Shown piece after piece: positions 1 to 64,000 of a DNA stretch of 64,000 nt. This DNA is from Bacteroidota bacterium. GTDB lineage: Bacteria > Bacteroidota > Bacteroidia > Bacteroidales > UBA4417. Location of the stretch: NCBI GenBank assembly GCA_013376995.1, contig JACAAZ010000007.1:135373-199372 (forward strand), in the 5' to 3' direction. How positions within the stretch are numbered: the first letter of the stretch is position 1; each line of letters starts with the position of its first letter. The notes beneath the pieces were generated by a model. It did not search any database and was not told where the DNA came from. It worked only from the letters and a program-made list of their open reading frames with translations. The position numbers were made by a program, and so were the translations under genes.

Positions 1-55
1 AACAGTTATTAGGATTGTTTAACAGTGCTTAACATTAGTATTCTAAAACCTTTTC

Positions 56-63
56 TAAATTTG
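56..63 (+). promoter_or_regulatory. candidate Bacteroidota -7 promoter box (TAAATTTG; TAnnTTTG consensus)
   Basis: Exact TAnnTTTG match 48 nt upstream of the ATG at 112, followed by a 44-nt G-free A/C-rich leader (68..111). Confidence 0.35.
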
Positions 64-111
64 CTCGTTCATTACAAACAACCAAATAACAAACATTAAA
101 AAACAATTAAA

Positions 112-441
112 ATGAAAAGAGTATTGATCATTGCAGCTGCTATCTTTTTTGCAGGAAGTGTAACCGTTTTGGCTCAAACACAAAAAGAAACAGGAAAAGC
201 TCAACCGCAGAAGGCTACCACCGCGGTAAAGCAGGAAACTCAGAAACCTGCTACAAAAACTGAAGCTCAGAAACCAGCAGAAGTAAAGGCTACCCCGGCT
301 CCTGCTAAAGAAGCTGTGAAACCAGCTCCAAAGGCTCACAAGAAACACGCTGCAGTTAAAGCAACTGAAGGTGCTAAGCCTGCCGCTAAGCCAGCTGAAC
401 CAGCAAAGGAAGTAAAACCAGCTGCAGCTCCTAAGAAATAG
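112..441 (+). CDS. small secreted Lys/Ala/Pro-rich low-complexity protein
   Basis: 109-aa ORF with a signal peptide (MKRVLIIAAAIFFAGSVTVLAQ). The mature part is KPA/KEA/AKP-type low complexity. A hairpin plus T-run follows. Confidence 0.7.
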   Translation: MKRVLIIAAAIFFAGSVTVLAQTQKETGKAQPQKATTAVKQETQKPATKTEAQKPAEVKATPAPAKEAVKPAPKAHKKHAAVKATEGAKPAAKPAEPAKEVKPAAAPKK

Positions 442-463
442 TTATTGAAATTTTTTCATGACC

Positions 464-500
464 AAAAAGAGGTATTCCTAAACAGGATGCCTCTTTTTTT
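464..500 (+). terminator. rho-independent terminator candidate
   Basis: AAGAGG (467..472) pairs with CCTCTT (490..495) and is followed by a T7 run, 23 nt after the stop codon at 439..441. Confidence 0.6.
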
Positions 501-530
501 ATTGTAGGAGGCCGATATCGTTGATTGTAC

Positions 531-640
531 TGATTTTTGAATGAATGATATATGCTGCGATAATGATCAGTTTGTTAACACGCAGATTTCTATGATTGAA
601 ATGATTTTTGAATGACTGATAAATGCTGCATAATTGCTCA
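531..640. repeat. two ~39-nt imperfect direct repeats (TGATTTTTGAATGAMTGATAWATGCTGCRATAAT...) with 71-nt period
   Basis: Copy 1 is 531..569 and copy 2 is 602..640. They were aligned by eye with a few mismatches. Confidence 0.7.
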
Positions 641-657
641 TTTTTTTTAGACTCTGA

Positions 658-673
658 TCCGTCGGCTGACGGA
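658..673. repeat. 16-bp inverted repeat TCCGTCGGCTGACGGA (copy 1 of 3 in window)
   Basis: An identical 16-mer occurs at 60343..60358, and the perfect palindrome TCCGTCAGCTGACGGA at 32896..32911. All three are intergenic. Confidence 0.85.
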
Positions 674-699
674 CTGATTTTAATAGCTGTTCAGCAATT

Positions 700-733
700 A
701 AAAAGCCGGGTAATGAGATTGCCCGGCTTTTTT
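700..733 (-). terminator. bidirectional rho-independent terminator candidate downstream of the TonB-dependent receptor gene
   Basis: 7-bp GC-rich stem: AGCCGGG (704..710) pairs with CCCGGCT (722..728). It is flanked by an A5 run (700..704) and a T5 run (729..733). Confidence 0.65.
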
Positions 734-751
734 ACATATTGCTATTATCAT

Positions 752-2902
752 CTAAAACCTTACTCGAAGGCTGACAAAAAATTCTCTTCCAGCAGCTGGT
801 TGATAGCTGTTGTAATCAGGTCCGCTGTTTGGTTCTGTGAATCCAAAATAATGCTCATCAAAGAAGTTTTTGGCGAACAGACTTAAGTCACCATACAAAG
901 TCCCAATTTTCCAGTCATACTTCAAACTGGCATTGAAAAGGCTATACCCATCTACCCATGAACTCCGTGTATTTACTATGGTATCCTGCGTAACTTCAAT
1001 ATAATTGTTGTAGATGGCTGAATCGGTCTGGATACACCACTTGGATTGTAGTTCAGTATTCAGTGTAAGTGTGAAATGCCTGAGGAATTTATAGGATGCC
1101 TCCGCTGTCAGCATATGTTCCGGGCATTGCGGAATTGTCTGATCCTTTACAGTGCCGGGTGAGGTATATTTGAAATTTGAGTAAGTATAAGCAACTGACA
1201 GGTTGAAGGGATCAATTGGATTGGCTGAAATATAGGCTTCTAAACCGGTTCGCTTACTTTCACCAATATTGCCAAAGTAAGCTGTCTGGCTTCCGGAAGC
1301 TAAGCGGTAAAATTCATCCTTCGCATTGATATTGAAAGCAGTGAGATTGTAGTAGAGCATCTTCCCTAATTCTCCTCTTACCCCAAACTCCATTTGTTGA
1401 ACCGTGGACGGTTTAATACCAGTATTGAATCCACCTTCACCGCCATTATCATAATTATTCAATAGCTCATCTCCTGTTGGTACCAGGTAACCAGTACCAA
1501 AGCTGGCGTAAATATTTGCAACTTTTGCCAGGTCATAGGCTAAACCAAGCCTGAAAGTAGGTTTGTCGAAGGACCTGTTATCAGAAGATTTTGAATCAGG
1601 CTTTTTGTTTTCCAGGTTATTGTAAACATTATCGTATCGTAGATTCAAAGTTGCATACAGCTTTTTCGCAATATCGAGTTTGTCAATCAGGTAGATACCG
1701 AAGCTTCTTTGGAGTATGATCTGGTTGATTTTCAGTTCTTCAGTATCTATATAGGATTCGCCAAAATGGGTATCGGTCCTGGAAAGGTCGTGAATACCTC
1801 CGAACATGTGCTCGGTCATAGTCTGTGATTGAATGTCTGTTCCAATGCTGAGATGGTTGAGAAGCATTTCAGTTCCGTCGTTCCTGTTATATTGAGCAGA
1901 GAAACCGGGGCTGATAAACGGTTTGTAATCATCCCCATTATTCGAAGTTTCCCGGTAGTTATTCAAGCGGAAGAAGCTTTTCAACAGGATATTCTGATTC
2001 TGTCCCAGATCAAAATTGAGAATTGAAGCGCCTGTTAAACGCTGGGTTTTATGGAACTCATTGAATGGAACAGCATCGGTGTTTGCTGCTCTCGGACCGA
2101 AATTCAGGTAGCGGTAATAACTGATCCCTTCGGAATTCTGGTTGAAGTAGCTGGAATAATTGAGAAGTTGGGTGAGTTTTATACGGGAGTTAGGCCTCCA
2201 ATTAAGTTTTTCACTGAAGTTATCACCCATAAATGCCTGGTGCTCACGGTATCCGTTTCCCTGCATATGGGAATAGGAAATCCTGTAATTGACATCACCT
2301 TTAGTGCCTCCCACCTGGGCCTGTGTTTTCCAGAAGCCGTAGGAACCTGCTGACAGGTAAACCGAACCTTTGAAAGGCATCTCGCTTCCATCATTGGTTG
2401 TGATATTTATTACGCCTGCCGTTGAACCCGCGCCATACATAGAAGCAGCCAATCCTTTTAGCACTTCAACGCTTTTGACTGATTCCCAGTCAATATCATA
2501 CAGATCCGGGGCGAATCCACCGGGATTGTTAATAGTTATTCCATCAACCATTACACCTATTCCACGGAATCCACTTTCGGTAAGTACTCCTTGTCCGCGC
2601 ATATATACATGCACACGGGACCCACCGGTTCCGTTCTCGATTTTGACACCCGGTACCAAACGGAAAATATCTTCTGCATTAATGGATTTATTCATGGAGT
2701 TCAGCTGGTTGCCGGTAATGAGTGAGATTGTAGCGGGTATCTCTTTGAGTGGTGTTTTTAACCTGGAAGCTGAAATAACCACTTCATTAAGGTTTTTAAT
2801 TGTATCAGCCTTTTCCGACGGCTTATTATTAGTTTTCTGCGATCGGCTTAGAGTAGATAAAAGCAAAAAAAGAAAGAGAAGCGTAAGTTGTTTGTATTTC
2901 AT
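752..2902 (-). CDS. TonB-dependent outer-membrane receptor
   Basis: 716 aa with a signal peptide and a plug-like N-terminal segment (NEVVISASRLKTPLKEIPATISLI...VHVYMRGQG). The long body is beta-strand-rich and the C-terminus is aromatic (...SLRVRF). Confidence 0.85.
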   Translation of the reverse strand: MKYKQLTLLFLFLLLSTLSRSQKTNNKPSEKADTIKNLNEVVISASRLKTPLKEIPATISLITGNQLNSMNKSINAEDIFRLVPGVKIENGTGGSRVHVYMRGQGVLTESGFRGIGVMVDGITINNPGGFAPDLYDIDWESVKSVEVLKGLAASMYGAGSTAGVINITTNDGSEMPFKGSVYLSAGSYGFWKTQAQVGGTKGDVNYRISYSHMQGNGYREHQAFMGDNFSEKLNWRPNSRIKLTQLLNYSSYFNQNSEGISYYRYLNFGPRAANTDAVPFNEFHKTQRLTGASILNFDLGQNQNILLKSFFRLNNYRETSNNGDDYKPFISPGFSAQYNRNDGTEMLLNHLSIGTDIQSQTMTEHMFGGIHDLSRTDTHFGESYIDTEELKINQIILQRSFGIYLIDKLDIAKKLYATLNLRYDNVYNNLENKKPDSKSSDNRSFDKPTFRLGLAYDLAKVANIYASFGTGYLVPTGDELLNNYDNGGEGGFNTGIKPSTVQQMEFGVRGELGKMLYYNLTAFNINAKDEFYRLASGSQTAYFGNIGESKRTGLEAYISANPIDPFNLSVAYTYSNFKYTSPGTVKDQTIPQCPEHMLTAEASYKFLRHFTLTLNTELQSKWCIQTDSAIYNNYIEVTQDTIVNTRSSWVDGYSLFNASLKYDWKIGTLYGDLSLFAKNFFDEHYFGFTEPNSGPDYNSYQPAAGREFFVSLRVRF

Positions 2903-3009
2903 GATTTGTTGAGGTTTTAAAGTTATAGAAAAGTGCTGGATGCACTTAAATAACAGTATGATAGCAACTTGATGAAGTTGTTACCAACCGTGAAAATTAG
3001 ATTATTGAG

Positions 3010-3525
3010 CTAAATTTTTTGAAACTGTTTAGGCGGGGGAGAGATAACCTCAAGAAATTCAGAATGGAATTGTGTTAAATGAAAACTACAAAACGTAACC
3101 TTTAAATTTTGAAAATCGTTTTCCTTCTGAGGTGGAGCAATGCAAGGAAGAATCAATATCTTGGACAGGAAATTATGGTCCTTTTTCCCCAGTTTACTGT
3201 TATTATGACTTGCCGATATAAGCTGGTTCTCCATGGTGTCATTGTAACAATATATGAAATAGGTTCCCTCTTTTATCGTATACCTGGAAACATCGAACAT
3301 CCTGCCTTTAAATTCAATTTCCTGATGCCCGCTCATCCAGCGAAGTTGCCTGGCTTCTTTTTGACCAACTACAAGAACCTGTAGATGCTCATTCAGAAGA
3401 TCTTTTTCCAGTAAGGATCTCACTTTTAAAAAATGGCTGTATTGCGCTATTTTAAGGCCATAGAATATCCCACCTGCACCCGCAAGGTAGATGATTAACA
3501 AGCATATAGGAAGAAGTCGTTTCAC
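3010..3525 (-). CDS. hypothetical membrane-anchored protein
   Basis: 171-aa ORF with an N-terminal hydrophobic helix (LLPICLLIIYLAGAGGIFYGL). I recognise no family motif. Confidence 0.55.
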   Translation of the reverse strand: MKRLLPICLLIIYLAGAGGIFYGLKIAQYSHFLKVRSLLEKDLLNEHLQVLVVGQKEARQLRWMSGHQEIEFKGRMFDVSRYTIKEGTYFIYCYNDTMENQLISASHNNSKLGKKDHNFLSKILILPCIAPPQKENDFQNLKVTFCSFHLTQFHSEFLEVISPPPKQFQKI

Positions 3526-3618
3526 TTGTTAATAGCCAGTTATGCGACAAATGTATTAAATAAAAATATATATCATATGTTGGTGCTTTTTATGCTATTG
3601 GAATTAAGTCTGAATTGT

Positions 3619-3626
3619 TAGTTTTG
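3619..3626 (+). promoter_or_regulatory. candidate -7 box TAGTTTTG
   Basis: TAnnTTTG match 39 nt upstream of the ATG at 3666. Confidence 0.3.
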
Positions 3627-3665
3627 CTATACATAGGTTGCAATGAGTTAACGAAACAAATTGAA

Positions 3666-3974
3666 ATGAACCCGGCAGAGTTAAAGTATCAGTCGACTGG
3701 ATCAGGATTGAAAGGAGCAGTTTTAAGCCAGATGTTTGGCAAACCTTGTTTCAAGGTCAATGGGAAAGCATTCCTTTGTTATTTTGAGGAAAGCATGGTA
3801 TTCAAACTTCCAAAGGAATCATTGGATGAAGCACTTAATTTACCTGGAGCAAAACTATTTGATCCTTCAGGTAAAAACCGGCCTATGAAGGAATGGGTGC
3901 AAATACCATATAAATATGATCATTGCTGGGCGATATATTCTGAGGTAGCATTCAATTATGTCAGTGCCGTATAA
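3666..3974 (+). CDS. small cytoplasmic protein, TfoX-N / MmcQ(YjbR)-like fold suspected
   Basis: The ATG at 3666 is preferred over the TTG at 3615. The MFGKPCFKVNGKAFLCYFEESMVFKLPKE pattern resembles those families; the assignment is weak. Confidence 0.5.
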   Translation: MNPAELKYQSTGSGLKGAVLSQMFGKPCFKVNGKAFLCYFEESMVFKLPKESLDEALNLPGAKLFDPSGKNRPMKEWVQIPYKYDHCWAIYSEVAFNYVSAV

Positions 3975-4212
3975 TTCAATTTGTGAAATGAAAGGAGCAT
4001 GATCAAGAAAGCTGACGATTCAGCTCCGGCTGAATTGGTCACAAGCTTGTAAGTGAATCTCTTCTTTATATATTCAATAAGCTATTTTCTAATTTAGATT
4101 TCTTATAAATTGCATGTTGCTCTATGGCCTGAAGCATATATATATCTAGGATTAAGCGCTTTCTCCGCCTTCCGCATCCTTCTTCAGTTTTTTCGAGACT
4201 CTTGATATTTCT

Positions 4213-4220
4213 TAAATTTG
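4213..4220 (+). promoter_or_regulatory. candidate -7 box TAAATTTG upstream of the cytochrome cluster
   Basis: TAnnTTTG match 53 nt upstream of the ATG at 4274. It is the only such match I saw ahead of the five-gene cluster. Confidence 0.35.
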
Positions 4221-4273
4221 ACATTAAGTTCGGATTAGTTAATAATATTTTCACACTAACTCTTGCTGATAAT

Positions 4274-5140
4274 ATGTCACTTGGCCACAAATTTTACCTT
4301 TTCCTGTTAACAATTATCACTCTAGCTGTTCTGGCCTATCTATCGTTTCATGGTTGGAATTATTATCAAACAAACCTTGAAGACCGGTTTTTTCATCCTG
4401 ATTATGCATCTCTGAAACCAAGCGGGATTTTCGGACATGGCTATGGAATTATTGGTTCATTGTGCATGTTGTTAGGCGTAGTATTATATATAGCCAGGAA
4501 ACGGCTTCGCAGCTGGTCGAGGATTGGCCTGCTCAAGCATTGGCTGGAGTTTCATATTTTTCTTTGCACAGTTGGTCCTATCCTTGTCCTCTATCATACA
4601 ACATTCAAATTCGGAGGATTGGTAGCCGTTAGTTTCTGGAGTATGGTTGCTGTGTTTGCTTCCGGTGTTATAGGCCGGTTCATTTATATCCAGATCCCGC
4701 GGACCATTGAAGGACGCGAGTTAAGCCTCAGTGAGGTTCGTGACATGAAGAGTAATATTGGACAGGTTCTATCTGAATCTTATCACCTGGATGAGGACTC
4801 TTTTAACCTGATCGTTGAATCTACAAGGAAGAAGATAGAAGTAATAGATTCAAACATTATTGCCAGGTATTTCAAAAAATATTCAGCTGACACAAAAGCT
4901 ATAAAGGCAGTGCATTCTGCTTTGTCAAAGAATAACTTATCAAAATCTGAAACCAGGGAATTATTAAGGCTGGTAAAGCACGATATCTCGCTCAACAGGA
5001 GGATTGACAGGCTGGTAACCATGCAGAACCTTTTTAAATACTGGCATGTGGCTCATCTTCCCTTTGCTTTTGTCATGCTGATCATCATGGTCATTCATGT
5101 TGCTGTAACCGTCACTTTTGGAGCTCATTGGATTTTCTGA
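4274..5140 (+). CDS. polytopic membrane protein with two H-x13-H pairs (putative dihaem-b transmembrane electron carrier, ferric-reductase-domain-like)
   Basis: The ATG at 4274 is preferred over the TTG at 4202. About 5 TM helices are predicted. FH-IFLCTVGPILVLY-H lies in one helix and AH-LPFAFVMLIIMVI-H in another. A long soluble insert sits between them. Confidence 0.6.
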   Translation: MSLGHKFYLFLLTIITLAVLAYLSFHGWNYYQTNLEDRFFHPDYASLKPSGIFGHGYGIIGSLCMLLGVVLYIARKRLRSWSRIGLLKHWLEFHIFLCTVGPILVLYHTTFKFGGLVAVSFWSMVAVFASGVIGRFIYIQIPRTIEGRELSLSEVRDMKSNIGQVLSESYHLDEDSFNLIVESTRKKIEVIDSNIIARYFKKYSADTKAIKAVHSALSKNNLSKSETRELLRLVKHDISLNRRIDRLVTMQNLFKYWHVAHLPFAFVMLIIMVIHVAVTVTFGAHWIF

Positions 5141-5142
5141 TT

Positions 5143-6477
5143 ATGGAATTAGTTCTTGAACAAGCCCTCATTTACACTTTAGCTATCCTTTTTTGCCTGG
5201 CTGTGATCATTCTATACTTGTGGCGGCAAAAGAAAAAATCGCGTAAGGTTGAAGAAAAGATATTGAAAGCCAAGGCTGAAGGATTGTATGAACCTGTTTC
5301 ACTGCATCCTGTGGTTGACGTTAACAGTTGTATAAGGACAGGTGCCTGCATTTCTGCCTGTCCTGAGAAAGATATTCTTGGTATAGTTAACGGCAAAGCG
5401 ACAACAATCAATGCTTCTCAGTGCATTGGTCATGGCGCCTGTTTTCATGCTTGTCCAACGCAGGCAATTACACTGTGTATTGGTACTGAGCAAAGGGGAG
5501 TCGATCTTCCCCATATCAACGAGCTTTTTGAAACCAATATTAACGGAGTATATATCGCCGGTGAATTGGGCGGTATGGGACTTATTAAGAATGCCGTTCA
5601 ACAGGGAGGGCAGGCTGTTGAAAATATAGTTAAGTACAGTAACAAACATCATGAAGCAGAATATGACCTGGTGGTAGTTGGAGCAGGTCCTGCAGGGATT
5701 TCTGCTTCACTGACTGCAAAAAAGCATAATCTGAGATGTATTACCCTTGAACAGGATACCTTGGGTGGAGCAGTGTTTACTTTTCCACGAGCAAAAATAG
5801 TAATGACATCTGCCATGGAATTGCCTTTGTATGGAAAGGTGAAGCTTTCAGAAACAAGCAAAACCGAGTTGCTGGATTTATGGAAGGAAGTTATCGCCAA
5901 AAATAATATCCTGATTCGAGAAAATTCCAAAGTAGAATCAATTGAGAAGCTAAATGGATATTTTGAGTTGAAAACGTTAACCGGTGAGCGATACACTACA
6001 CATAACGTGCTTCTTTCAATTGGGAGAAGGGGTACGCCCAGAAAACTTGGAGTTCCAGGTGAACAGATGGAAAAGGTTGCATATCGCTTGCTTGATCCTG
6101 AGATTATTTCCGGAAAAGAGATTCTGGTTGTCGGCGGTGGAGATTCTGCCATCGAATCCGCCCTTCTCCTTGCTGATCAAAACAAGGTTATCCTGTCATA
6201 TAGGGGTGATGTTTTCAGCAGGATCAAACAAAAGAATAATGAGAAGATTCATGAGGCAGCAGTTTCGGGACTGGTAGATCTTCAGTTTAACACTGAACTC
6301 AGCAGGATTGATAAGGATTTCATTACACTATCAAATTCAAAAACCGGTAAGGAGTTGATCTACAAAAATGACCTTGTGTACATCTTTGCCGGTGGAGAAT
6401 TACCAACACAGTTCCTTGAAAAGGTCGGAATACAGATTACAAAGAAATTTGGGGAAGCCATTCTTAAACATAAATAG
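5143..6477 (+). CDS. membrane-anchored ferredoxin-domain / FAD- and NAD(P)H-binding oxidoreductase (thioredoxin-reductase-like fold)
   Basis: The ATG at 5143 lies 2 nt after the upstream stop. It has an N-terminal TM helix and Cys motifs CIRTGACISACP and CIGHGACFHACP. The dinucleotide folds are VVVGAGPAG and VVGGGDSAIE. Confidence 0.8.
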   Translation: MELVLEQALIYTLAILFCLAVIILYLWRQKKKSRKVEEKILKAKAEGLYEPVSLHPVVDVNSCIRTGACISACPEKDILGIVNGKATTINASQCIGHGACFHACPTQAITLCIGTEQRGVDLPHINELFETNINGVYIAGELGGMGLIKNAVQQGGQAVENIVKYSNKHHEAEYDLVVVGAGPAGISASLTAKKHNLRCITLEQDTLGGAVFTFPRAKIVMTSAMELPLYGKVKLSETSKTELLDLWKEVIAKNNILIRENSKVESIEKLNGYFELKTLTGERYTTHNVLLSIGRRGTPRKLGVPGEQMEKVAYRLLDPEIISGKEILVVGGGDSAIESALLLADQNKVILSYRGDVFSRIKQKNNEKIHEAAVSGLVDLQFNTELSRIDKDFITLSNSKTGKELIYKNDLVYIFAGGELPTQFLEKVGIQITKKFGEAILKHK

Positions 6478-6502
6478 TAACTCAGGAAAATTCCCTGGCG
6501 AA

Positions 6503-8317
6503 ATGAGATTCATACTTGCATCGATTGTATTTGCTTTATTGCTTTGTTGTGGTAAACACAGCCAGGCCCAGATATCACCAGGAGATCTTGCCGAGGTGCA
6601 TGCCCAGCTTGAAGGTATTTCGAACTGCACAAAATGCCATACCCTTGGTTCAAAGGTGTCGAACGAAAAATGCCTGCAATGCCATACTGAAGTAAGTGCC
6701 AGAATTAAAAGCCAGAAAGGTTACCATTCATCTGTTCCTGTTTCCGGTAAAGCTTGTGTGAGTTGTCATAATGATCATCATGGTAAGAAATTCCAGATAA
6801 TCCGTTTCAATCCGGAAAGTTTTGATCACTTGTTTGCCGGTTACAAACTCCAGGGTGCGCATGCTAAACAGGAGTGCAAGAAATGCCATAAGCCGGAGAA
6901 TATCAGTGTGCCTGCAATTAAGAACAAGAAGTTCACTTACCTGGGACTAAGCACTAATTGCGGATCCTGCCATACAGATTATCACCAGAATACACTTTCC
7001 CTGACTTGTTCAAATTGCCATGGCTTTGACAACTTTAAGCCTGCGGTTAACTTCATCCATAATTCGGCAAAATTCAAACTGAGCGGGAAGCACGTTGATG
7101 TGCCCTGCGTGAAGTGTCATAAGATCACGGTATTAAAGGGATTGAAGTTCCAGGAATTTACCGGAATCCCGTTCCAGGGATGTGTGAATTGTCATGATGA
7201 TCCGCACAACAATAAATTTGGCAAGCTTTGCAGTGACTGCCACGTTGTTGAGTCATTCCAGGATATCAAGGGAAACTCCAAAATTGATCACTCAAAAACT
7301 AACTTTAAACTCGAGGATAAGCATCAGCAGGTAGCATGCAAATCCTGTCATAAGGGAAATATCAGTGACCCGGTAAAACATTCAAAGTGCCTGGATTGTC
7401 ATCCTGATTTTCATAAGGCCCAATTTGAGAAGCAAGGTGTTAACCAGGATTGCTCAGTTTGCCATGATACCAAGGGGTTCAATAATACATCATTCACAAC
7501 AGGGAGGCACAAGGAAACGAATTATGCCCTTGAAGGAAAACACCTGGACGTTGACTGCCTGAAATGCCACAAAAAGTCAGATACCTGGAATTTCAGGAAT
7601 TTAGGGAAGCAGTGTAAGGATTGTCACAATGATTATCATGAGAAGCAGTTTGTTAACCAGGGAGGTGTTCAGGATTGTGCGGATTGTCATAATGTAGCCG
7701 GCTTCAGTAATGCCAACTACACAATTGAGCAACACGACAAGGGCAACTTCCAGCTTAAAGGTGCTCACCTTGCAACACCATGCAATGCATGCCATCTTAA
7801 GAATAATAAATGGGCGTTCAGAGATATTGGGAAAAAGTGTAAGGATTGTCACCAGGATATTCATCAGAATAGTATAGATATAAAATATTATCCTGATCAT
7901 TCCTGCGAAAGTTGTCACAACCCTGAGGAATGGGCTTCAATAGCATATGATCACTCTCAGACGAACTTTAAGTTGTCCGGAGTTCATGCTACAACTCCCT
8001 GCCGGAAGTGCCACTTTGAAAACAAGCCTGGAGGCCAGACCGAACAGCGATTTGCCGGGCTTCCACAAGATTGCAATGGCTGTCATACCGATAATCATAA
8101 TCATCAATTTGATGAAAATGGTAAGACTGAATGTATAAAGTGCCATTCCTCAGAGGCCTGGACCATCAAGGATTTTGATCATAATAAGACTGGATTTAAA
8201 CTGGATGGAAGACATGAACATGTGCCTTGTAATAAATGCCATGTGCCTGTTAAGGAACAGCAAATCACCTATGTATTGTATAAGATAAAAGATACGCGAT
8301 GCGAAAGTTGTCACTGA
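6503..8317 (+). CDS. multihaem c-type cytochrome, 23 CxxCH motifs
   Basis: The ATG at 6503 follows the upstream stop at 6477. It has a signal peptide (MRFILASIVFALLLCCGKHSQAQ). I counted 23 CxxCH motifs in 604 aa, with recurrent CxxCHxDxH...F modules. Confidence 0.9.
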   Translation: MRFILASIVFALLLCCGKHSQAQISPGDLAEVHAQLEGISNCTKCHTLGSKVSNEKCLQCHTEVSARIKSQKGYHSSVPVSGKACVSCHNDHHGKKFQIIRFNPESFDHLFAGYKLQGAHAKQECKKCHKPENISVPAIKNKKFTYLGLSTNCGSCHTDYHQNTLSLTCSNCHGFDNFKPAVNFIHNSAKFKLSGKHVDVPCVKCHKITVLKGLKFQEFTGIPFQGCVNCHDDPHNNKFGKLCSDCHVVESFQDIKGNSKIDHSKTNFKLEDKHQQVACKSCHKGNISDPVKHSKCLDCHPDFHKAQFEKQGVNQDCSVCHDTKGFNNTSFTTGRHKETNYALEGKHLDVDCLKCHKKSDTWNFRNLGKQCKDCHNDYHEKQFVNQGGVQDCADCHNVAGFSNANYTIEQHDKGNFQLKGAHLATPCNACHLKNNKWAFRDIGKKCKDCHQDIHQNSIDIKYYPDHSCESCHNPEEWASIAYDHSQTNFKLSGVHATTPCRKCHFENKPGGQTEQRFAGLPQDCNGCHTDNHNHQFDENGKTECIKCHSSEAWTIKDFDHNKTGFKLDGRHEHVPCNKCHVPVKEQQITYVLYKIKDTRCESCH

Positions 8318-11142
8318 TAATTCTGCTTGTAGTTGTTGTGATGTCAGCAAAATTGCTGTCTCCGTCACCACATGGCCCTGACTTCAAGATAAGTTGCGGA
8401 GTATGTCATAGCGCCAAGGGTTGGGATTACGACAGGAATGTTTCCACTTTTCGGCATGATTCTACCGGGTTCATGCTGCTTGGCCAGCATAATTCAGTAA
8501 GCTGTAAAGCTTGTCATTCAACCCTTGTTTTTTCTGAGGCCAGGGGTAAGCAGAATTGCAATGCATGTCATGCCGATATCCATGAACAGACGCTTGGAAA
8601 TGATTGCGGAAGATGTCACACTCCTTCAGCCTGGCTGGTAAATAATATCACTGACCTGCACTTGAAAAGCCGTTTCCCTTTACAAGGTAAACACGCCATA
8701 GCTGACTGTTATTCATGTCATAAATCGGGCTCACTTCATCGTTTCGATCCCTTGGGAACAGAATGTTACGACTGTCACAGGACTGATTTTGAAGCTACGG
8801 CTCACCCTAACCATGTTCAGGGAGGGTTTTCCACAAACTGTTCAGAATGTCATATGGTTACAGGGTTCAATTGGAATAGTACCAATATCAACCATTCCTT
8901 TTTCCCGTTAACCGGAGGGCATTCACTTGATTGCAGCAGATGCCATACAAGCGGCAGTTATTCCGGCCTTTCCAGGTCCTGTGAATCCTGTCATCAGAAA
9001 GATTATAGTTCAGCCAACAATCCCAGCCACCAGGATCTGAACTTTCCTCTAGATTGTTCCCTCTGTCATACTACCAGCCCTGGATGGAAACCGGCTGAAT
9101 ACAAGGATCATGACAGCAGGTTCTTCCCCATATACTCCGGAAAGCACAATGGAGTCTGGAATGCCTGTTCGGATTGTCATGCCAACCCTTCGAATTACGC
9201 AATTTTCAGCTGTGTAAGCTGTCATGATCATAATCAAACATCGACAGACGAAGCCCATAGCAGTGTTGGTGGATATGTTTACAGCAGTGATGCATGTTTT
9301 CAGTGCCATCCCCAGGGAAGTGCAACCGGATCCTTTAATCACTCTACTTCCGGATTCCCGCTTACAGGCGCTCATTCAACCACACCATGCAGTCAATGTC
9401 ATGCAAACGGTTATGCAGGGACAACGACAGTGTGTGCGGATTGCCATACCAATAATTATAACCAGACCACCAATCCGAATCATACAACTGCGAATATTTC
9501 AAACCAATGTGCGCTTTGCCATACAACGAATCCAGGGTGGAAACCAGCCACATTTCCTACTCATAGCACCTATTATGAATTGACCGGTGCTCATACCTCC
9601 GTGGATTGCAATTCATGTCACAACGGTAATTATTCGAATACACCTAATAACTGTGCAGGTTGTCATACCAATAACTATAACCAGACTGCAAATCCTCCCC
9701 ATGTTTCTCTTGGGCTGAGTACAGAATGCTCAACCTGCCATACTACAAATCCTGGCTGGAAGCCGGCAACTTTTGCGGTTCACGATACTTATTACGTTCT
9801 GGCAGGCATTCATACTACTGTAGCCTGTAGTGATTGTCATTCAGCTGGTATTTATACAAATGCTCCGACTACCTGTTATGGATGTCATGCCGCAAACTAT
9901 AACCAGACAACGAATCCTCCTCATGCTACTTCTCAATTTTCGACCGATTGTGCCTCCTGCCATACGCAAACTGCATGGGTTCCTGCAACATTCGACCATG
10001 ATAACCAATACTTTCCTATCTATTCAGGGAAGCATAATAACCAATGGACACTTTGTTCTGAATGCCATTCGAATCCGGCAAACTATGCACAATTCAGTTG
10101 TATTGACTGCCATTCACATAGTAATAAGACAGAAGTTGATAACCAGCATTCAGGAGTAGGTGGTTATGCATACAATAGCCCGGCATGCTACGCCTGTCAT
10201 CCAACAGGATCAACGGCGGGTGCCTTTAATCACGGAACATCTCCTTTCCCGTTAACCGGGGGACACCAGGGTGTTGATTGTAGTGCTTGCCATTCAAATG
10301 GTTATGTCAATACAAGTATGATTTGTAAGGATTGTCATACTCCCAATTACAACCAGACATCTAATCCTGTGCATGCCGCTATTGGCATTTCTACGGATTG
10401 CGCTGTTTGTCATACTACAAACCCTGGCTGGCAACCAGCAACTTTCCCAACTCATAATAATTATTATGCACTTACAGGAGCTCATTCAACGATTTCCTCA
10501 AATTGTGCATCATGTCATAATGGTAACTACAATTCCACCCCGAATGTATGTTCAGGATGTCACATGAACAACTATAACCAGACCAATAATCCAAGTCATG
10601 TGACACTAGGATTATCGAATGATTGTGCCACCTGCCATACAACAAATCCAGGCTGGACACCTGCGACTTTCTCCATTCACAACAATTATTATGTGCTTGC
10701 CGGTGCTCATATTTCTCTGGCTTGCAATACCTGCCATAACGGGAATTACAACAACATCCCGAATACCTGTGTAGGCTGCCACCTGACAGATTATAACCAG
10801 ACGAACAATCCACCTCATGCTTCAGCACAATATCCTACAGATTGCGAGAGTTGCCATACACAAACCGCATGGATTCCATCTACTTTCAATCATGACGCCC
10901 AATACTTCCCCATTTATTCGGGAGCACATAACGGGCAGTGGAGTACTTGTTCCGATTGCCATACAAATTCTTCAAATTACACGGTATTTACGTGTTTAAC
11001 CTGTCATGCGCAGTCGACAATGAACAATTCCCATAGTGGAGTCTCAGGATATTCGTACAATAGCAATGCTTGTTATCAATGTCATCCGAACGGTTCTTCC
11101 GGTGGGAAAATGAGAATTCAGAATAAGGATAAAATAGATTAA
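8299..11142 (+). CDS. giant multihaem c-type cytochrome, 37 CxxCH motifs
   Basis: It has its own signal peptide (MRKLSLIILLVVVVMSAKLL). I counted 37 CxxCH motifs in 947 aa, with repeated CHTxNYNQTxNPxH and CHTTNPGWKPATF modules. It overlaps the upstream gene by 19 nt. Confidence 0.9.
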   Translation: MRKLSLIILLVVVVMSAKLLSPSPHGPDFKISCGVCHSAKGWDYDRNVSTFRHDSTGFMLLGQHNSVSCKACHSTLVFSEARGKQNCNACHADIHEQTLGNDCGRCHTPSAWLVNNITDLHLKSRFPLQGKHAIADCYSCHKSGSLHRFDPLGTECYDCHRTDFEATAHPNHVQGGFSTNCSECHMVTGFNWNSTNINHSFFPLTGGHSLDCSRCHTSGSYSGLSRSCESCHQKDYSSANNPSHQDLNFPLDCSLCHTTSPGWKPAEYKDHDSRFFPIYSGKHNGVWNACSDCHANPSNYAIFSCVSCHDHNQTSTDEAHSSVGGYVYSSDACFQCHPQGSATGSFNHSTSGFPLTGAHSTTPCSQCHANGYAGTTTVCADCHTNNYNQTTNPNHTTANISNQCALCHTTNPGWKPATFPTHSTYYELTGAHTSVDCNSCHNGNYSNTPNNCAGCHTNNYNQTANPPHVSLGLSTECSTCHTTNPGWKPATFAVHDTYYVLAGIHTTVACSDCHSAGIYTNAPTTCYGCHAANYNQTTNPPHATSQFSTDCASCHTQTAWVPATFDHDNQYFPIYSGKHNNQWTLCSECHSNPANYAQFSCIDCHSHSNKTEVDNQHSGVGGYAYNSPACYACHPTGSTAGAFNHGTSPFPLTGGHQGVDCSACHSNGYVNTSMICKDCHTPNYNQTSNPVHAAIGISTDCAVCHTTNPGWQPATFPTHNNYYALTGAHSTISSNCASCHNGNYNSTPNVCSGCHMNNYNQTNNPSHVTLGLSNDCATCHTTNPGWTPATFSIHNNYYVLAGAHISLACNTCHNGNYNNIPNTCVGCHLTDYNQTNNPPHASAQYPTDCESCHTQTAWIPSTFNHDAQYFPIYSGAHNGQWSTCSDCHTNSSNYTVFTCLTCHAQSTMNNSHSGVSGYSYNSNACYQCHPNGSSGGKMRIQNKDKID
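9124..10905 (+). repeat. two tandem in-frame super-repeats (888 nt and 894 nt) inside the 37-haem cytochrome gene
   Basis: The units are delimited by the FPIYSG(K/A)HN motif at codons starting 9124, 10012 and 10906. Each unit carries 12 CxxCH in the same order. A third, partial unit (3 CxxCH) follows. Confidence 0.85.
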
Positions 11143-11152
11143 TGCGAAGCTT

Positions 11153-12775
11153 ATGAAGTATTTTGTGTGTTTTATTCTGATGATGATCGGTATTGCTGGT
11201 TTCGGCCAGGCCGGTAAGCAGGTGCTTGAGGGGTCGGTTACTTATATTACCTCTCAAAATGTTTATGTGGGTTTTGCTTCAACGAAAGGCCTGACCGCAG
11301 GAGACACGCTTTATATTCTAAAGGAAAATAATTCCATACCAGCGCTTTTAATTAAGGATCTTTCTTCCCGCTCATGCGTATGTATTGCGCTTAACAGCCT
11401 GGTCTTTACCGTCGGGGATAAGATAATAAGCGGTGAAAAGCTAGTAGCTATTGATTCCAACGCTGCATCTAAAAACCCTGAACCCGTGAAACCAGCCGAG
11501 GTAAAGGTTGATACAGCAACTTCTTCAGGGAGTGGCCAGCAAGCCAGGAAACAATTGATTACAGGAAGGATCTCGGTTTCTTCGAATACAGGTTTTTCAA
11601 ACGTTTCTTCAACAAATGAGCGAATGCGTTATACTCTGCAGTTGAATGCCAGGAATATTGGCAACTCCAGATTATCAGCCGAATCCTATGTATCTTTTAC
11701 TCATAGGAACAATGAGTGGAAGCAAATTAAAAGCAATATCTTCAACGGGCTTAAGATTTATAACCTTGCGTTGAGTTACGAGTTGGGGAAATATTCGCAC
11801 CTGAGTTTAGGCCGGAAAATCAATCCAAATCTATCGACGATGGGGGCTATTGACGGGCTTCAGTATGAGTTCAGGAAAAAGGAATTCAGTGCTGGTGTAA
11901 TTGCCGGATCACGGCCTGATTATAGTGATTACGGGTTCAATTTTAATCTGCTGCAGTATGGGGCGTATCTTGGTTTGGATCATCAAATGGGGAAAGGAAG
12001 CATGCAGAATTCCGTTGCGTTTATTGAACAGCAGAATTCCGGGAAAACGGATCGTCGGTTTGCTTATTTCCAGCACTCCAATACGGTAGTGAAAAACCTC
12101 TACCTCTATGGTTCTCTCGAAGTGGATCTTTTCATCAGGAAGATTGACAGTATCAGCAATAGCAGTCCCAGCCTGACTAACCTTTATGTTTCATTAAGAT
12201 ATAAAATAGGACAGAAACTATCACTTTCGGCTTCATATAGTTCCAGGAAGAATACCATTTATTATGAAACTTACCGGTTGCTTTACACTGAAAGCTATGT
12301 TGATATGATCAGGAATTCGTTGTCCAGCCAAACACAGGGTTATTTTGTGACAGCCAATTATCATACGAATAGCAGGTTGTTATTTGGACTGTCATCAGGA
12401 TACAGGTTCCAGAAGAATGATCCCAAACCGTCGAAGAACCTCTATGGTTATGCAACCTACCTGGATATGCCTGGTTTACATGTTTCATTCACTTTGTCTG
12501 CAACACTGATGCAGTCAACCTATCTTTCTGGTAATATTTTTGGACTCGGTATTTCGAGGGACTTCCTTAAAGGGAAGCTCTATGCGAATATCAACGTAAA
12601 GTATGCCAAATACCTCTATAGCAGTTTCGATGCAACTATCATGCAGTACTTGGGAGAAGCTGACCTGATGTGGCGAATCAGCCGGAAGCTGTCTTTATCA
12701 GTTGACTATAATACAACAATGGAAAAGACTGTGAAGTATGGAAGTGTTTATGTTCAGCTGAGTAAAAGTTTTTAG
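11153..12775 (+). CDS. outer-membrane beta-barrel protein (porin-like partner of the cytochromes)
   Basis: It has a signal peptide (MKYFVCFILMMIGIAGFGQA), a small N-terminal domain and a Pro/Lys/Ser linker. About 400 aa then show an alternating hydrophobic strand pattern. The C-terminus is ...YVQLSKSF (terminal Phe). Confidence 0.7.
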   Translation: MKYFVCFILMMIGIAGFGQAGKQVLEGSVTYITSQNVYVGFASTKGLTAGDTLYILKENNSIPALLIKDLSSRSCVCIALNSLVFTVGDKIISGEKLVAIDSNAASKNPEPVKPAEVKVDTATSSGSGQQARKQLITGRISVSSNTGFSNVSSTNERMRYTLQLNARNIGNSRLSAESYVSFTHRNNEWKQIKSNIFNGLKIYNLALSYELGKYSHLSLGRKINPNLSTMGAIDGLQYEFRKKEFSAGVIAGSRPDYSDYGFNFNLLQYGAYLGLDHQMGKGSMQNSVAFIEQQNSGKTDRRFAYFQHSNTVVKNLYLYGSLEVDLFIRKIDSISNSSPSLTNLYVSLRYKIGQKLSLSASYSSRKNTIYYETYRLLYTESYVDMIRNSLSSQTQGYFVTANYHTNSRLLFGLSSGYRFQKNDPKPSKNLYGYATYLDMPGLHVSFTLSATLMQSTYLSGNIFGLGISRDFLKGKLYANINVKYAKYLYSSFDATIMQYLGEADLMWRISRKLSLSVDYNTTMEKTVKYGSVYVQLSKSF

Positions 12776-12779
12776 GTTT

Positions 12780-14228
12780 TTACCTTGTAGATTTCACAAT
12801 TCTATTGACAAATTCTACCAATAACCTGATACCCACAGCTGTTCCACCGGCTGTCCTATAGCCATCCTTTTTATCAAGAAATGCAATCCCGGCAATATCC
12901 AGGTGAATCCATGGATAATCCGTAAAATGTTCAAGAAATTTACCGGCAGTAATTGCTCCGGCATGTGGTCCGCCTATGTTTTTCAGGTCGGCTATTTCCG
13001 ATTTAATCAGTTCTGAGTATTCATCCCAGAAAGGAAATTCAGCGATACGCTCATGAACCTTTAAGCCGGCATCTTTTAATTCGTTCATGTATTTCGAGGC
13101 ACCTGAATGCATCCCAACCATGCCAAATTTGCCAATAGCAACCTGTGCAGCACCTGTAAGGGTTGCCAGGTCAATTACCAGTTTCGGATTATAGTTTTTA
13201 GCATAGGAAAGCGCATCAGCCAGCAGCAGGCGCCCTTCAGCATCCGTATTCAGGACTTCCACAGTTGTGCCATCCATCATGGTTATAATATCTCCGGGAA
13301 CATAGGCATTTCCATCAGGCCTGTTATCGGTGGCCGGAAGAAGGGCAACTACATGTAGAGGAAGTTGTAATTTTGCAATGGCATAGATGGCAGCTGCAAC
13401 CGTTGCAGCACCGGCCATGTCACATTTCATGGTATCCATGCTGCTGTTGGGTTTCAGGCTTAATCCCCCGGTATCATAAACCACTCCTTTGCCTACGAGG
13501 ACAATAGTCTTGTCATTCACCGGATTGAGTGGGTTGTATTCCATAATGGTAAAGGTCGGGGGGTCAATACTGCCGCGATTAACAGCAAGCAAGCCTCCCA
13601 TCCTGAGGGCTTCAATCTTTTGCTTATTGAGGATTTCTACCTTTATACCAGCTTCCAGGCCCATCTTTTCAAATTCAAATGCCAGGGCTTCTGCATTCAG
13701 CGAAGATAAAGGCTCATTCACCAATGAACGGCAGCGATATACTGCAGCGCCCAAAACAGACAATTGTTCTACTTCGGCCTTGCTGATTTCTTTACTCACC
13801 AGTTCAATGGTTTTCAAAGGAGACTCCTTGTCGGATGCATCCTTGCGATACTTCAGGAACTGGTAATTTCCCAGCATTAAGCCTTCTGCAAAGGCAAGGA
13901 CAATTTTCGGGAAGATACCGCTATCATAAATTATCAGCTTTTCAATTTTATGCTCATGAATGGCAGGGAGCAGGCTTTCACCTTTTCTGCGCCACTTCTC
14001 AAGCTTTGCAGGAGTCGGCTTTTGTTTTTCAATGCGGCAGATGAATATGAAACTTCCCAGCCGATCCATGAGAACCATATCTTTTGCCTTATCAGCAAAG
14101 CGTTTGCGGAGGTAGGAAAGTTCTTTTTCAGTGAACAGTTTTGGAGAAAGGTCCTTAATGGATGAAATCATCAGGACCGTATTGGACAAAGCCGTAGCTT
14201 TTTTTGATAAGACTATTTTTGGGAGCAT
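12780..14228 (-). CDS. pepA: leucyl aminopeptidase, M17 family
   Basis: Motifs VGKGVVYDTGGLSLKP and NTDAEGRLLLADAL; 482 aa. Confidence 0.92.
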   Translation of the reverse strand: MLPKIVLSKKATALSNTVLMISSIKDLSPKLFTEKELSYLRKRFADKAKDMVLMDRLGSFIFICRIEKQKPTPAKLEKWRRKGESLLPAIHEHKIEKLIIYDSGIFPKIVLAFAEGLMLGNYQFLKYRKDASDKESPLKTIELVSKEISKAEVEQLSVLGAAVYRCRSLVNEPLSSLNAEALAFEFEKMGLEAGIKVEILNKQKIEALRMGGLLAVNRGSIDPPTFTIMEYNPLNPVNDKTIVLVGKGVVYDTGGLSLKPNSSMDTMKCDMAGAATVAAAIYAIAKLQLPLHVVALLPATDNRPDGNAYVPGDIITMMDGTTVEVLNTDAEGRLLLADALSYAKNYNPKLVIDLATLTGAAQVAIGKFGMVGMHSGASKYMNELKDAGLKVHERIAEFPFWDEYSELIKSEIADLKNIGGPHAGAITAGKFLEHFTDYPWIHLDIAGIAFLDKKDGYRTAGGTAVGIRLLVEFVNRIVKSTR

Positions 14229-14328
14229 ATATTTTTAATCTTGGATTTGCAAAAGTACTGAAGATAGTTAGTTGAAAGAAATTGACTTACTTTGCTTAAC
14301 CTAGATCAGAAAAAACGTATCAAACTTC

Positions 14329-14811
14329 ATGAATAAAAAAACAATTAACCTGCTTCTCGAGATAATCTCCTTGATAGCATTGATTTCCGGTATATTTCTA
14401 GTGATTGTGAGCGTAAAACGGCTTCCTGACAATATTCCTACACATTTCTCATTCAATGGAATTCCTGATGATACTGGTAATAAGAATGAGATTTGGCTGC
14501 TGCCAATAATGGGAGGACTAATTTATGTGGTGCTCACTTTTGTCGGTCTGTTGAATAAGTTTATGAAACGCAATGATGAAAAGACAGCTGCTGTAATGGG
14601 CATGGTTAGGAGTATGATCTTGCAGCTGAAATTGGTATTTTCGCTCATCTTCCTTAGCCTGATCATTGGCACTATCCTCATTTCCGACGGCCAGGCCAGG
14701 GGCCTTGGTATAGGATCCACTCCAACATTCCTGCTATTGTTGGCCCTGGTCCTGGTTATTAACATCTGGAGAATTGGCAGGGCATTGGGGTCAGGCAACA
14801 ACAAGAAGTGA
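14329..14811 (+). CDS. DUF1648-like integral membrane protein
   Basis: 160 aa with about 4 TM helices and a PDNIPTHFSFNGIPDDTGNK motif typical of that family. Confidence 0.65.
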   Translation: MNKKTINLLLEIISLIALISGIFLVIVSVKRLPDNIPTHFSFNGIPDDTGNKNEIWLLPIMGGLIYVVLTFVGLLNKFMKRNDEKTAAVMGMVRSMILQLKLVFSLIFLSLIIGTILISDGQARGLGIGSTPTFLLLLALVLVINIWRIGRALGSGNNKK

Positions 14812-14834
14812 TCCCGGATAAGAGTCGGTTGTTA

Positions 14835-16628
14835 CTATTGTTTAATAAACCTGAGCGGGATAGATTCAGAATCTGAAGTATGAATTATATAAACTCCTGG
14901 ATCAAGTCTCTTTATATTTATTCTACCCTGTTTATCCGGTTTGACTTTGGAGACGCATTCACCACTAACTGAATAAACCGTTATTTCCTTAGGGGGAGTA
15001 GACCCGCAAATAGTAATTATATCTTTAGCCGGATTGGGATAGATGGTATAGTGCGAAATCCCGGCGGGGGCAATTCCTTGGAAAGAGTTCACCTCATACG
15101 CCCCTATATCAATCCTCCCACCATACACCCTGATCCTGCTCAAAAGGTCCGTAGTCCCTATTTGTGTGGGAGGATCTGTAGTACCCATGTTGATGCAGGA
15201 AGAAGATGGGCCAATATCCCAGTTTGATTCCGGATCAATGAACCAGGGATAGTATTTGCCGGCTTCGTTACCGGAATTTTCCGCTTCCAGTATTATAGTC
15301 CCGTTAGTGAGGTCGGTTGCACCCTGGATGGCATTGTTTAAACCACCGTCAATTCCTTCATCATTCTCATTGCCCCAGAATATAGAATTTACCACGGAGA
15401 GTGGTGCATAAATGCCATCTCCATATATGGCCCCGGAATTTTTGACTACCGTACAATTAATTATAGTACCCCCGTAAATACCAGCACCGTAAGACCGGGA
15501 GAATTCATGTTCAAGAATCCTGTTTTTGGCAATGAGCGAACCTGTCAGGTTTCCGTTATAAATATATATACCTCCTCCTGAAGGTATTTCTGCCATTTCC
15601 GGACCATAAACCTGGTTGTCGTGAATATTACAGTTGAGTATGTTGCTGTTTTCAGTGTAAATCCCACCTCCAAAGGTTTTTGAAGAACAATTCCTGATCT
15701 CGGAATTCTTCATCAGGCAGCCATTGGCAAGTGCCACTCCACCACCATAGGTGCCATAATTTCCATCATTTGAAGACAGATAACCTTCTGAAAATGTACA
15801 ATTATTGATCGAAGACTGATTTGCAAACAGGCATCCGCCAAAAACATCGGTGTAATAGGCGGGGATGATTCTACAATTACTGACAGTGCAGTTTTCGAGG
15901 GTGCTCATATTGGAATAGATACCTCCACCTGTTCCAACACCCCATGAAGCAACATTAACAGGTACCGAAGTGCAGTTTGTAACTTTTACATATCCAAGAT
16001 TACTTTTGAAAGCTGCAATTCCCGCTCCGTAAACCTGGTGTATTGTTTCATCTTCATTGTGACTATGATGTCCACAGTTGTTAACAATACAATTGCGGAT
16101 ATACCCGCTATCAGCAATAATGCCGGAAGCTATGGAGTCAATGGAGTATCCGTTTGTTATGGTGAATCCATCTATCAGTGTGTGATTGTCACCCTGAAGC
16201 ATTCTCAGGATATGATGAGTGTTGTTGGAACTGTCAGCATCACCCTGTAATTCACCGGTCAGGATACTTGCATTGGTAAACTCCCATGGTTCAATGGTGC
16301 CGTTACCATCCACATCACTTGTGGCTCTTTCTGATATGGAGGCCTCATTTCCAAGAAAACCGCCAAACATATAATTCCCGTTGTTCAGTATAAAGGAGGT
16401 AGTTGCATCTGTGTTATCTGCTTTATAAGTCCCGGCTGCCACCCAGATCTCGGAATTTGAAGCATTCTGAAGCACTGTACTTAAATTACCGGCTGCATTT
16501 GACCAGCTAGATCCATCGCCACTACTACCTGTTTTGACATAGATCCTGCCTTGCAGCTTATTCTGCTGGGCCAATAGGAAGGTAAAGGAAGAAAATACCA
16601 GGACTAAGAAGAAAATTGCTTTTTTCAT
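14835..16628 (-). CDS. secreted right-handed beta-helix repeat protein with T9SS C-terminal sorting domain
   Basis: It has a signal peptide, many GGGIY/GAGIY/NC(T/S) turn repeats and a DVDGNGTIEPWEF Ca-binding-like loop. The C-terminal ~80 aa (YTIYPNPAKDIITI...VYSVSGE...LDPGVYIIH) resemble a Por/T9SS CTD. Confidence 0.75.
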   Translation of the reverse strand: MKKAIFFLVLVFSSFTFLLAQQNKLQGRIYVKTGSSGDGSSWSNAAGNLSTVLQNASNSEIWVAAGTYKADNTDATTSFILNNGNYMFGGFLGNEASISERATSDVDGNGTIEPWEFTNASILTGELQGDADSSNNTHHILRMLQGDNHTLIDGFTITNGYSIDSIASGIIADSGYIRNCIVNNCGHHSHNEDETIHQVYGAGIAAFKSNLGYVKVTNCTSVPVNVASWGVGTGGGIYSNMSTLENCTVSNCRIIPAYYTDVFGGCLFANQSSINNCTFSEGYLSSNDGNYGTYGGGVALANGCLMKNSEIRNCSSKTFGGGIYTENSNILNCNIHDNQVYGPEMAEIPSGGGIYIYNGNLTGSLIAKNRILEHEFSRSYGAGIYGGTIINCTVVKNSGAIYGDGIYAPLSVVNSIFWGNENDEGIDGGLNNAIQGATDLTNGTIILEAENSGNEAGKYYPWFIDPESNWDIGPSSSCINMGTTDPPTQIGTTDLLSRIRVYGGRIDIGAYEVNSFQGIAPAGISHYTIYPNPAKDIITICGSTPPKEITVYSVSGECVSKVKPDKQGRINIKRLDPGVYIIHTSDSESIPLRFIKQ

Positions 16629-16699
16629 GAGTACAGATATTAAATATTTATAGTTATAAGAATTCAGAAAGGAGGCGAAATAGAAAACCTGATAAAATA

Positions 16700-16707
16700 C
16701 AAATATA
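16700..16707 (-). promoter_or_regulatory. candidate -7 box (CAAATATA on + strand = TATATTTG on - strand)
   Basis: TAnnTTTG match 71 nt upstream of the minus-strand start at 16628. Confidence 0.3.
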
Positions 16708-16872
16708 ATAGAACAATTACATTTATCCTACTGTTATATGATATATTTAAATGCAAGGTGATTTTCATACAGGATTATTTCCAATAAAGTTGAGATGTTT
16801 GAAGAATTCATGGATAATCAGCTTCCCAAAATGGAATAACCCTAAGCTTATTACCGGCATATTGATTTAACT

Positions 16873-16880
16873 TATTTTTG
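16873..16880 (+). promoter_or_regulatory. candidate -7 box TATTTTTG
   Basis: TAnnTTTG match 20 nt upstream of the ATG at 16901. Confidence 0.4.
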
Positions 16881-16900
16881 TCAAAAAAAGAAACTATAGC

Positions 16901-18004
16901 ATGGAAATTTCCTGGTTGATCAGTAAGGCATTGGATTTTGAATTTCTGAACCTGGAAGAAGGTTTATTTCTTTATGAACAAGCATCGACGGCAGAGTTGA
17001 TGTTTGCTGCCAATGAAATACGAACCATTTTGCACCCCGGTAATAAGGTTACCTGGCTCATTGACAGGAATGTGAATTATACGAATGTCTGTGTTTCAGG
17101 ATGCCAGTTCTGCAATTTCTATCGCTCAAAAAACAGCAGGGAGGCTTATGTTACTACTTTGGAGGACTATAAGCAGAAGATCGATGAACTTTTTGTGCTG
17201 GGAGGAGAGCAACTCCTTCTACAGGGTGGATTGCATCCGGGGCTGGGACTCGATTTTTACGTGGATCTTTTCAGGAACCTGAAAAAAATACAACCCAGGC
17301 TTAAACTTCATGCGTTGGGGCCTCCTGAAATTGTACATATAGCAAATATGGAAAGCCTGAGTTACAGGCATACGCTGGAAAAGTTAATCCAGGCAGGACT
17401 TGACAGTTTGCCGGGGGCAGGTGCTGAAATCCTGGTTGACCGTGTCAGGAGCCAGGTGTCGAAAAATAAATGCTCAGCTTCCGAATGGCTGGATGTGATG
17501 CGCGAAGCTCATAAACTTGGGCTGACTACTTCTGCCACGATGATGTTTGGGCATATTGAAACCAGGGAAGAGCGGATACAGCACATGATATCTATTCGGG
17601 AAGTCCAGGCAGAGAAACCCGGGAATGCAACAGGATTTATCTCTTTCATTCCCTGGCCATTCCAGGATGAAGGGACAAACCTTCAGAAAGTTCAGGGAGT
17701 CAGAAACCATGTCACCTCTGAAGAATATATACGTACCATTGCGATCAGCAGGATTATGTTGCCTAATATCCCCAATATCCAGGCTTCCTGGTTAACGGTG
17801 GGTAAAGAGATAGGACAAATTTGCCTTCACGCAGGGGCCAATGATTTTGGTTCGATTATGATCGAGGAGAATGTGGTATCCGTTGCCGGTGCTAAATTCA
17901 AGTTTGATAAAGAAGGCATTCAGCTGGCTATAAGGGAAGCGGGCTTTGAACCACAGTTGAGGAATCAGCAGTTTGAAGAGCGCACGCTTTCACCGGTTTC
18001 CTGA
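16901..18004 (+). CDS. mqnC: radical SAM menaquinone (futalosine pathway) enzyme, MqnC/MqnE family, MqnC-like
   Basis: CVSGCQFCNF radical-SAM CxxxCxxC motif, GGEQLLLQGG, and MMFGHIETREERIQH...FISFIPWPFQ. MqnC versus MqnE cannot be resolved by eye. Confidence 0.55.
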   Translation: MEISWLISKALDFEFLNLEEGLFLYEQASTAELMFAANEIRTILHPGNKVTWLIDRNVNYTNVCVSGCQFCNFYRSKNSREAYVTTLEDYKQKIDELFVLGGEQLLLQGGLHPGLGLDFYVDLFRNLKKIQPRLKLHALGPPEIVHIANMESLSYRHTLEKLIQAGLDSLPGAGAEILVDRVRSQVSKNKCSASEWLDVMREAHKLGLTTSATMMFGHIETREERIQHMISIREVQAEKPGNATGFISFIPWPFQDEGTNLQKVQGVRNHVTSEEYIRTIAISRIMLPNIPNIQASWLTVGKEIGQICLHAGANDFGSIMIEENVVSVAGAKFKFDKEGIQLAIREAGFEPQLRNQQFEERTLSPVS

Positions 18005-18118
18005 TAAGCGAATGTTAATAGTTTCATTAAAGGAGGATGCTGTTGTGGCTAGTGAACACTGCTAATTCTGCCTTGAATGGATCAGCCATTTTTTTCGTCC
18101 ATTTTTCAATTTCCCTGC

Positions 18119-21100
18119 CTACAGTCCGTTTTTCTTTGCTGTTTGTGAATGTAAAGAAAAATAGAAGGTAGCTCCTTTATTCACCTGTCCCTCAGCCCAT
18201 ATTTCACCACCATGGCGCAGGATTATCCTCTGGGCAATAGCCAGACCAACCCCTGTGCCTTCAAACTCGGTGGCGGGATGAAGCCTTTGAAAGACCCCAA
18301 AGAGCTTGTTTTTGAATTCCATATCGAACCCAACCCCATTGTCCTGGATACTAAAGACCTGTCGATGTTTTTCGGTTGAACATCGTATGCAAACCAGGGG
18401 TTTCTCTCTTTTGGAACTGTACTTAATAGCGTTCAACAATAAGTTGGTCCAAACCTGTTTTATCATAATTGGATCTCCGATAGAAGCCGGCATTTCATCA
18501 ATCTGGAATTCAAATTTTGCCAGGGTTTCAGGATCCAGTATTTCATTGAGGATCGTCTGAATTATTTCATTCATATTGATCTCGGTCTTCATTATTTCTT
18601 TCCTGCCAAGGCGGGAGAATGCAAGAAGATCATCGATCAGGTGCCCCATTTTCAGTGAGTTCTGTTTAATGATAGAACATATTCGTTTGCCTTCGTCATC
18701 CAGTTTAGGGGCATAATCTTCCATCAGGATTTGTGAGAAGCCATTAATACTTCTAAGGGGAGAGCGAAGGTCGTGGGATACAGAATAAGAAAAGGCTTCA
18801 AGTTCTTTATTGGCAGCCTGTAACTGGGATGTTCGGTCAATTACGCGGTTTTCGAGATATGAATTAAGTGTTCTTACTTCTTCTTCTGCCCTTTTGCGTG
18901 CCGTGATGTCCCTGAAATACCATACTCTGCCCATATATTCTTCGTTTTTGTTAAACATTGGGGCTGAATATCGTTCTATGATTTTACCATCTTTGGGCCT
19001 TATCTCATCAAGGCTGAATTCATGGATGTTGTTAAAAATATCCCTGATCCGCTGAGTAAATTCTTCTTTATAATCAAACATTGAACTGATATATTCCAAC
19101 AAGGCGGCATCATCCTTCCCTTCAGTTATTTTCTTTGGAATTTTCCACATTTCTATCATTCGTTGGTTGAGTGAGAGGATTTTCGCGTTCTGATCCACAG
19201 TAAGTATACCATCCAGTGAAGCCTCCTGTTGCGTTTTGAGTATGAGATTTGAGAACTGTAATTCCGCTTCTGCTCTTTTTCTCTCAGTAATTTCATTACC
19301 CATTATCAACAGGTATGAATTTCCCCTTAGATCAACCTTTTCAACTGAAATGAGCATAATGCCGATACTTCCGTCCTTTTTATTGATCTCAACTTCTAAA
19401 TTGATTACCCTGCCAATTTTGCTGAGATTGTCCTTCATTTTTTGTCTCATCTCAGGGAATCTCCATAGATTCAGATCCTTAAAGCTGTGCCCGATGACTT
19501 CTTCCCTTAAATACCCGGTAACTTCAAGGAAGGCTTCGTTTACTTCGATCCATTTTTCGCTAGAGGGATCTGTAAGGCTGATGGGTATGGGGCTAGAATG
19601 GAATGAGGTAGAAAACAATGCTTCGCTTTCTTTCAGTGCGGCTTCAACTTCTTTCCGTTCGGAAATATCATTTACTAATCCCAGGATGCATTTTTCACCA
19701 TTGATTGTTATTATTTCAGATGATATCAAGAGATCCCGAATTTCTCCACTCTTTTTCCTGGCTTTTATTTCGAAATTACTGCAATGACCTGTTTGGTTGA
19801 GTAGCATAATCATTTCCCCGCGTTGTTCCGGCTTTGCCCATAGACCCAATTCATCAGGCGAGCTTCCCAGCATTTCTTCACGTGAATATCCATGTAAATT
19901 TGCAAATGCCTGATTAAGATCAACAATTTTGCTTGACGTCAATTCTGTTATAACGATACCTGTAGGGCTATTTTGGAAGACAATGGAAAGCCTTTCCTCG
20001 CTTTCTTTCAGTTTTTTTGCAGAGTTCCTGCTCTCTGTGATATCATGTGTTGAGCTAATAATATGGTGGACCCCGTTTAGTTCAATGACGGATGCTGACA
20101 TTCGGCCATACCTGATTGTACCGTCCTTTCTGCGGAATCGGGCTTCCAGGTTATGAACCGCCCCATCTTTCTTTAATCCTTCCACCAACCGATTCCTGTC
20201 ATTAAGATCTTCCCATATATCCAATTCAATGGAGCTTTTCCCTAATACTTCAGCTTCCGTGTACCCAAGAATGTTGGTAAAGCCTTGATTGATTGATATA
20301 TATAGCCCATCTGACATCCGGTTGATGTTTATTGAGTCAGGGCTTGTTAAGAAACCTTTTCGGAATTTTTCCTCACTATCACGCAATTCTTTTTCCACCT
20401 GTTTGCGCTCCATGATATTTCTGGAAACTCCATACACTTCAATATGGCCAGAATCCTGGTTTAGTACCAGACGAGTTGTAGTTTCAGTCCATACCGTAGA
20501 ACCATCTTTACAATATTCTTCGATTTCATCCAAATATGCTTTCCTGATACCATTTTTGAAATCATTGATACGCTGAGGCAAGGATGCAGTTAGATTTTTT
20601 GCAGTTGGAGGTGTTATTCCGCTCATACCATCTTGTTTCATGACTTCTTCAACAGTATATCCGCGTAACCTGATTACAGAAGGACTTACATACAGGAACC
20701 GGGAAGTTTGCAAGTCCATTATCCAGATTACATCCGAAATATTTTCAGCCAGGAGGCGGTATTTCCTTTCGCTTTCCTTTAGTGCTTCTTCAGCTTGTTT
20801 ACGCTGGGTAATAACTTCAGAAAAGAGAATTATTCCTCCAACTTCACCAGGTTTCTCAAACCAGGGGTGAATTTCCCAACGAACCCAGTCAAGGTTGCCA
20901 TCTTCTCTCGGGAAAGTATCTTCCTGGGCTGATGCTATTCCTCCGTTAAGGCATAACTGATGAATTGCTTTCCAGCGATCGGGTATTTCCGGAAAGACCG
21001 CATAATGTGAACGACCTATGATATTTTTATCCGAGATCCGGTAATCTTCAAGAAATCTCCGGCTAACAGAAATATACCTCATTTCCCGGTCGAACATCGC

Positions 21101-22546
21101 AATGGCAGCCGGGGCATTATCAACAAATAATTTCAGTTTCCTTTCACTGGTGCGGATCTGGTCATTTGCAAGCCTCCATTCAGTAATATTCTGTTGAGTA
21201 GCAACCCTGTAAGCCAGTTTGCCATCATCGTCTCTGACACTTACAATATCCATTTGTACGAAGTACTCGCTTCCATCTTCCCTTACTTTTCGACTTTCGA
21301 ATTGAACAGACCCTTTTGCATCGGCTTCTGCCAAATAGTCTTTAATCCGTTCCTTTTCTTCATCAGGATACATATTTTGGATATGCATCCCGATAATATT
21401 CTTAACAGTTGAGTGCTGTTCATGTGCAAATGCAGGATTGCAAACCAGTATTTCAGGGGTATCTGTTTTTCCAATAGCTATCCCGTGCGCACAATGTTCA
21501 AAAGCATCAGCCCAGAGTTTCATCTGCTTTTCTGCTTCCTTTTTCTCTTTTTCCGATTCGAGATTGTCAAGAGCGAAAGAGATATCGATGCTCATTTCTT
21601 CCAGCAGTGCAATTTCTTCTTCGGATGTAAAATAGCCTGCATCAAAGTAGATAAGGTTGAGTACACCAATTGTTTTCCCTTTTGTGCTGATTGGAACAGA
21701 AGCCGCCGACCGGTAAGGTAAATCCCTGATCTGACCATGTATAGCTCCATATCGTATGTCAGTTTGTAAGTCTTCGCTTTTCTCTACTTTAGAGGTACGG
21801 ATTGCATTTGCAGCCATACTGTTTACAAGGTTTCCTGAGTGAATATTGGCATTTTCGAATGGCCATTTATCAAGGTCCATACCAGATGCAGCTACCGGCA
21901 GGATGTCTCCCGAAGGTTCATCAAGCAATCCTATCCAGGCCAGGGAAAACTCGCCATATTTAACAGCCAGGTTACAAATAGCTTCATACAATTCCTTTGG
22001 ATCCTTCACTCTAACGATAGTTTGATTTACCTGGCTTAGTGTAGCGAAAAGGCGTTTCATTTGTGCCAGGTTTTGCTCTGCCAGCTTCCTTTTGGAAATA
22101 TCATACGAGAGAATCAATACTCCATCCGTTAATGGCTGAATGCTGAGATTGAACCATCCTGCTTTCCCGTCAGGATAAATAAAGCGGTTCTCTAATTGCT
22201 GGGGAATATGTTTGTCCATGCAGGTTTTGAGCACAGAATAAACTTCTGTTGAATTGATCCCCGGCCACATATCCATATAAACATTGCCCAATAACTCGTG
22301 ATTTGGCCTCCTGTTATGAACTTCAGCACTGCGGTTAGCATATTGAATCCTCCAATCAGACCCAATTATCTGGCAGCCTTCCAGGAGGTTATCGAGTATT
22401 GAATGAAAGAAATTTTCATCTTTTATAAATTGGCTGACCTTTTGAAAGTCTTGATCTACCTGGGATTCTTTCGAAAGGATCTTGTTTTTCGAGATAGCCA
22501 TAATTGAGGATTGAACGGATAAATAAAAAAGCAGGATAATAGACAC
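18119..22546 (-). CDS. hybrid-less sensor histidine kinase with about 8 PAS/PAC modules and one GAF domain
   Basis: H-box SHDLRSPL and G-boxes QDNGVGF and GTGVGLAI. Repeated I(T/S)ERK...AE..L..SE linkers separate the PAS units. An alternative ATG start is at 22501. Confidence 0.9.
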   Translation of the reverse strand: MSIILLFYLSVQSSIMAISKNKILSKESQVDQDFQKVSQFIKDENFFHSILDNLLEGCQIIGSDWRIQYANRSAEVHNRRPNHELLGNVYMDMWPGINSTEVYSVLKTCMDKHIPQQLENRFIYPDGKAGWFNLSIQPLTDGVLILSYDISKRKLAEQNLAQMKRLFATLSQVNQTIVRVKDPKELYEAICNLAVKYGEFSLAWIGLLDEPSGDILPVAASGMDLDKWPFENANIHSGNLVNSMAANAIRTSKVEKSEDLQTDIRYGAIHGQIRDLPYRSAASVPISTKGKTIGVLNLIYFDAGYFTSEEEIALLEEMSIDISFALDNLESEKEKKEAEKQMKLWADAFEHCAHGIAIGKTDTPEILVCNPAFAHEQHSTVKNIIGMHIQNMYPDEEKERIKDYLAEADAKGSVQFESRKVREDGSEYFVQMDIVSVRDDDGKLAYRVATQQNITEWRLANDQIRTSERKLKLFVDNAPAAIAMFDREMRYISVSRRFLEDYRISDKNIIGRSHYAVFPEIPDRWKAIHQLCLNGGIASAQEDTFPREDGNLDWVRWEIHPWFEKPGEVGGIILFSEVITQRKQAEEALKESERKYRLLAENISDVIWIMDLQTSRFLYVSPSVIRLRGYTVEEVMKQDGMSGITPPTAKNLTASLPQRINDFKNGIRKAYLDEIEEYCKDGSTVWTETTTRLVLNQDSGHIEVYGVSRNIMERKQVEKELRDSEEKFRKGFLTSPDSININRMSDGLYISINQGFTNILGYTEAEVLGKSSIELDIWEDLNDRNRLVEGLKKDGAVHNLEARFRRKDGTIRYGRMSASVIELNGVHHIISSTHDITESRNSAKKLKESEERLSIVFQNSPTGIVITELTSSKIVDLNQAFANLHGYSREEMLGSSPDELGLWAKPEQRGEMIMLLNQTGHCSNFEIKARKKSGEIRDLLISSEIITINGEKCILGLVNDISERKEVEAALKESEALFSTSFHSSPIPISLTDPSSEKWIEVNEAFLEVTGYLREEVIGHSFKDLNLWRFPEMRQKMKDNLSKIGRVINLEVEINKKDGSIGIMLISVEKVDLRGNSYLLIMGNEITERKRAEAELQFSNLILKTQQEASLDGILTVDQNAKILSLNQRMIEMWKIPKKITEGKDDAALLEYISSMFDYKEEFTQRIRDIFNNIHEFSLDEIRPKDGKIIERYSAPMFNKNEEYMGRVWYFRDITARKRAEEEVRTLNSYLENRVIDRTSQLQAANKELEAFSYSVSHDLRSPLRSINGFSQILMEDYAPKLDDEGKRICSIIKQNSLKMGHLIDDLLAFSRLGRKEIMKTEINMNEIIQTILNEILDPETLAKFEFQIDEMPASIGDPIMIKQVWTNLLLNAIKYSSKREKPLVCIRCSTEKHRQVFSIQDNGVGFDMEFKNKLFGVFQRLHPATEFEGTGVGLAIAQRIILRHGGEIWAEGQVNKGATFYFSLHSQTAKKNGL

Positions 22547-22592
22547 TTAAATATAAGAATTCGTAAGCTTAGCTATTAAAATCGGGAAATAT

Positions 22593-22600
22593 TATTTTTG
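22593..22600 (+). promoter_or_regulatory. candidate -7 box TATTTTTG
   Basis: TAnnTTTG match only 9 nt before the ATG at 22610, which would imply a very short leader. Confidence 0.25.
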
Positions 22601-22609
22601 CAAAAAATT

Positions 22610-23158
22610 ATGATTATGGCAGAAGAAAAAAAAGAAAAGTGGAATAACTACCTCGCAATAACAACGGTTATTATAGCTGTATGTGCGACTTTATCAACTT
22701 TTAAAGGAGGTGGTTTTAGCAATAAGTCACTCATGAGTCAGACCAAAGCTTCGGATCAATGGTCATTCTTCCAGTCCAAAAGTATTAAAGGCTACATTTT
22801 CGGGATGGAGAAGAACAACCTTGAATTGCAGCGGGATGTCGTCAAAGCTGATCCCAAATTAAAAGCCCTGGTTTCAACTTACGATCTGAAAATAGCTGAT
22901 TATCAGAAGAAAATAGACAAGTACGAGCAGGAAAAAGAACAGATTTCAGCTGAGGCGAAGAAGTTTGAGCTTGAGCGTGATGATTGCAAACTTCATTCAA
23001 CTGCATTTGGTATTGCCGTGATCTTCCTGCAGATCTCCATATTGCTATCGTCAATTGCCGCCCTTACAAAGATCAAGTACGTGTGGTATACCAGTCTTTT
23101 GTTGGGAGCCTTTGGAATTGTGTATTTCCTTAACGGCTTTTTCCTTTTCTTTGGATAG
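22610..23158 (+). CDS. DUF4337-like membrane protein
   Basis: The ATG at 22610 is preferred over the TTG at 22598. It has the ASDQWSFFQSKSIKG motif, a central coiled region and C-terminal TM helices. Confidence 0.7.
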   Translation: MIMAEEKKEKWNNYLAITTVIIAVCATLSTFKGGGFSNKSLMSQTKASDQWSFFQSKSIKGYIFGMEKNNLELQRDVVKADPKLKALVSTYDLKIADYQKKIDKYEQEKEQISAEAKKFELERDDCKLHSTAFGIAVIFLQISILLSSIAALTKIKYVWYTSLLLGAFGIVYFLNGFFLFFG

Positions 23159-23185
23159 GGTTGGCGCGTTTACAAGATTTAACCT

Positions 23186-24241
23186 TTACTTCACCTTAAC
23201 GAATTCAACTCTCCTGTTTGTTGCTTTGCCTTCTGGTGAAGTATTTTCTGTTAGAGGATGAGATTCACCATATCCTGTGGATTTGAGCCTTGATGCATCA
23301 ATTCCCAGTTCGACAAGCATTGATTTAACTGCATCTGCCCTCGACTGCGATAGCTTGAGGTTATAGGCATCATCTCCATCACTATCCGTATACCCCTGGA
23401 TTTCATACTTGTCAGAGGAATTATCTTTCAGCATCCGTGCAATTTCATTCAGTATGCCCATGCTTTCCGGTTTGATAACCGCCTTATTGTAATCAAATTT
23501 TATCCCGTGCACTATAATTCTGCCATCTGTGGTTAATTTCTGAAGCATATTCATTCCCCCTCCTTCAGCGATCCGGACATTAGTGAAAATGATGGGCGAT
23601 TTCTGGCTGCCAATGCCTCCAAACTTAACAGCAACCGGAACAATATCCAGGTTAGGAATAACAAGAATCCTGTATTGATTCACATAGACTTTCATTTGGT
23701 TGTTCCTGTATACAAGAGCCAGGTGGTTCCATTTATCCAGGTATGATTTCGCCCGTATATCATCGGGAAGCTGGGAGCTTAGGTTTTTCGACTGTTCGGT
23801 ATAAGTTACATTGTTATCGTTGAATGTCAGGGTTGCCTCTTTTCCCAGATTGTTGACAAGAAAAAGAACAAGGCCGTAAGCTTTGTTCACGGATTGGAGG
23901 AGGTGATCACATTCGAGTGTGAACTCCGCCGGTAAATACTCTTTTGTTTTCATCCTTGGAAATACCTTTCCATAGTTACCTTCTATGATGGAGAAAGCCA
24001 TTTCATCCTTCACCTTGTTAACAACGGCCTGTCCGCTCTGAAGATCCCAATGGGAAGGAAATTCTCCATCCTGGTCAGACCGGAAGTCATCCTCAAATAT
24101 GGGTTTATCACCAGCTACAAAATCATAATTATTGTAGGATTTGTAGTCTGTTGCAGGGGCCTTAGATTCCTGAGCCTGAAGGGATATTGATCCTGAAATG
24201 AACACTAATATCAGGGAAATGGAAAGGCGGATTGGTTGCAT
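23186..24241 (-). CDS. OmpA-family protein (N-terminal lectin/jelly-roll-like domain + C-terminal OmpA peptidoglycan-binding domain)
   Basis: It has a signal peptide. The C-terminal motif is GYTDSDGDDAYNLKLSQSRADAV...GYGESHPL...NRRVEFVKV. Confidence 0.85.
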   Translation of the reverse strand: MQPIRLSISLILVFISGSISLQAQESKAPATDYKSYNNYDFVAGDKPIFEDDFRSDQDGEFPSHWDLQSGQAVVNKVKDEMAFSIIEGNYGKVFPRMKTKEYLPAEFTLECDHLLQSVNKAYGLVLFLVNNLGKEATLTFNDNNVTYTEQSKNLSSQLPDDIRAKSYLDKWNHLALVYRNNQMKVYVNQYRILVIPNLDIVPVAVKFGGIGSQKSPIIFTNVRIAEGGGMNMLQKLTTDGRIIVHGIKFDYNKAVIKPESMGILNEIARMLKDNSSDKYEIQGYTDSDGDDAYNLKLSQSRADAVKSMLVELGIDASRLKSTGYGESHPLTENTSPEGKATNRRVEFVKVK

Positions 24242-24367
24242 AATATAGAATGTTAAGGTGAAGGACTCTAATGAATTGCTTATGTAATAACAAAAATAAT
24301 AAATAATATACAGAAATCTATATATGAGTTGTAATACGTTGATGATAAACAGATTAAATGAAGAAAA

Positions 24368-24829
24368 TCAGCTTTTTCCTTCCTTTTTATTTTTTTCCAT
24401 ATCACCGAGGTGGAGATCAAGCGCTTTAACGGATATCCAGATCTCATAGATGGAAAGCCCGAGGGAGGTGATCATCATTACGAGTGCTATTCCAAAGATC
24501 CAAATGGTGATAAGCTGTTGCCCGATAAAGATCAGGAACATTGCAGCAACACAGAGGAAAAGGCTGCCAACTCCCAGTATTTGCATATTCCGTGTCAGGT
24601 AAAGCCTTTTACGAAGATTGGCAATCTGGCCTTTCAGGATTTCATTCGGATTGGCCTTGAATTTTTCATGTAATCCTCGGATTAAACTGGCATAACCCAT
24701 GAAACGATTAGTGTATGCAAGCAGTATAAGCGAGATGGCTGAAAAAAGCAGGGCCGGGGTTGTCAACGTTATTTGTTCATGCATGGCAGTTGGTATTGGT
24801 AATGTTGGATCCTTCAATTTGATAATCAA
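24368..24829 (-). CDS. DUF2721-like membrane protein
   Basis: 153 aa with TPALLFSAISLILLAYTNRFMGYASLIRGL and 3 TM helices. It overlaps the upstream gene by 4 nt. Confidence 0.65.
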   Translation of the reverse strand: MIIKLKDPTLPIPTAMHEQITLTTPALLFSAISLILLAYTNRFMGYASLIRGLHEKFKANPNEILKGQIANLRKRLYLTRNMQILGVGSLFLCVAAMFLIFIGQQLITIWIFGIALVMMITSLGLSIYEIWISVKALDLHLGDMEKNKKEGKS

Positions 24830-25245
24830 AAAGCAATCTTACAATCTACAAGCTTTTTCAAGTCATCAGCTAAAGATTCATCCCTGACCTCTATCCTGAT
24901 GCCTCTTCCTTCAGCATATACCCTCGCGGTTTCAAGTTCTTTCCTGATTTCATATGAAATGTCAGAAGCGAGAACAGAGTCGGTTGCCTTTTTTCCGAAG
25001 ACGAATGCCACTTTGAAAAATCCATCTCTTGGCAATAAATAGACCAGCGCCCGTTTTTTATCCTTTATCCTGAAGCTCCATCCATATTTTTCTCCGGAAT
25101 AGTTCCATTCTTCAATCCCTCCAGGGTATTTTAACAAGGTATAAGTCCTGATGTCCTCCCATAGATTATAGGAGCCTTTTAATGCCACTTTCAGTTGTGC
25201 AGGTGCAGGTTCTGTTTGTTTATCTTCAAAGATGCTCTTATCCAT
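24826..25245 (-). CDS. DUF3788-like small protein
   Basis: 139-aa ORF. The WNYSGEKYGWSFRIKDKKRALVYLLPRDGFFKVAFVFG pattern supports the call; the family assignment is tentative. Confidence 0.6.
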   Translation of the reverse strand: MDKSIFEDKQTEPAPAQLKVALKGSYNLWEDIRTYTLLKYPGGIEEWNYSGEKYGWSFRIKDKKRALVYLLPRDGFFKVAFVFGKKATDSVLASDISYEIRKELETARVYAEGRGIRIEVRDESLADDLKKLVDCKIAF

Positions 25246-25337
25246 TGGAATTGAAGATTACATAACCAGGAATCCAGGCGGAGAAATGTTAGTCAGACTT
25301 AGATCCTGAATGGAATTATTTCAAAGCAATACTTCAG

Positions 25338-26714
25338 TTAAAGTAACTGCGTAATCAGTCCTGGCACCAGGCCAAGCACCAGTTGGGCGAGACAAAGTAA
25401 AACAAGGAATATCCTGAGCCAGGGAGTAAGCCCGATCACAATTTGTCCCCCTTCTCGGAAGAACATGGAGATAACCGGTTTCAGGTAGTAGGCAAGGCTG
25501 ATAGCCGAGCCAATAACAGCGACGATCACGAGTCCCAGGTAACCACTTTCCAGGGTAGCTGTAAATATTGCAAATTTCCCCATAAAACCTGCCAGTGGAG
25601 GAATCCCTGTTAATGAAAGCATTGATACTGCAAGGGTGACGGCAATAAATGGATTTCGCTTAGCAAGGCCTTGATAATGCTCCATTTTATCATCATAAAT
25701 AAAGTCTTTAACAAGCATCAATACTACCAATGCTGCATAGGTAGAAAGGGAATAAGCTGTCAGATAAAGGAGCACAGCTCCCATGGAATGTGTGTTGATT
25801 GCCAGGAGGGCCATTAAAAGATAGCCGGTATGCGCAATCCCGGAATAGGCGAGCAGGCGCTTGAAAGTCCTTTGGTACAAGGCAGTCAGGTTGGCAAGCA
25901 GGATTGTAGCCGCAGAGATGATCATTACCGTATTGGCCCAGAAAGGCTGCAATCCCATGAAGCAATGATTGAACAACCTGAAGATGGCGGCAATTCCTGC
26001 CACCTTTACTACGGTAGCCATGAAGGCTGTGATAACGGTCGGTGAGCCCTGGTATACATCCGGAACCCAGAAATGGAAGGGCACAGCTGCTATCTTAAAG
26101 ATCAATCCCACGAATGTCAGCAGCATCCCTACATAAAACATCTTTGGAAGATCAGCTGAATGTGAGCAGGCAAATGAACCGATGGCAGTTAAATTGAAGG
26201 AGCCTGAAGAACCGTAAAGCAATGCAATGCCAAACAAAAGAAAGCCGGAGGCAAAGGAACCCATGAGGAAATACTTCATCGAAGCCTCCTTGGCAAGATT
26301 GTCAAATTTCTTGCTTCCCGCCAGCACATACATGGAGATAGATAAGGTCTCAATTCCGATAAAAAGCATGACCAGGTTGGCAAACGATGTCATGAGGATA
26401 CCCCCGATCAGGGAGAACACAAGCAAGATATAAACATCATCCAGTGGCTTCACTACGTTCCTGAAGTAATGTCCTGCAATGATGATAACCAGCAGGGCCA
26501 TGAGAATGAGAATTGTATTGAAGGCGATGGCGAAGTTGTCGACCACCATCATCTCATTGTAATAGTGAATATTTGTATTCCAGTCGGCTATATTCAACCC
26601 GCAGGCAACCAGCATTCCAACCACCAGGGTGGGAACTATCCATTTATATTTATGCCAGGCGCCAATCATCATGGTGATGATTGCAAGAGCTGAAAGGGCA
26701 ATTAATGTTGACAT
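25338..26714 (-). CDS. nuoN: NADH-quinone oxidoreductase subunit N
   Basis: 458-aa polytopic antiporter-like subunit. It is the last gene of the nuo series. Confidence 0.9.
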   Translation of the reverse strand: MSTLIALSALAIITMMIGAWHKYKWIVPTLVVGMLVACGLNIADWNTNIHYYNEMMVVDNFAIAFNTILILMALLVIIIAGHYFRNVVKPLDDVYILLVFSLIGGILMTSFANLVMLFIGIETLSISMYVLAGSKKFDNLAKEASMKYFLMGSFASGFLLFGIALLYGSSGSFNLTAIGSFACSHSADLPKMFYVGMLLTFVGLIFKIAAVPFHFWVPDVYQGSPTVITAFMATVVKVAGIAAIFRLFNHCFMGLQPFWANTVMIISAATILLANLTALYQRTFKRLLAYSGIAHTGYLLMALLAINTHSMGAVLLYLTAYSLSTYAALVVLMLVKDFIYDDKMEHYQGLAKRNPFIAVTLAVSMLSLTGIPPLAGFMGKFAIFTATLESGYLGLVIVAVIGSAISLAYYLKPVISMFFREGGQIVIGLTPWLRIFLVLLCLAQLVLGLVPGLITQLL

Positions 26715-26810
26715 TTATATCTTTTTGTATTTCTATTATCAGTTGAGCCTTTATTATCAATCTAATGTTTCGGGCGCCATATGTGATTATAAACACAATA
26801 GGCACAATAG

Positions 26811-28241
26811 TTAATGTATGAGTCCCAAAAGAGCCGGTTCGGCAATATTGAGGAAGGTCGCAGGGTAAATGCCTATCCAGAGGATCATGATTACCAAAGG
26901 TGAAAGAATAAGTATTTCACGGGTTGTAAGGTCATTGAAATCAGGCAATATCAATTTAGGCTTACCAAACATCACTCTCTGGTTCATCCATAGCAGGTAA
27001 ACGGCTGTGAATACTATAGTTAACCCTGCTACTCCTGCAACCCATGGCATGTATTCGAATATCCCCAAAAGAAGCAGGAATTCCCCGACAAATCCATTTG
27101 TCAGAGGCAGTGCAACGGTTGCCAGGATCATGATCATGAAGAAGGTTGCCATTACAGGTGCTTGTCCGGCAATTCCTCCCAGTTCAGATATTTTGCGGGT
27201 CTTGAAACGGACCTGTATCATTTCGATCATGGCGAAAAGGCCAACTACGTTAATTCCATGGGAGATCATCTGAATTGTGGCACCACGGATGCCTTCTGCG
27301 TTCAGTACAAAGGCTCCTGCTGCAATCAATCCCACATGGGCTATGGATGCATAGGCAATCATCCGTTTGAGGTTATCCTGTCTTATAGCTATTACAGAAG
27401 CATAGATGATGCCTGTAACGGAAAGCAATACAGCAAGCCAGCCCCACTCAGCCAGGGCATTCGGGCATAGCGGGATTATAAACCTCAGAATACCATAAAT
27501 GCCCATCTTCAGCATGATTCCTGCAAGCAGCATACTCCCCTGGTATGGAGCGGTTGTATAGGTGTCGGGTTGCCAGGTGTGGAAAGGGAATATGGGTATC
27601 TTAATGGCAAAGGCAACGAAGAATGCTGCAAACACCAATGTTTCCATATGCGGGCTCATCCTGACAGCATAAAGAGCCTCAAAACTGAAAGAATGGGGGG
27701 TAGGAGTTGCAAGGTAAAGAGAGATCAATGCGATGAGCATAAAAAGGCTGCCCAGCAAGGTATAAACGAAGAATTTAAAGGTTATCCTAATCTTATCTGT
27801 GCTCCCCCATAATCCGCAGATAAAATAAATCGGGATGAGTGCCAGTTCCCAGAAAATGTAGAACATCAATCCATCACGAGCTGAAAAAACACCGATCAGT
27901 GCCATTTCCATCATCATGATCAGTCCATAAAACACATGTGGCCTGCGATACGTCCTGTTAAAGGCTGAAAGGATGATGAGCGGTGTAAGAAAGGTTGTCA
28001 GCAGGATCAGGAGGTTGCTTAGTCCATCCATGCCGATGCTGAAATGAGCCCCGAAATTGCCTGCCAGTGCCCTGTCGAAGGTAGTATGACATTCACAATT
28101 ATTAATCGTTATGTAAACCGAAAGGATGAAAACCAGGATGGATCCTGAGAATGCAATCCACTTGGCACGGAACCCTTCCTGGCTCATAAAGCTCAGGGCA
28201 GAGGTGAGTAAGGCAATTAACAAAATAACCAGTAGTATCAT
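26811..28241 (-). CDS. nuoM: NADH-quinone oxidoreductase subunit M
   Basis: 476-aa antiporter-like subunit (…FPFHTWQPDTY…), positioned between nuoL and nuoN. Confidence 0.9.
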   Translation of the reverse strand: MILLVILLIALLTSALSFMSQEGFRAKWIAFSGSILVFILSVYITINNCECHTTFDRALAGNFGAHFSIGMDGLSNLLILLTTFLTPLIILSAFNRTYRRPHVFYGLIMMMEMALIGVFSARDGLMFYIFWELALIPIYFICGLWGSTDKIRITFKFFVYTLLGSLFMLIALISLYLATPTPHSFSFEALYAVRMSPHMETLVFAAFFVAFAIKIPIFPFHTWQPDTYTTAPYQGSMLLAGIMLKMGIYGILRFIIPLCPNALAEWGWLAVLLSVTGIIYASVIAIRQDNLKRMIAYASIAHVGLIAAGAFVLNAEGIRGATIQMISHGINVVGLFAMIEMIQVRFKTRKISELGGIAGQAPVMATFFMIMILATVALPLTNGFVGEFLLLLGIFEYMPWVAGVAGLTIVFTAVYLLWMNQRVMFGKPKLILPDFNDLTTREILILSPLVIMILWIGIYPATFLNIAEPALLGLIH

Positions 28242-28250
28242 CTAGCGGAA

Positions 28251-30143
28251 TCAAATTAATAGGTTAAGCAATAGGATCAGGATAATTCCGATCACCATGA
28301 CGAACATGTAAAAGCCGGTATTCCCGGTCTGTATCAGTCGTAATGTGTTGCCGGTGCGGATTACCAGGTTACCGATCCCATTTACAACTGCATCAATGCC
28401 TTTTACTTCGATAAAACGATGAAAGACATCCGAAAGCCAGGAGAAAGGCTTTACGAAAAGGAAATCATAAATTTCATCAACATAAAATTTCCGGCTCAGC
28501 AAGGATTTTAAGGCTGGAAGTTCAACTCCGTCAGCTATAGGAATAACTTTTTTCTTTGAGTAAATCCACCAGGCAAGTAGAATTGAAGATGCTGTAAAAA
28601 GCAAGGTAATTATGATCAGCATCCATTCAATACCAGTACTCAACTCGGTTCCGTTCGTTTGGACGGAACCCAGAACCGGCTTCAGAAAACTACCCAGGTT
28701 ATGGCTACCCCCGAACAAGGCTGGTATCCCCATGAATCCTCCAATTGCAGCAAGCACTGCAAGGATCAATAAAGGAACAGTCATTACCGCAGGAGACTCA
28801 TGCATATGTTCTTCCTGTTTTTGGGTACCCCTGAATTTGCCGGGAAATACCAGGAAAAGAAGCCGGAACATATAGAATGTTGTGAGCAGGGCACCGGCTA
28901 GAGCAAAAGCCCACATAACCGGATTGGATTTATAGACTTCCATAAGGATCTCATCTTTCGAAAAGAATCCTGAGAGAGGTGGAATTCCGGCAATAGCCAG
29001 TGTTGCAATAAGGAATGTGATGAATGTTGTTCGCAGTTTTCCCGATAGTCCTCCCATTTTCCGGATATCCTGTTCCCCGCCAAGTGCATGAATTACACTG
29101 CCGGCTCCAAGGAACAGAAGGGCCTTGAAAAATGCATGTGTTGTAAGGTGGAACATAGCTCCCGTAAACGAACCAACTCCAAGTGCAAGGAACATGTATC
29201 CCAGCTGGCTAATAGTGGAATAGGCCAGCACCTTCTTGATATCATTCTGCATCATGGCGATCATAGCTGCCATGAGGGCTGTTACCAGGCCGGTCCAGGC
29301 TATGATTTGCATAGTTACAGGAGATAGGATGAATAAGATATTGCAACGAGCCACCATGTAAACACCGGCCGTGACCATGGTTGCGGCATGGATGAGTGCC
29401 GAAACCGGTGTAGGCCCGGCCATGGCATCCGGTAGCCAGGTGAAAAGCGGAATCTGCGCGCTTTTACCGGTAGCTCCTATGAAGAGTAAAATTGTGATCG
29501 CCAGCAGGGTAGGGTCTCCGGATGAGAAGGATTTGGCTTTTTCAAAGACCGTAGTGAATTCTAAGCTTCCAAAGGTTCTAAAAATCAGGAACATCCCAAG
29601 GAGAAATCCCAGGTCACCGATCCTGTTCATGATGAATGCCTTTTTAGCTGCATTGTTGTTTGCATGGTCTTTGAACCAGAAACCGATCAGGAGGTAGGAA
29701 CAGAGCCCAACACCTTCCCAGCCGATGAACATTACGACAAAGTTCCCGGCCATCACGAGCAGCAGCATGGAGAACATGAATAAGTTCATATAAGAGAAGA
29801 AGCGGTTAACTCCGGCATCTTCATGCATATATCCTATTGAGTAGACATGTATCAGGAACCCGACGCCAGTTACGACCAGTAACATAAGGCTGGTGAGTTG
29901 ATCTATATGGAAGCTGAATCCCAACGAGAGGTTCCCTGCCTGGATCCAGTCAAAAAGCGTGATCGATATTGGCTGGTTCCCGTTTTTAAGGGAAACAAAA
30001 GCGATAATTGAAAAGACAAATGAAACAAGAACAGCCAGGCTGGCTATCAATCCTGAATATTGGCGGGGAATCAACCTGAATCCAAACCCGGTTACAAGGA
30101 AGCCGATGAGCGGAAAGATGGGTATAAGCCAGAATTCATGCAT
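28251..30143 (-). CDS. nuoL: NADH-quinone oxidoreductase subunit L
   Basis: 630-aa antiporter-like subunit (…PLFTWLPDAMAGPTPVSALIHAATMV…) with a C-terminal lateral-helix extension. Confidence 0.92.
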   Translation of the reverse strand: MHEFWLIPIFPLIGFLVTGFGFRLIPRQYSGLIASLAVLVSFVFSIIAFVSLKNGNQPISITLFDWIQAGNLSLGFSFHIDQLTSLMLLVVTGVGFLIHVYSIGYMHEDAGVNRFFSYMNLFMFSMLLLVMAGNFVVMFIGWEGVGLCSYLLIGFWFKDHANNNAAKKAFIMNRIGDLGFLLGMFLIFRTFGSLEFTTVFEKAKSFSSGDPTLLAITILLFIGATGKSAQIPLFTWLPDAMAGPTPVSALIHAATMVTAGVYMVARCNILFILSPVTMQIIAWTGLVTALMAAMIAMMQNDIKKVLAYSTISQLGYMFLALGVGSFTGAMFHLTTHAFFKALLFLGAGSVIHALGGEQDIRKMGGLSGKLRTTFITFLIATLAIAGIPPLSGFFSKDEILMEVYKSNPVMWAFALAGALLTTFYMFRLLFLVFPGKFRGTQKQEEHMHESPAVMTVPLLILAVLAAIGGFMGIPALFGGSHNLGSFLKPVLGSVQTNGTELSTGIEWMLIIITLLFTASSILLAWWIYSKKKVIPIADGVELPALKSLLSRKFYVDEIYDFLFVKPFSWLSDVFHRFIEVKGIDAVVNGIGNLVIRTGNTLRLIQTGNTGFYMFVMVIGIILILLLNLLI

Positions 30144-30203
30144 AAGTTAGTAGTCGTATTTGTAAGTTAAAAAGCTTCAAAATTCATCCCTGGGTGGAGC
30201 TGT

Positions 30204-30512
30204 TTACCACTTTAACCTGTTGAGCAGGTGTATATCTACCGAATGTGTGTGCCTGTAAACCATAACAAGTATTGCAAGCCCGATGGCTACCTCAGCTGCT
30301 GCTACTACCATAATGAAGAATACAAATACCTGACCGGCCGGGTCGTTCATATATACCGAGAAAGCTGCAAGTAAGAGATTGATGGAGTTCAGCATCAATT
30401 CGATAGACATAAAGATGGACAAGGCGTTTCGTTTGATCAGTACACCCGCCACCCCGATGGAAAAGAGGACTGTGCAGAACACCAGGTAATCATTCATTGA
30501 AATTGCATTCAT
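30204..30512 (-). CDS. nuoK: NADH-quinone oxidoreductase subunit K
   Basis: 102 aa with 3 TM helices (…AAAEVAIGLAILV…). Confidence 0.9.
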   Translation of the reverse strand: MNAISMNDYLVFCTVLFSIGVAGVLIKRNALSIFMSIELMLNSINLLLAAFSVYMNDPAGQVFVFFIMVVAAAEVAIGLAILVMVYRHTHSVDIHLLNRLKW

Positions 30513-30538
30513 ATTCTTAGAACTTGTAAAGTCGTTGG

Positions 30539-31030
30539 TTAATCTTTCTTACCCAGTAACACTGCTCCAACCATTGCGGAAAGGAAGAGTACTGATGAAA
30601 CCTCAAACGGAAGAAGGTATTCGTGGTATAATACTTTGGCGAGGCTTGATACCAGACCGATCTGGGTCATTGTGGGATCTTTTGCCATTACCACATCCGT
30701 TTGTTTCAAAACTCCCACCAGTGTGATCATGAGTATGCCACCCGCAGCCATGGCTGCCACCTGCACCAGGGCAGGCTTCTGGAACTCGCCTTCCTTGTTA
30801 AGGTTAAGGAGCATGACGGTAAACAGGAAGAGCACCATGATGGCACCGGCATAAACTATGATGTGCACTACAGCCAGGAACTGTGCATTGAGGAGAACAT
30901 AATGCCCTCCAAGGCAGAACATCGCCAGGGTAAGGTACAATACTGTATGTATTGGCTTCTTTGATATAACAACCATGAACGCCGAATACAAGGCCAGGAT
31001 ACAGAGAAAATAGAACAGATAAACCTTCAT
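30539..31030 (-). CDS. nuoJ: NADH-quinone oxidoreductase subunit J
   Basis: 163-aa membrane subunit in the conserved position. Confidence 0.85.
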   Translation of the reverse strand: MKVYLFYFLCILALYSAFMVVISKKPIHTVLYLTLAMFCLGGHYVLLNAQFLAVVHIIVYAGAIMVLFLFTVMLLNLNKEGEFQKPALVQVAAMAAGGILMITLVGVLKQTDVVMAKDPTMTQIGLVSSLAKVLYHEYLLPFEVSSVLFLSAMVGAVLLGKKD

Positions 31031-31079
31031 TCCTTGAAATTTCTATTTTTTGTAATGTGTTTGGTCAATAGTTGAACAA

Positions 31080-31667
31080 CTAATCATTGTGCTTCCGGTT
31101 CTTTTCCTTCTTGAAAGCCAGTACTTCAGGAGTTTGTCTTTTTGTGACATCGACCCTGTTGTCCATGGATTCAACCAATATATCCTTCCCATATATGAAC
31201 CGATCTCTGTGATAATCTGCGTTTACAATTCTGGGCGTCAGGAATATAGCTTCTTTGGGGCAGGCTTCCTCGCACAATCCACAGAAAATGCAGCGCAACA
31301 TATTGATCTCGTATATTTTGGCATATTTTTCTTCCCTGTATAGATTCTCTTCCCCCGGTTTGCGCTCTTCTGCAACCATGGTAATGGCTTCAGCGGGGCA
31401 GGCAACTGCACAAAGGCCACAGGCGGTGCAGCGTTCACGGCCTTCATCATCCCTTTTCAACACATGTTGTCCGCGGTATATTTCTGAGAATTCCCTCTTG
31501 GTCTCAGGGTAGCGAATGGTGGCTTTATGCTTCAGAAGGTGACTCAATGTAATAGTCATCCCTTTCAGGATGGCGGGCAGATAAAGTCGTTCCACCCAGG
31601 TAATTTTCTTATCAGAAACGATCTTCGACCGGCCTGAAACAGAAGTATATGGTTTTAAATCACTCAT
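31080..31667 (-). CDS. nuoI: NADH-quinone oxidoreductase subunit I (2x[4Fe-4S])
   Basis: Two canonical CxxCxxCxxxCP motifs: CTACGLCAVACP and CIFCGLCEEACP. Confidence 0.93.
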   Translation of the reverse strand: MSDLKPYTSVSGRSKIVSDKKITWVERLYLPAILKGMTITLSHLLKHKATIRYPETKREFSEIYRGQHVLKRDDEGRERCTACGLCAVACPAEAITMVAEERKPGEENLYREEKYAKIYEINMLRCIFCGLCEEACPKEAIFLTPRIVNADYHRDRFIYGKDILVESMDNRVDVTKRQTPEVLAFKKEKNRKHND

Positions 31668-31697
31668 TATTTCCTGATAAAAGCAGTATTGACAAGA

Positions 31698-32723
31698 TTA
31701 GTGTAACAACCTGATAACAAACCCTGTAATAACCATGTTGAAAATGGCCAGCGGGATAAGTTTCTTCCATCCCAGTTTCATAAGTTGATCATACCTGAAC
31801 CTTGGTAAGGTCCAGCGGATCCACATGAAAACAAAGCCAAAAAATGTAATTTTCAGGAAGAGAATCAGAACTCCTATAATGGTAAGGATGTTATGAGAAA
31901 CTGGTAACATGGATTCAAACGGGAAATGGTATCCGCCGAAATAGAGGCAGGAAATGATAGCAGCTGATATAAACATATTGATATATTCGGCAAACAGGTA
32001 GAAGCCGAGTTTCATGGAACTGTATTCGGTATGGTATCCTCCTACCAATTCAGTTTCACATTCAGGAAGGTCAAAAGGTGCACGATTCGTTTCAGCGAGG
32101 GCGCAAACAAGGAAGATGACAAATCCAAGCGGCTGATACCAAACGTTCCAGTTGAATCCAGCCTGCTGGTCAACGATCTTCTGAATACTCAGGGTTCCTG
32201 ACATCATAACCACGGCAATGATAGATAATCCCATTGCCAGTTCATAGCTGATCATCTGGGAGGCAGCACGAATGGCTCCCAACAGCGCATATTTATTGTT
32301 CGAGGCCCATCCCCCGATCATAATTCCATAGACACCAACAGAAACGACTGCAAAAACATAGAGTATCCCAATATTGATATCAGCAACCTGGAGACTGAAT
32401 TCATGCCCATTGATAATAAGGCTGTTACCCCAGGGGATTACTGCGGAGGTGAGCAAAGCCACCAGCATGGTGAGGGAAGGCCCGAGGATATAAAGGAATT
32501 TATTAGCTGATGCGGGCATGAATTCCTCTTTGTAGAAAAGCTTGATGCCATCAGCCAGGGGCTGTAACAGTCCGAAGGGACCTGCCCTGTCCGGCCCAAG
32601 CCTGTCCTGGAAAAAGGCAGCAAGCTTCCTCTCAGCCAATGTGGAGTACATGGCAATCAGCAGGCTCACAGTCAGTATGGCGATGGACAGAGTGGCTTTG
32701 TATAGGATGAATTGGTATTCCAT
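31698..32723 (-). CDS. nuoH: NADH-quinone oxidoreductase subunit H
   Basis: 341 aa (…RLGPDRAGPFGLLQPLADGIKL…, …APFDLPECETELVGGYHTEYS…). Confidence 0.93.
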   Translation of the reverse strand: MEYQFILYKATLSIAILTVSLLIAMYSTLAERKLAAFFQDRLGPDRAGPFGLLQPLADGIKLFYKEEFMPASANKFLYILGPSLTMLVALLTSAVIPWGNSLIINGHEFSLQVADINIGILYVFAVVSVGVYGIMIGGWASNNKYALLGAIRAASQMISYELAMGLSIIAVVMMSGTLSIQKIVDQQAGFNWNVWYQPLGFVIFLVCALAETNRAPFDLPECETELVGGYHTEYSSMKLGFYLFAEYINMFISAAIISCLYFGGYHFPFESMLPVSHNILTIIGVLILFLKITFFGFVFMWIRWTLPRFRYDQLMKLGWKKLIPLAIFNMVITGFVIRLLH

Positions 32724-33032
32724 GCTGGTCTTTTAGGGTACTAAAAATCTCTTGATGTTAAGGCTAAGCGCTAAGAGCATAGTGCATAGCGTTATATTGA
32801 TGTTATAATTTATGCAGGGTAGTTTTATTCTTTTGCATCTTGATTCGTTCTTCTGACTTCCGACTTCTTACTTCCTATTTTTATCTTTTGACTTTTCCGT
32901 CAGCTGACGGATTTGACTTTTATCTTTTGACTTTTGTCTTTTGTCTTTTGACTTTTGTCTTTTGACTTTTGTCTTTTATCTTTTGACTTTTATCTTATTC
33001 CTCCCCACTTTGCGCTTAACGCTGCACCCCCC
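32724..33032. repeat. mosaic heptamer-repeat spacer between nuoG and nuoH (region A)
   Basis: 309 nt non-coding. It has about 15 phased WCTTTTR heptamers (about 32880..32997), GACTTCC/TACTTCC words, and GCTAAGCGCTAAGAGCATAGTGCATAGCG (32762..32790). The perfect 16-bp palindrome lies at 32896..32911. Confidence 0.9.
32896..32911. repeat. perfect 16-bp palindrome TCCGTCAGCTGACGGA (copy 2 of 3)
   Basis: Read directly from the sequence. It is embedded in the CTTTTG heptamer tract. Confidence 0.9.
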
Positions 33033-34001
33033 TCACTCCTGTTTCTCTGTCTTTTCCTCAAGTGGCTTGATGATAGACGGTTTTTTTATTTTTTCATAAT
33101 GGTTGGCTGATATGACCGAATTCCGTTCGATGTGGCGGGGGCCTTCAATAACCCAATCGGAAGTCTGTTTCTTTTCAAAACGGCATTCATCGCAAATGAA
33201 TTCCTCAACTTCTCCGAATTGATCCTTGCGGGCAGTTACCCTGTAAATCTCCTTGCCAAACATCCAGGCTGTGACTTTCCCGCTGCATTTCAGGCAATCG
33301 CGGTGGGCGTTCATTGGGTTCAGGAACCATACCCTGCTTTTAAAGCGGAAAGTGCGGTCAGTCAGGGCCCCTACAGGGCATACATCAATCACATTCCCTG
33401 AGAAATCAGAATTAATATTTTGGCTGATGAGGGTGCTGATCTCAGCCGTGTCACCCCTGTACATCACGCCATGCACACGTTTGCCGGCAATCTGGTCCGC
33501 AGTATAAACGCAGCGGTAGCAAAGGATACATCGGTTCATGTGCAGTTTGATCTTCTCACCAATATCAACTACATCAAATTCTCTTTTCTCTTCGATATAG
33601 CGGGTAGCTTCAAGTCCATGTTTGAAACTGAGGTCCTGGAGGTCGCATTCACCAGCCTGGTCGCAAACCGGGCAATCCAACGGGTGATTGATCAGCAGGA
33701 ATTCCACGATGGCTTTCCTGGCTGCAAGAACTTCGGGAGATGTTATATTCTGAACGACCATTCCATCCTGGACAGGTGTGCTGCATGAGGCTACCAATTT
33801 AGGCATAGGCCTTGGATCAGCTGCGGAACCCTGGGCTACTTTAACCAGGCAGGTACGGCATTTTCCGCCGCTTCCCTTCAATTTGGAGTAGTAACACATA
33901 GCAGGAGGCACTACTTCCCCGCCGATTTTTCTGGCAGCGTTGAGGATAGTGGTTCCCGGTTCTACTTCGACCGTTATGTTATCAATGGTTACTTTAAACA
34001 T
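33033..34001 (-). CDS. nuoG: NADH-quinone oxidoreductase subunit G, short form (FeS N-terminal module only)
   Basis: 2Fe-2S motif CYYSKLKGSGGKCRTCLV...C, HPLDCPVCDQAGEC, and CILCYRC...CPVGAL. The ATG at 34001 overlaps the nuoF stop by 8 nt; the ORF track TTG is at 34013. Confidence 0.88.
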   Translation of the reverse strand: MFKVTIDNITVEVEPGTTILNAARKIGGEVVPPAMCYYSKLKGSGGKCRTCLVKVAQGSAADPRPMPKLVASCSTPVQDGMVVQNITSPEVLAARKAIVEFLLINHPLDCPVCDQAGECDLQDLSFKHGLEATRYIEEKREFDVVDIGEKIKLHMNRCILCYRCVYTADQIAGKRVHGVMYRGDTAEISTLISQNINSDFSGNVIDVCPVGALTDRTFRFKSRVWFLNPMNAHRDCLKCSGKVTAWMFGKEIYRVTARKDQFGEVEEFICDECRFEKKQTSDWVIEGPRHIERNSVISANHYEKIKKPSIIKPLEEKTEKQE

Positions 34002-35340
34002 GTACTTGTGCAAGTTTAGAAATGGGCTGGTGTTTTGGATCCCTGACCAATTCCGGGTAATTTACATGAAATTCAAATTCTTCCCTGAAATGCCTTATGG
34101 CGCTGGCAACAGGCCAAGCAGCAGCATCCCCGAGCGGACAGATGGTATTGCCTTCAATCTTGGCCGCTATGCTTACGAGCAGGTCAATATCTTCCTGGCG
34201 CCCATGGCCGTTCTCGATCCGGTGAAGCACCTTCTCCATCCAGCCTGTGCCTTCGCGGCAGGGCGAACACTGGCCGCAGCTTTCATGGTGGTAAAAACGT
34301 GAGAAATTCCAGGTACTGCGGACCATGCAGGCATCCGCATCATACACAATAAATCCCCCGGAACCCATCATGGTCCCGCTGACAAATCCACCTTCAGCCA
34401 GGGATTCATAACTCATAAGCCTTGGTTCACCTGCTGCGGTAGTAGTAATCAGCTTAGCAGGAAGAACAGGAACCGAAGATCCGCCGGGTATAACAGCTTT
34501 TAATTGCTTCCCGCCTTTGATGCCCCCGCAATATTCTTCGGAAAACAGGAATTCACTGACCGGAAGCCCCAGTTCTATTTCATAAACACCCGGTTTGTTA
34601 ATATTGCCGCAGGCAGAGATCAGTTTTGTACCAGTACTACGTCCAATTCCAATCTTAGCGTATTCAGGGCCGCCCATATTGATGATAGGGCCGACGGCTG
34701 CAAGTGTTTCTACATTGTTGACTACCGTAGGGCAGTCGTAAAGCCCCTTAACAGCGGGGAAAGGAGGTTTGATGCGGGGATTTCCCCTTTTACCTTCCAG
34801 GGATTCCAGCAAAGCTGTTTCTTCACCGCAGATATAGGCTCCCGCACCTGAATGAACATATATCTCAAGCGAGTAATTCGTTCCGAGTATATTTTTTCCA
34901 AGGAAACCGGCTTTACGGGCTTCGGCTACCGCCTGTTCCAGGATGCCAATTTGGGTTTTAAACTCACCCCTGACATAAACGAAGGTGGCATTGCAGCCCA
35001 GTGCATAACTTGAAACAATCAAACCTTCAATTAACAGGTGAGGGATATGGTCAATCAGGTAGCGATCCTTGAATGTTCCGGGTTCACTTTCATCTGCATT
35101 ACAAACGAGGTAGCGGGGATTATTGGTTTTCCTGTCTAAGAAGCTCCATTTGAGGCCTGTCGGGAAGCCGGCTCCACCACGGCCACGCAGGCCCGATTTC
35201 TTAACCTCTTCGATGACTTCGTCAGGAGACATGGTTTTCAGGGCTTTCTCCACTGCGGAGTAGCCTTTGTTGGCCCGGTAAACATCGAAGGTTTTGATGC
35301 CGGGAACGTCGATATGTTCTAACAGAATTTTTCGGCCCAT
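33994..35340 (-). CDS. nuoF: NADH-quinone oxidoreductase subunit F (FMN/NADH-binding)
   Basis: GRGGAGFPTGLKW, GAGAYICGEETALLESLEG and ESCGQCSPCREG. Confidence 0.95.
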   Translation of the reverse strand: MGRKILLEHIDVPGIKTFDVYRANKGYSAVEKALKTMSPDEVIEEVKKSGLRGRGGAGFPTGLKWSFLDRKTNNPRYLVCNADESEPGTFKDRYLIDHIPHLLIEGLIVSSYALGCNATFVYVRGEFKTQIGILEQAVAEARKAGFLGKNILGTNYSLEIYVHSGAGAYICGEETALLESLEGKRGNPRIKPPFPAVKGLYDCPTVVNNVETLAAVGPIINMGGPEYAKIGIGRSTGTKLISACGNINKPGVYEIELGLPVSEFLFSEEYCGGIKGGKQLKAVIPGGSSVPVLPAKLITTTAAGEPRLMSYESLAEGGFVSGTMMGSGGFIVYDADACMVRSTWNFSRFYHHESCGQCSPCREGTGWMEKVLHRIENGHGRQEDIDLLVSIAAKIEGNTICPLGDAAAWPVASAIRHFREEFEFHVNYPELVRDPKHQPISKLAQVHV

Positions 35341-35897
35341 TTGCTTTCCTTCGGTTTATCAACATTTGCTTTAGATCTCAATTCCGATAGAATCCGGTCG
35401 ATCTTTTCGTTAGTCAGGTTTTCTTCAAATTCGGTATTTACCTGCATGACCGGGGCATATCCACAAGCACCCAGGCACTCAACTCCCTGGAGGGTAAAAA
35501 GCCCGTCGGGAGTAGTTTCACCGTCAGTGATTCCAAGTTTTTCGCTGAGGTATTCAAAAATATCTTCGCCTCCGCAAATGGCACAGGGAGCAGTACGGCA
35601 AACTTCCAGCAGGAATTTGCCGGTATTCTCAAGTCTGAACTGGGTGTAGAAGGTTGCAACTTCGTAAACCTCCACAGGCTGGATTTTCAGCAGATCAGCA
35701 ACGAAATCCATAACATCCACGCGGAGGTGACCACCGGATTCTTCCTGTGCAATATGAAGTATCGGAAGCAGGGCTGATTTTTGCCTGCCTTCCGGGTAGC
35801 GGCCAATAAGCTTCCTGAACTTCGCAAGGGTCTCCTTACTGAATTCTACAGGCTGATTATCCCGTTCGAATATTTTATGTTGTATGCGTAAGGCCAT
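35319..35897 (-). CDS. nuoE: NADH-quinone oxidoreductase subunit E (2Fe-2S)
   Basis: Thioredoxin-like ferredoxin pattern CRTAPCAICGG...ECLGACGYAP. Confidence 0.92.
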   Translation of the reverse strand: MALRIQHKIFERDNQPVEFSKETLAKFRKLIGRYPEGRQKSALLPILHIAQEESGGHLRVDVMDFVADLLKIQPVEVYEVATFYTQFRLENTGKFLLEVCRTAPCAICGGEDIFEYLSEKLGITDGETTPDGLFTLQGVECLGACGYAPVMQVNTEFEENLTNEKIDRILSELRSKANVDKPKESKWAEKFC

Positions 35898-36234
35898 TAA
35901 TCGGGTAGTTGTGTTTTGTTTAGCACTTAGGGCTTAGCGCGGGGTGTTATGGTTTGGCGTTCGACGTTTGGGGTTCCTGGTTCTTGGTTCCATGTTCAGA
36001 GTTCTGTGTTCCATGTTCCATGTTAAGCTTTCTTTATTGAGTCTTTCAGTTTCTATATCATTCTTACTACTTGCTTCTTGCTTCTTACTTCTTTCTACCT
36101 GCTTCTTACTTCCTACTTCCTACTTCCTACTTCCTACTTCTGTCTTCTTACATCCACTTTTATCTTTTGTCTTTCTCCTTTTGTCTTTTATCTTAAACTA
36201 CCCGCTTCGCTCTCAGCGCTTTGCTCTAAGCTCA
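35898..36234. repeat. mosaic heptamer-repeat spacer between nuoD and nuoE (region B)
   Basis: 337 nt non-coding. It has TACTTCC x4 plus TACTTCT (36107..36141), GTTCCAT(G) repeats (35987..36024) and CTTTT(A/G)T words. GCTTAGCGC and CAGCGCTTTGCTCTAAGC blocks sit at the ends. Confidence 0.9.
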
Positions 36235-37446
36235 TCACGCATCCAACTCCCCGGCGATCACGTTCATGCTGCTCATGGTAAGGATAGCATCCGATAAAAC
36301 ACCTCCCCGGATCATTTCGGGATAGGCCTGGTAGTAGATGAATCCCGGCCTGCGGAAATGCAGCCTATATGGAGTTCTGCCTCCATCGCTAACCAGGTAG
36401 AATCCAAGTTCTCCGTTACCACCTTCTACAGCATGGTAAACTTCTCCGACCGGGGGATTCACTTCTCCCATCACGATCTTGAAATGCCAGATCAGGGATT
36501 CCATTTTACTGTAAACATCCTCTTTAGGAGGGAGGTATATTTCAGGAACATCAGCATGATATGGACCTTCTGGTAAATTGTCCAGCGCATTCCTTACGAT
36601 TTTCAGGCTTTGCCAGAGCTCTTCCTGGCGCACACAGAAGCGGTCGTAAGTATCACCATGTGTTCCTATCGGTATTTCAAAGTCAAAATCTCCGTAGGAT
36701 GAGTAGGGTTGGGCAACTCTTACATCATAATCAACCCCGGCAGCCCTGAGGTTAGGACCTGTGAAACCATAATTCAGTGCCCGCTCTGCCGTTATAGGTC
36801 CAACACCAATGGTCCGGTCCATGAATATTCGGTTTCGCTTAAGCAGCTTCTCAAATTCTCTAAGGACTTTAGGCAAATGATCCAGCAATTCCCGGATCTT
36901 TTTTATGGCTTTTGGAGAAAGGTCACGCTCGAAACCGCCTATTCTACCCATATTAGTAGTAAGGCGGGCGCCGGAAACTTCCTCGTAAATTTCGTAAATC
37001 TTTTCACGTTCCTGGAAAACGTATACAAAACCAGTAAGGGCACCACTATCAACACCAATAACCGAATTGCAAATCAGGTGATCGGTAATTCGCGCCAATT
37101 CCATCAGGATGATGCGCATATAATCGACCCGTTTGGGCATTTCGATTCCAAATAGTTTTTCTACTGTCATCATCCAGCCCAGGTTATTGATGGGGGAGGA
37201 GCAATAGTTCAGCCGATCAGTAAGCGGGGTGATCTGGTAATAGGGGCGGTGTTCTGCCAGTTTTTCGAAAGCACGGTGGATATAGCCTATGGTCTGCTCA
37301 GCATCGATCACGATCTCGCCATCCATTTTAAGGACATTCTGAAAGATACCGTGTGTTGCCGGGTGGGTTGGGCCCAGGTTCAGGGTGCTGTAGACCGGGG
37401 TTTCGACTTCTGCAGGGGGCATAGGCTGATGGACATCGTTTTTCAT
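36235..37446 (-). CDS. nuoD: NADH-quinone oxidoreductase subunit D
   Basis: 403 aa (…LNLGPTHPATHG…, …HRAFEKLAE…). It overlaps nuoC by 4 nt. Confidence 0.95.
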   Translation of the reverse strand: MKNDVHQPMPPAEVETPVYSTLNLGPTHPATHGIFQNVLKMDGEIVIDAEQTIGYIHRAFEKLAEHRPYYQITPLTDRLNYCSSPINNLGWMMTVEKLFGIEMPKRVDYMRIILMELARITDHLICNSVIGVDSGALTGFVYVFQEREKIYEIYEEVSGARLTTNMGRIGGFERDLSPKAIKKIRELLDHLPKVLREFEKLLKRNRIFMDRTIGVGPITAERALNYGFTGPNLRAAGVDYDVRVAQPYSSYGDFDFEIPIGTHGDTYDRFCVRQEELWQSLKIVRNALDNLPEGPYHADVPEIYLPPKEDVYSKMESLIWHFKIVMGEVNPPVGEVYHAVEGGNGELGFYLVSDGGRTPYRLHFRRPGFIYYQAYPEMIRGGVLSDAILTMSSMNVIAGELDA

Positions 37447-37952
37447 ACACTTGCCTCCCTTCCAAAAAAGCGGTTGTCCTTATCTTCACGGGTCGGATCT
37501 TCCAAAGGATATTCTTTGCGAAGCGGGAAATAATCCAGGTACTCGACGTTCAGGATACGGATAAGGTTTGGGTGGCCCATGAAATTGACCCCGTAAAAGT
37601 CATAGGTTTCGCGTTCCATCCAGTTTGCCGCAGAAAATAGGTCAGTAACAGTTGGGATTGACGGGTTCTCCTTAGGAAGGAATGTTTTTATACGAACCCT
37701 TGTATTTTCCCTCATATTGTACATCAGGTAAACTACACCGAACGGGTCTTCCTGATCAGGATAGTGTATACCGCAAAGGTCGGTGAGGAATTCAAATTCC
37801 AATCTTTCCGTTTCTTTCAGGAATTGAATGGTATCATGAAGAACTGCAGGACTAACAGTGACAGTGAGGATTCCATAAAGGACCTCCTGTTGCAGTATTT
37901 CACTGCTGAACTTCCCGCTCAAGGATTCTAGGATATGTTGGTTGTCAATCAT
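37443..37952 (-). CDS. nuoC: NADH-quinone oxidoreductase subunit C
   Basis: 169 aa (…ANWMERETYDFYGVNFMGHPNLIRIL…). Confidence 0.92.
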   Translation of the reverse strand: MIDNQHILESLSGKFSSEILQQEVLYGILTVTVSPAVLHDTIQFLKETERLEFEFLTDLCGIHYPDQEDPFGVVYLMYNMRENTRVRIKTFLPKENPSIPTVTDLFSAANWMERETYDFYGVNFMGHPNLIRILNVEYLDYFPLRKEYPLEDPTREDKDNRFFGREASV

Positions 37953-37964
37953 TCTAAAACAATG

Positions 37965-38516
37965 CTATCGTATTCCGTAGGAAGAAAGAAGTTCCCTGTA
38001 TTCCGGTGAGTAGCGCCTGCGCAGGGGTTCATTGGCTACCAGGTCCTGGATGCGCATGAATCCATCGATGATCTGCTCCGGTCTGGGTGGACAGCCTGGT
38101 ACATAAACATCCACAGGGACAATCCTGTCGATCCCCTGGAGTACACTATAAGTGTCAAATATTCCGCCACTGGCAGCACAGGCTCCAACAGCTATAACCC
38201 ACCGGGGTTCAGCCATTTGTTCGTAGACCTGGTGGACAACGGGGGCCATCTTTTTGGCAATGGTGCCCATGACCATGAGTAGGTCAGCCTGCCTGGGTGA
38301 GAAACTGAGCCGTTCGGATCCAAAGCGCGCCAGGTCATAATGGGCGCCCATGGTTGCCATGAACTCTATGCCACAGCATGAAGTTGCAAAAGGAAGAGGC
38401 CAGATGGAGTTGCTGCGTGCAAGGCCAATTACTTTGTCGAAGCGGGTGGCGAACATACCGGGTGATGAGTAACCTTCCGGTGGTTCGACTTTATTATAGA
38501 GAGGTTTTTCTGACAT
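37965..38516 (-). CDS. nuoB: NADH-quinone oxidoreductase subunit B (N2 cluster)
   Basis: SCCGIEFMA ... GACAASGG ... VPGCPPRPE. Confidence 0.95.
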
Positions 38517-38540
38517 GTTGTATTTACTTTCAGTTCCTGC

Positions 38541-38921
38541 TTATTCCCATTCAAAGGCTTTTTTCCGCATAATGTAGTAGAAGCCGGCGATAAATACACC
38601 CAAAAACAACAGCATTCCAAGGAATTCATTCCAGGTGCCATTCCTGAAATCCACAGCAAAAGGGTAGAAGAAGATAACTTCCACATCAAAGAGGACGAAA
38701 AGGATGGCTATCAGAAAATACTTTACTGAAAAAGGAAAACGGGCATTTCCTTTGATCTCGATACCGCATTCAAAGTTTTCTCCCTTATGCAGGGTGCGGA
38801 TTTTCTTGCGTTTTCCGCCTATGAAATGCGAGAGGCCCATTGTAATTACAACGAATCCAAGTGCTACGAGTGTTTGAACCAGGACCGGCACATAATCAAC
38901 CGGTAATTGTTGGGTTTCCAT
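38541..38921 (-). CDS. nuoA: NADH-quinone oxidoreductase subunit A
   Basis: 126 aa with 3 TM helices (…ECGIEIKGNARFPFSVKYFLIAILFVLFDVEVIFFYP…). Confidence 0.92.
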   Translation of the reverse strand: METQQLPVDYVPVLVQTLVALGFVVITMGLSHFIGGKRKKIRTLHKGENFECGIEIKGNARFPFSVKYFLIAILFVLFDVEVIFFYPFAVDFRNGTWNEFLGMLLFLGVFIAGFYYIMRKKAFEWE

Positions 38922-39165
38922 GCAGGATTAAAATTTATTAAGGTTGCAAGCCAATTGGTCTGAGTAAGAACTTTAAAGATAGTTGAAAAAAGGTAACAAA
39001 AATTTACTTTCAAATCTCCTGAATTCCTTTTCTCTCTAAGCAATCCTTACTGTTAATAAATAAACAATCAGCCAGACGATATAAATAACAATTTACAACA
39101 TATTTTGTTCGGTTAAAAATAATACAAAATATTGCGAATTCTGAATAAATATGTGAGGATTTCTC

Positions 39166-39211
39166 CAGTTTTTAAACTTTTAAACCTGTCAGGTTTATGG
39201 TTTAAAAACTG
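39166..39211. repeat. REP-like nested palindrome (CAGTTTTTAAAC-TTT-TAAACCTGTCAGGTTTA-TG-GTTTAAAAACTG)
   Basis: Outer 12-bp arms are 39166..39177 and 39200..39211; the inner palindrome is 39181..39197. It overlaps the last codons and the stop of the transposase gene. Confidence 0.8.
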
Positions 39212-39851
39212 TTTTATCCGCCATAAATTCTTCCGGCTCCAGACAAAAATCTTTGAAAAGATCGTAGGCTTGAAATACTTCATGTTCGCTTTCAAATTCA
39301 GCGATGCTATTAAACCATCCGATAATCTTATGCCTGTTAATGCGGGTTGGTTTCAAGCTTAGGATTGTTCCGTAAGATGACCAGGGATAATGCCTGAAAT
39401 TATCTGTAAATCCATGTTTTTCAGGATTTTTATGTATGTAGATTATAATATTTCTGAAATATGCCGGCTGGTCAACCAGGAGCCTTCTGAATGGACGTTC
39501 GAAAAGAGCACCGGTTCGTTCCTCCTGCTTGTTAATCGCTTTACAATAGGCATTGAACAGATCTGAAAAGTAAAGATGAGGTTTTCTGAGTTTGACATCG
39601 TAGTCTTCCATATTGTCATACTTGGGGATCGGAAGAGAACTTAGTATCACTTCAGATTCCAGCCTGATTCTTACAAGCAGGTGGAAATGATTTTTCAATA
39701 GAGCCCAGGCGAAAGTTTCAGCAACCGGATCGATGTATTTCTGATACAGCCGAAGAAAATGACGATAATTTTCTACTGAATAAAATAGGTTACAACCATT
39801 GATACCCCTGTTGTAGATGTGGTAAAAATTACCAGATTCAAGTTCAATCAT
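39195..39851 (-). CDS. REP-associated tyrosine transposase (RAYT) / IS200-like HUH transposase
   Basis: 218 aa with FYHIYNRG, the HUH motif in KNHFHLLVRI, and a catalytic-Tyr region IIYIHKNPEKHGF. Confidence 0.8.
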   Translation of the reverse strand: MIELESGNFYHIYNRGINGCNLFYSVENYRHFLRLYQKYIDPVAETFAWALLKNHFHLLVRIRLESEVILSSLPIPKYDNMEDYDVKLRKPHLYFSDLFNAYCKAINKQEERTGALFERPFRRLLVDQPAYFRNIIIYIHKNPEKHGFTDNFRHYPWSSYGTILSLKPTRINRHKIIGWFNSIAEFESEHEVFQAYDLFKDFCLEPEEFMADKTVFKP

Positions 39852-39883
39852 AATATGAAAGTTTAAATAATAATTTATTAATA

Positions 39884-39930
39884 GGGTTTTAAACCTGACA
39901 GGTTTCTAAAACCTGTCAGGTTTAAAACCC
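39884..39930. repeat. REP-like 47-nt perfect palindrome (22-nt arms, 3-nt loop)
   Basis: GGGTTTTAAACCTGACAGGTTT-CTA-AAACCTGTCAGGTTTAAAACCC, 33 nt upstream of the transposase start. Confidence 0.85.
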
Positions 39931-40175
39931 GTTAATTCTATTGGTCAATATACCAAACATCTCATCTAAATCCCTGCCAATCAATACATATTGATCTCTG
40001 ATGGTGAATATCCGGTTCTGGATATCCTCTTGATGAATTGGAGACATTGAAATACTCATACATGAATGTTTATAATAATGGAATGACTATTACAGAAAAT
40101 ATAATTACCTAATTTACAAATATAAGCTGAAGCGAACCTAAAAGCCAGCCTCCGGGAGTCTGGTTCAACCCGGAG

Positions 40176-41417
40176 TTAAATTCCTTCGAGTATCCGGCCT
40201 GTTGCTCCGATCCTGCTCGAAACATAGTGACTGCAGACCAATGAAGTATCTGCCAGTAATTCAGGATCCTGATTAAAACGTCTCAGTTGTTTTTCCAGCC
40301 CTGAATAATTATGAATGACAAATGCTCCCTTGAGTTCCACCAGGTCATTGGCTTCCTGGAATTTGTGATGAACCGGACCGAATATTACCGGCATACCATA
40401 AACTGCTGCTTCCAACGTATTGTGAATGCCGGATCCAAATCCGCCTCCTATATAGGCAATCTGGCCGTACCTGTAAAGTTGCGAAAGCATTCCAACTGAA
40501 TCAATTATAAGCACCCGGTAAGTGCTCATATCGCTCTTTTCTGCCTGGGAGTAGCGGATTGCCATTGAGCCGAATTTACCGTCAAGTGCAATGATATCTT
40601 CTTCATGGATTTCATGCGGTGCAATGATCAGCTTACAGGAAACCGGATTTTCATTCATGAATTTCACCAAAAGCTCTTCGTCGGCAGGCCAGGTGCTGCC
40701 AGCCACAATTGTAACTATACCTTCGGTGAATTTCCGGACCAGCGGGAATTCCTTTTTTTGAGCAGCAATTTCACTTACCCTGTCGAAGCGGGTATCACCG
40801 GAAATGGTAACGTGATCAATGCCGACAAACTCCAACAATTCTTTCGAGTAATCGTTTTGAACGAATATATGTGTAAAACCTTTGAGAATACTTCGTGGCC
40901 AATCTCCATACCATTTGAAGAAATGCTGATCAGCGCGGAAAATGGCTGAAACCAGGTAATGGGGTGTCTTATTCTTCTGCAGCAGCCTCAGGTAATTGAA
41001 CCAGAATTCATACTTGATAAAAAAGACAATATCGGGTTTAACAATTTCAAGGAATTTCCTTGCGTTACCAGCAGTGTCCAGCGGAAGATAAAAGATCAGG
41101 TCAGCACCCTTGTAATTCTTCCTCAATTCATATCCGGATGGACTAAAGAAGGTGAGCAATATGAGATATTCGGGATGCTTCAATTTAAAAGCCTCTATCA
41201 GAGGCCTTCCCTGTTCGAATTCGCCTAGTGAAGCACAATGAAACCAGGCTAAATTCTTTCCTGGTTTTTCAATCCTTATTTTTCCGAATGCTTCTTCCAA
41301 ACGAATGAACTGGTCTTTCCTGCCCTTGACCCATAAAGATGCCTTGCCGTTGAACAAGGCTGAAAGCCTTGCCAGCAGTCCATACATTACAATCCCAACA
41401 GAATAGAAAAATGACAT
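40176..41417 (-). CDS. waaA: 3-deoxy-D-manno-octulosonic acid (Kdo) transferase
   Basis: 413 aa with an N-terminal anchor and WFHCASLGEFEQGRPLIE, plus a GT30-like C-terminal (GGFGSGIHNTLEAAVYGMPV). Confidence 0.85.
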   Translation of the reverse strand: MSFFYSVGIVMYGLLARLSALFNGKASLWVKGRKDQFIRLEEAFGKIRIEKPGKNLAWFHCASLGEFEQGRPLIEAFKLKHPEYLILLTFFSPSGYELRKNYKGADLIFYLPLDTAGNARKFLEIVKPDIVFFIKYEFWFNYLRLLQKNKTPHYLVSAIFRADQHFFKWYGDWPRSILKGFTHIFVQNDYSKELLEFVGIDHVTISGDTRFDRVSEIAAQKKEFPLVRKFTEGIVTIVAGSTWPADEELLVKFMNENPVSCKLIIAPHEIHEEDIIALDGKFGSMAIRYSQAEKSDMSTYRVLIIDSVGMLSQLYRYGQIAYIGGGFGSGIHNTLEAAVYGMPVIFGPVHHKFQEANDLVELKGAFVIHNYSGLEKQLRRFNQDPELLADTSLVCSHYVSSRIGATGRILEGI

Positions 41418-41443
41418 GATGCCTGTATTTACTGGCCGGTAGA

Positions 41444-42214
41444 TTAGTAGTAAAAGTATTCATGACTGGATTTGCCGTATATAGGTACAAGCCATCCAAT
41501 CTTGATACCACAAAGCATATCGAAGCGTTTTTCGTTAGGCCTTGTCATCTCAGTGAAGTAATAAGCCCTTCGCGATTGAGTCCAGGCAAGTGAAAAATCA
41601 AGTCCTGCATAAAAGTTTACCCTCTTTAAAGGGTCGATGTATTGGTAGCCAACAAACTCATTAATAGCCGGGCCATTACATAAATGATCGTACCCTTTCT
41701 TATAAGCTGTCCGTAGTTGAGGAGCCGTATTCTGTGATACATCAATCCTGATCTTATGCTGCATCATTCCAATTCCAGACATCAACAGAATTCCTGAGTT
41801 GGGATCCCTGGTTCCGGTTGGGATAAGCTTACCGGTTTTTAGCCAGAAGGTAAATCCTCGCTCGGAAATTGCAATGCTTGCAAATGTGCCTGACTGATCA
41901 ATGATATACCCATTACTGGTGGCAATAGGAGCGAGCAAACTTGCCGAGTTTTTGATTTTTCCGCCGAAAAGAAAGTTCCCTTCAAAATCCAACAGCCACT
42001 TATTTTTAAAGATGATTGAATAGCCGGCACCGAGTGATTGAGTAATCCCAAAACGATCCTTCATGTCAAATGCAGGGATATTAAGAGAATAGGATGGATA
42101 AAGAATAGAAAGCGGTTTTTGGGTATCCTGTTTTTCCTGAGCAAAAGAAGATAATTGGAGCAGTATGCAAGTAATCAGGAGGATGAAAGGAAAAGAAAGG
42201 CCGCGGGTAGTCAT
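41444..42214 (-). CDS. hypothetical outer-membrane beta-barrel protein (co-oriented with waaA)
   Basis: It has a signal peptide ending SSFAQ, an alternating strand pattern and an aromatic C-terminus ...HEYFYY. The ATG at 42214 is preferred over 42238. Confidence 0.6.
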   Translation of the reverse strand: MTTRGLSFPFILLITCILLQLSSFAQEKQDTQKPLSILYPSYSLNIPAFDMKDRFGITQSLGAGYSIIFKNKWLLDFEGNFLFGGKIKNSASLLAPIATSNGYIIDQSGTFASIAISERGFTFWLKTGKLIPTGTRDPNSGILLMSGIGMMQHKIRIDVSQNTAPQLRTAYKKGYDHLCNGPAINEFVGYQYIDPLKRVNFYAGLDFSLAWTQSRRAYYFTEMTRPNEKRFDMLCGIKIGWLVPIYGKSSHEYFYY

Positions 42215-42303
42215 GATGTAAAGGAAGATGAGGTGCAATTAACTGCAAAGATACAAATATCCTATATCTGTGGGGTTGATACTTCCTGCACTTCGCAATT
42301 ATG

Positions 42304-42311
42304 TATCTTTG
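42304..42311 (+). promoter_or_regulatory. candidate -7 box TATCTTTG
   Basis: TAnnTTTG match 34 nt upstream of the ATG at 42346. Confidence 0.4.
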
Positions 42312-42345
42312 TCAGGCTATAAAATTATGAATCAACTCTTATCGT

Positions 42346-43476
42346 ATGCGTAAAATTTCAATGGTTGATTTGAAGGCTCAGTATGAGAAGATTAAGCCTG
42401 AAATCGACACTGCAATTGCTGAGGTAATCACTTCGACAGCTTTCATTAATGGACCTATTGTCAAAGAATTCCAGGCTGACCTTGAAACATACCTTGGGGT
42501 GAAGCATGTGATCCCCTGCGGTAATGGCACGGACGCTTTACAGGTTGCCATGATGGCTTTGGGACTTAAACCCGGTGATGAAGTAATTGCACCTTCTTTT
42601 ACATTTATTGCAACTGCTGAAGTTATTGCCCTGCTTGGGCTCACTCCGGTGCTTGTGGATGTTGACGCTGAAACTTTCAATATCGACCCTGAATCCCTTA
42701 AAAGAGCTATCACTCCCAAAACAAAAGCCATTGTACCTGTCCATTTGTTTGGACAGAGTGCAGATATGGAAGCCATAATGGAGATTGCAGATAAGCATGG
42801 ATTGTTTGTTATTGAGGATGCCTGCCAGGCTATAGGAGCTGATTATATCTTCAAAAACGGACGGAAATCAAAGGTCGGTACTATAGGTCATGTCGGATGT
42901 ACTTCTTTTTTCCCCTCCAAGAACCTGGGTTGCTATGGTGATGGGGGAGCTATCTTTACCAATGATGATAAACTGGCAGCAAAGCTTCTTTCAGTTGTTA
43001 ACCACGGTATGACCGTGCGTTACTATCATGATGATATTGGGGTGAATAGCAGGCTCGACAGTATCCAGGCTGCTGTTTTGAAGGTTAAGTTGAGCCATCT
43101 GGATGAATATGCCACTGCGCGTCAGCAAGCTGCATCTTTTTATGATAAGGCATTCTCGGGAAATCCGAAATTGAAGATCCCAGCCCGGTTTTCTAATTCT
43201 ACGCATGTTTTTCATCAATATACACTCGTTTTGAATCAGGTTGATCGTCAAAAATTGATCGAATTCCTTACCTCCAGGGAGATACCAGCCATGGTTTATT
43301 ACCCCGTACCTATTCACCTTCAGAAAGCCTACCTCGACCCAAGGTATAAACCTGGTGATTTCCCGATAACTGAATTCTTGTCGGGAATTGTGGTATCACT
43401 GCCAATGCATACTGAGCTGGATGCAGAACAGCTTAATCACATCACCTCATCCGTACTGGAATTCGTAAGTGCTTAA
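42346..43476 (+). CDS. DegT/DnrJ/EryC1/StrS-family PLP-dependent sugar aminotransferase (WbpE/GnnB-like)
   Basis: 376 aa (…VDLKAQYEKIK…, …SFFPSKNLGCYGDGGA…, …SRLDSIQAAVL…). Confidence 0.85.
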   Translation: MRKISMVDLKAQYEKIKPEIDTAIAEVITSTAFINGPIVKEFQADLETYLGVKHVIPCGNGTDALQVAMMALGLKPGDEVIAPSFTFIATAEVIALLGLTPVLVDVDAETFNIDPESLKRAITPKTKAIVPVHLFGQSADMEAIMEIADKHGLFVIEDACQAIGADYIFKNGRKSKVGTIGHVGCTSFFPSKNLGCYGDGGAIFTNDDKLAAKLLSVVNHGMTVRYYHDDIGVNSRLDSIQAAVLKVKLSHLDEYATARQQAASFYDKAFSGNPKLKIPARFSNSTHVFHQYTLVLNQVDRQKLIEFLTSREIPAMVYYPVPIHLQKAYLDPRYKPGDFPITEFLSGIVVSLPMHTELDAEQLNHITSSVLEFVSA

Positions 43477-43521
43477 CAAATAGGATTTTTTATTTTCAAA
43501 TGCTTTAGAAACCTGAGAGTT

Positions 43522-44106
43522 ATGGATAATGAAAAGGAATATTATGCTCATCCCACCGCAGTGATTGACGAAGGTTGTAAAATTGGAAAAGGGACGAAGA
43601 TCTGGCATTTTACGCATATAATGAGCAATTGTGAGATTGGTGAAAATTGTAATTTCGGTCAGAACGTCGTTGTTTCTCCTGGTGTGATTTTGGGCAGGAA
43701 TGTGAAAGTACAGAACAATGTTTCCATTTATACCGGGGTGATCTGTGAAGATGATGTTTTCCTGGGGCCGTCCATGGTCTTTACCAATGTGATCAATCCC
43801 CGCTCAGCTGTTAACAGGAAAAGTGAATATGCGCGCACACTGGTTCGCCATGGTGCTTCCATTGGTGCCAATGCTACAATTGTTTGTGGAAACGACATAG
43901 GGGAATTCAGTTTCATTGGAGCTGGTGCTGTTGTGACTAAACCCGTGCCTGCCTATGCATTGCTGGTTGGAAACCCGGCGCGGCAAACGGGTTGGATGAG
44001 TGAATATGGCCACCGCCTGAAATTCGATGAAAAAGGCTTTGCTACCTGTCCCGAAAGTAATGAGACCTACTTGTTAAAAGATGGCAAAGTCTCCAAGATC
44101 AGCTAA
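43522..44106 (+). CDS. left-handed beta-helix (hexapeptide) sugar N-acetyltransferase, WbpD-like
   Basis: Hexapeptide repeats with the IWHFTHIMSNCEIGENCNFGQNVVVSPGVILGRNVKVQNNVSIY pattern. Confidence 0.8.
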   Translation: MDNEKEYYAHPTAVIDEGCKIGKGTKIWHFTHIMSNCEIGENCNFGQNVVVSPGVILGRNVKVQNNVSIYTGVICEDDVFLGPSMVFTNVINPRSAVNRKSEYARTLVRHGASIGANATIVCGNDIGEFSFIGAGAVVTKPVPAYALLVGNPARQTGWMSEYGHRLKFDEKGFATCPESNETYLLKDGKVSKIS

Positions 44107-44351
44107 ATTTGGCAAATAGGATTAACAACCTGCTTTCTGCCTATTACCATTTCCTAAAAAGTTAATAAACCTCTGATAGCAATGCTCTTGGAATAAATAA
44201 TCCTGACATGGCTGTTATTAAGGTTTACTTTAATGTTCTTTTGCATGAAATAGCCGTGATTGTGATAGTCAACAACAATTGATGGTAGTAATCCGTGTTC
44301 ATGGCGCCTGCCTTAAGCAAATCTGACCATTAAAAATCAAATTATTGACAG

Positions 44352-45380
44352 ATGAAAAAAATCCTTGTTACCGGTGGAACCGGGTATATTGGCTCACATA
44401 CGGTTGTTGAATTACAGCAACAGGGTTATGGGGTAGTGATTGTTGATAATCTTTCCAATTCGGTAATTGAGGTTTTGGATAACATCGAAAAGATAAGTGG
44501 CAAGCGGCCTGATTATGAGCAATTTGACCTGGCAGACCGGGATCTTACAGCCGATTTTTTCAAACGTCATAAAGACCTGGATGGAATTATTCATTTTGCA
44601 GCTTTCAAAGCTGTTGGAGAGTCGGTTGCAGACCCTTTGAAATATTATCGTAATAATCTCTACTCCCTTATTCATGTGCTTGAAGGAATGAAGGCTCAAA
44701 ATATTCCAAACCTTGTATTCTCTTCATCCTGCACTGTTTACGGTCAACCTGAGGAACTCCCGGTTACAGAGCTGGCTCCTATGCAAAAAGCATGGTCTCC
44801 ATATGGAAATACCAAGCAGATGAGTGAGGAAATCATTAGGTTTACCGTTGAAAGCAGTTCTATTAAGGCCATAGCTTTGCGCTATTTTAACCCTATTGGT
44901 GCACACGAATCAGCGCTAATTGGTGAATTACCTTTGGGAACTCCAAGCAACCTGATGCCTTTTGTTACCCAGACAGCTATTGGAATCCGTCAATGCCTCG
45001 ATGTATTTGGCGGTGATTACAATACTCCTGATGGAACTGCCGTTCGCGATTATATCCATGTGGTTGATCTTGCAAAAGCTCACGTAATTGCTGTTGAGCG
45101 AATGATGGGCAATAAAGGTAAATCGAATATGGAAGTCTTTAATTTAGGGACCGGAAACGGACTTTCAGTTCTGGAAGTTATACGATCATTTGAAAAAGTT
45201 ACCGGTTTAAAACTCAACTATAAGATTGTAGACAGGCGACCAGGTGATGTTGAAAAAGTATGGGCTGATACCCGTTTCGCAAATGAAGAACTGGGATGGC
45301 AAGCTAAAAAGACCGTGGATGATATGACCTATTCTGCCTGGGAGTGGGAAAGAAGACTGGCTGAAAGACGTGGGGCCTGA
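44352..45380 (+). CDS. galE: UDP-glucose 4-epimerase
   Basis: GGTGYIGSH Rossmann motif, SSSCTVYG, PYGNTKQ (YxxxK); 342 aa. Confidence 0.9.
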   Translation: MKKILVTGGTGYIGSHTVVELQQQGYGVVIVDNLSNSVIEVLDNIEKISGKRPDYEQFDLADRDLTADFFKRHKDLDGIIHFAAFKAVGESVADPLKYYRNNLYSLIHVLEGMKAQNIPNLVFSSSCTVYGQPEELPVTELAPMQKAWSPYGNTKQMSEEIIRFTVESSSIKAIALRYFNPIGAHESALIGELPLGTPSNLMPFVTQTAIGIRQCLDVFGGDYNTPDGTAVRDYIHVVDLAKAHVIAVERMMGNKGKSNMEVFNLGTGNGLSVLEVIRSFEKVTGLKLNYKIVDRRPGDVEKVWADTRFANEELGWQAKKTVDDMTYSAWEWERRLAERRGA

Positions 45381-45618
45381 AGAAATGCAAAGTGCAAAAT
45401 GCAAAGTGCAAAATGCAAAATGCAAATAGATGGATGTCGGGTGCCGACGAACGAGGGACGAGGGAAAAGGGACGGTTTCCAGGTGCCTGGTTCCAAGGGA
45501 CAGGGGACAAGGGACTTGAGATAAGTGTAGTGTTCCATGTTCAGTGTACTAAAAACAAAGAACTAATAGCTCATAACATAACTCATAACTCATAACGAAT
45601 ACACCACAACAATCCACC
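45381..45618. repeat. mosaic heptamer-repeat spacer between galE and rfbB (region C)
   Basis: RTGCAAA x6 (45385..45426), ACGAGGG/AAAAGGG and GACARGG words, the 13-mer GTTCCATGTTCAG (45532..45544) and CTCATAAC repeats (45570..45596). Confidence 0.9.
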
Positions 45619-46671
45619 ATGAAGAACATTCTCATCACCGGGGGAGCCGGCTTTATCGGATCTCATGTAGTCAGGCTTTTTGTTAACAAATATCCTCATT
45701 ACAAGATCATCAATCTTGACAAGCTTACCTATGCCGGGAACCTTGCCAACCTGAAAGATATTGAGAATAAACCGAACTATGAGTTCGTAAAAGCCGATAT
45801 AGTAGACGAAGATACCTTAATGGCTATTTTCGATGCGTACCGCTTCGAAGGAGTTATTCACCTTGCAGCTGAAAGTCATGTAGACCGGTCGATATCGAAC
45901 CCTAAGGAGTTCATTATGACCAATATTGTTGGCACTGTTAATCTCCTGAATGCTGCCAGAAGTATTTGGAAGGAGAATTATTCCGGAAAGCGCTTCTACC
46001 ATATTTCAACAGATGAGGTTTATGGTTCGTTGGGTGATGAAGGCAAATTTCTCGAAACTACCCCTTACGACCCACGTTCGCCTTATTCAGCCTCCAAAGC
46101 AAGTAGCGATCACCTTGTAAGGGCTTATAATCATACATTCGGGTTACCCGTGGTGATCTCCAATTGTTCAAATAACTATGGCCCATTCCAGTTCCCTGAA
46201 AAATTGGTTCCATTATGCATCAACAACATCCGGCATAACCGTACCTTGCCTGTTTATGGGGAAGGTTCCAATATCCGCGACTGGCTTTATGTTGAAGACC
46301 ATGCCAAAGCTATTGACCTGATCTTCCATTCAGGCGGTGATGGCGAAACCTACAATATCGGCGGTAATAATGAATGGACAAACCTGAACCTCGTCAGGAA
46401 GCTTTGCGAGATCATGGATCGTAAACTGGGAAGGGAAGCCGGCAGTTCAGAGAAACTTATCACTTTTGTTAAAGACCGCGCCGGTCATGATTTCCGTTAT
46501 GCCATAGATTCAACCAAGTTACAGAATGAACTTGGCTGGAGACCAGAAGCAAAGTTTGACGAAGGGTTTGAAAAAACCATCGAATGGTATCTTTCCAATC
46601 AAACATGGCTGGATGATGTAACTTCCGGAAACTATACCAGGTACTATGACGGTATGTATAAGAACCGTTAA
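45619..46671 (+). CDS. rfbB: dTDP-glucose 4,6-dehydratase
   Basis: GGAGFIGSH, HLAAESHVDRS, YSASKASSDHL; 350 aa. Confidence 0.93.
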   Translation: MKNILITGGAGFIGSHVVRLFVNKYPHYKIINLDKLTYAGNLANLKDIENKPNYEFVKADIVDEDTLMAIFDAYRFEGVIHLAAESHVDRSISNPKEFIMTNIVGTVNLLNAARSIWKENYSGKRFYHISTDEVYGSLGDEGKFLETTPYDPRSPYSASKASSDHLVRAYNHTFGLPVVISNCSNNYGPFQFPEKLVPLCINNIRHNRTLPVYGEGSNIRDWLYVEDHAKAIDLIFHSGGDGETYNIGGNNEWTNLNLVRKLCEIMDRKLGREAGSSEKLITFVKDRAGHDFRYAIDSTKLQNELGWRPEAKFDEGFEKTIEWYLSNQTWLDDVTSGNYTRYYDGMYKNR

Positions 46672-46782
46672 TGTTGTTCAAAATCAAGATTTTATTGTAC
46701 CTTTAGTCTTAATATCAAGAAAATTGCATATTTCGCAGTTTTCAGTTTCTGTAATTATGAAATTTCGACAATTCTATTGCCT

Positions 46783-48576
46783 ATGGTTGAAAAACACTTG
46801 GTCGAAGTAGTTAATAATCGTGCAGCCAAATATGGACACAAAACGGTTTTTCGTTTCAGGGAAGCCGGCCTGGAGTCCTATTCGCAATATACCTGGCTGC
46901 AACTGGCTGACCATATTAAAAGTGTTTCCCGATCATTGCTAAAACTTGGATTCAATGCAACTTCCCGTATAGGAATATTCAGCGATAACCGTCCTGAATG
47001 GACTATTGCTGACCTTGGTATTATGGGCATTCGCGGAGTTGTTGTCCCTTTTTTTGGTAATGCGTCCATTCAACAGGCAAAGTACATAATTGATGAAACA
47101 GGAATGGAGCTTTTGTTTGTTGGGAACCAGGAACAATTGGATAAAGCTCTTTGGTTAATGGAAAATACCGACAGCCTGAAAATAGTGGTTGTCTTTCCTT
47201 CTAAAACAATTATCCCTCAACTGCCATCTGTTTATTCATGGCAGGATTTTCTTTTGCTGGATAAAGATTTACTTCTTGGAGCCCGGGCAGAAGAATTGCT
47301 TAGCAAGGCTGAAGAAGATGACCTTGCAACAATCATATATACGTCTGGTACTACAGGGGAGCCGAAAGGGGTGATGCTGGGACAGGATAATTTTATCCGT
47401 TGCATGCAATTGCATGACTACAGGCTGGATGTAACGGATAGTGATATATCTCTTTGCTTCCTGCCTCTTTCTCACATCTTTGAACGTTGCTGGACATTTT
47501 ATATGCTCTTTAGGGGAGCTATCAACATTTATCTTGAGAATCCGAAATCAGTGATGCAGGAGTTACCACTGGCCAGGCCAACACTCATGTGCACTGTTCC
47601 CAGGTTCTTTGAGAAGACATACCAGGGGATAAAAAAGGAGGAATCAAATTGGCCGGCATTCAAACAATGGATTTTTAACTGGGCTATTGAAACAGGAAAC
47701 CAATGCACCGAGTACCGTAAGGATAATCGCCCGATACCTGTTATATTGAGAATCCGGAGGAATATTGCTGATAGGCTGGTGCTGAATAAACTGCGTTCAA
47801 TATTTGGTGGCAGAATACGCCAGATGCCTTGCGCAGGCGCTGCTATGAGGAGCGACCTGATTAAGTTTTTCCATGCTACAGGCCTTTTTGTAAATTATGG
47901 TTATGGAGCAACCGAAACCACAGCAACAGTTTCCTGCTTTAAAAGCGATGTTTATGAATTCGAATCCTGTGGCACCATTATGCAGGGTGTATCCGTCAGG
48001 ATAGGAGAAAATGGAGAAATACACGTAAAAGGCCCTATTGTTTTTAAAGGATATTTCAATAAACCCTCGGAAACTTCAAAAGTATTAAAGGATGGATGGT
48101 ATTCTACCGGTGACCAGGGTCACATTTCAGTCGCCGGTAATCTTATTATGGAAGACAGGATCCATGATATATTCAAAACTTCGGTGGGGAAATATGTTTC
48201 ACCTCAGAAAATTGAACTTCTTCTTAGCCAGGATCCTTTTATCGAACAGGTGCTTGTAATAGGGGATAACCAGAAGCATATAACAGCATTGATTGTTCCT
48301 TCCTTTGAGTCACTTCTAACAAGGTTTTCCGGTATATTCGAAATAAATCCTGATTCATATACCTTGGTGAATGATAATACGGTTAAGCAGTTTTTCATGG
48401 AAAGGCTGGAAAAATTGCAGGACGAACTAAATCCCCATGAAAAGGTAGTCAAATTCACATTGCTGCCGGAACCTTTCAGCGTTGAGAATGAATCGCTGAC
48501 CAGCACCCTTAAATTAAGACGAAAAAAAATAATCGAGAAATATAGCAGTATTGTTGAGAAGATGTACCTATCTTGA
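46783..48576 (+). CDS. long-chain fatty acid--CoA ligase (AMP-dependent synthetase)
   Basis: AMP-binding motif YTSGTTGEPKGVM, plus GYGATET and TGDQG. The ATG at 46783 is preferred over the TTG at 46777. Confidence 0.85.
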   Translation: MVEKHLVEVVNNRAAKYGHKTVFRFREAGLESYSQYTWLQLADHIKSVSRSLLKLGFNATSRIGIFSDNRPEWTIADLGIMGIRGVVVPFFGNASIQQAKYIIDETGMELLFVGNQEQLDKALWLMENTDSLKIVVVFPSKTIIPQLPSVYSWQDFLLLDKDLLLGARAEELLSKAEEDDLATIIYTSGTTGEPKGVMLGQDNFIRCMQLHDYRLDVTDSDISLCFLPLSHIFERCWTFYMLFRGAINIYLENPKSVMQELPLARPTLMCTVPRFFEKTYQGIKKEESNWPAFKQWIFNWAIETGNQCTEYRKDNRPIPVILRIRRNIADRLVLNKLRSIFGGRIRQMPCAGAAMRSDLIKFFHATGLFVNYGYGATETTATVSCFKSDVYEFESCGTIMQGVSVRIGENGEIHVKGPIVFKGYFNKPSETSKVLKDGWYSTGDQGHISVAGNLIMEDRIHDIFKTSVGKYVSPQKIELLLSQDPFIEQVLVIGDNQKHITALIVPSFESLLTRFSGIFEINPDSYTLVNDNTVKQFFMERLEKLQDELNPHEKVVKFTLLPEPFSVENESLTSTLKLRRKKIIEKYSSIVEKMYLS

Positions 48577-49434
48577 CAGTTTCCAACGCTTATGTGACCA
48601 GAGCCAGCTACCCGGGGTTTTCAGGATTGCCTCTTCCAGTTTTTTTGCATACTGCCGTGTTACTTCGCCTTCAGGCAAGAACTTCGGATCGTCAGATATA
48701 AGTGAAAGTTCAAGTGTATAATGCCCTCGCTTAACCCTTTGAACATCGGCATACAAGACAACCATATTGTAATGCCTGGAGTATTTCTCAGGTCCATGCA
48801 GGAAAGCAGTATCCCTCCCCAGGAAATCAACCCAATAGGATTTTGCAGAGTTGGTAGGGCTTTGATCTGCAGCCAAAACATAGATGGATGGAATTTTTTC
48901 ATTTGCCCGGAATGTGATCCCTGTAACATAGATTGACGACAGGGAAGTGCCGAATTTAGAACGACTTTTTCGGATGAAATTATCCAGATACTTGTTTGTT
49001 AATGGTTTATATAAGGCAATTATTGGATAATTGGTGTACAGGCCTGGAGCAAGACTGCCCCATTCCCAGTTATTGAAATGAGCGGGTAATCCCATAACAC
49101 TTCTTCCTTGTTCAAGGTATTTCTCAATGAGTTCTACGTTGAGGACCTTATATCTCTTTTTTATTTGCTTAGCAGACATTCCAAAGCTCTTAATGCTTTC
49201 GACCAGTATGTCAGACAGATTTCTATAGATAGCCTTAAGCAGTTTTTTCTGTTCTGCCTCTTCCATACCAGGGAAGCAGTCATTCAGGTTCTTGAGGACA
49301 ACCTTCTTCCGATAACCAACAACCCTGTGCAAAATGAAACTGATAATATCTGAAATTATATAGAGAACCCTGAACGGTAACAATCCAAACAAGAAAGTGA
49401 AAAAGAAAAATATTCCGGCAAGCAGTAGATTCAT
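48568..49434 (-). CDS. lipid A biosynthesis (Kdo2-lipid IVA) late acyltransferase, LpxL/HtrB family
   Basis: 288 aa with an N-terminal anchor and the LPAHFNNWEW catalytic-His region. Its 3' end overlaps the convergent CoA-ligase gene by 9 nt. Confidence 0.7.
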   Translation of the reverse strand: MNLLLAGIFFFFTFLFGLLPFRVLYIISDIISFILHRVVGYRKKVVLKNLNDCFPGMEEAEQKKLLKAIYRNLSDILVESIKSFGMSAKQIKKRYKVLNVELIEKYLEQGRSVMGLPAHFNNWEWGSLAPGLYTNYPIIALYKPLTNKYLDNFIRKSRSKFGTSLSSIYVTGITFRANEKIPSIYVLAADQSPTNSAKSYWVDFLGRDTAFLHGPEKYSRHYNMVVLYADVQRVKRGHYTLELSLISDDPKFLPEGEVTRQYAKKLEEAILKTPGSWLWSHKRWKLSR

Positions 49435-49571
49435 CTGGTAGTGTTTTTACGTGCGCAAATGTAGATTTTTTTGGTGTTCATCCTGAAAGAGATAAAGTTC
49501 CTTCCCCATTTCCTGGTGTGGAAAACAAACTTGAGTGATCTGCAAAAAACTTAAATACGCCTCACATTTAT

Positions 49572-49579
49572 TACATTTG
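49572..49579 (+). promoter_or_regulatory. candidate -7 box TACATTTG
   Basis: TAnnTTTG match 28 nt upstream of the ATG at 49608. Confidence 0.4.
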
Positions 49580-49607
49580 AGAACATAAAAGACAACAAGG
49601 ATATCCT

Positions 49608-50600
49608 ATGAATTATATTCCTGAATCTTCGCGTTACTACAGCATGAAATACCGCCGGTGTGGAAATAGCGGAATCATACTTCCAGCCATTTCACTTGGG
49701 CTCTGGCATAATTTCGGTAATGTTGACGATTTCAAAACTGCCCATTCCATTGCTCTCCGGGCATTTGACCTGGGAGTTACCCATTTTGACCTGGCTAACA
49801 ATTATGGCCCCCCGCCAGGCACGGCAGAAGAAAACTTTGGCCGTATCCTGCGCGAAAGCCTGATGCCTTACCGCGACCAGCTCATTATTTCTACCAAGGC
49901 CGGTTATCTTATGTGGCCCGGTCCATATGGAGATGGTGGATCAAGGAAATACCTGGTCTCCAGCCTGGATCAGAGCCTTAAAAGAATGGGATTGGAATAT
50001 GTGGATATCTTCTATCATCATCGCCCTGACCCTGATGTACCCATCGAAGAATCCATGATGGCGCTGGATCATATTGTGAGACAGGGGAAAGCTTTATATG
50101 CAGGTGTTTCAAATTATCCTCCTGATAAGGCTTTGGAAGCTTTCAATATCCTTAAATCACTGGGCACTCCCTGCTTGATCCATCAACCCCGTTATAATCT
50201 CCTGGATCGATGGGCAGAGCGCGGATTGCTGGATGTGCTCGGACAAAACGGTGTTGGATGCATCGTATATTCTCCGCTTGCGCAAGGTTTGCTCAGTGAT
50301 CGCTACCTGGAAGGAATTCCTAAAGACTCGCGTGTGGCAAAGCCACATGGATTTCTTAAGGAAGATAGGGTTCTCACTTTCATGCCAAAAATTCTCAAAC
50401 TCAATGTAATAGCTTTAAAACGAGGACAAAGCCTTGCACAGATGTCGATCTCCTGGTTGCTGCGTGATCCCCGGGTTACTTCTGTTCTTGTCGGGGCAAG
50501 TTCTGTGGCTCAGTTAGAAGATAGTATCAACAGCCTGCAATATGTTGATTTTACGGTTGCAGAGCTTGAAGAGATCGAGAAGGCCTTGGCAGAAAATTAA
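49608..50600 (+). CDS. aldo/keto reductase (YghZ/Tas-like)
   Basis: 330 aa (…GVTHFDLANNYGPPPG…, …DIFYHHRPD…). Confidence 0.85.
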   Translation: MNYIPESSRYYSMKYRRCGNSGIILPAISLGLWHNFGNVDDFKTAHSIALRAFDLGVTHFDLANNYGPPPGTAEENFGRILRESLMPYRDQLIISTKAGYLMWPGPYGDGGSRKYLVSSLDQSLKRMGLEYVDIFYHHRPDPDVPIEESMMALDHIVRQGKALYAGVSNYPPDKALEAFNILKSLGTPCLIHQPRYNLLDRWAERGLLDVLGQNGVGCIVYSPLAQGLLSDRYLEGIPKDSRVAKPHGFLKEDRVLTFMPKILKLNVIALKRGQSLAQMSISWLLRDPRVTSVLVGASSVAQLEDSINSLQYVDFTVAELEEIEKALAEN

Positions 50601-50624
50601 AAATGCACCCTGGTGGATGCATTT
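50601..50624. terminator. shared hairpin between convergent AKR and fabD genes
   Basis: AAATGCA (50601..50607) pairs with TGCATTT (50618..50624). On the minus strand it is followed by a TTTTTAATTTT run. Confidence 0.5.
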
Positions 50625-50663
50625 ATGGCTGAAAAGCCTATTTCTATCAAGTGTTTTGGATGA

Positions 50664-51539
50664 TCAGGCTCCCATAGTTTCAACTTCAGGTGCAATTTTC
50701 TTAACGAGTCCCTGGAGAACGTTGCCGGGACCGAGTTCTGTGAATGATGAAGCTCCGTCAGCAACCATATTCTGAACCGTTTGTGTCCACCTTACAGGGG
50801 AAGTCAGCTGGGATACCAGGTTTGCCTTGATTTCTGCAGGTGATGTAAATGGTTTTGCGTTCACATTCTGGTACACCGGACAAATTGGAGTGTTGAAAGT
50901 GGTGGCTTCAATGGCAGCTGCCAGCTCAACACGTGCAGGTTCCATAAGAGGTGAGTGGAAAGCTCCGCCTACCTTAAGCGGGAGAGCCCGTTTGGCTCCT
51001 GCTTCCTTCAACTTTTCGCAGGCAATGTCAATTCCCTTGAAGGATCCGGATATTACCAGCTGGCCAGGGCTGTTATAATTTGCGGGTACAACTACTTCTT
51101 CAATTCCGGCAAGTACTTCTTCCACTTTGCTGTCATCCAGTCCAAGGATCGCAGCCATGGTTGATGGCTCGGCTTCGCAGGCTTTCTGCATGGCCATGGC
51201 ACGGGCATAAACCAGGCGGAGGCCATCCTCAAAAGTCAGGGCTTTGTTGGCAACCAGTGCTGAGAACTCACCCAACGAATGACCGGCAACCATTTCCGGT
51301 TTGAAATTATCGCCCAGTGTAGCAGCAAGAATTACAGAATGCAGGAAGATGGCAGGTTGTGTGACACGGGTTTGACGAAGGTCTTCATCAGTCCCGGCAA
51401 ACATCAGGTCAGTAATGCGAAAACCAAGGATATTATTGGCTTTTTCGAACATTTCTTTAGCAACGGGATATTGATCATACAGATCTTTTCCCATACCAAC
51501 AAATTGGGCTCCCTGTCCGGGGAATACATATGCTTTCAT
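50664..51539 (-). CDS. fabD: malonyl CoA-ACP transacylase
   Basis: FPGQGAQ, GHSLGEFSAL, GAFHSPLM; 291 aa. Confidence 0.94.
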   Translation of the reverse strand: MKAYVFPGQGAQFVGMGKDLYDQYPVAKEMFEKANNILGFRITDLMFAGTDEDLRQTRVTQPAIFLHSVILAATLGDNFKPEMVAGHSLGEFSALVANKALTFEDGLRLVYARAMAMQKACEAEPSTMAAILGLDDSKVEEVLAGIEEVVVPANYNSPGQLVISGSFKGIDIACEKLKEAGAKRALPLKVGGAFHSPLMEPARVELAAAIEATTFNTPICPVYQNVNAKPFTSPAEIKANLVSQLTSPVRWTQTVQNMVADGASSFTELGPGNVLQGLVKKIAPEVETMGA

Positions 51540-51611
51540 AAATTGGGATTACTTAATTTGGCGGCAAAAATACAAATTCCGTTGGGATATCAGCACCGAA
51601 GGTTATGGAAC

Positions 51612-51635
51612 AAAAAAGGCCGGAAAGCCCGGCCT
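51612..51635 (-). terminator. rho-independent terminator after the BI-1 family gene
   Basis: AGGCCGG (51617..51623) pairs with CCGGCCT (51629..51635). On the minus strand it is followed by a T6 run. Confidence 0.7.
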
Positions 51636-51656
51636 GATCTGAATTTATTATTAAAA

Positions 51657-52379
51657 CTAGTTCCTTTTACCCATAAAACGAAGGAGGAAAAGGAAAAGGT
51701 TAATGAAGTCAAGGTATAGCGAGAGAGCACCCATAATTGCGTATTTGCGGGTTGATTCTTCACCGGCAACCATTTCTGAGCCCATTCTTTTCAGTTTTTG
51801 AACATCATAGGCAGTAAGGCCTGTAAAGATAAGCACGCCAATGAAACTGATGAGGTACTGCATGGATTCGCTTTTCAGGAAAAAGTTGACCAATGAGGCT
51901 ATGATAATTCCGAAAAGAGCCATCATCAGAATGCTACCGAAACGGGTAAGATCCGTCTTCGTGGTATAGCCTGCAATAGCCATAACACCAAAGGTTAAAG
52001 ACGTTACACCAAAAGTTGTAGCAATCGATCCCATTGAATAGGCAAGGAAAATAAAACTCAGGCTAAGGCCAACGAGAACGGCATAAACGAGGAAAAGCAT
52101 GGTAAGAGAGCCCGCACTTAACTTCTGGAACCTGAATGACATCAGGAGGACGAATCCAAGGGGAGCAAACATTACGATCCATCCAAACATGGACAAACCG
52201 GTCGGGGTAACCAATAACCTAAGGAAAGAAGGTGTGATGGAAACCATGTATGCAGTGGCTGCTGTAATAGCCAGAGCAATGAACATCCATGAAAAAACAC
52301 CGGTAATGAAAGTACGAACTGAACTTTCATCCTTAACAGTGTAGGTTGGCAGGGTGTTATATTGATCTTCGTTGAACAT
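51657..52379 (-). CDS. Bax inhibitor-1/YccA family membrane protein
   Basis: 7-TM pattern with C-terminal ...YLDFINLFLFLLRFMG. The ATG at 52379 is preferred over the TTG at 52415. Confidence 0.8.
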   Translation of the reverse strand: MFNEDQYNTLPTYTVKDESSVRTFITGVFSWMFIALAITAATAYMVSITPSFLRLLVTPTGLSMFGWIVMFAPLGFVLLMSFRFQKLSAGSLTMLFLVYAVLVGLSLSFIFLAYSMGSIATTFGVTSLTFGVMAIAGYTTKTDLTRFGSILMMALFGIIIASLVNFFLKSESMQYLISFIGVLIFTGLTAYDVQKLKRMGSEMVAGEESTRKYAIMGALSLYLDFINLFLFLLRFMGKRN

Positions 52380-52446
52380 ATAAATTGTTTTTGGTTTTCG
52401 GATGCAAAAATACAATGATTCCGGTTACCTCTGATGCTAAGAATTG

Positions 52447-53106
52447 TTAATGCAGCCTTGAACCTATCAGGTGGATGAATTCGGCACGTGTTTTATCCAC
52501 GAGGAAGGCTCCATTGAAGTCGGAAGTAGTGGTAACTGAGTTCTGTTTCTGGATGCCTCTCATGCTCATGCACATATGCTGGGCTTCAATAACTACGGCT
52601 ACTCCCAGGGGTTTCAGTGTATTATGGATGCACTCCTTGATCTGGGTGGTCAGGCGCTCCTGAACCTGCAGGCGCCTGGCAAAGGCATCCACGACTCTTG
52701 GCAGTTTGCTTAATCCAACGATGTAACCATTTGGAATATAAGCAACGTGTGCTTTGCCAAAGAAGGGGATCATATGGTGCTCGCACATTGAATACAGTTC
52801 AATATCCTTAACAATGACCATCTGTTTGTAATCTTCCTTGAACATTGCAGATCGAAGAATTTCTTCTGGTTCCAGGTCATAGCCGTGGGTAAGGAATTGC
52901 ATGGCTTTTGCAACACGTTCAGGGGTTTTAAGCAAGCCTTCCCTTGTAGGATCTTCCCCGATCAGTTTCAGGATTTCAGAATAATGCACTGCCAGTTCCT
53001 TAATGGTCCCGGCATTGTATAGGTCCCGCTTTTCATATCCATCCTGTTGAGGATAATCGTCCATCATATTTTCTACAATCATATCTTTTACTATCTCACT
53101 ACTCAT
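52447..53106 (-). CDS. folE: GTP cyclohydrolase I
   Basis: [21 protein letters not shown] and [14 protein letters not shown]. Confidence 0.95.
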
Positions 53107-53321
53107 GGGGTGAAGGTGTTATTGTCTGTTGTTAGTTATTGGTAATTGATGATTAGTTATTGGTAATTGGTGATTGGTTATTGGTTATTGGTTATTGGTT
53201 ATTGGTGATTAGTTACTGGTAATTAGTTAGTTCCGGTTAAGGAGGATTGCATTTTCTTGTATTACAAGGCTCTTCGCCCTTTGCCCTACGCGCTGCACCC
53301 TAAGCCCTTTGCGCTAAGCAT
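53107..53321. repeat. mosaic heptamer-repeat spacer between the PTPS/QueD-family gene and folE (region D)
   Basis: 14 perfectly phased heptamers TRGTDAT (53133..53230). A GC-rich block of phased 7-mers (CCCTTTG CCCTACG CGCTGCA CCCTAAG CCCTTTG CGCTAAG CATTCAG CGCTGCG) runs into the stop codon at 53322. Confidence 0.92.
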
Positions 53322-53744
53322 TCAGCGCTGCGCATTACCATAGTATTCAACATAGTTATTCTCAGTTTCATAAAGCTTGACACAATGAAGTTCAGCGCCA
53401 AGCTTCCTGACTTCTTCTTCAAGTTCATTCCATATCCCGATTGAAATATTTTCGGTTGATGCCAGCCGGCCTGCCATGAAGTCAACTTCCAGGTTGATAT
53501 TCCGGTGATCCAACTTTTCTATGATACGGTCATTTATCAATGCGCTAAGCACTTTCAGATCGACCAGGAACCCGGTTTCAGGATTAACTTCTCCCTTTAC
53601 AGTAACAAATAATTCATAGTTATGCCCATGCCAAAGAGGATTGGAACATTTCCCGAAAACCTGCAGGTTCTGTTCATCGCTGTATTCAATTCTGAATAAA
53701 CGATGTGCTGCATTAAATCTTTCCCGACGTGTTATGAATATCAT
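53322..53744 (-). CDS. 6-pyruvoyl-tetrahydropterin / 6-carboxy-tetrahydropterin synthase family protein
   Basis: 140 aa with FNAAHRL and CSNPLWHGHNY (Cys plus HGH zinc and catalytic motifs). Confidence 0.85.
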   Translation of the reverse strand: MIFITRRERFNAAHRLFRIEYSDEQNLQVFGKCSNPLWHGHNYELFVTVKGEVNPETGFLVDLKVLSALINDRIIEKLDHRNINLEVDFMAGRLASTENISIGIWNELEEEVRKLGAELHCVKLYETENNYVEYYGNAQR

Positions 53745-53887
53745 ATTGGCTGATGTTTTCTATTAGCTCAAGGCTTACGAATAATTAACCATGTAAAGCT
53801 ATAAATGTTTAACAAATAGTTCGATTTCTTTAACAAAACATACAGGATATTTTTATTAATAATACAGGGGTGCCAATCATACTCCAG

Positions 53888-54268
53888 TTATTTCTGCTTG
53901 TTGATCTTCAACAGCCAGAAAACCTCAAAAATGGTATAAACCAGGTAAAGTACGCAGGTAGTTACTACAAAACGGAATGCGTCTTCTTTTCGGAAATAAA
54001 GGTAAATAGTGATAACAATTAGCAGGAGTAACAACTTGAAAGCACTGGCAGCCATGAAATAATTGGCAAAAAGGCTGAATTTCTTCTCACTGGCTTTTAA
54101 AAGTATATTAAAGAGGGTGAAAGTTGTTAATATAAATAGGAGGATCAGCCAGGGCAGGGCAGGCGTGGTGGTAGTTGGAAGCAAGAAATGTTGTGATAGC
54201 CCGGCTATGGATACAAGAGTTGAAACGATTGCCAGGTTCCTGATAAAGCGGACTTGAAGTTCATTCAT
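53888..54268 (-). CDS. small 4-TM membrane protein (AtpI-like?)
   Basis: 126-aa hydrophobic ORF directly downstream of the AtpZ-like gene. The function is a guess. Confidence 0.5.
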   Translation of the reverse strand: MNELQVRFIRNLAIVSTLVSIAGLSQHFLLPTTTTPALPWLILLFILTTFTLFNILLKASEKKFSLFANYFMAASAFKLLLLLIVITIYLYFRKEDAFRFVVTTCVLYLVYTIFEVFWLLKINKQK

Positions 54269-54280
54269 GACATGATGAGT

Positions 54281-54523
54281 CTATCTGATAAGATCCTTTA
54301 TTGCAGAATATATGGCTGCAGCTACTGATAATATTGATAAAATCAGTGTAAATACCGGGAATGAAAGGTTAAGCCATTGATCAAGTTTAACACCTGCAAA
54401 AATTCCTATCCCGATGATCGCAAACATCTGGAATGCCAGGTTAGTATACCGGGCATAGCCTTCAAGAGGTTTACGTGCTTTATCAGGCTGTGACGGTTTC
54501 TGCTTTATAGACGGATTTTTCAT
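54281..54523 (-). CDS. AtpZ/AtpI-family small membrane protein
   Basis: ARYTNLAFQMFAIIGIGIFAGVKLDQWL plus a second TM helix. The ATG at 54523 is preferred over 54580. Confidence 0.55.
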   Translation of the reverse strand: MKNPSIKQKPSQPDKARKPLEGYARYTNLAFQMFAIIGIGIFAGVKLDQWLNLSFPVFTLILSILSVAAAIYSAIKDLIR

Positions 54524-54875
54524 TGACCACTTCCTGGTTTCCCATAGTGCAGGCACCAGTGAATACAGCTCCCGGTTCAATGGCTAGTTTGTTGGTGATG
54601 ATATCCCCACTGACTATTGCACTGGCTTTCAGGCTTAGAAGCTCATACACTTTAAGATGCGCTTTCACTTCCCCGGAGATATCTGCATTTTGGCAGATAA
54701 TTTCACCTTCTACTTTTCCAGTGGTTCCCACCACCACTTTTCCCGTTGATTTGATGGTGCCTTTCAGAAAGCCATCAATACGGAAATCTCCGTTCGAATT
54801 AATATCCCCGGTAATTTCAGTTCCACTTCCGATGATGTTTACAGAAGGAGTTTCAGCTATTGGAATTTTTGACAT
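54483..54875 (-). CDS. bactofilin (polymer-forming cytoskeletal protein, DUF583)
   Basis: Beta-helical repeat pattern IIGSGTEITGDINSNGDFRIDGFLKGTIKSTGKVVVGTTGKVEGEIICQNADISGEV. Confidence 0.8.
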   Translation of the reverse strand: MSKIPIAETPSVNIIGSGTEITGDINSNGDFRIDGFLKGTIKSTGKVVVGTTGKVEGEIICQNADISGEVKAHLKVYELLSLKASAIVSGDIITNKLAIEPGAVFTGACTMGNQEVVNEKSVYKAETVTA

Positions 54876-54917
54876 GCTGAGCGTATTTACTAATTCATCA
54901 TTAGCAAATATACGGCA

Positions 54918-57647
54918 TTATTTGAGATAATACCTATTGAAGAAGTTCACATAACCGTTATATTTCTTCTCACGGTAGAAGACCGGATAATTCTCCATCG
55001 AGATCACAAAATGCTTATAATCACCCTCGCGCATTGCCGCCATTACATAATTATCGATCTTAACCGTCTTGTAAAAGTTCATGGCCGATAGGCTGTTCCT
55101 GAAACTGCTTACAGTGATCATTTGCCAGCCTCCTTCCAGGACAATGGCATTCACATTCAGGTTGTCGTTATTGAAATTTTTGCTGATGAAGTCCGATAAC
55201 CGGTTCTTGATTGCTGTAACGTTAACATTGTTCTCATTCACCATTAATATGTAAAAATGAGTTAGTGATGGGTTAACCTTGTATATGGTTGGAACAATCG
55301 TATCTCCATCATTGGATGTAATATTAGCAACAGGGGCAAGTTTGGCCGTTGAATCTGCCGCTACTGGAGTATTGCCGGAAACGTTACCTGCCGGGCTTGC
55401 AGGAATTCCTTTACCGTACTTGGTGATTAAATCCTGTGCAAGAGGTGTGACAGAACTTGACGGATAGGTTTTCACTATCTTGTTGAGCATCACAACCATC
55501 GTGTCTGCATTTTGCAATTTTCCAAGGGATAATGCTCTCAGGTATTCAAACTTGGGAAGCAGATCTTTGTCCTTAAAGGTTGAAAGAGCTTCATCACTGT
55601 ATAGAAGTACCATCCTGAACTGCCCTTTGGTATAAGCCTGGTATGTTTCTTCATAAAGACTCTTTACCCTGTTCTTTTTAGCCAGCACTTCCTTGTTATA
55701 ATCTGGATTCTGTATGATAAGTGCATAATCACTATCTGAGTAGCCGGCCATGATTTTATCCTTATATTTTGTTGCCAGTTCTTCTTCCGGAATCTCCTTG
55801 CCCATCAGGTAAAGCTGGTAATAAACCTTAAGGGCTTCTTTTGTTTGAGGGAACCTGGAGAGCAGTTCTTCAAAGGACTTAATGGACTTAATCATGTCCT
55901 CGAGGCCGTCCTTGTAAATATAACCCAGGTTCAGCAGGGCTTCTTCAATCTTTACGTTGGATGCATTTATAGCTTCAGCAGAACGAGGGATTTGTTGTAA
56001 ATAACTTTTTGGATCCTTTGGATCGATGGTTCCTGCCTCTTTCGATTTCCCTCCGGCTGTTGTGTCAGCAGGATTGCTGGATGTTGAATCAGCTTCGTCA
56101 TTAGTAAATGAGGCTACTGCTTTCTTGTTTGAAAGCCTCCAGTTGTCTTCCAGCTTACGTCTGCCCCATTTTCGCATAAACTCACTATAGCCGTAGCTTA
56201 CTGCCGAGGGATTGCTAAAATACCATCCGTTGCTGCTGTTATCCAATGGACGGTTACCAGAGTTCTGGTTCGTCATCGAATTATTCATCGACATCGCAAT
56301 GTCCATCTGTTGCTGCTGTTCTTCTTCAAGACGTTGTTGCTCTTTTTTGTTGTATTCATCAACAAGTTTTTGGATTAGTGCTGTAAGCTGGGCTTCAGGC
56401 AACCTGCCAAGCTTCTGCATACTGTCTTCATGCTGAACCACAGCAAGGTTGGTGACGAGGTCAGTCAAAATCAAAGTACGCTTATTGATATCTTCATAAT
56501 TCGGATAGTCAACAGGCAAGGCTTGTATGGTTGTATCGTAATAGGCCCTGGCATCTTCATACATCTGCCTTGCAAAACACATTTCAGCAAGTTTGAGTGA
56601 AGAAGTGGTTTTTTGGAAGTCATTGTTCACGCTGGTTCCCACTGAAAGCCTCAGGTAATGCATGGCAAGGGTGTCGTTATGCCCAACCTGGGCTAGCTCA
56701 GCTAGCGCGTAATATACCTGGTCAAGGTAATCTTTGTTTTTATTCTCCCTGGCCATTTTACGAAGCTGCTTTTCAAGCTCGCTCTTGTTGCCGGTCCTGA
56801 TATCAAAGGCTTTTGCCATATTGATACGGGCATTGAAAGCCATTTCATAATTTGAAGGCCCTTTGAGCACCTTGGTATAGTACTCAGTAGCTTTGGCAAG
56901 GTTCTTTTCCTGTTGGCTGATCTGAGCCAGAATATAGTACACCCGCATTTTGAGTTTTCGGCTGGAAGTCATCGTCAGTCCCTGTTGCAGGTAAGTCTTG
57001 GCTGCGGAAAGGTTATTATTGATGATAAAATAATCGGCGTAGACATAAGGAATCTCACGCCTGACAGAGAATGGGACCCGATGCTTGTTCATGGTTGTTT
57101 CAAACTCATCCAGAGCTGATTGAACCTCATCAAACCTTTTCTGCTGCAAACTTGTCCGGATCATCCACAGCATAGCCTGGTAGCTTGTGTTTTTTTCAGG
57201 GTACTGACGGATAATATAATCAAATGTTCTCCTGGCAGAAGTGTAATCCTGCTTGTAAAACTGGGCTTTCCCTATCAGCAGATAGCAATCATCAACCCAA
57301 CGGTTATGTTCTACTTTGTCGAAAAACAGGGAATGGCGCTGTACGGCAAGTGAAGCTTTCTCTATTGCCCTGTCCATGGAGGAGTATATCTTCCTGGAAT
57401 CGTCAGCTGATCCGAAATTATGCACAAGCAGGATCTTGTTGTAATTATCCCGCATATTCTTGTCAAGATCGATCAGTCCATTCTTGAAGCTTTCATTTCC
57501 GTTCCAGAAAATGTTGTAATGGGTGGTAAGATTATGGTAAACTCTCCTGGTAAATGTGTTTTTCTTGGTTGAACAGGAGTTAAGCATTACACTGGTTCCC
57601 AGTATAACCAAGGCAAACAGGAAATTGGTAAATATGCGTAGTTTCAA
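54918..57647 (-). CDS. TPR-repeat outer-membrane lipoprotein, PorW/SprE-like (T9SS/gliding associated)
   Basis: 909 aa with a lipoprotein signal (…VMLNSCS) and the N-terminal motif FTRRVYHNLTTHYNIFWNG. It has multiple TPR-like helices and a Q/E-rich central linker. The family call is from memory. Confidence 0.6.
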   Translation of the reverse strand: MKLRIFTNFLFALVILGTSVMLNSCSTKKNTFTRRVYHNLTTHYNIFWNGNESFKNGLIDLDKNMRDNYNKILLVHNFGSADDSRKIYSSMDRAIEKASLAVQRHSLFFDKVEHNRWVDDCYLLIGKAQFYKQDYTSARRTFDYIIRQYPEKNTSYQAMLWMIRTSLQQKRFDEVQSALDEFETTMNKHRVPFSVRREIPYVYADYFIINNNLSAAKTYLQQGLTMTSSRKLKMRVYYILAQISQQEKNLAKATEYYTKVLKGPSNYEMAFNARINMAKAFDIRTGNKSELEKQLRKMARENKNKDYLDQVYYALAELAQVGHNDTLAMHYLRLSVGTSVNNDFQKTTSSLKLAEMCFARQMYEDARAYYDTTIQALPVDYPNYEDINKRTLILTDLVTNLAVVQHEDSMQKLGRLPEAQLTALIQKLVDEYNKKEQQRLEEEQQQQMDIAMSMNNSMTNQNSGNRPLDNSSNGWYFSNPSAVSYGYSEFMRKWGRRKLEDNWRLSNKKAVASFTNDEADSTSSNPADTTAGGKSKEAGTIDPKDPKSYLQQIPRSAEAINASNVKIEEALLNLGYIYKDGLEDMIKSIKSFEELLSRFPQTKEALKVYYQLYLMGKEIPEEELATKYKDKIMAGYSDSDYALIIQNPDYNKEVLAKKNRVKSLYEETYQAYTKGQFRMVLLYSDEALSTFKDKDLLPKFEYLRALSLGKLQNADTMVVMLNKIVKTYPSSSVTPLAQDLITKYGKGIPASPAGNVSGNTPVAADSTAKLAPVANITSNDGDTIVPTIYKVNPSLTHFYILMVNENNVNVTAIKNRLSDFISKNFNNDNLNVNAIVLEGGWQMITVSSFRNSLSAMNFYKTVKIDNYVMAAMREGDYKHFVISMENYPVFYREKKYNGYVNFFNRYYLK

Positions 57648-57763
57648 AGGCGGGATGGATTAAACCTGATACATTTGGTAATTCTTAATTCGAGGGCAAA
57701 TGCCTTATATGCTTTGATCAAAATGAATATGCCCCGGATTACTTCCTATTAACTCCAATACTG

Positions 57764-57771
57764 CAAAAATA
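57764..57771 (-). promoter_or_regulatory. candidate -7 box (CAAAAATA on + strand = TATTTTTG on - strand)
   Basis: TAnnTTTG match 116 nt upstream of the minus-strand start at 57647. Confidence 0.3.
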
Positions 57772-57983
57772 TTTTATTTTTTTCAATGAGCAGCCATATG
57801 TCTGTCGGTCATTCAGTAGTTTATAGCTTTTATTCCATGGAATGCAGGATTGTAACGCTTTTTCTTACCCCGGAATCGTTAAATAATGCTAAATGATCCA
57901 TATTACCGGATGGCCTTATCGTAGCATTCCGGTTGATTTTTCAGATATTTGCACAAACATAGGTTTCGCCGATCTCCAAAAAC

Positions 57984-58880
57984 ATGAGCCGATTCCGGAT
58001 TGAAGGACAAAAAATCTGGCAACTTTTGCTGCGTAGGATAAGGGATAAGTATCGTCTCGTGATCCTGGATGAGGAGACATTCGAGGAGAGGCTTTCTTTC
58101 AGGCTTTCCCGTCTGAATGTCTTCGTAGTTATTGGTTTGCTCTCCATAATCCTGGTATTGATCACTACGTATATTATTGCGTTTACACCACTCAAGGAGT
58201 ATATCCCCGGTTATACGGATGTTACTATGCAGCGACGCATCTATGAACTGCAGCTCAGGTCGGACAGCGTTGAGCGTGCTTTGAAAGCGAATGAGGGATA
58301 TCTTAAAAATTTGCGAAAGATATTAGGTGGAGAGGATCTTTCCGATAAGCGGGACCTGGCGGTGGATACGGCAAATGTTAAGAAATACAAGAGTATTGCA
58401 GATAAAAAATCTCCTGAAGATTCCATAATGCGGGCTGATTATGAAAATAGGAGTAAATACAATCTTTTCAAGGCTTCTGATGCCGTTTCCGGTCAAACAG
58501 CCATGGTAAGGAACCTTTTCTTCTACTCCCCTCTGAAAGGTGTTATAACCAGCCAGTTTGATCCACAGCAGGCTCATTACGGTGTTGATGTAGTTGCAGC
58601 AAAAAATGAAGCTGTTAAGGCAATACAGGATGGCACAGTCATATTCTCGGGTTGGACAGTTGAATCCGGTTATGTAATCACATTGCAACATCCAGGCAAT
58701 GTTATTTCCGTATATAAACATAATTCCACCCTGCTAAAGAAAGTTGGAAGCATAGTAAGGGCAGGCGAAAGTATAGCTATCATTGGGGAATCTGGTGAGC
58801 TGAGTACAGGCCCGCATCTCCACCTTGAGATTTGGATAAATGGTAACCCCGTGAACCCGAAGGACTATATTATGTTCTAG
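57984..58880 (+). CDS. M23 family (LytM-domain) metallopeptidase with N-terminal membrane anchor
   Basis: HYGVDVVA ... GPHLHLEIWINGNPVNP; 298 aa. Confidence 0.88.
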   Translation: MSRFRIEGQKIWQLLLRRIRDKYRLVILDEETFEERLSFRLSRLNVFVVIGLLSIILVLITTYIIAFTPLKEYIPGYTDVTMQRRIYELQLRSDSVERALKANEGYLKNLRKILGGEDLSDKRDLAVDTANVKKYKSIADKKSPEDSIMRADYENRSKYNLFKASDAVSGQTAMVRNLFFYSPLKGVITSQFDPQQAHYGVDVVAAKNEAVKAIQDGTVIFSGWTVESGYVITLQHPGNVISVYKHNSTLLKKVGSIVRAGESIAIIGESGELSTGPHLHLEIWINGNPVNPKDYIMF

Positions 58881-59077
58881 AGGAGAGATAGGGGAAAAGG
58901 GGACAAGGAGTGAGTCGCCCAATAGTCAAACAATAGTCATTCATTGGTCACTCAATTGTTAATTGAAAGGAAAGCATTAAACCGGGAGCAAGGTTCTATG
59001 TAATTAATAAAGATATTCAATCCAAAACCAATAACGTATTACCGGTAACCTATAACCTATAACTAATCACCTGCACC
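58881..59077. repeat. mosaic repeat spacer upstream of dxr (region E)
   Basis: GGGGAAAAGGGGACAAGG words, an 11-mer array CAATAGTCAAA / CAATAGTCATT / CATTGGTCACT (58920..58952), and CCAATAAC and CCTATAAC words just before dxr. Confidence 0.85.
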
Positions 59078-60241
59078 CTGAAACGAAGAATAGCCATACT
59101 TGGATCTACAGGCTCCATTGGAACACAGGCGCTGGAAGTCATTCGCGACCATCCCCGTGAACTGGATGTCGAAGTGCTTACTGCACATTCCAATGCCCCC
59201 CTTCTTATCAGGCAGGCCCTGGAATTCAAGCCCAATGTTGTGGTTATTGCTAAGGAGAGCATGTACGAAAAGGTACATGAAGCCCTGGATCCTTTTGACA
59301 TCAAAGTATATGCTGGAGAAGAGTCCATTTCGCAGGTTGTTGCAATGGATACAATCGACATGGTGCTTGTAGCCCTGGTAGGATTTTCGGGACTGAAGCC
59401 GACCATTGAAGCCATCAAGGCACAAAAACCCATTGCTCTTGCAAATAAGGAGACATTGGTGGTAGCAGGTGAACTCGTCACCCGTCTTGCTAAGGAGAAA
59501 GGTGTTAACATTTACCCAGTTGACTCTGAGCATTCGGCGATCTTTCAATGCCTTGCCGGGGAATTCCATAACCCGGTCGAAAAAGTTATCCTCACCGCCT
59601 CCGGCGGGCCATTTAGGGGAATGGACCGCAAAGCATTGGAAAAAGTAAGCAAGGACCAGGCCCTTAATCATCCAAACTGGAAAATGGGCTGTAAGGTCAC
59701 TATTGACTCTGCTTCTATGATGAACAAAGGTCTTGAGGTTATTGAAGCCTGCTGGCTATTTGGGCTCAAACCTGAACAGGTTGATGTGATCATTCATCCG
59801 CAGAGTATTATTCACTCCCTTGTGCAGTTTACTGACGGAGCGATGAAAGCCCAAATGGGGCTGCCTGACATGCGCCTTCCCATTCAATATGCTCTTGGAT
59901 ATCCACAGCGGATGAAATCTTCATTTCCGCGGTTTAACTTCCTGGATTATCCCCAACTGACTTTCCAGGCTCCGGACCATGAAGCTTTCCCCTGCCTGGA
60001 TCTTGCCTACAGCGCAATGAAAAAGGGTGGAAATATGCCTTGTGTGATGAATGCGGCGGATGAAATTGCAGTGCATGCTTTCCTTCGTGAAGAGATCAGT
60101 TTCCTCCAGATCCCTGAACTCATTGAACAATGCATGAACACTTCAGGTTTCATTCAAGCTCCAGGCTTTGACGAGTTTATGCTGACGGACCAGGAAACCA
60201 GGATGCTGGCAAATGAGGTATTGCGTAAAATGAAACGATGA
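59078..60241 (+). CDS. dxr: 1-deoxy-D-xylulose 5-phosphate reductoisomerase
   Basis: (L/M)KRRIAILGSTGSIGTQALEVI NADPH motif, NKGLEVIEA, 3' end at 60241. The 5' end is uncertain. The conserved N-terminus lies upstream of the first GTG (59174) with no ATG/GTG/TTG after the in-frame stop at 59060; CTG at 59078 is proposed. Confidence 0.85.
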   Translation: MKRRIAILGSTGSIGTQALEVIRDHPRELDVEVLTAHSNAPLLIRQALEFKPNVVVIAKESMYEKVHEALDPFDIKVYAGEESISQVVAMDTIDMVLVALVGFSGLKPTIEAIKAQKPIALANKETLVVAGELVTRLAKEKGVNIYPVDSEHSAIFQCLAGEFHNPVEKVILTASGGPFRGMDRKALEKVSKDQALNHPNWKMGCKVTIDSASMMNKGLEVIEACWLFGLKPEQVDVIIHPQSIIHSLVQFTDGAMKAQMGLPDMRLPIQYALGYPQRMKSSFPRFNFLDYPQLTFQAPDHEAFPCLDLAYSAMKKGGNMPCVMNAADEIAVHAFLREEISFLQIPELIEQCMNTSGFIQAPGFDEFMLTDQETRMLANEVLRKMKR

Positions 60242-60509
60242 TCGTCTTACCTTTGCAGGGAGAGGCAGTGGTCACACAATAGTCAAACAATGGTCAAACA
60301 ATGGTCAAACAATGGTCAAACAATGGTCAAACAATGGTCATTTCCGTCGGCTGACGGATCATTCAATTGGCGTAGGGCATAGCGCTTAGAGGGGGTAATA
60401 AGGAGATAAAAGCTTTGCATCTTTGCGCCTTTGCGAGAGAAAGAATAGTCAGACAAGAACGAACAAACAATAACCAATAACTCATAACACATTATCCTTC
60501 AACATATAT
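60242..60509. repeat. mosaic repeat spacer between dxr and rseP (region F)
   Basis: 11-mer array TGGTCAAACAA x about 7 (60269..60345, four perfect copies), the 16-bp inverted repeat (60343..60358) and GCATAGCGCTTAG. It also has CTTTGCATCTTTGCGCCTTTGCG and a 48-nt G-free CCAATAAC/CTCATAAC leader (60462..60509). Confidence 0.92.
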
Positions 60510-61835
60510 ATGGTCATATTAATAAAAGCTGCACAACTACTCCTGAGTCTGTCGATCCTTGTGATCTTTCATGAATTCGGACATTATATTGCCGCCAAGA
60601 TTTTCAAAACACGTGTAGAGAAGTTTTACCTCTTTTTCGATCCCTGGTTCTCACTCTTTAAATTCAAAAAAGGCGAGACTGAATATGGAGTGGGCTGGCT
60701 TCCTCTTGGTGGATATGTCAAGATATCCGGGATGATTGATGAGTCCATGGACAAGGAAGCCATGAAACTTCCGCCTCAGCCATGGGAATTTCGTTCGAAA
60801 CCAGCATGGCAGAGACTGATCATTATGCTTGGTGGTGTTACGGTTAACATTCTTCTGGCTATCGGGATTTATATTATCACCCTGGCAGCATGGGGAGATG
60901 AATATCTTCCCACCAGCGAAGTAAGATTCGGGATTACCGTTGATTCAGTTGGTCAGCAACTTGGATTGAAGAACGGGGACAAGATTTTGAGTGTCGACAA
61001 CCAGGTGGTTGAAGATTTTACAAAGATTCCGGGCAGGATCATCCTTGAAAATGCCAAAACTATCCAGATTGAACGCGAAGGACAGAAGATGGAAGTCAAT
61101 GTCCCAATGGGTTTTATTTCAAAACTTATCAAGCACCAGTCTGCTGATTTCATCAATGTGAGGATACCTTTCGAAGTTGCTGAATTCTCCAAAAGTTCAC
61201 TGGCTCCGGCTGCAGGTATGAAGATTGGGGATAAAATCATAGGGCTTAATGAGTTATCTACACCCTGGTTTGATCAATTCAAATCGGAGTTGGGAAAGAT
61301 GAAGAACAAGGAAGTGACAGTGGTTGCCCTTCGCGGAGTTGATACTGTAAGAATGAAGGTAAAAGTTCCATCCACCGGTATTCTTGGTATTGCTCCCCAA
61401 TTGCCAATAAAATACTTTTCTTTTAAAGAGAGGCATTATAATATCCTCCAGGCAATCCCTGCAGGCGTATCAAAAGCCTATGCCGGTGTGGGGAATTACC
61501 TGAAACAACTTAAACTCATCTTCTCACCTGAGGTCAAAGCCTACGAATCAGTGGGTGGTTTTATTACTATTGGAAAGATATTCCCTTCCACCTGGGATTG
61601 GGGTGCTTTCTGGGGATTAACGGCCTTCCTGAGCATTATGCTTGCTATCCTTAACGTTTTGCCTATCCCTGCCCTGGATGGAGGCCACGTGCTCTTCCTG
61701 CTCTTTGAGATTGTTACAGGCCGGAAGCCAAGCGATAAATTCCTCGAATATGCCCAGATCGTTGGTATGGTTCTCCTTTTTGGCTTACTGATATTCGCCA
61801 ACGGGAATGATATTATCAAGTTATTCAGGCATTGA
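60510..61835 (+). CDS. rseP: RIP site-2 metalloprotease RseP
   Basis: HEFGHY zinc motif, a PDZ-like middle region and NVLPIPALDGGH. Confidence 0.93.
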   Translation: MVILIKAAQLLLSLSILVIFHEFGHYIAAKIFKTRVEKFYLFFDPWFSLFKFKKGETEYGVGWLPLGGYVKISGMIDESMDKEAMKLPPQPWEFRSKPAWQRLIIMLGGVTVNILLAIGIYIITLAAWGDEYLPTSEVRFGITVDSVGQQLGLKNGDKILSVDNQVVEDFTKIPGRIILENAKTIQIEREGQKMEVNVPMGFISKLIKHQSADFINVRIPFEVAEFSKSSLAPAAGMKIGDKIIGLNELSTPWFDQFKSELGKMKNKEVTVVALRGVDTVRMKVKVPSTGILGIAPQLPIKYFSFKERHYNILQAIPAGVSKAYAGVGNYLKQLKLIFSPEVKAYESVGGFITIGKIFPSTWDWGAFWGLTAFLSIMLAILNVLPIPALDGGHVLFLLFEIVTGRKPSDKFLEYAQIVGMVLLFGLLIFANGNDIIKLFRH

Positions 61836-61921
61836 TGGCTGCAATTGTAATCTCAGCAAATAATTACTGAGGTTCACAAAAACAGTTAGCCATAAGTTTG
61901 TTCTTTAGTAGAAGCTCCGAT

Positions 61922-62485
61922 TTATTCGAAGATCACTTCCTTTGCTTTTATCAGCATTCCCGGGGATCTAAATTCAAGGACATCGCCTTTCCTATTGTAG
62001 CTCAGTACCAGGTCCCCGGGGTTTTCATAAATAATATCCAACGGTAATGCACCTGTCGCAGGATTGGTGATGTTAATCTGTTTACCCAGTATTTGTTTTT
62101 TTACCTCTTCACCTTCAACAGCAAAAGAATACATTATCTGGTGAGCGAAATTATTCCCATAGTTAATGAAGTAATAGGGTGTTCCAGTTTCAGGTACTTT
62201 GATAATGAGTCCTTTCTGCGTTGCCATTGTTTCGGTTGTTGTTTCACCAACAGGGGCCAGAACCAGGAATTGAGCCTTGTCTTCTGTTTTACCGGGTTCT
62301 GAATTGAACCTTACATGCGCGATCTGTGATGAATCGATCCTGATGGTGGTAACATAAGTCCTGCCGTTCTGGGCTTTGGAGCGAATTGTGTATTCCTTGC
62401 CCAGTTGATAATTGAACTGGCAAATTGCATTTTGAAATAACAGTATAATTGCGAAACCGGTCGCAAACACTCTGATTTTTTTCAT
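61922..62485 (-). CDS. hypothetical secreted protein
   Basis: 187 aa with a signal peptide (MKKIRVFATGFAIILLFQNAICQ). I recognise no family. Confidence 0.6.
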   Translation of the reverse strand: MKKIRVFATGFAIILLFQNAICQFNYQLGKEYTIRSKAQNGRTYVTTIRIDSSQIAHVRFNSEPGKTEDKAQFLVLAPVGETTTETMATQKGLIIKVPETGTPYYFINYGNNFAHQIMYSFAVEGEEVKKQILGKQINITNPATGALPLDIIYENPGDLVLSYNRKGDVLEFRSPGMLIKAKEVIFE

Positions 62486-62828
62486 AATAAATAGTTTTTA
62501 AGGTGAAAATTATGGATCTATTATAAACCAGGGATTTCCAGATAACTTTCTCAATAAATAAAGCCGTGTAATATATCAGGGAGTATTTTGAGTGCCAGGA
62601 TTCAGATTGATAACGGATAAACCCGGCTGGTATTTCAAATGAACCGATCAAAATTCCTTCATGCTGCAATTGCTCACATTGATTAAATATTTCTGATTCC
62701 AATAAGAAATAATACTGCATGAAATGAAATATTAATACTTCTCAGGTATTCAGAGTTCAATCATTGTCAGGGATTTACTTGTGTAGATTGCTCAAAGGCA
62801 ACCAGGTAAGTTATAGAATTTTATATGC

Positions 62829-63656
62829 TTATTCTTTTAACATCCATACTTCCTGTGAAATGAAGTTGATCATGAAGACATACCTGCAGATGAGATCATA
62901 GTTTAGTGCTCCATCATAGATCAGGTCATTGGCTGCTGCCTGCACATTGAGATCTTCGTTCCCGATATGAAACGGTATGGTGGAAAGTCTGTTGCGGAGG
63001 CTGTCCACCCCGGATTCCAGTTTCCATTCACGTGCTGTTGAATGCGAAAGCAGTAAATCGTCCAGGTTCCCGCTATCAAAGAGAAACCAATATGCATGAT
63101 GTTGCCTGGGTATACTGATCAGTACATCCAATTCATTTGCCGTAATGCCACTAGCAAAACGGCTTCTCAGCAGTGTTTGGTTCATTTGCTTTTTGCGATA
63201 GGATAAGGGCGTCTCAACGATGAGCCGGCTATGTGACAAATCAATGGTAAGGATCTTGTTCCGGAAAGAGTTAAGCGAGATAATACCGTATAATTCAGGT
63301 ACATCCGTAGGCAGCACGCTCATGATATCCCAAACGCAGGCATCCTGGTTAAAAAGCAGGGTATGGCCCAATTGCAGGGTAATGCTGTCAGTCTTTTGGA
63401 AGCGTATTTTTTCGCCTGACATCCGGTAGCCGGTGCCATCTCCGAATATCTCCCTCCCGGAATTCCTTATGAGTGATGGGGCGATAAAAGTTGCTCCACC
63501 GCCTGAATCGAAGAGAAAATTGTATTTCTTGCCGTCGATTGTTACTTCAACAGTTTTAAGGTTGCCAAGGTATTTAGAAAGTGCAATTGTATCCTGCGAA
63601 TATCCGTGGAGGCAGATGAATAACAGCAATGCAGGAATGCTGATAATTAATTTCAT
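62829..63656 (-). CDS. secreted retropepsin-like aspartic protease with two DSG motifs (pseudo-dimeric)
   Basis: It has a signal peptide and two motifs, NFLFDSGGGATFIAP and WFLFDSGNLDDLLLS, about 145 aa apart. Confidence 0.65.
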   Translation of the reverse strand: MKLIISIPALLLFICLHGYSQDTIALSKYLGNLKTVEVTIDGKKYNFLFDSGGGATFIAPSLIRNSGREIFGDGTGYRMSGEKIRFQKTDSITLQLGHTLLFNQDACVWDIMSVLPTDVPELYGIISLNSFRNKILTIDLSHSRLIVETPLSYRKKQMNQTLLRSRFASGITANELDVLISIPRQHHAYWFLFDSGNLDDLLLSHSTAREWKLESGVDSLRNRLSTIPFHIGNEDLNVQAAANDLIYDGALNYDLICRYVFMINFISQEVWMLKE

Positions 63657-64000
63657 GCGAATTTTATTTAGAATTGATTATAGCAGGTTAAAAGAACGGA
63701 GATAAAAATAATTAACTTTTTAAGGAGCATATGGAATATTAAACATCCTTATTCAAATTAGAGTCTTTTGAAAGTGCGTACTGAAATGATGGCTGAAATT
63801 TCTTCGGAAAATTTATCGTATGTCAGATCCCTGGAATAAATAGAAATTAATTCCTGTATTTGATTCATTTCAAATGCTCTGCCATAAATACCCTTAACGG
63901 ATACGGGATATCCTTTTCATGTTTTATCTGGTGGTTTCGCGTATAAACGATGAATTCCAACTGTTGTTTTTCCATTATTTTGGCCAGTATGAGCGCATGG

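Follow-up and report, generated by a model that had tools for sequence, protein, structure and literature searches.

What is a non-coding word of 16 letters that stands in more than 100 spacers of a single genome, and for which no partner gene was found? The question is raised by a stretch of 64,000 nt of Bacteroidota DNA (hereafter the window; C41:135373-199372), part of a MAG of 5.05 Mb (G000; 43 contigs, 42% G+C), in which the inverted repeat TCCGTC-N4-GACGGA occurs in three spacers. Junk is generally held to be scarce in bacterial genomes, and among accepted mobile DNAs the smallest (MITEs and REPINs) measure 40 to several hundred bases and require a known transposase. We report that the 16-mer is one form of a discrete, non-coding unit of 15/16 nt that replaces a few host nucleotides in many unrelated contexts, and that this palindrome is gained or lost between related species and recurs identically in distant Bacteroidota. 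In our reading, the 16-mer is probably subfamily A of a set of very small, non-autonomous palindromic insertion modules that behave like small dispersed repeats (SDRs).

Copy number and structure of the palindrome families

The three window copies lie exactly at the positions, and have exactly the sequences, that an earlier reading of the window (the sequence-only reading) had claimed for them (Table 1). No match appeared in 100 dinucleotide-preserving shuffles of the window, and admitting one mismatch added no further copy within it. Across the genome, 55 perfect copies were counted against about 0.1 expected from base composition, so that the frequency is not a base-composition effect. Among all perfect 6-N-6 inverted repeats of the genome with centres of 3-6 nt, this stem was the commonest, followed by TCCGCC/GGCGGA with 73 copies (41 with N4 and 32 with N3), and each of the remaining stems had at most 17. 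The perfect copies of the three families in the genome number 128 (55 + 41 + 32): family A is TCCGTC-AGCT-GACGGA (commonest form TCCGTCAGCTGACGGA), family B is TCCGCC-AGCT-GGCGGA (TCCGCCAGCTGGCGGA), and family C is TCCGCC-T(C/G)A-GGCGGA (centre TSA). The pattern TCCGYC-N4-GRCGGA gave 98 matches per strand, compared with a single match for a reversed-pattern control.

The two arms are always spaced by 3 or 4 nt and by no other distance. Their fifth position is either T-A or C-G, with mixed arms in only five copies, and the arms are about three times better conserved than the centre. AGCT forms the centre of 64 of the 96 16-mers, the other centres being single-base variants of it, so the consensus is palindromic over all 16 positions. 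Decayed copies are also present, about 56 with one arm mismatch (about 18 expected by chance) and 15 with compensated double changes. The 'solo' TCCGYCAG half-sites found in spacers proved to be almost all decayed full palindromes, true solos occurring at the background rate of coding regions, which indicates that the 15/16-nt unit is indivisible; single half-sites reach at most about twice the simple composition expectation, and enrichment is confined to full palindromes. Two abutted 8-bp transposon ends (MITE-type TIRs) were rejected as an identity because solitary half-sites are not above chance.

The sequence-only reading had judged the repeat too tight to make a useful hairpin. A 6-bp stem with a 4-nt loop is, however, predicted to be stable as RNA (-8.1 kcal/mol for family A and -10.2 kcal/mol for family B), and the values predicted for DNA are -4.6 to -5.9 kcal/mol. 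The two nucleotides that border the stem fail to pair in 124 of 132 copies (75% expected), so the stem in this genome is not the tip of a longer hairpin. The 14-mer palindrome TCCGCCGCGGCGGA has no copy in this genome, Rfam returned no family match on the window, and a literature search found neither 16-mer in the papers it covered.

Table 1. Window copies of the palindrome with their spacers and arrays, and copies in partial tRNA genes elsewhere in the genome
Feature	Position	Strand	Sequence or content	Context
Copy 1	658..673		TCCGTCGGCTGACGGA; family A, loop GGCT	between two intrinsic-terminator-like hairpins
Copy 1 spacer	442..751		convergent	ORF 112-441 (+, no Pfam match) / TonB-dependent receptor gene 752-2902 (-)
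Copy 2	32896..32911		TCCGTCAGCTGACGGA; family A consensus, perfect 16-bp palindrome	within T-rich heptamer array, junction CTTT-hairpin-TTTG
Copy 2 spacer	32724..33032		inside nuo operon	nuoH-like 31698-32723 (-) / nuoG-like 33033-34013 (-)
TTTGTCT heptamer array	32912..32996	+	12 copies	directly 3' of copy 2
Copy 3	60343..60358		TCCGTCGGCTGACGGA	end of 11-mer array, junction GGTCATT-hairpin-TCATTCAAT
Copy 3 spacer	60242..60509			dxr 59174-60241 (+) / rseP 60510-61835 (+)
TGGTCAAACAA 11-mer array	60269..60340	+	6.5 copies	directly 5' of copy 3
tRNA-Val(GAC) partial copies	C4		GTCACTGG (T stem 5' strand) becomes GT + TCCGTCAGCTGACGGA	two 331-nt repeats, each with 3' half of gene
tRNA-Arg(CCT) partial copies	C15		AACGGAAGTT becomes TCCGTCAGCCGACGGA	75-nt repeats
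tRNA-Leu pseudo-copy	C8		variable arm becomes form B; in a second region, decayed form A	
tRNA-Gln partial copies	C34		form C abuts T loop	183-nt repeats

Location in spacers and possible action as RNA

On a crude, approximate gene map (ORFs of 100 aa or more, chosen greedily, 86.5% of the genome covered), 123 of the 128 perfect copies are intergenic (binomial P ~1e-99) and the remaining five fall in doubtful ORFs within long spacers; the palindrome is thus not equally frequent inside genes. Host spacers have a median length of 404 nt, compared with 125 nt for all spacers, and 84 of the 102 hold a single copy, the other 18 holding 2-4. The spread of family A over the spacer classes matches their share of base pairs, with 35 copies in co-directional, 3 in convergent and 10 in divergent spacers (n = 48), and convergent spacers hold a mild excess of families B and C (9/36 and 9/28, respectively, against 12% of intergenic bases). 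Within co-directional spacers the copies are uniformly placed (KS test, p = 0.18), no more than 21 of 91 coming within 100 nt of a start codon, and arrays show no preferred orientation with respect to transcription (10:12 among 11-mer arrays, 8:10 among T-rich ones). The neighbours of the window copies, genes for a TonB-dependent receptor, nuoH/nuoG and dxr/rseP, are functionally unrelated.

The alternative that survives best, which we nevertheless regard as unlikely, is that the palindrome is a selected RNA element in spacer transcripts (a 3' exonuclease stabiliser, an RNase site or a weak terminator, as proposed for REPs) whose copies are merely spread by recombination. The predicted stability of the RNA hairpin, the covarying and better conserved arms and the mild excess of families B and C in convergent spacers are consistent with such an element, and copy 1 scores terminator-like. 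Family A, however, is not enriched after genes, position in the spacer is uniform and arrays are unbiased relative to transcription, G-U type intermediates are almost absent, and the AGCT centre is a palindrome in its own right, a property not required of an RNA loop. Copy 2 moreover stands in the nuo operon, where termination would be harmful, and most congeners lack the palindrome, orthologous spacers failing to keep their copies (see below). An intrinsic terminator in the strict sense was rejected on the random array orientation, the divergent share of family A and the placement of copy 2, in whose spacer the mRNA strand is the A-rich strand. The conservation of the arms over the centre could also reflect selection for function; a regulatory role for neighbouring genes is most likely absent.

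Host arrays, junctions and replaced segments

The flanks had earlier been described as T-rich and GATTT-like, and the palindrome proposed as the anchor of a spacer family. The description is apt in part: the flanks of copies 2 and 3 are their host arrays, whereas copy 1 has no tandem array and is bracketed by a direct repeat, CTGA...CTGA. The anchor role had to be given up. TRF scored 338 array regions in 242 spacers, and the palindrome is present in only 32 of these regions, which makes it a guest of mosaic spacers and not their anchor; 39 of the 128 palindromes lie in or adjoin a TRF-scored array, and by a cruder word count about half of the copies are in arrays and about half outside them.

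The host arrays of this genome comprise GGTCATTCAAT-type 11-mers, CTTTTRT heptamers, AATAACC, ATCCGTG/ATCTGCG-type words and others. Unrelated hosts amount to at least six array types here, with further array types in a congener (G012) and at least five MITE-like hairpin families in a genome of another class (G103). The polarity of an array is the same on both sides of the palindrome; at copy 2, for instance, the TTTGTCT repeat resumes 5' of the hairpin, so the polarity is unchanged across it. The junction is fixed for each array type, being that of copy 3 in the 11-mer arrays and that of copy 2 in the T-rich ones (Table 1), and array copies recur at spacings of 43 and 65 nt, with up to four copies 32-65 bp apart in one array.

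Filled sites were compared with empty paralogous sites by searching the genome for identical 11-nt flanks with another filling. The replaced host segment measures 4-10 nt overall: it is CAATGG in 11-mer arrays, TGTCT, TATCT or TTCCT in T-rich heptamer arrays, TAACC in AATAACC arrays, CGTTG, ACCCTT, TGACA or CGAAA at other sites, and the 8-nt loop ATTACAAT in one stem-loop. Direct repeats of 3 nt or more flank 58 of the 128 copies, against 9% of shifted controls. Within arrays, replacement is indistinguishable from insertion with a short target duplication; outside arrays it is true replacement.

Partial tRNA gene copies and MITE hairpin tips

Ten of the 128 copies stand inside tandem partial copies of tRNA genes, beside the intact gene (Table 1). 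By the filled/empty comparison, CCAGTG was replaced in two tRNA-Val partial copies and AACTTCCGTT in the partial copies of tRNA-Arg. The intact tRNA genes next to these remnants are untouched, as would be expected if insertions were frequent and tolerated only in dispensable copies.

In G103, at least five families of MITE-like repeats have form B as the tip of longer hairpins. The tip in the family GGATGATTCAA-tip-TTGAATC is the 16-mer or else, in 5 copies, the native 13-mer TTGCGTNNAGCRK. Of three palindrome-bearing copies compared, two were nearest to a palindrome-less copy (loci L249 and L253 share 95% identity over 132 flanking nt, and L248 and L254 share 83%), and pairs of palindrome-bearing copies share only 55-61%. 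Since two of the bearing copies are closest to relatives without this tip, the same spot was converted more than once. Either a targeted insertion or gene conversion across the conserved stem may lie behind the repeated conversion, and the latter could suffice.

These hosts also bear on an origin in place, by which nothing would have moved and palindromes would have arisen repeatedly through slippage or template switching, converging on one word. Some of the replaced segments do resemble part of the palindrome (ACGGA in tRNA-Arg, GTCA..CTG in tRNA-Val), and mutation by quasi-palindrome correction (intrastrand template switching) is well established and would perfect the arms. An origin of this kind is nevertheless improbable: the same 16 letters stand in mutually dissimilar hosts (11-mers, T-rich heptamers, AATAACC, MITE apices, an 8-nt loop) and in distant classes, with spacing and centre fixed, it is very unlikely that convergence would have reached all 16 letters dozens of times, and graded intermediates are absent at filled/empty pairs.

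Distribution among genomes and turnover between species

Among 24 other species genomes of the genus, only G010 (67 copies) and G012 (76 copies) are rich carriers and most have none; G028, which belongs to another family, has 23. Divergence within the genus is deep, flanking genes sharing about 70-77% nucleotide identity. The dxr-rseP spacer is plain and 160-190 nt long in G004 and G013, holds T-rich arrays without the palindrome in G010, and holds CAGCACC heptamers with no palindrome in G012. At three further orthologous spacers, G010 or G012 has wholly different contents without a palindrome, and in all none of the four orthologous spacers shares a copy. The T-rich heptamer arrays of G013 are the inverted ends of a MITE of about 250 bp, with no palindromes. 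There is only one other assembly of the present strain, and a look-up of the RseP protein led to a single Logan contig that is broken inside the spacer.

In a phylum survey of 400 Bacteroidota genomes, drawn at a completeness of at least 90%, the exact 16-mers TCCGYCAGCTGRCGGA were present in 47, and the reversed control was absent everywhere. They occurred in 28 of the 61 genomes of one family in a different class, the class to which G103 belongs, with at most 27 copies per genome, and the present genome was the richest of the survey with 65. Copy numbers were scored in 441 genomes in all, those of the survey and the relatives taken together. A scan of 185,579 species genomes for the exact 16-mers gave at least 118 loci, about half of them in Bacteroidota, with Draconibacterium orientale DSM 25947 and D. 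aestuarii among the genomes hit; many of these loci can be put down to chance or to ordinary sequence (terminator tips, tRNA arms, a 23S rRNA helix, high-G+C coding sequence), so identity across phyla is by itself no proof of mobility. Viral contigs gave 55 matches, mostly high-G+C coding sequence (by eye, an IRQLAE-type reading) with few non-coding hairpins, and thus no sign of phages as the main vector. Copies in similar non-coding hairpin contexts were also seen in Acidobacteriota and on CPR contigs.

The patchy distribution weighs further on the idea of a site for a dimeric DNA-binding protein, whether an operator, as the sequence-only reading had suggested, or a nucleoid-organising site like parS, Noc, SlmA or MatP, which we consider quite improbable. 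Perfect two-fold symmetry over 16 bp would suit such a protein, and tens to about 100 copies per genome are found for some nucleoid-organising sites; these are usually also intragenic, however, whereas the palindrome is nearly excluded from genes. Up to four copies per spacer, closely set within one array, the copies in tRNA remnants and MITE tips, the absence from most species of the genus and the loss at orthologous spacers speak equally against a protein site, and half-sites almost never mix, contrary to the prediction of independent half-site binding. A transcription-factor operator in particular was rejected on the uniform position, the unrelated genes and the lack of conservation at orthologous spacers.

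A DNA-uptake-type or restriction-modification signal is highly improbable: the core CCGTC may be likened to part of the Neisseria uptake sequence, copies of which are often paired as inverted repeats after genes, and the centre makes a CAGCTG site, but single half-sites show only the twofold excess given above with full palindromes alone enriched, the palindrome is absent from coding DNA and patchy within the genus, and CAGCTG shows neither avoidance nor enrichment (observed at 0.93 of expectation), which also undoes the link to methylation or restriction that had been drawn through this hexamer.

Candidate movers and proposed mechanism

The suggestion of a recombinase or nuclease recognition site, also made from the sequence alone, is a live possibility for whatever writes the palindrome in. 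Several candidate movers were rejected. The REP/REPIN-RAYT pairing failed because PF01797 genes are present in 38 of 41 relatives whatever the hairpin count, and no motif lies near the PF01797 genes located in G000 (C6:132-473, C43:129202-129549 and C43:204344-204577). For Y1 (IS200/RAYT-type) transposases, counts do not track hairpins and no motif flanks the genes. The same holds for the PF05635 four-helix-bundle gene, which has no motif at its genes and whose counts do not track palindromes: G028 has 23 palindromes and no PF05635 match, and G007 and G014 have 19 genes each and no palindrome. In this genome, four of the five PF05635 genes are bracketed by inverted short-repeat arrays, one of them of the 11-mer family. 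A self-BLAST of this MAG, which has few long repeats, found no multi-copy insertion sequence ending in a half-site.

Returning to the insertion modules that we favour, we infer that the palindrome spreads as DNA and that primary insertions would be made by an enzyme acting in trans. This enzyme would probably recognise a small hairpin or cruciform, or a folded single-strand tip; the favoured sites, stem tips and tRNA-like stems, suggest that folded single-stranded DNA or small cruciforms are what it recognises. Tandem duplication, together with ectopic gene conversion among homologous arrays or MITE copies, may account for secondary spread, and this would be why each host repeat type has one constant junction. 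Intrastrand template switching (quasi-palindrome correction), and not selection, may keep the arms perfectly symmetrical; symmetry together with unmixed arms would fit either faithful copying from two master forms or template-switch correction of arm on arm. That the 15-16-nt palindrome is a genuinely mobile DNA module, ranking with the smallest on record and written into hairpin tips, short tandem arrays and tRNA-like stems by a structure-specific enzyme common to many Bacteroidota and perhaps to other phyla, is a tentative proposal, possible rather than probable.

If the palindrome is truly mobile, its mover would be a new enzyme activity, or a new use of a housekeeping enzyme, on small DNA hairpins, and would reveal a new route of DNA insertion at folded single strands. 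Mobility would also bear on genome plasticity, on the origin of unexplained heptamer spacers in Bacteroidota and cyanobacteria, and possibly on tools. In practical terms, such repeats fragment MAG assemblies, and annotation may take them for operators or terminators.

Comparison with known systems

The 23S rRNA intervening sequences are described as replacing the tip of a hairpin. Hairpin-tip replacement is thus a trait that the palindrome has in common with the IVS/PF05635 cassettes, yet none of the five PF05635 cassettes of this genome carries it. The STRR-type heptanucleotide arrays of heterocystous cyanobacteria and the heptamers of Xanthomonas and Nostoc (Rehm et al. 2015, PMC4692102) correspond to the host and not to the element: the arrays here likewise lie between genes, repeat in tandem every 7 or 11 nt, and provide the main host of the palindrome in this genome.

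REPs and REPINs are similar to the palindrome in being short extragenic palindromes with tens to hundreds of copies, sometimes clustered. REPINs are inverted doublets adjoining a RAYT gene (Bertels & Rainey 2011, PMC3116915), and CGTC-type REPs, which lack a dedicated transposase and of which some occur in Bacteroidetes, have an unpaired CGTC head, a stem of 8-9 bp starting with two A-T pairs, a loop of 4-5 nt and a CCA-like tail (Di Nocera et al. 2013, PMC3733652). Whereas tagged REPs have an unpaired GTAG/CGTC head, the palindrome has CGTC inside its 6-bp stem TCCGTC, with no such A-T first pairs, no CCA tail and no constant GTAG/CGTC head or tail; its flanks are those of the host array, and its copies are mostly single and not doublets. 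Both REP/REPIN and CGTC-tagged REP were rejected as identities on these features.

Of the systems described so far, the SDRs of Nostocaceae come nearest to the palindrome in behaviour. Elhai and colleagues are said to have described in 2008 that SDRs (SDR1-8) also sit within tandem heptamer repeats. SDRs are 21-27 nt long and are reported only in Nostocaceae (PMC5861425); SDR5 is reported to insert between the third and fourth base of HIP1 (PMC4390886, PMC5861425). The palindrome differs from SDRs in consisting of perfect palindromes of 15-16 nt, in occurring in Bacteroidota and in standing also in tRNA remnants and MITE tips, whereas SDRs have the greater length just given, other sequences and Nostocaceae as hosts. 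The two are alike in being very short, highly repeated and intergenic, of sub-MITE size, without a transposase of their own and with precise insertion spots, and the palindrome, in the manner of SDR-type elements, is a unit of less than 30 nt (15-16 nt, 128 copies) whose positions differ between related genomes. Claiming neither kinship in sequence nor membership, we describe the palindrome by its behaviour as an element that appears to work like an SDR.

Sequence context of the mini-palindrome and other repeat families

In the window, the copy of the mini-palindrome at 658-673 lies in a convergent spacer, where it is bracketed by two strong hairpins resembling intrinsic terminators, and the second of these (aaaaagccgg...ccggctttttt) looks bidirectional when read by eye. 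Elsewhere in the genome, partial copies stand before or after the parent tRNA gene at four loci (Val, Arg, Leu and Gln), and in all of these copies a tRNA stem is replaced by a mini-palindrome; the tandem copies look like stacked remnants of attachment sites. A multi-copy gene, whose small protein, as judged by eye, is probably exported, carries the palindrome TCCGCCAGCCGGCGGA about 50 nt 5' of its start codon at the one copy read (C16:83507), and the same palindrome with identical flanks was also observed at the contig ends C32:90 and C33:59.

Features in the genome under study and in its palindrome-free congener G013
Feature	Location	Repeat unit or length
Strong intrinsic-terminator-like hairpins with T tracts	window 464-498; window 700-731	
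tRNA-Val(GAC) with tandem partial self-copies, outside window	C4:109500-110420	331 nt
tRNA-Arg(CCT), likewise	C15:18700-19200	75 nt
tRNA-Leu(CAG), likewise	C8:65200-65660	~100 nt
tRNA-Gln(TTG), likewise	C34:146850-147260	183 nt
Multi-copy gene for a small protein, outside window	C16:80937-81547; C16:82953-83574; C43:2736-3341; contig ends C32:90, C33:59	~600 bp
Long tandem repeats, outside window	C43:129794-130594; C43:203247-203822	periods ~86 nt and ~99 nt
Y1-transposase-like (PF01797) genes	C43:129202-129549; C43:204344-204577	
Array-bracketed PF05635 genes, outside window	C14:1-900; C16:51200-52450; C37:1-900; C3:118350-119550	
MITE of G013	L128:2150-2650; L143; L144	~250 bp

Contig C43 bears long tandem repeats 250 to 600 nt away from two PF01797 genes. 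Inverted arrays of short repeats (units GTAGGAA, GAAGTCC, the 11-mer ATTGAATGACA and CAATTCGG) lie on both sides of four of the five genes for PF05635, the 23S rRNA intervening-sequence protein, a four-helix bundle. The same array-bracketed cassette is present on contig C85 of the congener G010 (L145), and no mini-palindrome of any form sits within this cassette or the four of the genome under study. In the MITE of G013, one copy of which occupies the nuoG-nuoH spacer, a conserved core of ~90 bp is framed by two heptamer arrays in inverted orientation (GATAAAA... / ...CTTTTAT), which form the ends of the element.

Occurrence of the 16-mer in other bacteria

Two CPR contigs, L053 (Saccharibacteria, position 4518) and L069 (Kazan, position 356), share the extended context ggcgtagTCCGTCAGCTGACGGAcgaaga, with three copies inside 1.1 kb on the Kazan contig, and in Terriglobia contigs L071 and L072 longer non-coding hairpins have the 16-mer at their apex; the copies on all four contigs may represent the same module beyond Bacteroidota. 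In Rhodohalobacter halophilus (L117, position 3083), the 16-mer falls in a variable region near the 5' end of a 23S rRNA gene, a short way upstream of the conserved GGGGAACTGAAACATCTAAGTA block, where it seems to cap a variable helix.

Follow-up and report, generated by a model that had tools for sequence, protein, structure and literature searches.

Electron conduits of the MtrCAB, MtoAB and PioAB type, from Shewanella, Sideroxydans and Rhodopseudomonas, respectively, couple multihaem c-type cytochromes to a barrel in the outer membrane, the gene of a cytochrome adjoining that of the barrel, and their presumed job is to move electrons across the outer membrane. Likewise, in the porin-cytochrome clusters of Geobacter (such as OmaB-OmbB-OmcB and ExtABCD), a porin is clustered with two multihaem cytochromes, and the cytochromes of the GSU1996 'nanowire' family are chains of c7-type trihaem units. 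The locus described here, with a probable barrel, shares these traits, including the presumed job, and resembles the GSU1996-type c7 polymers in its c7-type trihaem chains.

Uncharacterised porin-cytochrome clusters have been reported in metagenome-assembled genomes (MAGs) of Bacteroidetes, Ignavibacteria and Lentimicrobium (PMC6344600, PMC8258643, PMC7399161, PMC13013709). A Lentimicrobium cluster with 61 and 20 haems, described in 2026 as being without synteny to any characterised module (PMC13013709), fits the family described below. The cytochrome-barrel part had been noticed earlier in metagenome papers, and the Bacteroidota setting is less new than the original prediction implied; no characterised system with the same synteny was found in the literature searched.

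A self-contained five-gene unit

The locus lies within a 64-kb stretch of DNA, hereafter the window, and comprises the following features:

4213..4246, + strand: promoter-like region 5' of A, TAAATTTG overlapping TTGACA-17-AATAAT
4274-5140, + strand: gene A, 288 aa, frame open from TTG 4202; candidate dihaem-b membrane protein
5143-6477, + strand: gene B, 444 aa; predicted Fe-S/FAD/NAD(P)H protein
6503-8317, + strand: gene C, 604 aa; predicted secreted multihaem cytochrome c
8299-11142, + strand: gene D, 947 aa; predicted secreted multihaem cytochrome c
11153-12775, + strand: gene E, 540 aa; probable outer-membrane barrel
12780-14228, - strand: M17 aminopeptidase gene, convergent, 3' of E

Both the ORF listing and an independent gene call placed the five + strand genes exactly where they had been predicted, with a 2-nt gap between A and B, a 25-nt gap between B and C, a 19-nt overlap of C and D and a 10-nt gap between D and E, and the convergent gene noted after E encodes the aminopeptidase. 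The Bacteroidota -7-type box TAAATTTG, on which the single-operon proposal had partly leaned, is present at 4213-4220; however, the window has no excess of TAnnTTTG (46 occurrences versus 58 expected), so this box is weak evidence on its own. Among sigma-70-like sites between 3900 and 13100, the overlapping TTGACA-17-AATAAT at 4218-4246 scores best (11/12), and the promoter-like region 4213..4246 is a candidate promoter of the cluster. Only C and D, among window ORFs of at least 100 aa, bear CxxCH. As had been stated, cytochrome c maturation families are missing, both from Pfam matches of the 20 right-hand ORFs scanned (33-64 kb) and from precomputed family matches of the genes called at about 1-33 kb. 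A TonB-dependent receptor gene is found 5' of the cluster and is not kept beside it elsewhere.

At least 575 species genomes carry A. Genes A to E are present together in 49 of the 50 related loci with enough sequence, and their order is kept in 48, with E always 3' of D and B adjoining A in every locus that reaches far enough past A. Nine flanking window proteins, in contrast, have no counterpart beside the cluster in other loci. This co-travel, together with non-conserved flanks, points to a single functional unit, and the cluster is a real, self-contained one, as had been proposed. Median identity to the window proteins is 71% for B, the most conserved of the five, 62% for A, about 48% for C and D, and 45% for E. 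The co-occurrence of barrel and cytochromes in relatives, chosen beforehand as a test able to refute the prediction, holds even in distant lineages. In relatives with no more than 28-33% identity in A, the five components persist in shuffled order, and parts of the cluster are also found, rearranged, in Acidobacteriota. Gene orders at distant loci include:

L085: A-B-C-D-MHC-E
L086: B-A-C-MHC-unnamed 446-aa protein
L087: C-D-E-x-A
L083, Terriglobales: E-like-x-A-B

In one high-GC lineage, represented by two independent metagenome contigs (L088 and L091), B and D are fused in frame via a hydrophobic segment, an arrangement consistent with B lying on the cytoplasmic side of the inner membrane and D on the other. 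Elsewhere, A-B pairs occur without adjacent cytochromes (L071 and L079), on which basis the A-B module may also supply other periplasmic acceptors; the L079 pair adjoins a gene of the BatD family, a part of the Bacteroides aerotolerance operon.

Predicted properties of the five proteins

Protein A is polytopic, with five TM helices and a four-helix insert of ~100 aa between TM4 and TM5 that, according to the inferred topology, faces the cytoplasm. The two H-x13-H pairs that had been located in separate helices correspond to H94/H108 on predicted TM3 and H261/H275 on predicted TM5. These four residues, plus G58, G131 and G134, which sit on TM2 and TM4, are invariant among 42 sequences down to 27% identity. 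His on two helices and Gly on the neighbouring ones is the cytochrome b pattern, and the spacing suits two haems ~20 Å apart. The AlphaFold2 (AF2) model obtained from the alignment is confident, with a pLDDT of 87 and a pTM of 0.79. No Pfam model matched at threshold (best 22 bits versus a cut-off of 28, in the Ferric_reduct comparison), and the sub-threshold matches among the 42 members, namely, DUF4405 in 32, Ferric_reduct in 12 and Ni_hydr_CYTB in 9, are weak throughout and confined to haem-b membrane families. No PDB entry matched by fold or sequence (best Foldseek E 0.67), which we count against the route proposed below. At 90% identity the family divides into more than 7,600 clusters and at 50% identity into 2,740, none of which bears a name. 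As the original prediction had it, A is a candidate dihaem cytochrome b of the inner membrane, with predicted haem binding.

Protein B starts with a single hydrophobic helix (residues 1-30) followed by RQKKKSRK, continues with a Fer4 dicluster domain at residues 56-110, and ends in a Pyr_redox_2/3 region with two GxGxxG motifs (Fer4_10, 40 bits; Pyr_redox_3, 126 bits; Pyr_redox_2, 87 bits). This order of anchor, Fe-S and flavin would place the clusters at the membrane, the main part of B being predicted to be cytoplasmic. The Fe-S, FAD and NAD(P)H domains are thus as originally proposed, but the Cys motifs described as ferredoxin-like are non-canonical three-Cys motifs, CxxTxxCxxxCP and CxxHxxCxxxCP; the latter is kept in 80/80 orthologues and also in distant ones. 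The closest PDB relatives are YpdA/Bdr and TrxR-like FNR (E 6e-25), and a TrxR-like SYR...R site makes NADPH the likely donor. To judge from these features, B is probably an anchored flavoprotein of the thioredoxin-reductase/YpdA type, binding FAD and NAD(P)H, with two atypical Fe-S clusters. A disulfide reductase function was ruled out, since B lacks the CxxC disulfide motif.

The counts of 23 CxxCH motifs in C and 37 in D agree with those given before. Protein C is built from c7/c3-type units (Cytochrome_C7, 89 bits, in six stretches), has a conserved signal-peptidase I-type junction, AxA|QISPG, and offers 29 extra His for its 23 haems. Its length is nearly fixed, with exactly 20 CxxCH in 66 of the 72 complete orthologues, and the last motif lies at the extreme C-terminus (in 67/71, at most one residue follows it). 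Protein D (Cytochrome_C7, 119 bits), whose signal peptide is followed by SPHG, consists of about 12 trihaem units of ~73 aa each, with CxxCH spacings repeating at 33/15/25 residues, and varies strongly in length between species (13-64 CxxCH, median 26). The extra His of both proteins suffice for bis-His ligation of all haems, haem motifs are found at both ends of the chains, and the C/D overlap is conserved. No solved cytochrome matched either sequence at E <= 0.01, and catalytic-type families (NrfA, HAO and Cytochrom_C552) gave no match in profile searches. Both C and D are predicted to be secreted multihaem cytochromes c. Neither carries a lipobox or a T9SS signal, so that the sequences offer no explanation for surface exposure, which is counted against the proposal below.

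Protein E has the signal-peptide-like N-terminus and the terminal Phe that had been described, the latter with a conservation of 90% or more among 30 orthologues, whereas its barrel is only probable, the single-sequence AF2 model reaching a pLDDT of 30. A small N-terminal beta domain and a low-complexity linker precede a probable barrel of ~400 aa with at least 12 alternating amphipathic segments. Barrel-family matches across the 30 orthologues are weak and scattered, with none to MtrB_PioB, and no PDB entry matched E. Similarity to the barrel-like proteins found beside A in distant lineages is weak but significant (E 5e-16, 9e-12 and 1e-9). Taken together, E is probably an outer-membrane beta-barrel of no described family, and not MtrB-like.

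Proposed electron route and its alternatives

With moderate confidence, we propose that the products of the five genes form a single conduit for electrons, leading from the cytoplasm to the cell exterior and bypassing the quinone pool. First, B, held on the cytoplasmic face by its N-terminal helix, would oxidise NAD(P)H at FAD, from which single electrons would go via the two atypical Fe-S clusters beside the membrane anchor. Second, two b-type haems stacked in A, one ligated by H94/H261 near the cytoplasm and the other by H108/H275 near the periplasm, would carry them over the inner membrane. Third, the fixed-length 20-23-haem chain of C would take them across the periplasm, and the variable 13-64-haem chain of D, together with barrel E, through the outer membrane, towards Fe(III)/Mn(IV) minerals, humics, electrodes or partner cells. 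With regard to the order of C before D, the B::D fusion could retain D at the inner membrane and so reverse it; an AWA|A signal-peptidase site after the hydrophobic segment speaks against this. Given that electrons would exit while protons remain inside, passage through the inner membrane would dissipate charge, as NOX enzymes do, and would not be proton-motive like quinol-dependent routes.

Alternatively, A could be a menaquinol dehydrogenase in the role of CymA, ImcH or CbcL that feeds C, D and E, with B as an accessory or regulatory protein, for example one priming or protecting haems, rather than the main electron donor. Many dihaem-b membrane proteins, such as those of the Ni_hydr_CYTB and NarI/FdnI-type families, are quinone-reactive, and A shows weak matches to the former. 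In addition, the window carries genes for complex I, NuoF included, and a radical SAM gene resembling those of the futalosine pathway, which makes a menaquinone pool probable, and characterised extracellular electron transfer (EET) pathways of Gram-negative bacteria all begin at quinol (PMC6295460). We nonetheless consider this reading unlikely. B is tied to A over very deep divergence, is fused to D in one lineage and exceeds the other four proteins in conservation, and an Fe-S domain adjoining the membrane anchor would be odd for a mere accessory. As for A, a quinone site is conceivable, but neither a quinone-site motif nor a family assignment was detected.

It is also quite unlikely that the system serves the periplasm, with A-B exporting reducing power, C and D acting as reductase or electron buffer, and E as a substrate porin, the targets being oxygen or ROS, sulfur compounds, soluble metals or assimilatory Fe(III) reduction. 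The A-B pairs without cytochromes, including the one beside the BatD-family gene, the lack of a recognisable surface-export signal in C and D, and the upstream TonB-dependent receptor gene are in agreement with such a service. However, c7-type chains this long and linear, with 33-84 haems invested in each system, are typical of long-range transfer rather than of catalysis, and no catalytic-type family matched; the coupling of E to D holds strictly in all lineages, and the receptor gene is not conserved beside the cluster. Finally, although porin-cytochrome systems are able to run in both directions (PMC8258643) and many-haem chains are usable as capacitors, we hold it very unlikely that electrons from extracellular Fe(II), Fe(0), cathodes, reduced humics or partner cells enter through A and B to reduce NAD(P)+, a step (about -320 mV) uphill from most such donors, in which inward electron movement would oppose the inside-negative membrane potential, and for which the cluster has no energy-coupling subunit. 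Prolixibacter corrosion, for its part, was ascribed to nitrite (PMC8368055).

The outward conduit that we favour would be an electron sink regenerating NAD(P)+ in fermenting or anaerobic Bacteroidota, and the five-gene operon is conserved in hundreds of anaerobic species of this phylum. Carriers include a Labilibaculum MAG and the cultured Labilibaculum antarcticum. Isolates of this genus reduce Fe(III)/Mn(IV) while fermenting, by genes yet to be assigned (PMC5760507, PMC9765461), and it is tempting to speculate that this operon could be the machinery behind such "fermentative" iron and manganese reduction; the carriage seen in the genus is that of the two genomes above, the metal-reducing strains being L. 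manganireducens and L. filiforme.

Comparison with described electron-transfer systems

With regard to MtrCAB-type conduits, the MtrC/MtrF domain II/IV model gives above-threshold matches to stretches of both C and D (43 and 54 bits), but on the decahaem model DmsE/MtrA the two proteins score only 33-35 bits, the cut-off being 192, and E shows no similarity to MtrB_PioB. Haem numbers are 20-23 and 13-64 instead of 10, there is no lipoprotein outer cytochrome, and the input would be the linked A-B module rather than CymA and quinol. The Geobacter clusters differ in gene order, in having a lipoprotein cytochrome and in their far shorter chains, and their inner-membrane partners are the quinol-linked ImcH, CbcL and CbcBA, whereas here this place would be taken by A-B. 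With the GSU1996-type polymers, D shares the period-3 spacing of its motifs.

The resemblance to a split NOX/ferric reductase that had been noted for A and B is best retained as a working analogy and not as homology, as A gave no Pfam match at threshold and no NOX, STEAP or MsrQ in Foldseek. The shared principle, seen in NOX/FRE and in the split MsrQ-Fre, is that electrons pass from cytoplasmic NAD(P)H and flavin through two (or one) bis-His b haems to the far side. In NOX/FRE the haems lie between two His-bearing TM helices, as they would between TM3 and TM5 of A; the ferric-reductase domain has an N-in topology, with which that predicted for A from hydropathy and charge agrees, and the weak Ferric_reduct matches cover TM2-TM3. 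Unlike NOX, however, A has five helices and a large TM4-TM5 insert instead of six helices, and B is of the thioredoxin-reductase type with an added Fe-S domain instead of an FNR-type dehydrogenase, while the acceptor would be a multihaem cytochrome chain and not O2, Fe(III) or MsrP.

For the Hmc and Tmc complexes of sulfate reducers, too, a single operon brings together a multihaem cytochrome c in the periplasm, a cytochrome b in the membrane and an Fe-S protein in the cytoplasm, which link the periplasmic and cytoplasmic redox pools. Unlike A and B, the b subunit of these complexes resembles NarI/HdrE, and the subunit on the cytoplasmic side is a flavin-free CCG protein of the HdrD type; the complexes lack an outer-membrane component, electron flow is usually inward, and no sequence relationship to their subunits was detected in profile searches. 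The flavin-based EET of Listeria (Ndh2, DMK, EetA/B and PplA) relies on a quinone, demethylmenaquinone, and on flavinylated lipoproteins within the envelope of a Gram-positive cell, with no haems and no barrel, but the role would be alike, namely, an NAD(P)H-oxidising route by which a fermenter dumps its electrons extracellularly. What is new in the present locus, relative to the literature searched, is the candidate A-B entry module of the inner membrane, for which no described family gave a match, and its strict linkage to the cytochromes.

Gene cluster and its conservation

The five genes under study, hereafter A to E, were found at the same places in an ORF list and in an independent gene call, the latter made on the same contig with an offset of +1152 relative to the window, which is itself part of a metagenome-assembled genome (MAG) from Bacteroidetes:

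4274-5140, + strand: A, membrane protein, 288 aa (locus tag HXX13_08475)
5143-6477, + strand: B, Fe-S flavoprotein, 444 aa
6503-8317, + strand: C, multihaem cytochrome, 604 aa, 23 CxxCH
8299-11142, + strand: D, multihaem cytochrome, 947 aa, 37 CxxCH
11153-12775, + strand: E, probable barrel, 540 aa

The spacings are a gap of 2 nt, a gap of 25 nt, an overlap of 19 nt and a gap of 10 nt, and a convergent M17 aminopeptidase gene starts at 12780, 3' of E. This layout is as claimed in the original prediction, and a recount returned the same numbers of CxxCH motifs for C and D; none was found outside these two proteins in any window ORF of at least 100 aa. The original prediction had also used a TAnnTTTG box at 4213 in arguing for a single operon. 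The box (TAAATTTG) is present, but the motif occurs 46 times in the window against 58 expected, that is, with no enrichment, and it was dropped as promoter evidence because it is statistically uninformative. The best sigma-70-like match nearby is TTGACA-17-AATAAT, at 4218-4246.

In a genome scan, a relative of A turned up in at least 575 species-representative genomes, most of which come from lakes, sediments, aquifers and bioreactors. We compared gene order in the best 80 loci, all from Bacteroidota, taking as informative the 50 with at least 6.5 kb after B. C, D and E all follow A-B in 49 of these, and the order A-B-C-D-E is kept in 48, such that the five-gene synteny, and with it the co-occurrence of barrel and cytochromes, extends to related genomes. 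The lineages include Bacteroidales, Prolixibacteraceae, Draconibacterium, Lentimicrobiaceae, Salinivirgaceae, Marinilabiliales, Labilibaculum and Sunxiuqinia. Median identity to the window proteins falls from the inside outward, namely, B 71%, A 62%, D 49%, C 47% and E 45%.

Nine flanking proteins of the window have no counterpart adjoining the cluster in other loci, and the flanking genes (TonB receptor, M17 peptidase, DUF1648, T9SS protein, radical SAM, sensor kinase) were rejected as parts of the system, since none is conserved beside it. Three neighbours that likewise are not conserved beside the cluster elsewhere encode a T9SS-tailed 597-aa protein (14835-16628, - strand), a radical SAM/CofH_C protein resembling those of futalosine-pathway menaquinone synthesis (16901-18004, + strand) and a 1475-aa multi-PAS/GAF protein (18119-22546, - strand). 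About 12 kb from the cluster lies a complex I (nuo) operon (25338-37446, - strand) with NuoH-N, NuoD, NuoF and a short 326-aa NuoG-like subunit, so the organism also has an NADH-oxidising respiratory entry point. An envelope-biogenesis run at 40176-49434 (Kdo transferase, DegT-type aminotransferase, two NAD-dependent epimerase/dehydratases, AMP-binding enzyme, lipid A acyltransferase) appears unrelated to A-E.

Relatives with an A of just 28-33% identity have these parts too, in different arrangements. Gene orders of four related loci are as follows, where MHC is an additional multihaem cytochrome gene:

L085: A-B-C-D-MHC-E
L086: B-A-C-MHC-unnamed 446-aa protein
L087: C-D-E-(251 aa)-A
L083 (Terriglobales, Acidobacteriota): E-like-(273 aa)-A-B, multihaem cytochrome upstream

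The gene between the E-like barrel and A in L083 (7183-8004) and L087 (6809-7564) is a sixth conserved gene, whose products (251-273 aa, 36% identical to each other) begin with a hydrophobic stretch resembling a signal peptide and match no Pfam family. In L083, the barrel-like protein is extended at its N-terminus by a long AMIN-domain region (993 aa).

The order A-C-[B::D]-E was found on two independent contigs of a high-GC lineage (68%), each from a different metagenome (L088, 2829-5111; L091, 6527-9295). Here, B::D is one in-frame ORF of 922 aa, a complete B followed by a 19-haem D domain, with a hydrophobic segment in between and an AWA|A signal-peptidase-like site after that segment. Such a fusion speaks for B and D being parts of one machine, and would fit a cytoplasmic B and a periplasmic D.

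Proteins A and B

A belongs to an unnamed family of more than 7,600 clusters at 90% identity (2,740 at 50% identity), and Pfam and NCBIfam profile searches placed it in no family above threshold. Hydropathy and an AF2 model built on a 42-sequence alignment (pLDDT 87, pTM 0.79) give five TM helices, at about residues 5-28, 52-77, 87-108, 116-139 and 255-281, with a four-helix insert (residues 152-254) between TM4 and TM5. TM2 is followed by a strongly basic loop, RKRLRSWSR, which points to an N-in, C-out topology; the insert would then be cytoplasmic, with H94 and H261 towards the cytoplasmic side of the membrane and H108 and H275 towards the periplasmic side. These histidines make up the two H-x13-H pairs anticipated in the original prediction, H94-x13-H108 on predicted TM3 and H261-x13-H275 on TM5; they are invariant in 42 A sequences with identity down to 27%, as are G58, G131 and G134 on the neighbouring helices. 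In dihaem cytochromes b, two helices carry His pairs spaced by 13 residues and the helices beside them carry conserved Gly, and we consider A a candidate dihaem cytochrome b. Its members' sub-threshold matches are all to haem-b membrane families: DUF4405 (32 of 42), Ferric_reduct (12 of 42, over TM2-TM3), Ni_hydr_CYTB (9 of 42) and PepSY_TM (2 of 42). A Foldseek search of the PDB with the confident model gave nothing meaningful (best E 0.67, TM at most 0.3), and the sequence profile of A returned from the PDB sequences only coiled-coil noise over the insert.

B starts with an N-terminal helix, followed by RQKKKSRK, a ferredoxin-type domain at about residues 55-111 (Fer4_10, 40 bits against a cut-off of 25.5) and a two-Rossmann flavoprotein of the TrxR/YpdA type at 175-434 (Pyr_redox_3, 126.4 bits, cut-off 30; Pyr_redox_2, 87 bits, cut-off 26.1), with GxGxxG motifs at residues 180 (GAGPAG) and 331 (GGGDSA). 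The predicted FAD and NAD(P)H folds and Fe-S domain are thus present; the ferredoxin-like motifs, however, are not canonical. In 80 of 80 orthologues this domain (window 5305-5475) has CxxT/SxxCxxxCP and CxxHxxCxxxCP, rather than the two CxxCxxCxxxCP motifs (eight Cys) of 2x[4Fe-4S] ferredoxins. The first of these is the form of the Bacteroidales clade; distant relatives of B have the canonical CxxCxxCxxxCP there, and keep the His of the second motif. A missing second Cys typically accompanies [3Fe-4S] clusters, and His-ligated clusters are typically found at the entry or exit of electron-transfer chains. The motifs of B point to clusters that would be [3Fe-4S] and/or His-ligated.

After the second GxGxxG motif, LSYRGDVFSRIK is similar to the HRRxxFR 2'-phosphate site of thioredoxin reductase, a resemblance that makes NADPH the likely cofactor. 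One GD-like motif (residues 133-143) lies ahead of the first GxGxxG, as it would in a circularly permuted FAD domain, but another sits at the usual C-terminal place. Relatives of B go by the IMG names 'thioredoxin reductase (NADPH)' and 'YpdA family bacillithiol system oxidoreductase', which are unlikely to be right: B lacks the CxxC redox disulfide motif, has a membrane anchor and an Fe-S domain fused to it, and scores far short of the equivalog cut-offs (YpdA TIGR04018, 145.8 bits against 339.9; TrxR TIGR01292, 87 against 343). On the same grounds we rejected a thioredoxin or bacillithiol-disulfide reductase as an identity for B, whose homologues would thus be mislabelled in public annotation.

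The multihaem cytochromes and protein E

C and D are chains of c7/c3-type units, both scoring above the Pfam cut-offs for Cytochrome_C7 (89.3 and 119.3 bits, respectively) and Cytochrom_c3_2 (64.8 and 85.6 bits). Beyond those of the CxxCH motifs, C has 29 His for its 23 motifs and D has 41 for its 37, which would suffice for bis-His ligation throughout. Motif spacing in D is regular (33/15/25 residues), giving about 12 trihaem units. Tandem Repeats Finder detected no repeats in the DNA of either gene, by which the haem repeats are taken to be old and diverged rather than recent duplications; and phmmer searches with both proteins returned nothing from the PDB at E <= 0.01.

Orthologues of both have signal-peptidase I-type junctions, AxA|QISPG in C and ...|SPHG in D, with no conserved Cys lipobox, and the mature ends that follow are strongly conserved, namely, QISPG(D/E)L..H..LEG..NCT.CH and SPHG...C..CH. 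Beyond the signal peptides, no further hydrophobic helix, lipobox or T9SS tail was found in C or D. The two differ in how freely they vary: exactly 20 CxxCH are present in 66 of 72 complete orthologues of C, against anything from 13 to 64 in those of D. In 67 of 71 orthologues of C, 0-1 residues follow the last CxxCH, and the start codon of D overlaps the end of C in most related loci as well as in the window (8299-8317). Together, these two features suggest translational coupling and a possible end-on haem contact. A third multihaem cytochrome is encoded after E in two related loci (L003:17806-18894, 13 CxxCH; L066:14253-15923, 22 CxxCH) and between D and E in another (L085:10570-11391, 9 CxxCH).

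In E, a signal-peptide-like N-terminus leads into a small, conserved N-terminal domain and a low-complexity linker, followed by some 400 residues rich in alternating amphipathic segments, of which there are at least 12, and a terminal Phe that is at least 90% conserved. No family was found above threshold, the weak matches being to DUF2490, Porin_4, OMP_b-brl and BBP2_2; MtrB_PioB (PF11854) was detected in none of 30 orthologues at E <= 1, and a profile of E found no chain in the PDB, which presumably includes the solved MtrCAB complex. AF2 run on the single sequence gave a pLDDT of 30, too low for a fold. The signal peptide, barrel-like features and terminal Phe of the original prediction stand, and on these features E is a probable outer-membrane beta-barrel.

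Proposed electron path, alternatives and known systems

We are fairly confident that A-E together make up a single system for electron transfer across the envelope, whatever its direction. That it works as a full conduit from NAD(P)H to the outside is the reading towards which we lean, with less assurance. Gene composition, motifs, linkage and the fusion are seen in the sequences, whereas cofactor occupancy, topology, direction and acceptor are inferred from them. NAD(P)H would reduce the FAD of B, from which electrons would pass to the two Fe-S clusters of B at the membrane face, to the inner and then the outer haem b of A, and from A through C and D/E to an extracellular acceptor. C would be placed in the periplasm on account of its fixed length, and D at the barrel, as it is always found ahead of E and can vary in length; the order C before D is the least secure step. 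The B::D fusion could keep D at the inner membrane, but the AWA|A site after its hydrophobic segment counts against this. Export of electrons with protons kept in the cytoplasm would dissipate the membrane potential, as in NOX enzymes, so that the benefit would be regeneration of NAD(P)+ for fermentation and not proton-motive respiration.

Alternatively, the conduit may be fed by quinols, with B as an accessory. Dihaem b proteins are often quinone-reactive and the organism has complex I; however, B pairs universally with A, is the most conserved of the five proteins, and has a design that is hard to square with an accessory role, which makes quinol feeding unlikely. Somewhat less probable still is a redox service confined to the periplasm. 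It would agree with the lack of export signals in C and D and with the A-B pairs that have no adjacent cytochromes or barrel (L071:8973-11256; L079:2923-7060), pairs that suggest possible further acceptors for A-B in the periplasm; the number of haems and the strict coupling of D to E speak against a periplasmic service. In L079 the next gene after A-B is of the BatD family, which we take to be part of the Bacteroides aerotolerance operon, and in L071 a convergent gene for an 816-aa putative glycosidase follows. Inward electron uptake, which would be thermodynamically unfavourable, is the least probable of the three.

Returning to NAD(P)H-driven export, a broader and more tentative proposal, to which we give rather less than even weight, is that of a NOX-like, quinone-independent EET machine in which A-B feeds a chain of 33-84 c haems, with C as a 20-haem periplasmic ruler and D in a new barrel family. 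Such a machine, common in Bacteroidota of anoxic sediments and present also in Acidobacteriota, would dissipate membrane potential at the inner-membrane step and would underlie the fermentative reduction of Fe(III), Mn(IV) and humics, whose molecular basis has long been sought. To our knowledge, every characterised Gram-negative EET route starts at the quinone pool (CymA, ImcH, CbcL, CbcBA, NetBCD). A conduit fed directly by cytoplasmic NAD(P)H would, if true, be a different bioenergetic solution, allowing redox balancing without energy conservation of the respiratory type.

Fermentative metal reduction, observed for decades, including in Labilibaculum (PMC5760507), would thereby gain a defined set of genes that can be put to the test. 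This genus comprises fermenters that pass a small share of their electrons to Fe(III)/Mn(IV) through genes that are unknown (PMC5760507; PMC9765461), metal reduction still being attributed to NrfHA (PMC9765461), and the proposed role matches this physiology. A Labilibaculum MAG (L081) carries the cluster, as does the cultured L. antarcticum SPP2 (L090; AP018042.1, 1396897-1404263), and A homologues occur in L. euxinus, L. sp. DW002 and Ancylomarina; L. manganireducens and L. filiforme are not among the named A matches listed. Since cultured carriers exist, the system is experimentally tractable. In L. antarcticum (AP018042.1, L090 positions 1-6192), the region 3-9 kb upstream of A-E contains a fused ResB-CcsA gene for cytochrome c biogenesis (1025 aa) and genes of the NrfH/NrfA type. 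Surveys of iron cycling based on gene markers probably miss the cluster, and the share of Bacteroidota in iron, manganese and humic cycling and in electrode communities may hence be underestimated.

With regard to novelty, unexplained porin-cytochrome clusters in Bacteroidetes and Lentimicrobium MAGs had already been flagged (PMC6344600, PMC8258643), and the Bacteroidota background is less new than the original prediction suggested. The 'Bacteroidetes_1' cluster of Berger et al., with six cytochromes and one barrel, has a different architecture and was rejected as identical. The A-B module, its linkage, the fixed 20-haem C and the phylogenetic breadth have no mention in the searchable literature, a scope outside which most subscription-journal papers fall. 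To this are added two new families, the dihaem-b candidate A and the probable barrel E, and the unusual His-containing Fe-S motif of B.

The proposed conduit principle is that of MtrCAB/PioAB/MtoAB, but A-E fall outside these systems in barrel, decahaem and lipoprotein membership. First, C and D score 34.7 and 33.3 bits against a cut-off of 192.2 for the MtrA/DmsE decahaem family (TIGR03508), and have 23 and 37 haem motifs, not 10. Second, unlike the outer decahaem lipoproteins MtrC/OmcA, they have no lipobox, and the MtrC/MtrF II/IV model is matched at domain level only. As for the Geobacter Pcc/Ext porin-cytochrome clusters, to which A-E may be related, NCBIfam matches to ExtN/ExtO and GSU2203 are far below threshold, with no OmbB model among the matches. 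Hmc/Tmc of sulfate reducers, which combine periplasmic multihaem c, membrane b and cytoplasmic Fe-S proteins, are alike in concept, with no sequence relationship detected.

The input module had been likened to a split NOX/ferric reductase. The ferric reductase superfamily has two pairs of haem-ligating His, 13 and 12-13 residues apart, on the third and fifth helices, and A does show this pattern on predicted TM3 and TM5. However, none of 42 A members reaches the 28 bits of Ferric_reduct (PF01794), the best scoring 22.2 over TM2-TM3; the A model has five TM helices, not the six of the NOX5/STEAP/MsrQ fold; and the 50 best Foldseek PDB matches listed for A include no chain of NOX, STEAP or MsrQ, although the method is weak on helical bundles and could miss a distant relationship. 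B, in turn, belongs to the Pyr_redox_2/3 (TrxR/YpdA) class and not to the FNR-type FAD/NADPH dehydrogenases of that superfamily. The original observation is thus confirmed overall and its interpretation supported, with corrections that include split-NOX homology and the novelty of the Bacteroidota setting: A-B resembles split NOX and MsrQ-Fre in its proposed working and in its His pattern, differs from them in family threshold, fold, helix number and flavoprotein class, and is a new inner-membrane module.

What the first reader, a model, noticed from the sequence alone, without database searches (positions are those of the whole stretch)
4274..5140. Membrane protein with two H-x13-H pairs: putative bis-haem-b transmembrane wire
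I counted residues directly. In ...KHWLEFH-IFLCTVGPILVLY-HTTF... exactly 13 residues separate two His in one predicted TM helix. In ...WHVAH-LPFAFVMLIIMVI-HVAV... exactly 13 residues separate two His in another.

Two helices each carrying His pairs about 13 residues apart are the established ligand geometry for two stacked b haems in the ferric-reductase/NOX/MsrQ-type transmembrane domain. Here a soluble insert of about 110 aa (charged, coiled-coil-like) separates the two His-bearing helices, which is atypical for that domain. The gene is translationally adjacent to an FAD/NAD(P)H protein, as if a NOX-type enzyme were split into two polypeptides.
Basis: partly seen in the sequence, partly recalled or inferred. 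Interest (0 to 1): 0.6.

Follow-up and report, generated by a model that had tools for sequence, protein, structure and literature searches.

The report
Predicted two-haem inner-membrane wire protein
This unannotated five-helix membrane protein very probably holds two b-type haems and passes electrons from a neighbouring cytoplasmic iron-sulfur flavoprotein to 60 haems of cytochrome c and an outer-membrane pore; the protein class was predicted from genomes in 2017 but has never been tested at the bench.

Summary
The 288-aa protein (window 4274-5140) has H94-x13-H108 on TM3 and H261-x13-H275 on TM5. Across 83 relatives (28-56% identical), H108, H261 and H275 are invariant and H94 is kept in 82.

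It is not a demonstrable ferric-reductase/NOX/MsrQ member. Pfam hits are sub-threshold, profile-profile comparison is not significant, and Foldseek and PDB sequence searches find nothing.

It does meet every published criterion of the "conserved inner membrane protein" (IMP) of PCC3/PCC4 porin-cytochrome clusters (He et al. 2017): five TM helices, SGxxG on TM4 and two W-x3-H-x13-H motifs. That paper already predicted two b haems, and this scan has met the same protein class on other genomes.

- The gene is followed directly by the membrane-anchored 2x FeS + FAD/NAD(P)H protein in 80 of 80 close loci.
- The two are co-clustered in 19 of 20 wider Bacteroidota loci, in two gene orders, and again in Acidobacteriota.
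- In the one exception the gene is broken and the partner genes are absent.

This favours a cytoplasm-to-periplasm wire over the quinol-active cytochrome b that the 2017 paper proposed. "Split NOX" holds only as an analogy. Haem binding remains untested.

The parts
4218..4246 (+). Best promoter-like site upstream of the operon (TTGACA-17-AATAAT)
   Evidence: 11 of 12 matches, 28 nt before ATG 4274. This is a consensus match only, and Bacteroidota promoters differ from sigma-70.
4274..5140 (+). IMP: 288-aa five-helix inner-membrane protein, predicted di-haem b cytochrome (P0001)
   Evidence: It is single-copy in the genome.
4532..4597 (+). TM3 (residues 87-108) with W90-x3-H94-x13-H108. H94 lies on the cytoplasmic side and H108 on the periplasmic side. 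G101 and P102 sit midway.
   Evidence: H94 is kept in 82 of 83 relatives and H108 in 83 of 83.
4616..4690 (+). TM4 (residues 115-139) with S130-G131-x2-G134, then R135 and Y138 at the cytoplasmic end
   Evidence: G134 is invariant; S130, G131, R135 and Y138 are kept in at least 90%. This is the SGxxG motif of He et al. 2017.
4691..5035 (+). Cytoplasmic helical insert (residues 140-254) between TM4 and TM5. Its sequence varies except at the QIPRxxxGxELS start and near its end.
   Evidence: One search gives helices 152-169, 174-185, 195-218 and 224 onward. One search shows the short paralogues have only a much shorter linker (roughly 30-40 residues) here.
5036..5116 (+). TM5 (residues 255-281) with W257-x3-H261-x13-H275. 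H261 lies on the cytoplasmic side and H275 on the periplasmic side.
   Evidence: W257, H261 and H275 are invariant. This stretch gives the sub-threshold DUF4405 hit.
5143..6477 (+). Partner: an N-terminal TM anchor, two ferredoxin-type FeS motifs (CIRTGACISACP, CIGHGACFHACP) and an FAD/NAD(P)H two-Rossmann body (Pyr_redox_3, YpdA/TrxR-like). It has no CxxC.
   Evidence: It directly follows the IMP gene in 80 of 80 close loci.
6503..8317 (+). Multihaem cytochrome c with 23 CxxCH and a signal peptide (periplasmic location inferred)
   Evidence: A 20-haem homologue is present in nearly all clusters.
8299..11142 (+). Multihaem cytochrome c with 37 CxxCH and a signal peptide (surface or extracellular location inferred)
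   Evidence: Homologues carry about 8-67 haems.
11153..12775 (+). 540-aa predicted outer-membrane beta-barrel with no Pfam family
   Evidence: It is conserved at the end of the cluster.

Best explanation
What it is. The gene encodes the inner-membrane subunit of a five-gene trans-envelope electron conduit of the PCC3 type. It belongs to the "conserved inner membrane protein" (IMP) class.

Haem binding (inferred). Four helices (TM2-TM5) form a bundle. TM3 and TM5 run in parallel, both from cytoplasm to periplasm. Each offers two His 14 residues apart, about four turns or 21 A, on one helix face. H94 with H261 would ligate a haem b near the cytoplasmic face. H108 with H275 would ligate a second haem near the periplasmic face. 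The small-residue faces of TM2 (GxGxxG) and TM4 (SGxxG) would make room for the porphyrins.

Electron path (inferred). NAD(P)H is oxidised in the cytoplasm by the membrane-anchored flavoprotein encoded 2 nt downstream. Electrons pass FAD, then two FeS clusters, then the cytoplasmic-side haem b, then the periplasmic-side haem b. From there they enter the 23-haem periplasmic cytochrome, then the 37-haem cytochrome threaded through or seated on the beta-barrel, and finally reach an extracellular acceptor such as Fe(III), Mn(IV), humics or a partner cell.

The insert (inferred). The roughly 115-residue cytoplasmic helical insert is the likely docking platform for the FeS flavoprotein.

Energetics (inferred). 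Outward electron flow is helped by the membrane potential and conserves no energy itself. The system would act as an electron sink that regenerates NAD(P)+ for a fermentative anaerobe, without needing quinones.

Shown here: the motifs, their conservation, the topology prediction and the gene linkage. Inferred: haem binding, the NAD(P)H donor, the direction of flow and quinone independence.
For: 1. Conservation. H94, H108, H261 and H275 are kept in 82, 83, 83 and 83 of 83 relatives at 28-56% identity. W90, G101, P102, S130, G131, G134 and W257 are also conserved. The conserved positions W, H, G/M, H fall at i, i+4, i+11 and i+18 on both helices, which is one helix face.
2. Structure and topology. 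The AF2 model is confident (pLDDT 92.4) and shows five TM helices. The positive-inside rule puts both His pairs at matched depths.
3. Family likeness. The only recurrent Pfam similarities, all sub-threshold, are to three b-haem membrane families. DUF4405 hits 58 of 83 members, Ferric_reduct 32 of 83 and Ni_hydr_CYTB 19 of 83. Short paralogues reach E=4.5e-7 and 1.7e-6 and are homologous to this family (hhalign 99.4%, E=1e-21, with all four His aligned). Purified DUF4405 has been shown to bind haem b (Huang et al. 2024 preprint).
4. Linkage to the flavoprotein.
- The FeS flavoprotein follows the IMP gene directly in 80 of 80 close loci.
- It is in the cluster in 19 of 20 wider Bacteroidota loci, in two different gene orders.
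- It is there again in Acidobacteriota, in a third order.
- In the one exception (L032) the IMP carries a stop codon and the flavoprotein-to-barrel genes are missing.
- Two loci keep the IMP and flavoprotein pair alone.
5. Sidedness of the partner. All flavoprotein homologues have an N-terminal TM helix followed by K/R, so the FeS and FAD domains are cytoplasmic.
6. Paralogous clusters. PCC4-like clusters put a different cytoplasmic Fer4 protein next to their IMP and a decahaem cytochrome after it.
7. Prior prediction. He et al. 2017 independently predicted two b haems for this class.
Against: - No haem-binding or activity data exist for any member. PCC3 was still described as functionally unverified in 2025.
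- Affiliation to a haem-b family is not statistically established. hhalign against FRD and DUF4405 alignments gives 2% and 8%. Foldseek gives no PDB hit below E=0.4 for either model. PDB sequence searches are empty.
- I could not read model coordinates, so His-His distances were not measured.
- The genome has a cytochrome bd quinol oxidase, so a quinone pool probably exists. A quinol-linked role is therefore not excluded.
- Short paralogues pair with a decahaem cytochrome without any adjacent flavoprotein. According to He et al., proteobacterial PCC3 clusters have four genes without one. The family can therefore work with other donors.
- The flavoprotein's substrate is inferred only from family resemblance. 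Its best NCBIfam score is 146 bits against a cut-off of 340 for YpdA.
Confidence: 0.6

Rival explanations
1. Quinone-active cytochrome b, the original proposal of He et al. 2017. The IMP exchanges electrons with the menaquinone pool. It would oxidise quinol for outward transfer or reduce quinone during Fe(II) oxidation, much like the b subunit of bc1 or of [NiFe]-hydrogenase, or like the b-type parts of CbcL and CbcBA. The flavoprotein would be accessory or would feed the quinone pool.
For: He et al. proposed this for the class. The genome has cytochrome bd and a weak MenA-like prenyltransferase, so quinones are likely present. Short paralogues and, as He et al. describe them, proteobacterial PCC3 clusters lack an adjacent flavoprotein. 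Weak Pfam similarity includes Ni_hydr_CYTB, a quinone-reactive family.
Against: Linkage to a cytoplasmic FeS flavoprotein is kept across three gene orders and two phyla. That is hard to explain if quinol is the donor. No quinone-site motif was identified. A quinol oxidase that feeds periplasmic cytochromes does not need two haems spanning the membrane or a 115-residue cytoplasmic platform.
Confidence: 0.2
2. The same wire run inward. Electrons taken from extracellular Fe(II), reduced humics or a cathode pass through the cytochromes and the two b haems to the cytoplasmic FeS flavoprotein, where they reduce a cytoplasmic acceptor. This would resemble the Hmc and Tmc complexes of sulfate reducers, which carry periplasmic electrons to cytoplasmic FeS proteins.
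For: PCC3 was discovered in Fe(II) oxidisers, and its IMP gene was upregulated in iron-oxidising Sideroxydans cells. The cofactor chain is in principle reversible.
Against: Inward electron movement works against the membrane potential. Reducing NAD(P)+ (about -320 mV) from Fe(II) or humics is strongly uphill, and no coupling ion pathway is evident. The carriers are mostly MAGs labelled Bacteroidales, Prolixibacteraceae, Marinilabiliales and related Bacteroidota; a mainly fermentative, anoxic lifestyle is assumed from general knowledge of these groups and was not tested here.
Confidence: 0.1
3. The protein is not an electron wire for respiration. It would be a maturation or maintenance device for the giant cytochromes. 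For example, it might supply reductant to keep haem iron or apocytochrome sites reduced in the periplasm during attachment of about 60 haems, by analogy with the b haem of CcmF.
For: The gene is always co-inherited with very haem-rich cytochromes. Some clusters carry a small TPR protein with weak CcmH/CycH-type TPR similarity.
Against: The protein has no WWD or other cytochrome-maturation motif and no conserved Cys for a thiol relay. Two loci keep the IMP and flavoprotein pair without cytochromes nearby. Paralogues pair with ordinary decahaem cytochromes.
Confidence: 0.05
4. The four His do not bind haem. They would instead coordinate a metal ion (a Fe, Cu or Zn channel or sensor) or serve a structural role, and the protein would merely anchor the flavoprotein to the membrane.
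For: There is no direct evidence for haem. The family has no significant sequence or structural match to any solved haem protein.
Against: The i/i+14 spacing on two parallel helices, with glycine-rich neighbouring helices, is the recurrent bis-haem design of cytochrome b, FRD and DUF4405 proteins. The only recurrent weak Pfam hits are haem-b families. The redox context on both membrane faces argues for electron transfer.
Confidence: 0.05

Closest known systems
"Conserved inner membrane protein" (IMP) of the PCC3 and PCC4 porin-cytochrome c gene clusters, and the shorter "MHC + IMP" pairs (He, Barco, Emerson & Roden 2017, Front Microbiol 8:1584, PMC5566968)
   Same: About 300 aa, five TM helices, SGxxG on TM4 and W-x3-H-x13-H on both TM3 and TM5. 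It is encoded with a beta-barrel, a roughly 20-haem periplasmic cytochrome and a larger, presumably extracellular cytochrome. It is annotated as hypothetical. Two b haems were predicted, and all the motif criteria are met here.
   Different: He et al. described it in Proteobacteria (plus Planctomycetes for PCC4) and modelled it as quinone-active, in the context of Fe(II) oxidation. Here the host is an uncultured Bacteroidota bacterium, and the IMP is obligately linked to a membrane-anchored 2x FeS + FAD/NAD(P)H protein that their PCC3 description does not include.
Ferric reductase domain (FRD, PF01794) proteins: NOX/SpNOX, and MsrQ with the cytosolic flavin reductase Fre
   Same: Two His pairs about 13 residues apart on TM3 and TM5 hold two stacked b haems that carry electrons from a cytoplasmic NAD(P)H flavoprotein across the membrane. 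MsrQ with Fre is a two-polypeptide version; this rests on my knowledge of the literature and the titles listed.
   Different: No significant sequence, profile or fold match was found. The protein has five helices rather than six. It has a 115-residue insert where NOX has its short cytoplasmic D-loop (NOX loop assignment from my own knowledge). The flavoprotein is TrxR/YpdA-like with two FeS clusters, not FNR-like. The acceptor is a multihaem cytochrome, not O2 or MsrP.
DUF4405 (PF14358) membrane cytochromes (Huang et al. 2024, bioRxiv 10.1101/2024.03.13.584918)
   Same: TM5 gives the only Pfam hit of P0001, to the H-x13-H helix of DUF4405. 58 of 83 relatives hit it weakly. A DUF4405 protein was purified and bound haem b, and that family is proposed to carry electrons across the membrane to extracytosolic partners.
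   Different: The score is below threshold (17.1 bits against 26.7). hhalign gives 8% and aligns only 23 columns. DUF4405 proteins are associated with ApbE flavinylation and ferrosomes, not with multihaem cytochromes or FeS flavoproteins.
Hmc and Tmc transmembrane complexes of Desulfovibrio, and the CbcL and CbcBA b/c cytochromes of Geobacter (from my own knowledge, not tested here)
   Same: A membrane di-haem cytochrome b couples periplasmic multihaem cytochromes c to a cytoplasmic FeS protein (Hmc, Tmc) or to the inner-membrane electron pool of an extracellular electron-transfer chain (CbcL, CbcBA).
   Different: Their b subunits are NarI-type or PF01292-type. The cytoplasmic partner is an HdrD-like CCG protein, or none, and the donor or acceptor is quinol or the sulfate-reduction machinery rather than NAD(P)H.

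Membership tests
PCC3/PCC4 IMP class (He et al. 2017) | Five transmembrane helices, about 300 aa | tested here: met
   288 aa. AF2 helices and hydropathy give TM1 6-27, TM2 52-74, TM3 87-108, TM4 115-139 and TM5 255-281.
PCC3/PCC4 IMP class (He et al. 2017) | W-x3-H-x13-H on both TM3 and TM5 | tested here: met
   W90-H94-H108 and W257-H261-H275. They are conserved in 82-83 of 83 relatives.
PCC3/PCC4 IMP class (He et al. 2017) | SGxxG motif on TM4 | tested here: met
   S130-G131-V-I-G134. G134 is invariant, and S130 and G131 are kept in at least 90%.
PCC3/PCC4 IMP class (He et al. 2017) | Encoded in a cluster with a porin, a periplasmic multihaem cytochrome and a larger extracellular multihaem cytochrome | tested here: met
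   The 23-haem and 37-haem cytochromes and the 540-aa barrel lie downstream. The arrangement is conserved in 19 of 20 wider loci and, among the 80 close loci, in 77 wherever the contig extends far enough. Cellular locations are inferred from signal peptides only.
PCC3/PCC4 IMP class (He et al. 2017) | Sequence homology to the proteobacterial IMPs of the original description | not tested
   No Sideroxydans or Leptothrix sequence could be fetched with these tools. The family does extend to Acidobacteriota and Fidelibacterota.
Ferric reductase transmembrane domain (PF01794; NOX, FRE, MsrQ) | Match to the family profile above the curated threshold | tested here: not met
   P0001 has no hit. The best of 83 relatives gives E=1.5e-4, sub-threshold. 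hhalign of A1 against 13 FRD sequences gives probability 2%.
Ferric reductase transmembrane domain (PF01794; NOX, FRE, MsrQ) | Six-helix domain with bis-His pairs on TM3 and TM5 | tested here: inconclusive
   The His pairs are on TM3 and TM5 as in FRD, but only five helices are present. Foldseek puts NOX5 at E>3 and TM-score below 0.3.
Ferric reductase transmembrane domain (PF01794; NOX, FRE, MsrQ) | FNR-like FAD/NADPH dehydrogenase as fused domain or partner | tested here: not met
   The partner is Pyr_redox_3/TrxR/YpdA-like and carries a 2x FeS ferredoxin domain.
DUF4405 (PF14358) | Match above the gathering score | tested here: not met
   17.1 bits against 26.7, covering residues 256-277 only. 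58 of 83 relatives hit, with a best E of 5.7e-6. hhalign gives 8%.
Prokaryotic cytochrome b561 / Ni_hydr_CYTB (PF01292) | Match above the gathering score | tested here: not met
   P0001 has no hit. 19 of 83 relatives hit weakly. Short paralogues reach E=1.7e-6, and a few carry a precomputed PF01292 hit.
Any b-type cytochrome | Binds haem b (spectrum, pyridine haemochrome) | not testable with these tools
   This needs protein expression. No member of the family has been assayed, according to the papers read.

The most novel reading that the evidence does not exclude
The IMP and the FeS flavoprotein form a self-contained, quinone-independent NAD(P)H:multihaem-cytochrome oxidoreductase. That would be a new kind of inner-membrane entry point to extracellular electron transfer, alongside the quinol dehydrogenases (CymA, ImcH, CbcL/CbcBA) and the Gram-positive flavin-based route. 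It would let fermentative Bacteroidota and Acidobacteriota discharge cytoplasmic reducing power directly onto minerals, humics or partner cells. The invariant His-for-Cys substitution in the second FeS motif would mark the exit cluster facing the haem, and the 115-residue insert would be the docking platform.
Probability: 0.4. Interest if true: 0.75.

Novelty: new member of a known kind. Interest (0 to 1): 0.45.

Why it matters
Every characterised extracellular electron-transfer chain in Gram-negative bacteria draws its electrons from the quinone pool. This protein may instead link cytoplasmic NAD(P)H to a 60-haem conduit through two b haems. If so, many uncultured anaerobic Bacteroidota, which are abundant in sediments, lakes, digesters and bioelectrochemical systems, could use minerals or humic matter as a fermentation electron sink. 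That would change how their role in carbon and iron cycling is modelled.

The family is large. It has more than 7,600 clusters at 90% identity and about 2,700 at 50% identity. It has no Pfam or NCBIfam model and no solved structure, and it is annotated "hypothetical" everywhere. Even the basic demonstration of two b haems would allow thousands of genes to be named.

Tried and rejected
- Foldseek of both AF2 models (long form pLDDT 92, short form pLDDT 82) against the PDB gave no hit below E=0.4. Cytochrome b561, NOX5 and bc1 cytochrome b appear only among the noise.
- I could not obtain model coordinates, so I did not measure His-His geometry.
- PDB sequence and profile searches with P0001, A1 and A3 returned only coiled-coil noise against the insert.
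- hhalign of the family against FRD and DUF4405 alignments that I built from genomes of the same phylum was not significant.
- The search for related loci with the 83-sequence alignment failed because no stretch was conserved enough. A closer 18-sequence alignment worked.
- I looked for natural fusions as Rosetta stones. P0167 (513 aa) has only a low-complexity N-terminal extension. P0163 (418 aa) looks chimeric: an IMP start, a short CxxCH stretch and a flavoprotein-like C-terminus. I judged it a probable frameshift or assembly artefact rather than a real fusion, by eye only.
- I considered a thiol-relay (DsbD-like) role because the partner is TrxR-like. I rejected it because the IMP has no conserved Cys and the flavoprotein has no CxxC.
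- The quinone-pool check was inconclusive. Cytochrome bd is present, a MenA-like hit is below cut-off, and no NqrF was found.
Full report
**The observation**

The ORF at 4274-5140 (+) encodes a 288-aa protein, P0001. A longer frame starts at TTG 4202. It is unlikely to be used, because homologues start at the ATG and the best promoter-like site (4218-4246) lies inside it.

Direct counting and a script confirm H94-x13-H108 and H261-x13-H275 (codons at 4553, 4595, 5054 and 5096). Both motifs are W-x3-H-x13-H.

An AlphaFold2 model built on 83 relatives is confident (pLDDT 92.4, pTM 0.82). It shows five TM helices, with the His pairs on TM3 and TM5. A helical stretch of about 115 residues (140-254) lies between TM4 and TM5.

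The motif alone is not improbable. The protein has 14 His, and 11.7% of shuffles give at least two H-x13-H. The weight lies in conservation. Among 83 full-length representatives at 28-56% identity, H108, H261 and H275 are invariant and H94 is kept in 82. The other His vary, apart from H258, which is kept in 76.

**Anatomy and topology**

The loop 75-88 (RKRLRSWSRIGLLK) has 6 K/R and no acidic residue. The loop 28-55 has 2 K/R. By the positive-inside rule the N-terminus and the insert are cytoplasmic, and TM3 and TM5 both run from cytoplasm to periplasm.

H94 and H261 therefore lie at the same depth near the cytoplasmic face. H108 and H275 lie at the same depth near the periplasmic face. This is the arrangement needed for two bis-His haems.

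Conserved residues on both helices fall at i, i+4, i+11 and i+18 (W90/H94/G101/H108 and W257/H261/M268/H275). That is one helix face. TM2 (G58, G61) and TM4 (M124, V127, S130, G131, G134) carry small-residue stripes.

His on two helices, with small residues on the two neighbouring helices, is the design of the four-helix haem bundle of cytochrome b. This is established knowledge and is an analogy here, not a test.

**Family assignment**

P0001 has no NCBIfam hit. Its only Pfam hit is sub-threshold: DUF4405, 17.1 bits against a cut-off of 26.7, on TM5.

Scanning all 83 relatives, three families recur: DUF4405 (58 members), Ferric_reduct (32) and Ni_hydr_CYTB (19). All are membrane b-haem families, and all the hits are sub-threshold.

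A shorter paralogous family of about 190 aa is homologous to this one, with the four His aligned (hhalign 99.4%, E=1e-21). Its members reach E=4.5e-7 for DUF4405 and E=1.7e-6 for Ni_hydr_CYTB, and a few carry precomputed Pfam hits.

Formal tests against specific families fail:
- hhalign against FRD and DUF4405 alignments that I assembled from the same phylum gives 2% and 8%.
- Foldseek of both models against the PDB gives nothing below E=0.4.
- PDB sequence searches are empty.

So the protein resembles di-haem b proteins in design, but it cannot be filed under FRD/NOX/MsrQ.

**Prior description**

A look-up of earlier scan notes pointed to He, Barco, Emerson & Roden 2017, which I read (PMC5566968).

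The paper describes a "conserved inner membrane protein" of about 300 aa in the PCC3 and PCC4 porin-cytochrome clusters. It has five TM helices, SGxxG on TM4 and two W-x3-H-x13-H motifs on TM3 and TM5. The authors compared it to FRD and cytochrome b and predicted that it binds two b haems and is "possibly" quinone-active. They also mention shorter IMPs next to multihaem cytochromes. P0001 meets each motif criterion.

A 2025 preprint still calls PCC3 functionally unverified and its fourth gene simply "an inner membrane protein". A separate preprint shows that a purified DUF4405 protein binds haem b.

This scan has also reached it on other genomes.

**Context**

In the window, five same-strand genes are tightly packed:

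| Gene | Coordinates |
|---|---|
| IMP | 4274-5140 |
| FeS flavoprotein | 5143-6477 |
| 23-haem cytochrome | 6503-8317 |
| 37-haem cytochrome | 8299-11142 |
| 540-aa barrel | 11153-12775 |

A convergent gene follows.

The flavoprotein has an N-terminal TM helix followed by K/R, two ferredoxin-type motifs and a Pyr_redox_3 (TrxR/YpdA-like) body. That body has GxGxxG and GxGxxA motifs and no CxxC.

The family is large: more than 7,600 clusters at 90% identity and about 2,700 at 50% identity, all annotated "hypothetical". In a sample of 401 genomes of the phylum, full-length orthologues occur in about 45.

Linkage between the IMP and the flavoprotein:
- **Wider Bacteroidota loci.** In 20 loci fetched with flanks, 19 contain the flavoprotein, a 20-haem cytochrome, a second cytochrome of 10-67 haems and the barrel. 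The flavoprotein lies either directly after the IMP (10 loci) or after the barrel (9 loci), which makes two gene orders.
- **The exception.** In L032 the IMP carries an in-frame stop, and the flavoprotein-to-barrel genes are absent between otherwise syntenic neighbours.
- **Closest loci.** In the 80 closest loci from named genome records, nearly all labelled Bacteroidota MAGs (a few carry other or no labels), the flavoprotein follows the IMP in 80 of 80. Cytochromes follow in 77. Two loci have the pair alone.
- **Another phylum.** An Acidobacteriota branch at 30% identity shows a third order: cytochrome, cytochrome, 550-aa protein, 279-aa protein, IMP, Fer4/Pyr_redox protein.
- **Paralogous clusters.** PCC4-like paralogues sit between a cNMP-binding Fer4 protein and a decahaem cytochrome, with a Pyr_redox_2-FHA-Fer2 protein nearby.
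- **Short paralogues.** These are followed by a decahaem cytochrome and have no adjacent flavoprotein.

**Mechanism**

The most economical reading is a transmembrane wire:

cytoplasmic NAD(P)H, then FAD, then two FeS clusters, then haem b (H94/H261), then haem b (H108/H275), then the periplasmic 23-haem cytochrome, then the 37-haem cytochrome and barrel, then an external acceptor.

The repeated, order-independent and cross-phylum linkage to a cytoplasmic FeS flavoprotein, together with the co-loss in L032, favours this over the quinol model of He et al. So does the long cytoplasmic insert. That insert is present where a cytoplasmic FeS partner is encoded and is much shorter in the short paralogues. 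This rests on only three lineages, so it is suggestive and no more.

The quinol model is not excluded. The genome has cytochrome bd, and short paralogues work without an adjacent flavoprotein, as do the four-gene proteobacterial clusters described by He et al..

Outward electron flow is aided by the membrane potential and conserves no energy. The system would therefore serve as an electron sink for NAD(P)+ regeneration. This is inference.

"Split NOX" is an analogy. The dehydrogenase is not FNR-like, and two FeS clusters intervene. In cofactor order the system is as close to the Hmc and Tmc complexes or to di-haem succinate:quinone reductases as it is to NOX.

**Limits**

No coordinates were available to measure His-His distances. 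No multimer prediction was available. Homology to the original proteobacterial IMPs was not tested. Haem binding and the electron donor remain untested.

**Verdict**

This is a new Bacteroidota member of a predicted but biochemically untested protein class, and its conserved NAD(P)H-type partner is the more interesting aspect.

Noticed in passing
window 5143-6477 (residues 63-74 and 94-105 of the flavoprotein): The second ferredoxin motif always has His in place of the second Cys (C-x2-H-x2-C-x3-CP). This holds in all 80 full-length close homologues whose motifs could be read (one further partial hit had none) and in 18 of 18 wider ones. The first motif has Thr or Ser when the gene follows the IMP and Cys in most of the versions that lie after the barrel (7 of 8 listed). 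This suggests a His-ligated or 3Fe cluster, possibly the exit cluster towards the haem.
   Followed up: partly
L032 (G177:C5:85301-104173): This is a natural remnant of the cluster. The IMP gene has an in-frame TAA, the TPR gene is kept, and the flavoprotein, both cytochromes and the barrel are missing between neighbours that are syntenic with L034.
   Followed up: partly
L034:4888-5484, L044:4878-5459 (absent from the window): Many clusters carry an extra protein of about 195 aa between the IMP and the next gene. It has one TM helix and TPR repeats, with weak similarity to the CcmH/CycH cytochrome-biogenesis TPR domain.
   Followed up: partly
Own genome, G000:C13:56361-59090 (-), outside the window: A 909-aa ORF combines an N-terminal polytopic cytochrome-b-like region, which gives a DUF4405 hit above cut-off, with 11 CxxCH motifs. 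It looks like a fused b/c cytochrome, reminiscent of CbcL-type proteins.
   Followed up: no
L057-L061 (for example L059:1186-8464): PCC4-like paralogous clusters put the IMP between a protein with cNMP-binding domains (three matched stretches) plus a 4Fe-4S dicluster and a decahaem cytochrome. FHA-domain proteins and a Pyr_redox_2-FHA-Fer2 protein lie nearby. This suggests nucleotide- or phospho-regulated electron input.
   Followed up: partly
L052-L056; family f25 of the phylum sample: A short (about 190 aa) five-helix paralogue with both H-x13-H motifs is followed by a decahaem cytochrome c. It occurs in 69 of 87 sampled genomes of one family with 2-3 Mb genomes. In at least eight of them a bona fide DUF4405 gene lies about 3 kb away.
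   Followed up: partly
L149, L154: In two MAG loci the IMP and flavoprotein pair stands alone, with no multihaem cytochrome or barrel within 7-8 kb downstream. The neighbours are BatD, a GH2 glycosidase, ComA and a shikimate dehydrogenase.
   Followed up: partly
window 4394-4438 (residues 41-55): A third H-x13-H (H41...H55) lies in the predicted periplasmic loop within the conserved LKPSGxxGHGxG stretch. H41 is kept in 45 of 83 relatives and H55 in 56 of 83. Its role is unknown; it might be a docking site for the cytochrome.
   Followed up: no
P0163 (public protein collection): A 418-aa database protein joins an IMP N-terminus, a short CxxCH stretch and a flavoprotein-like C-terminus. I judged it a probable frameshift or assembly artefact that mirrors the gene order rather than a genuine fusion, by eye only.
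   Followed up: partly
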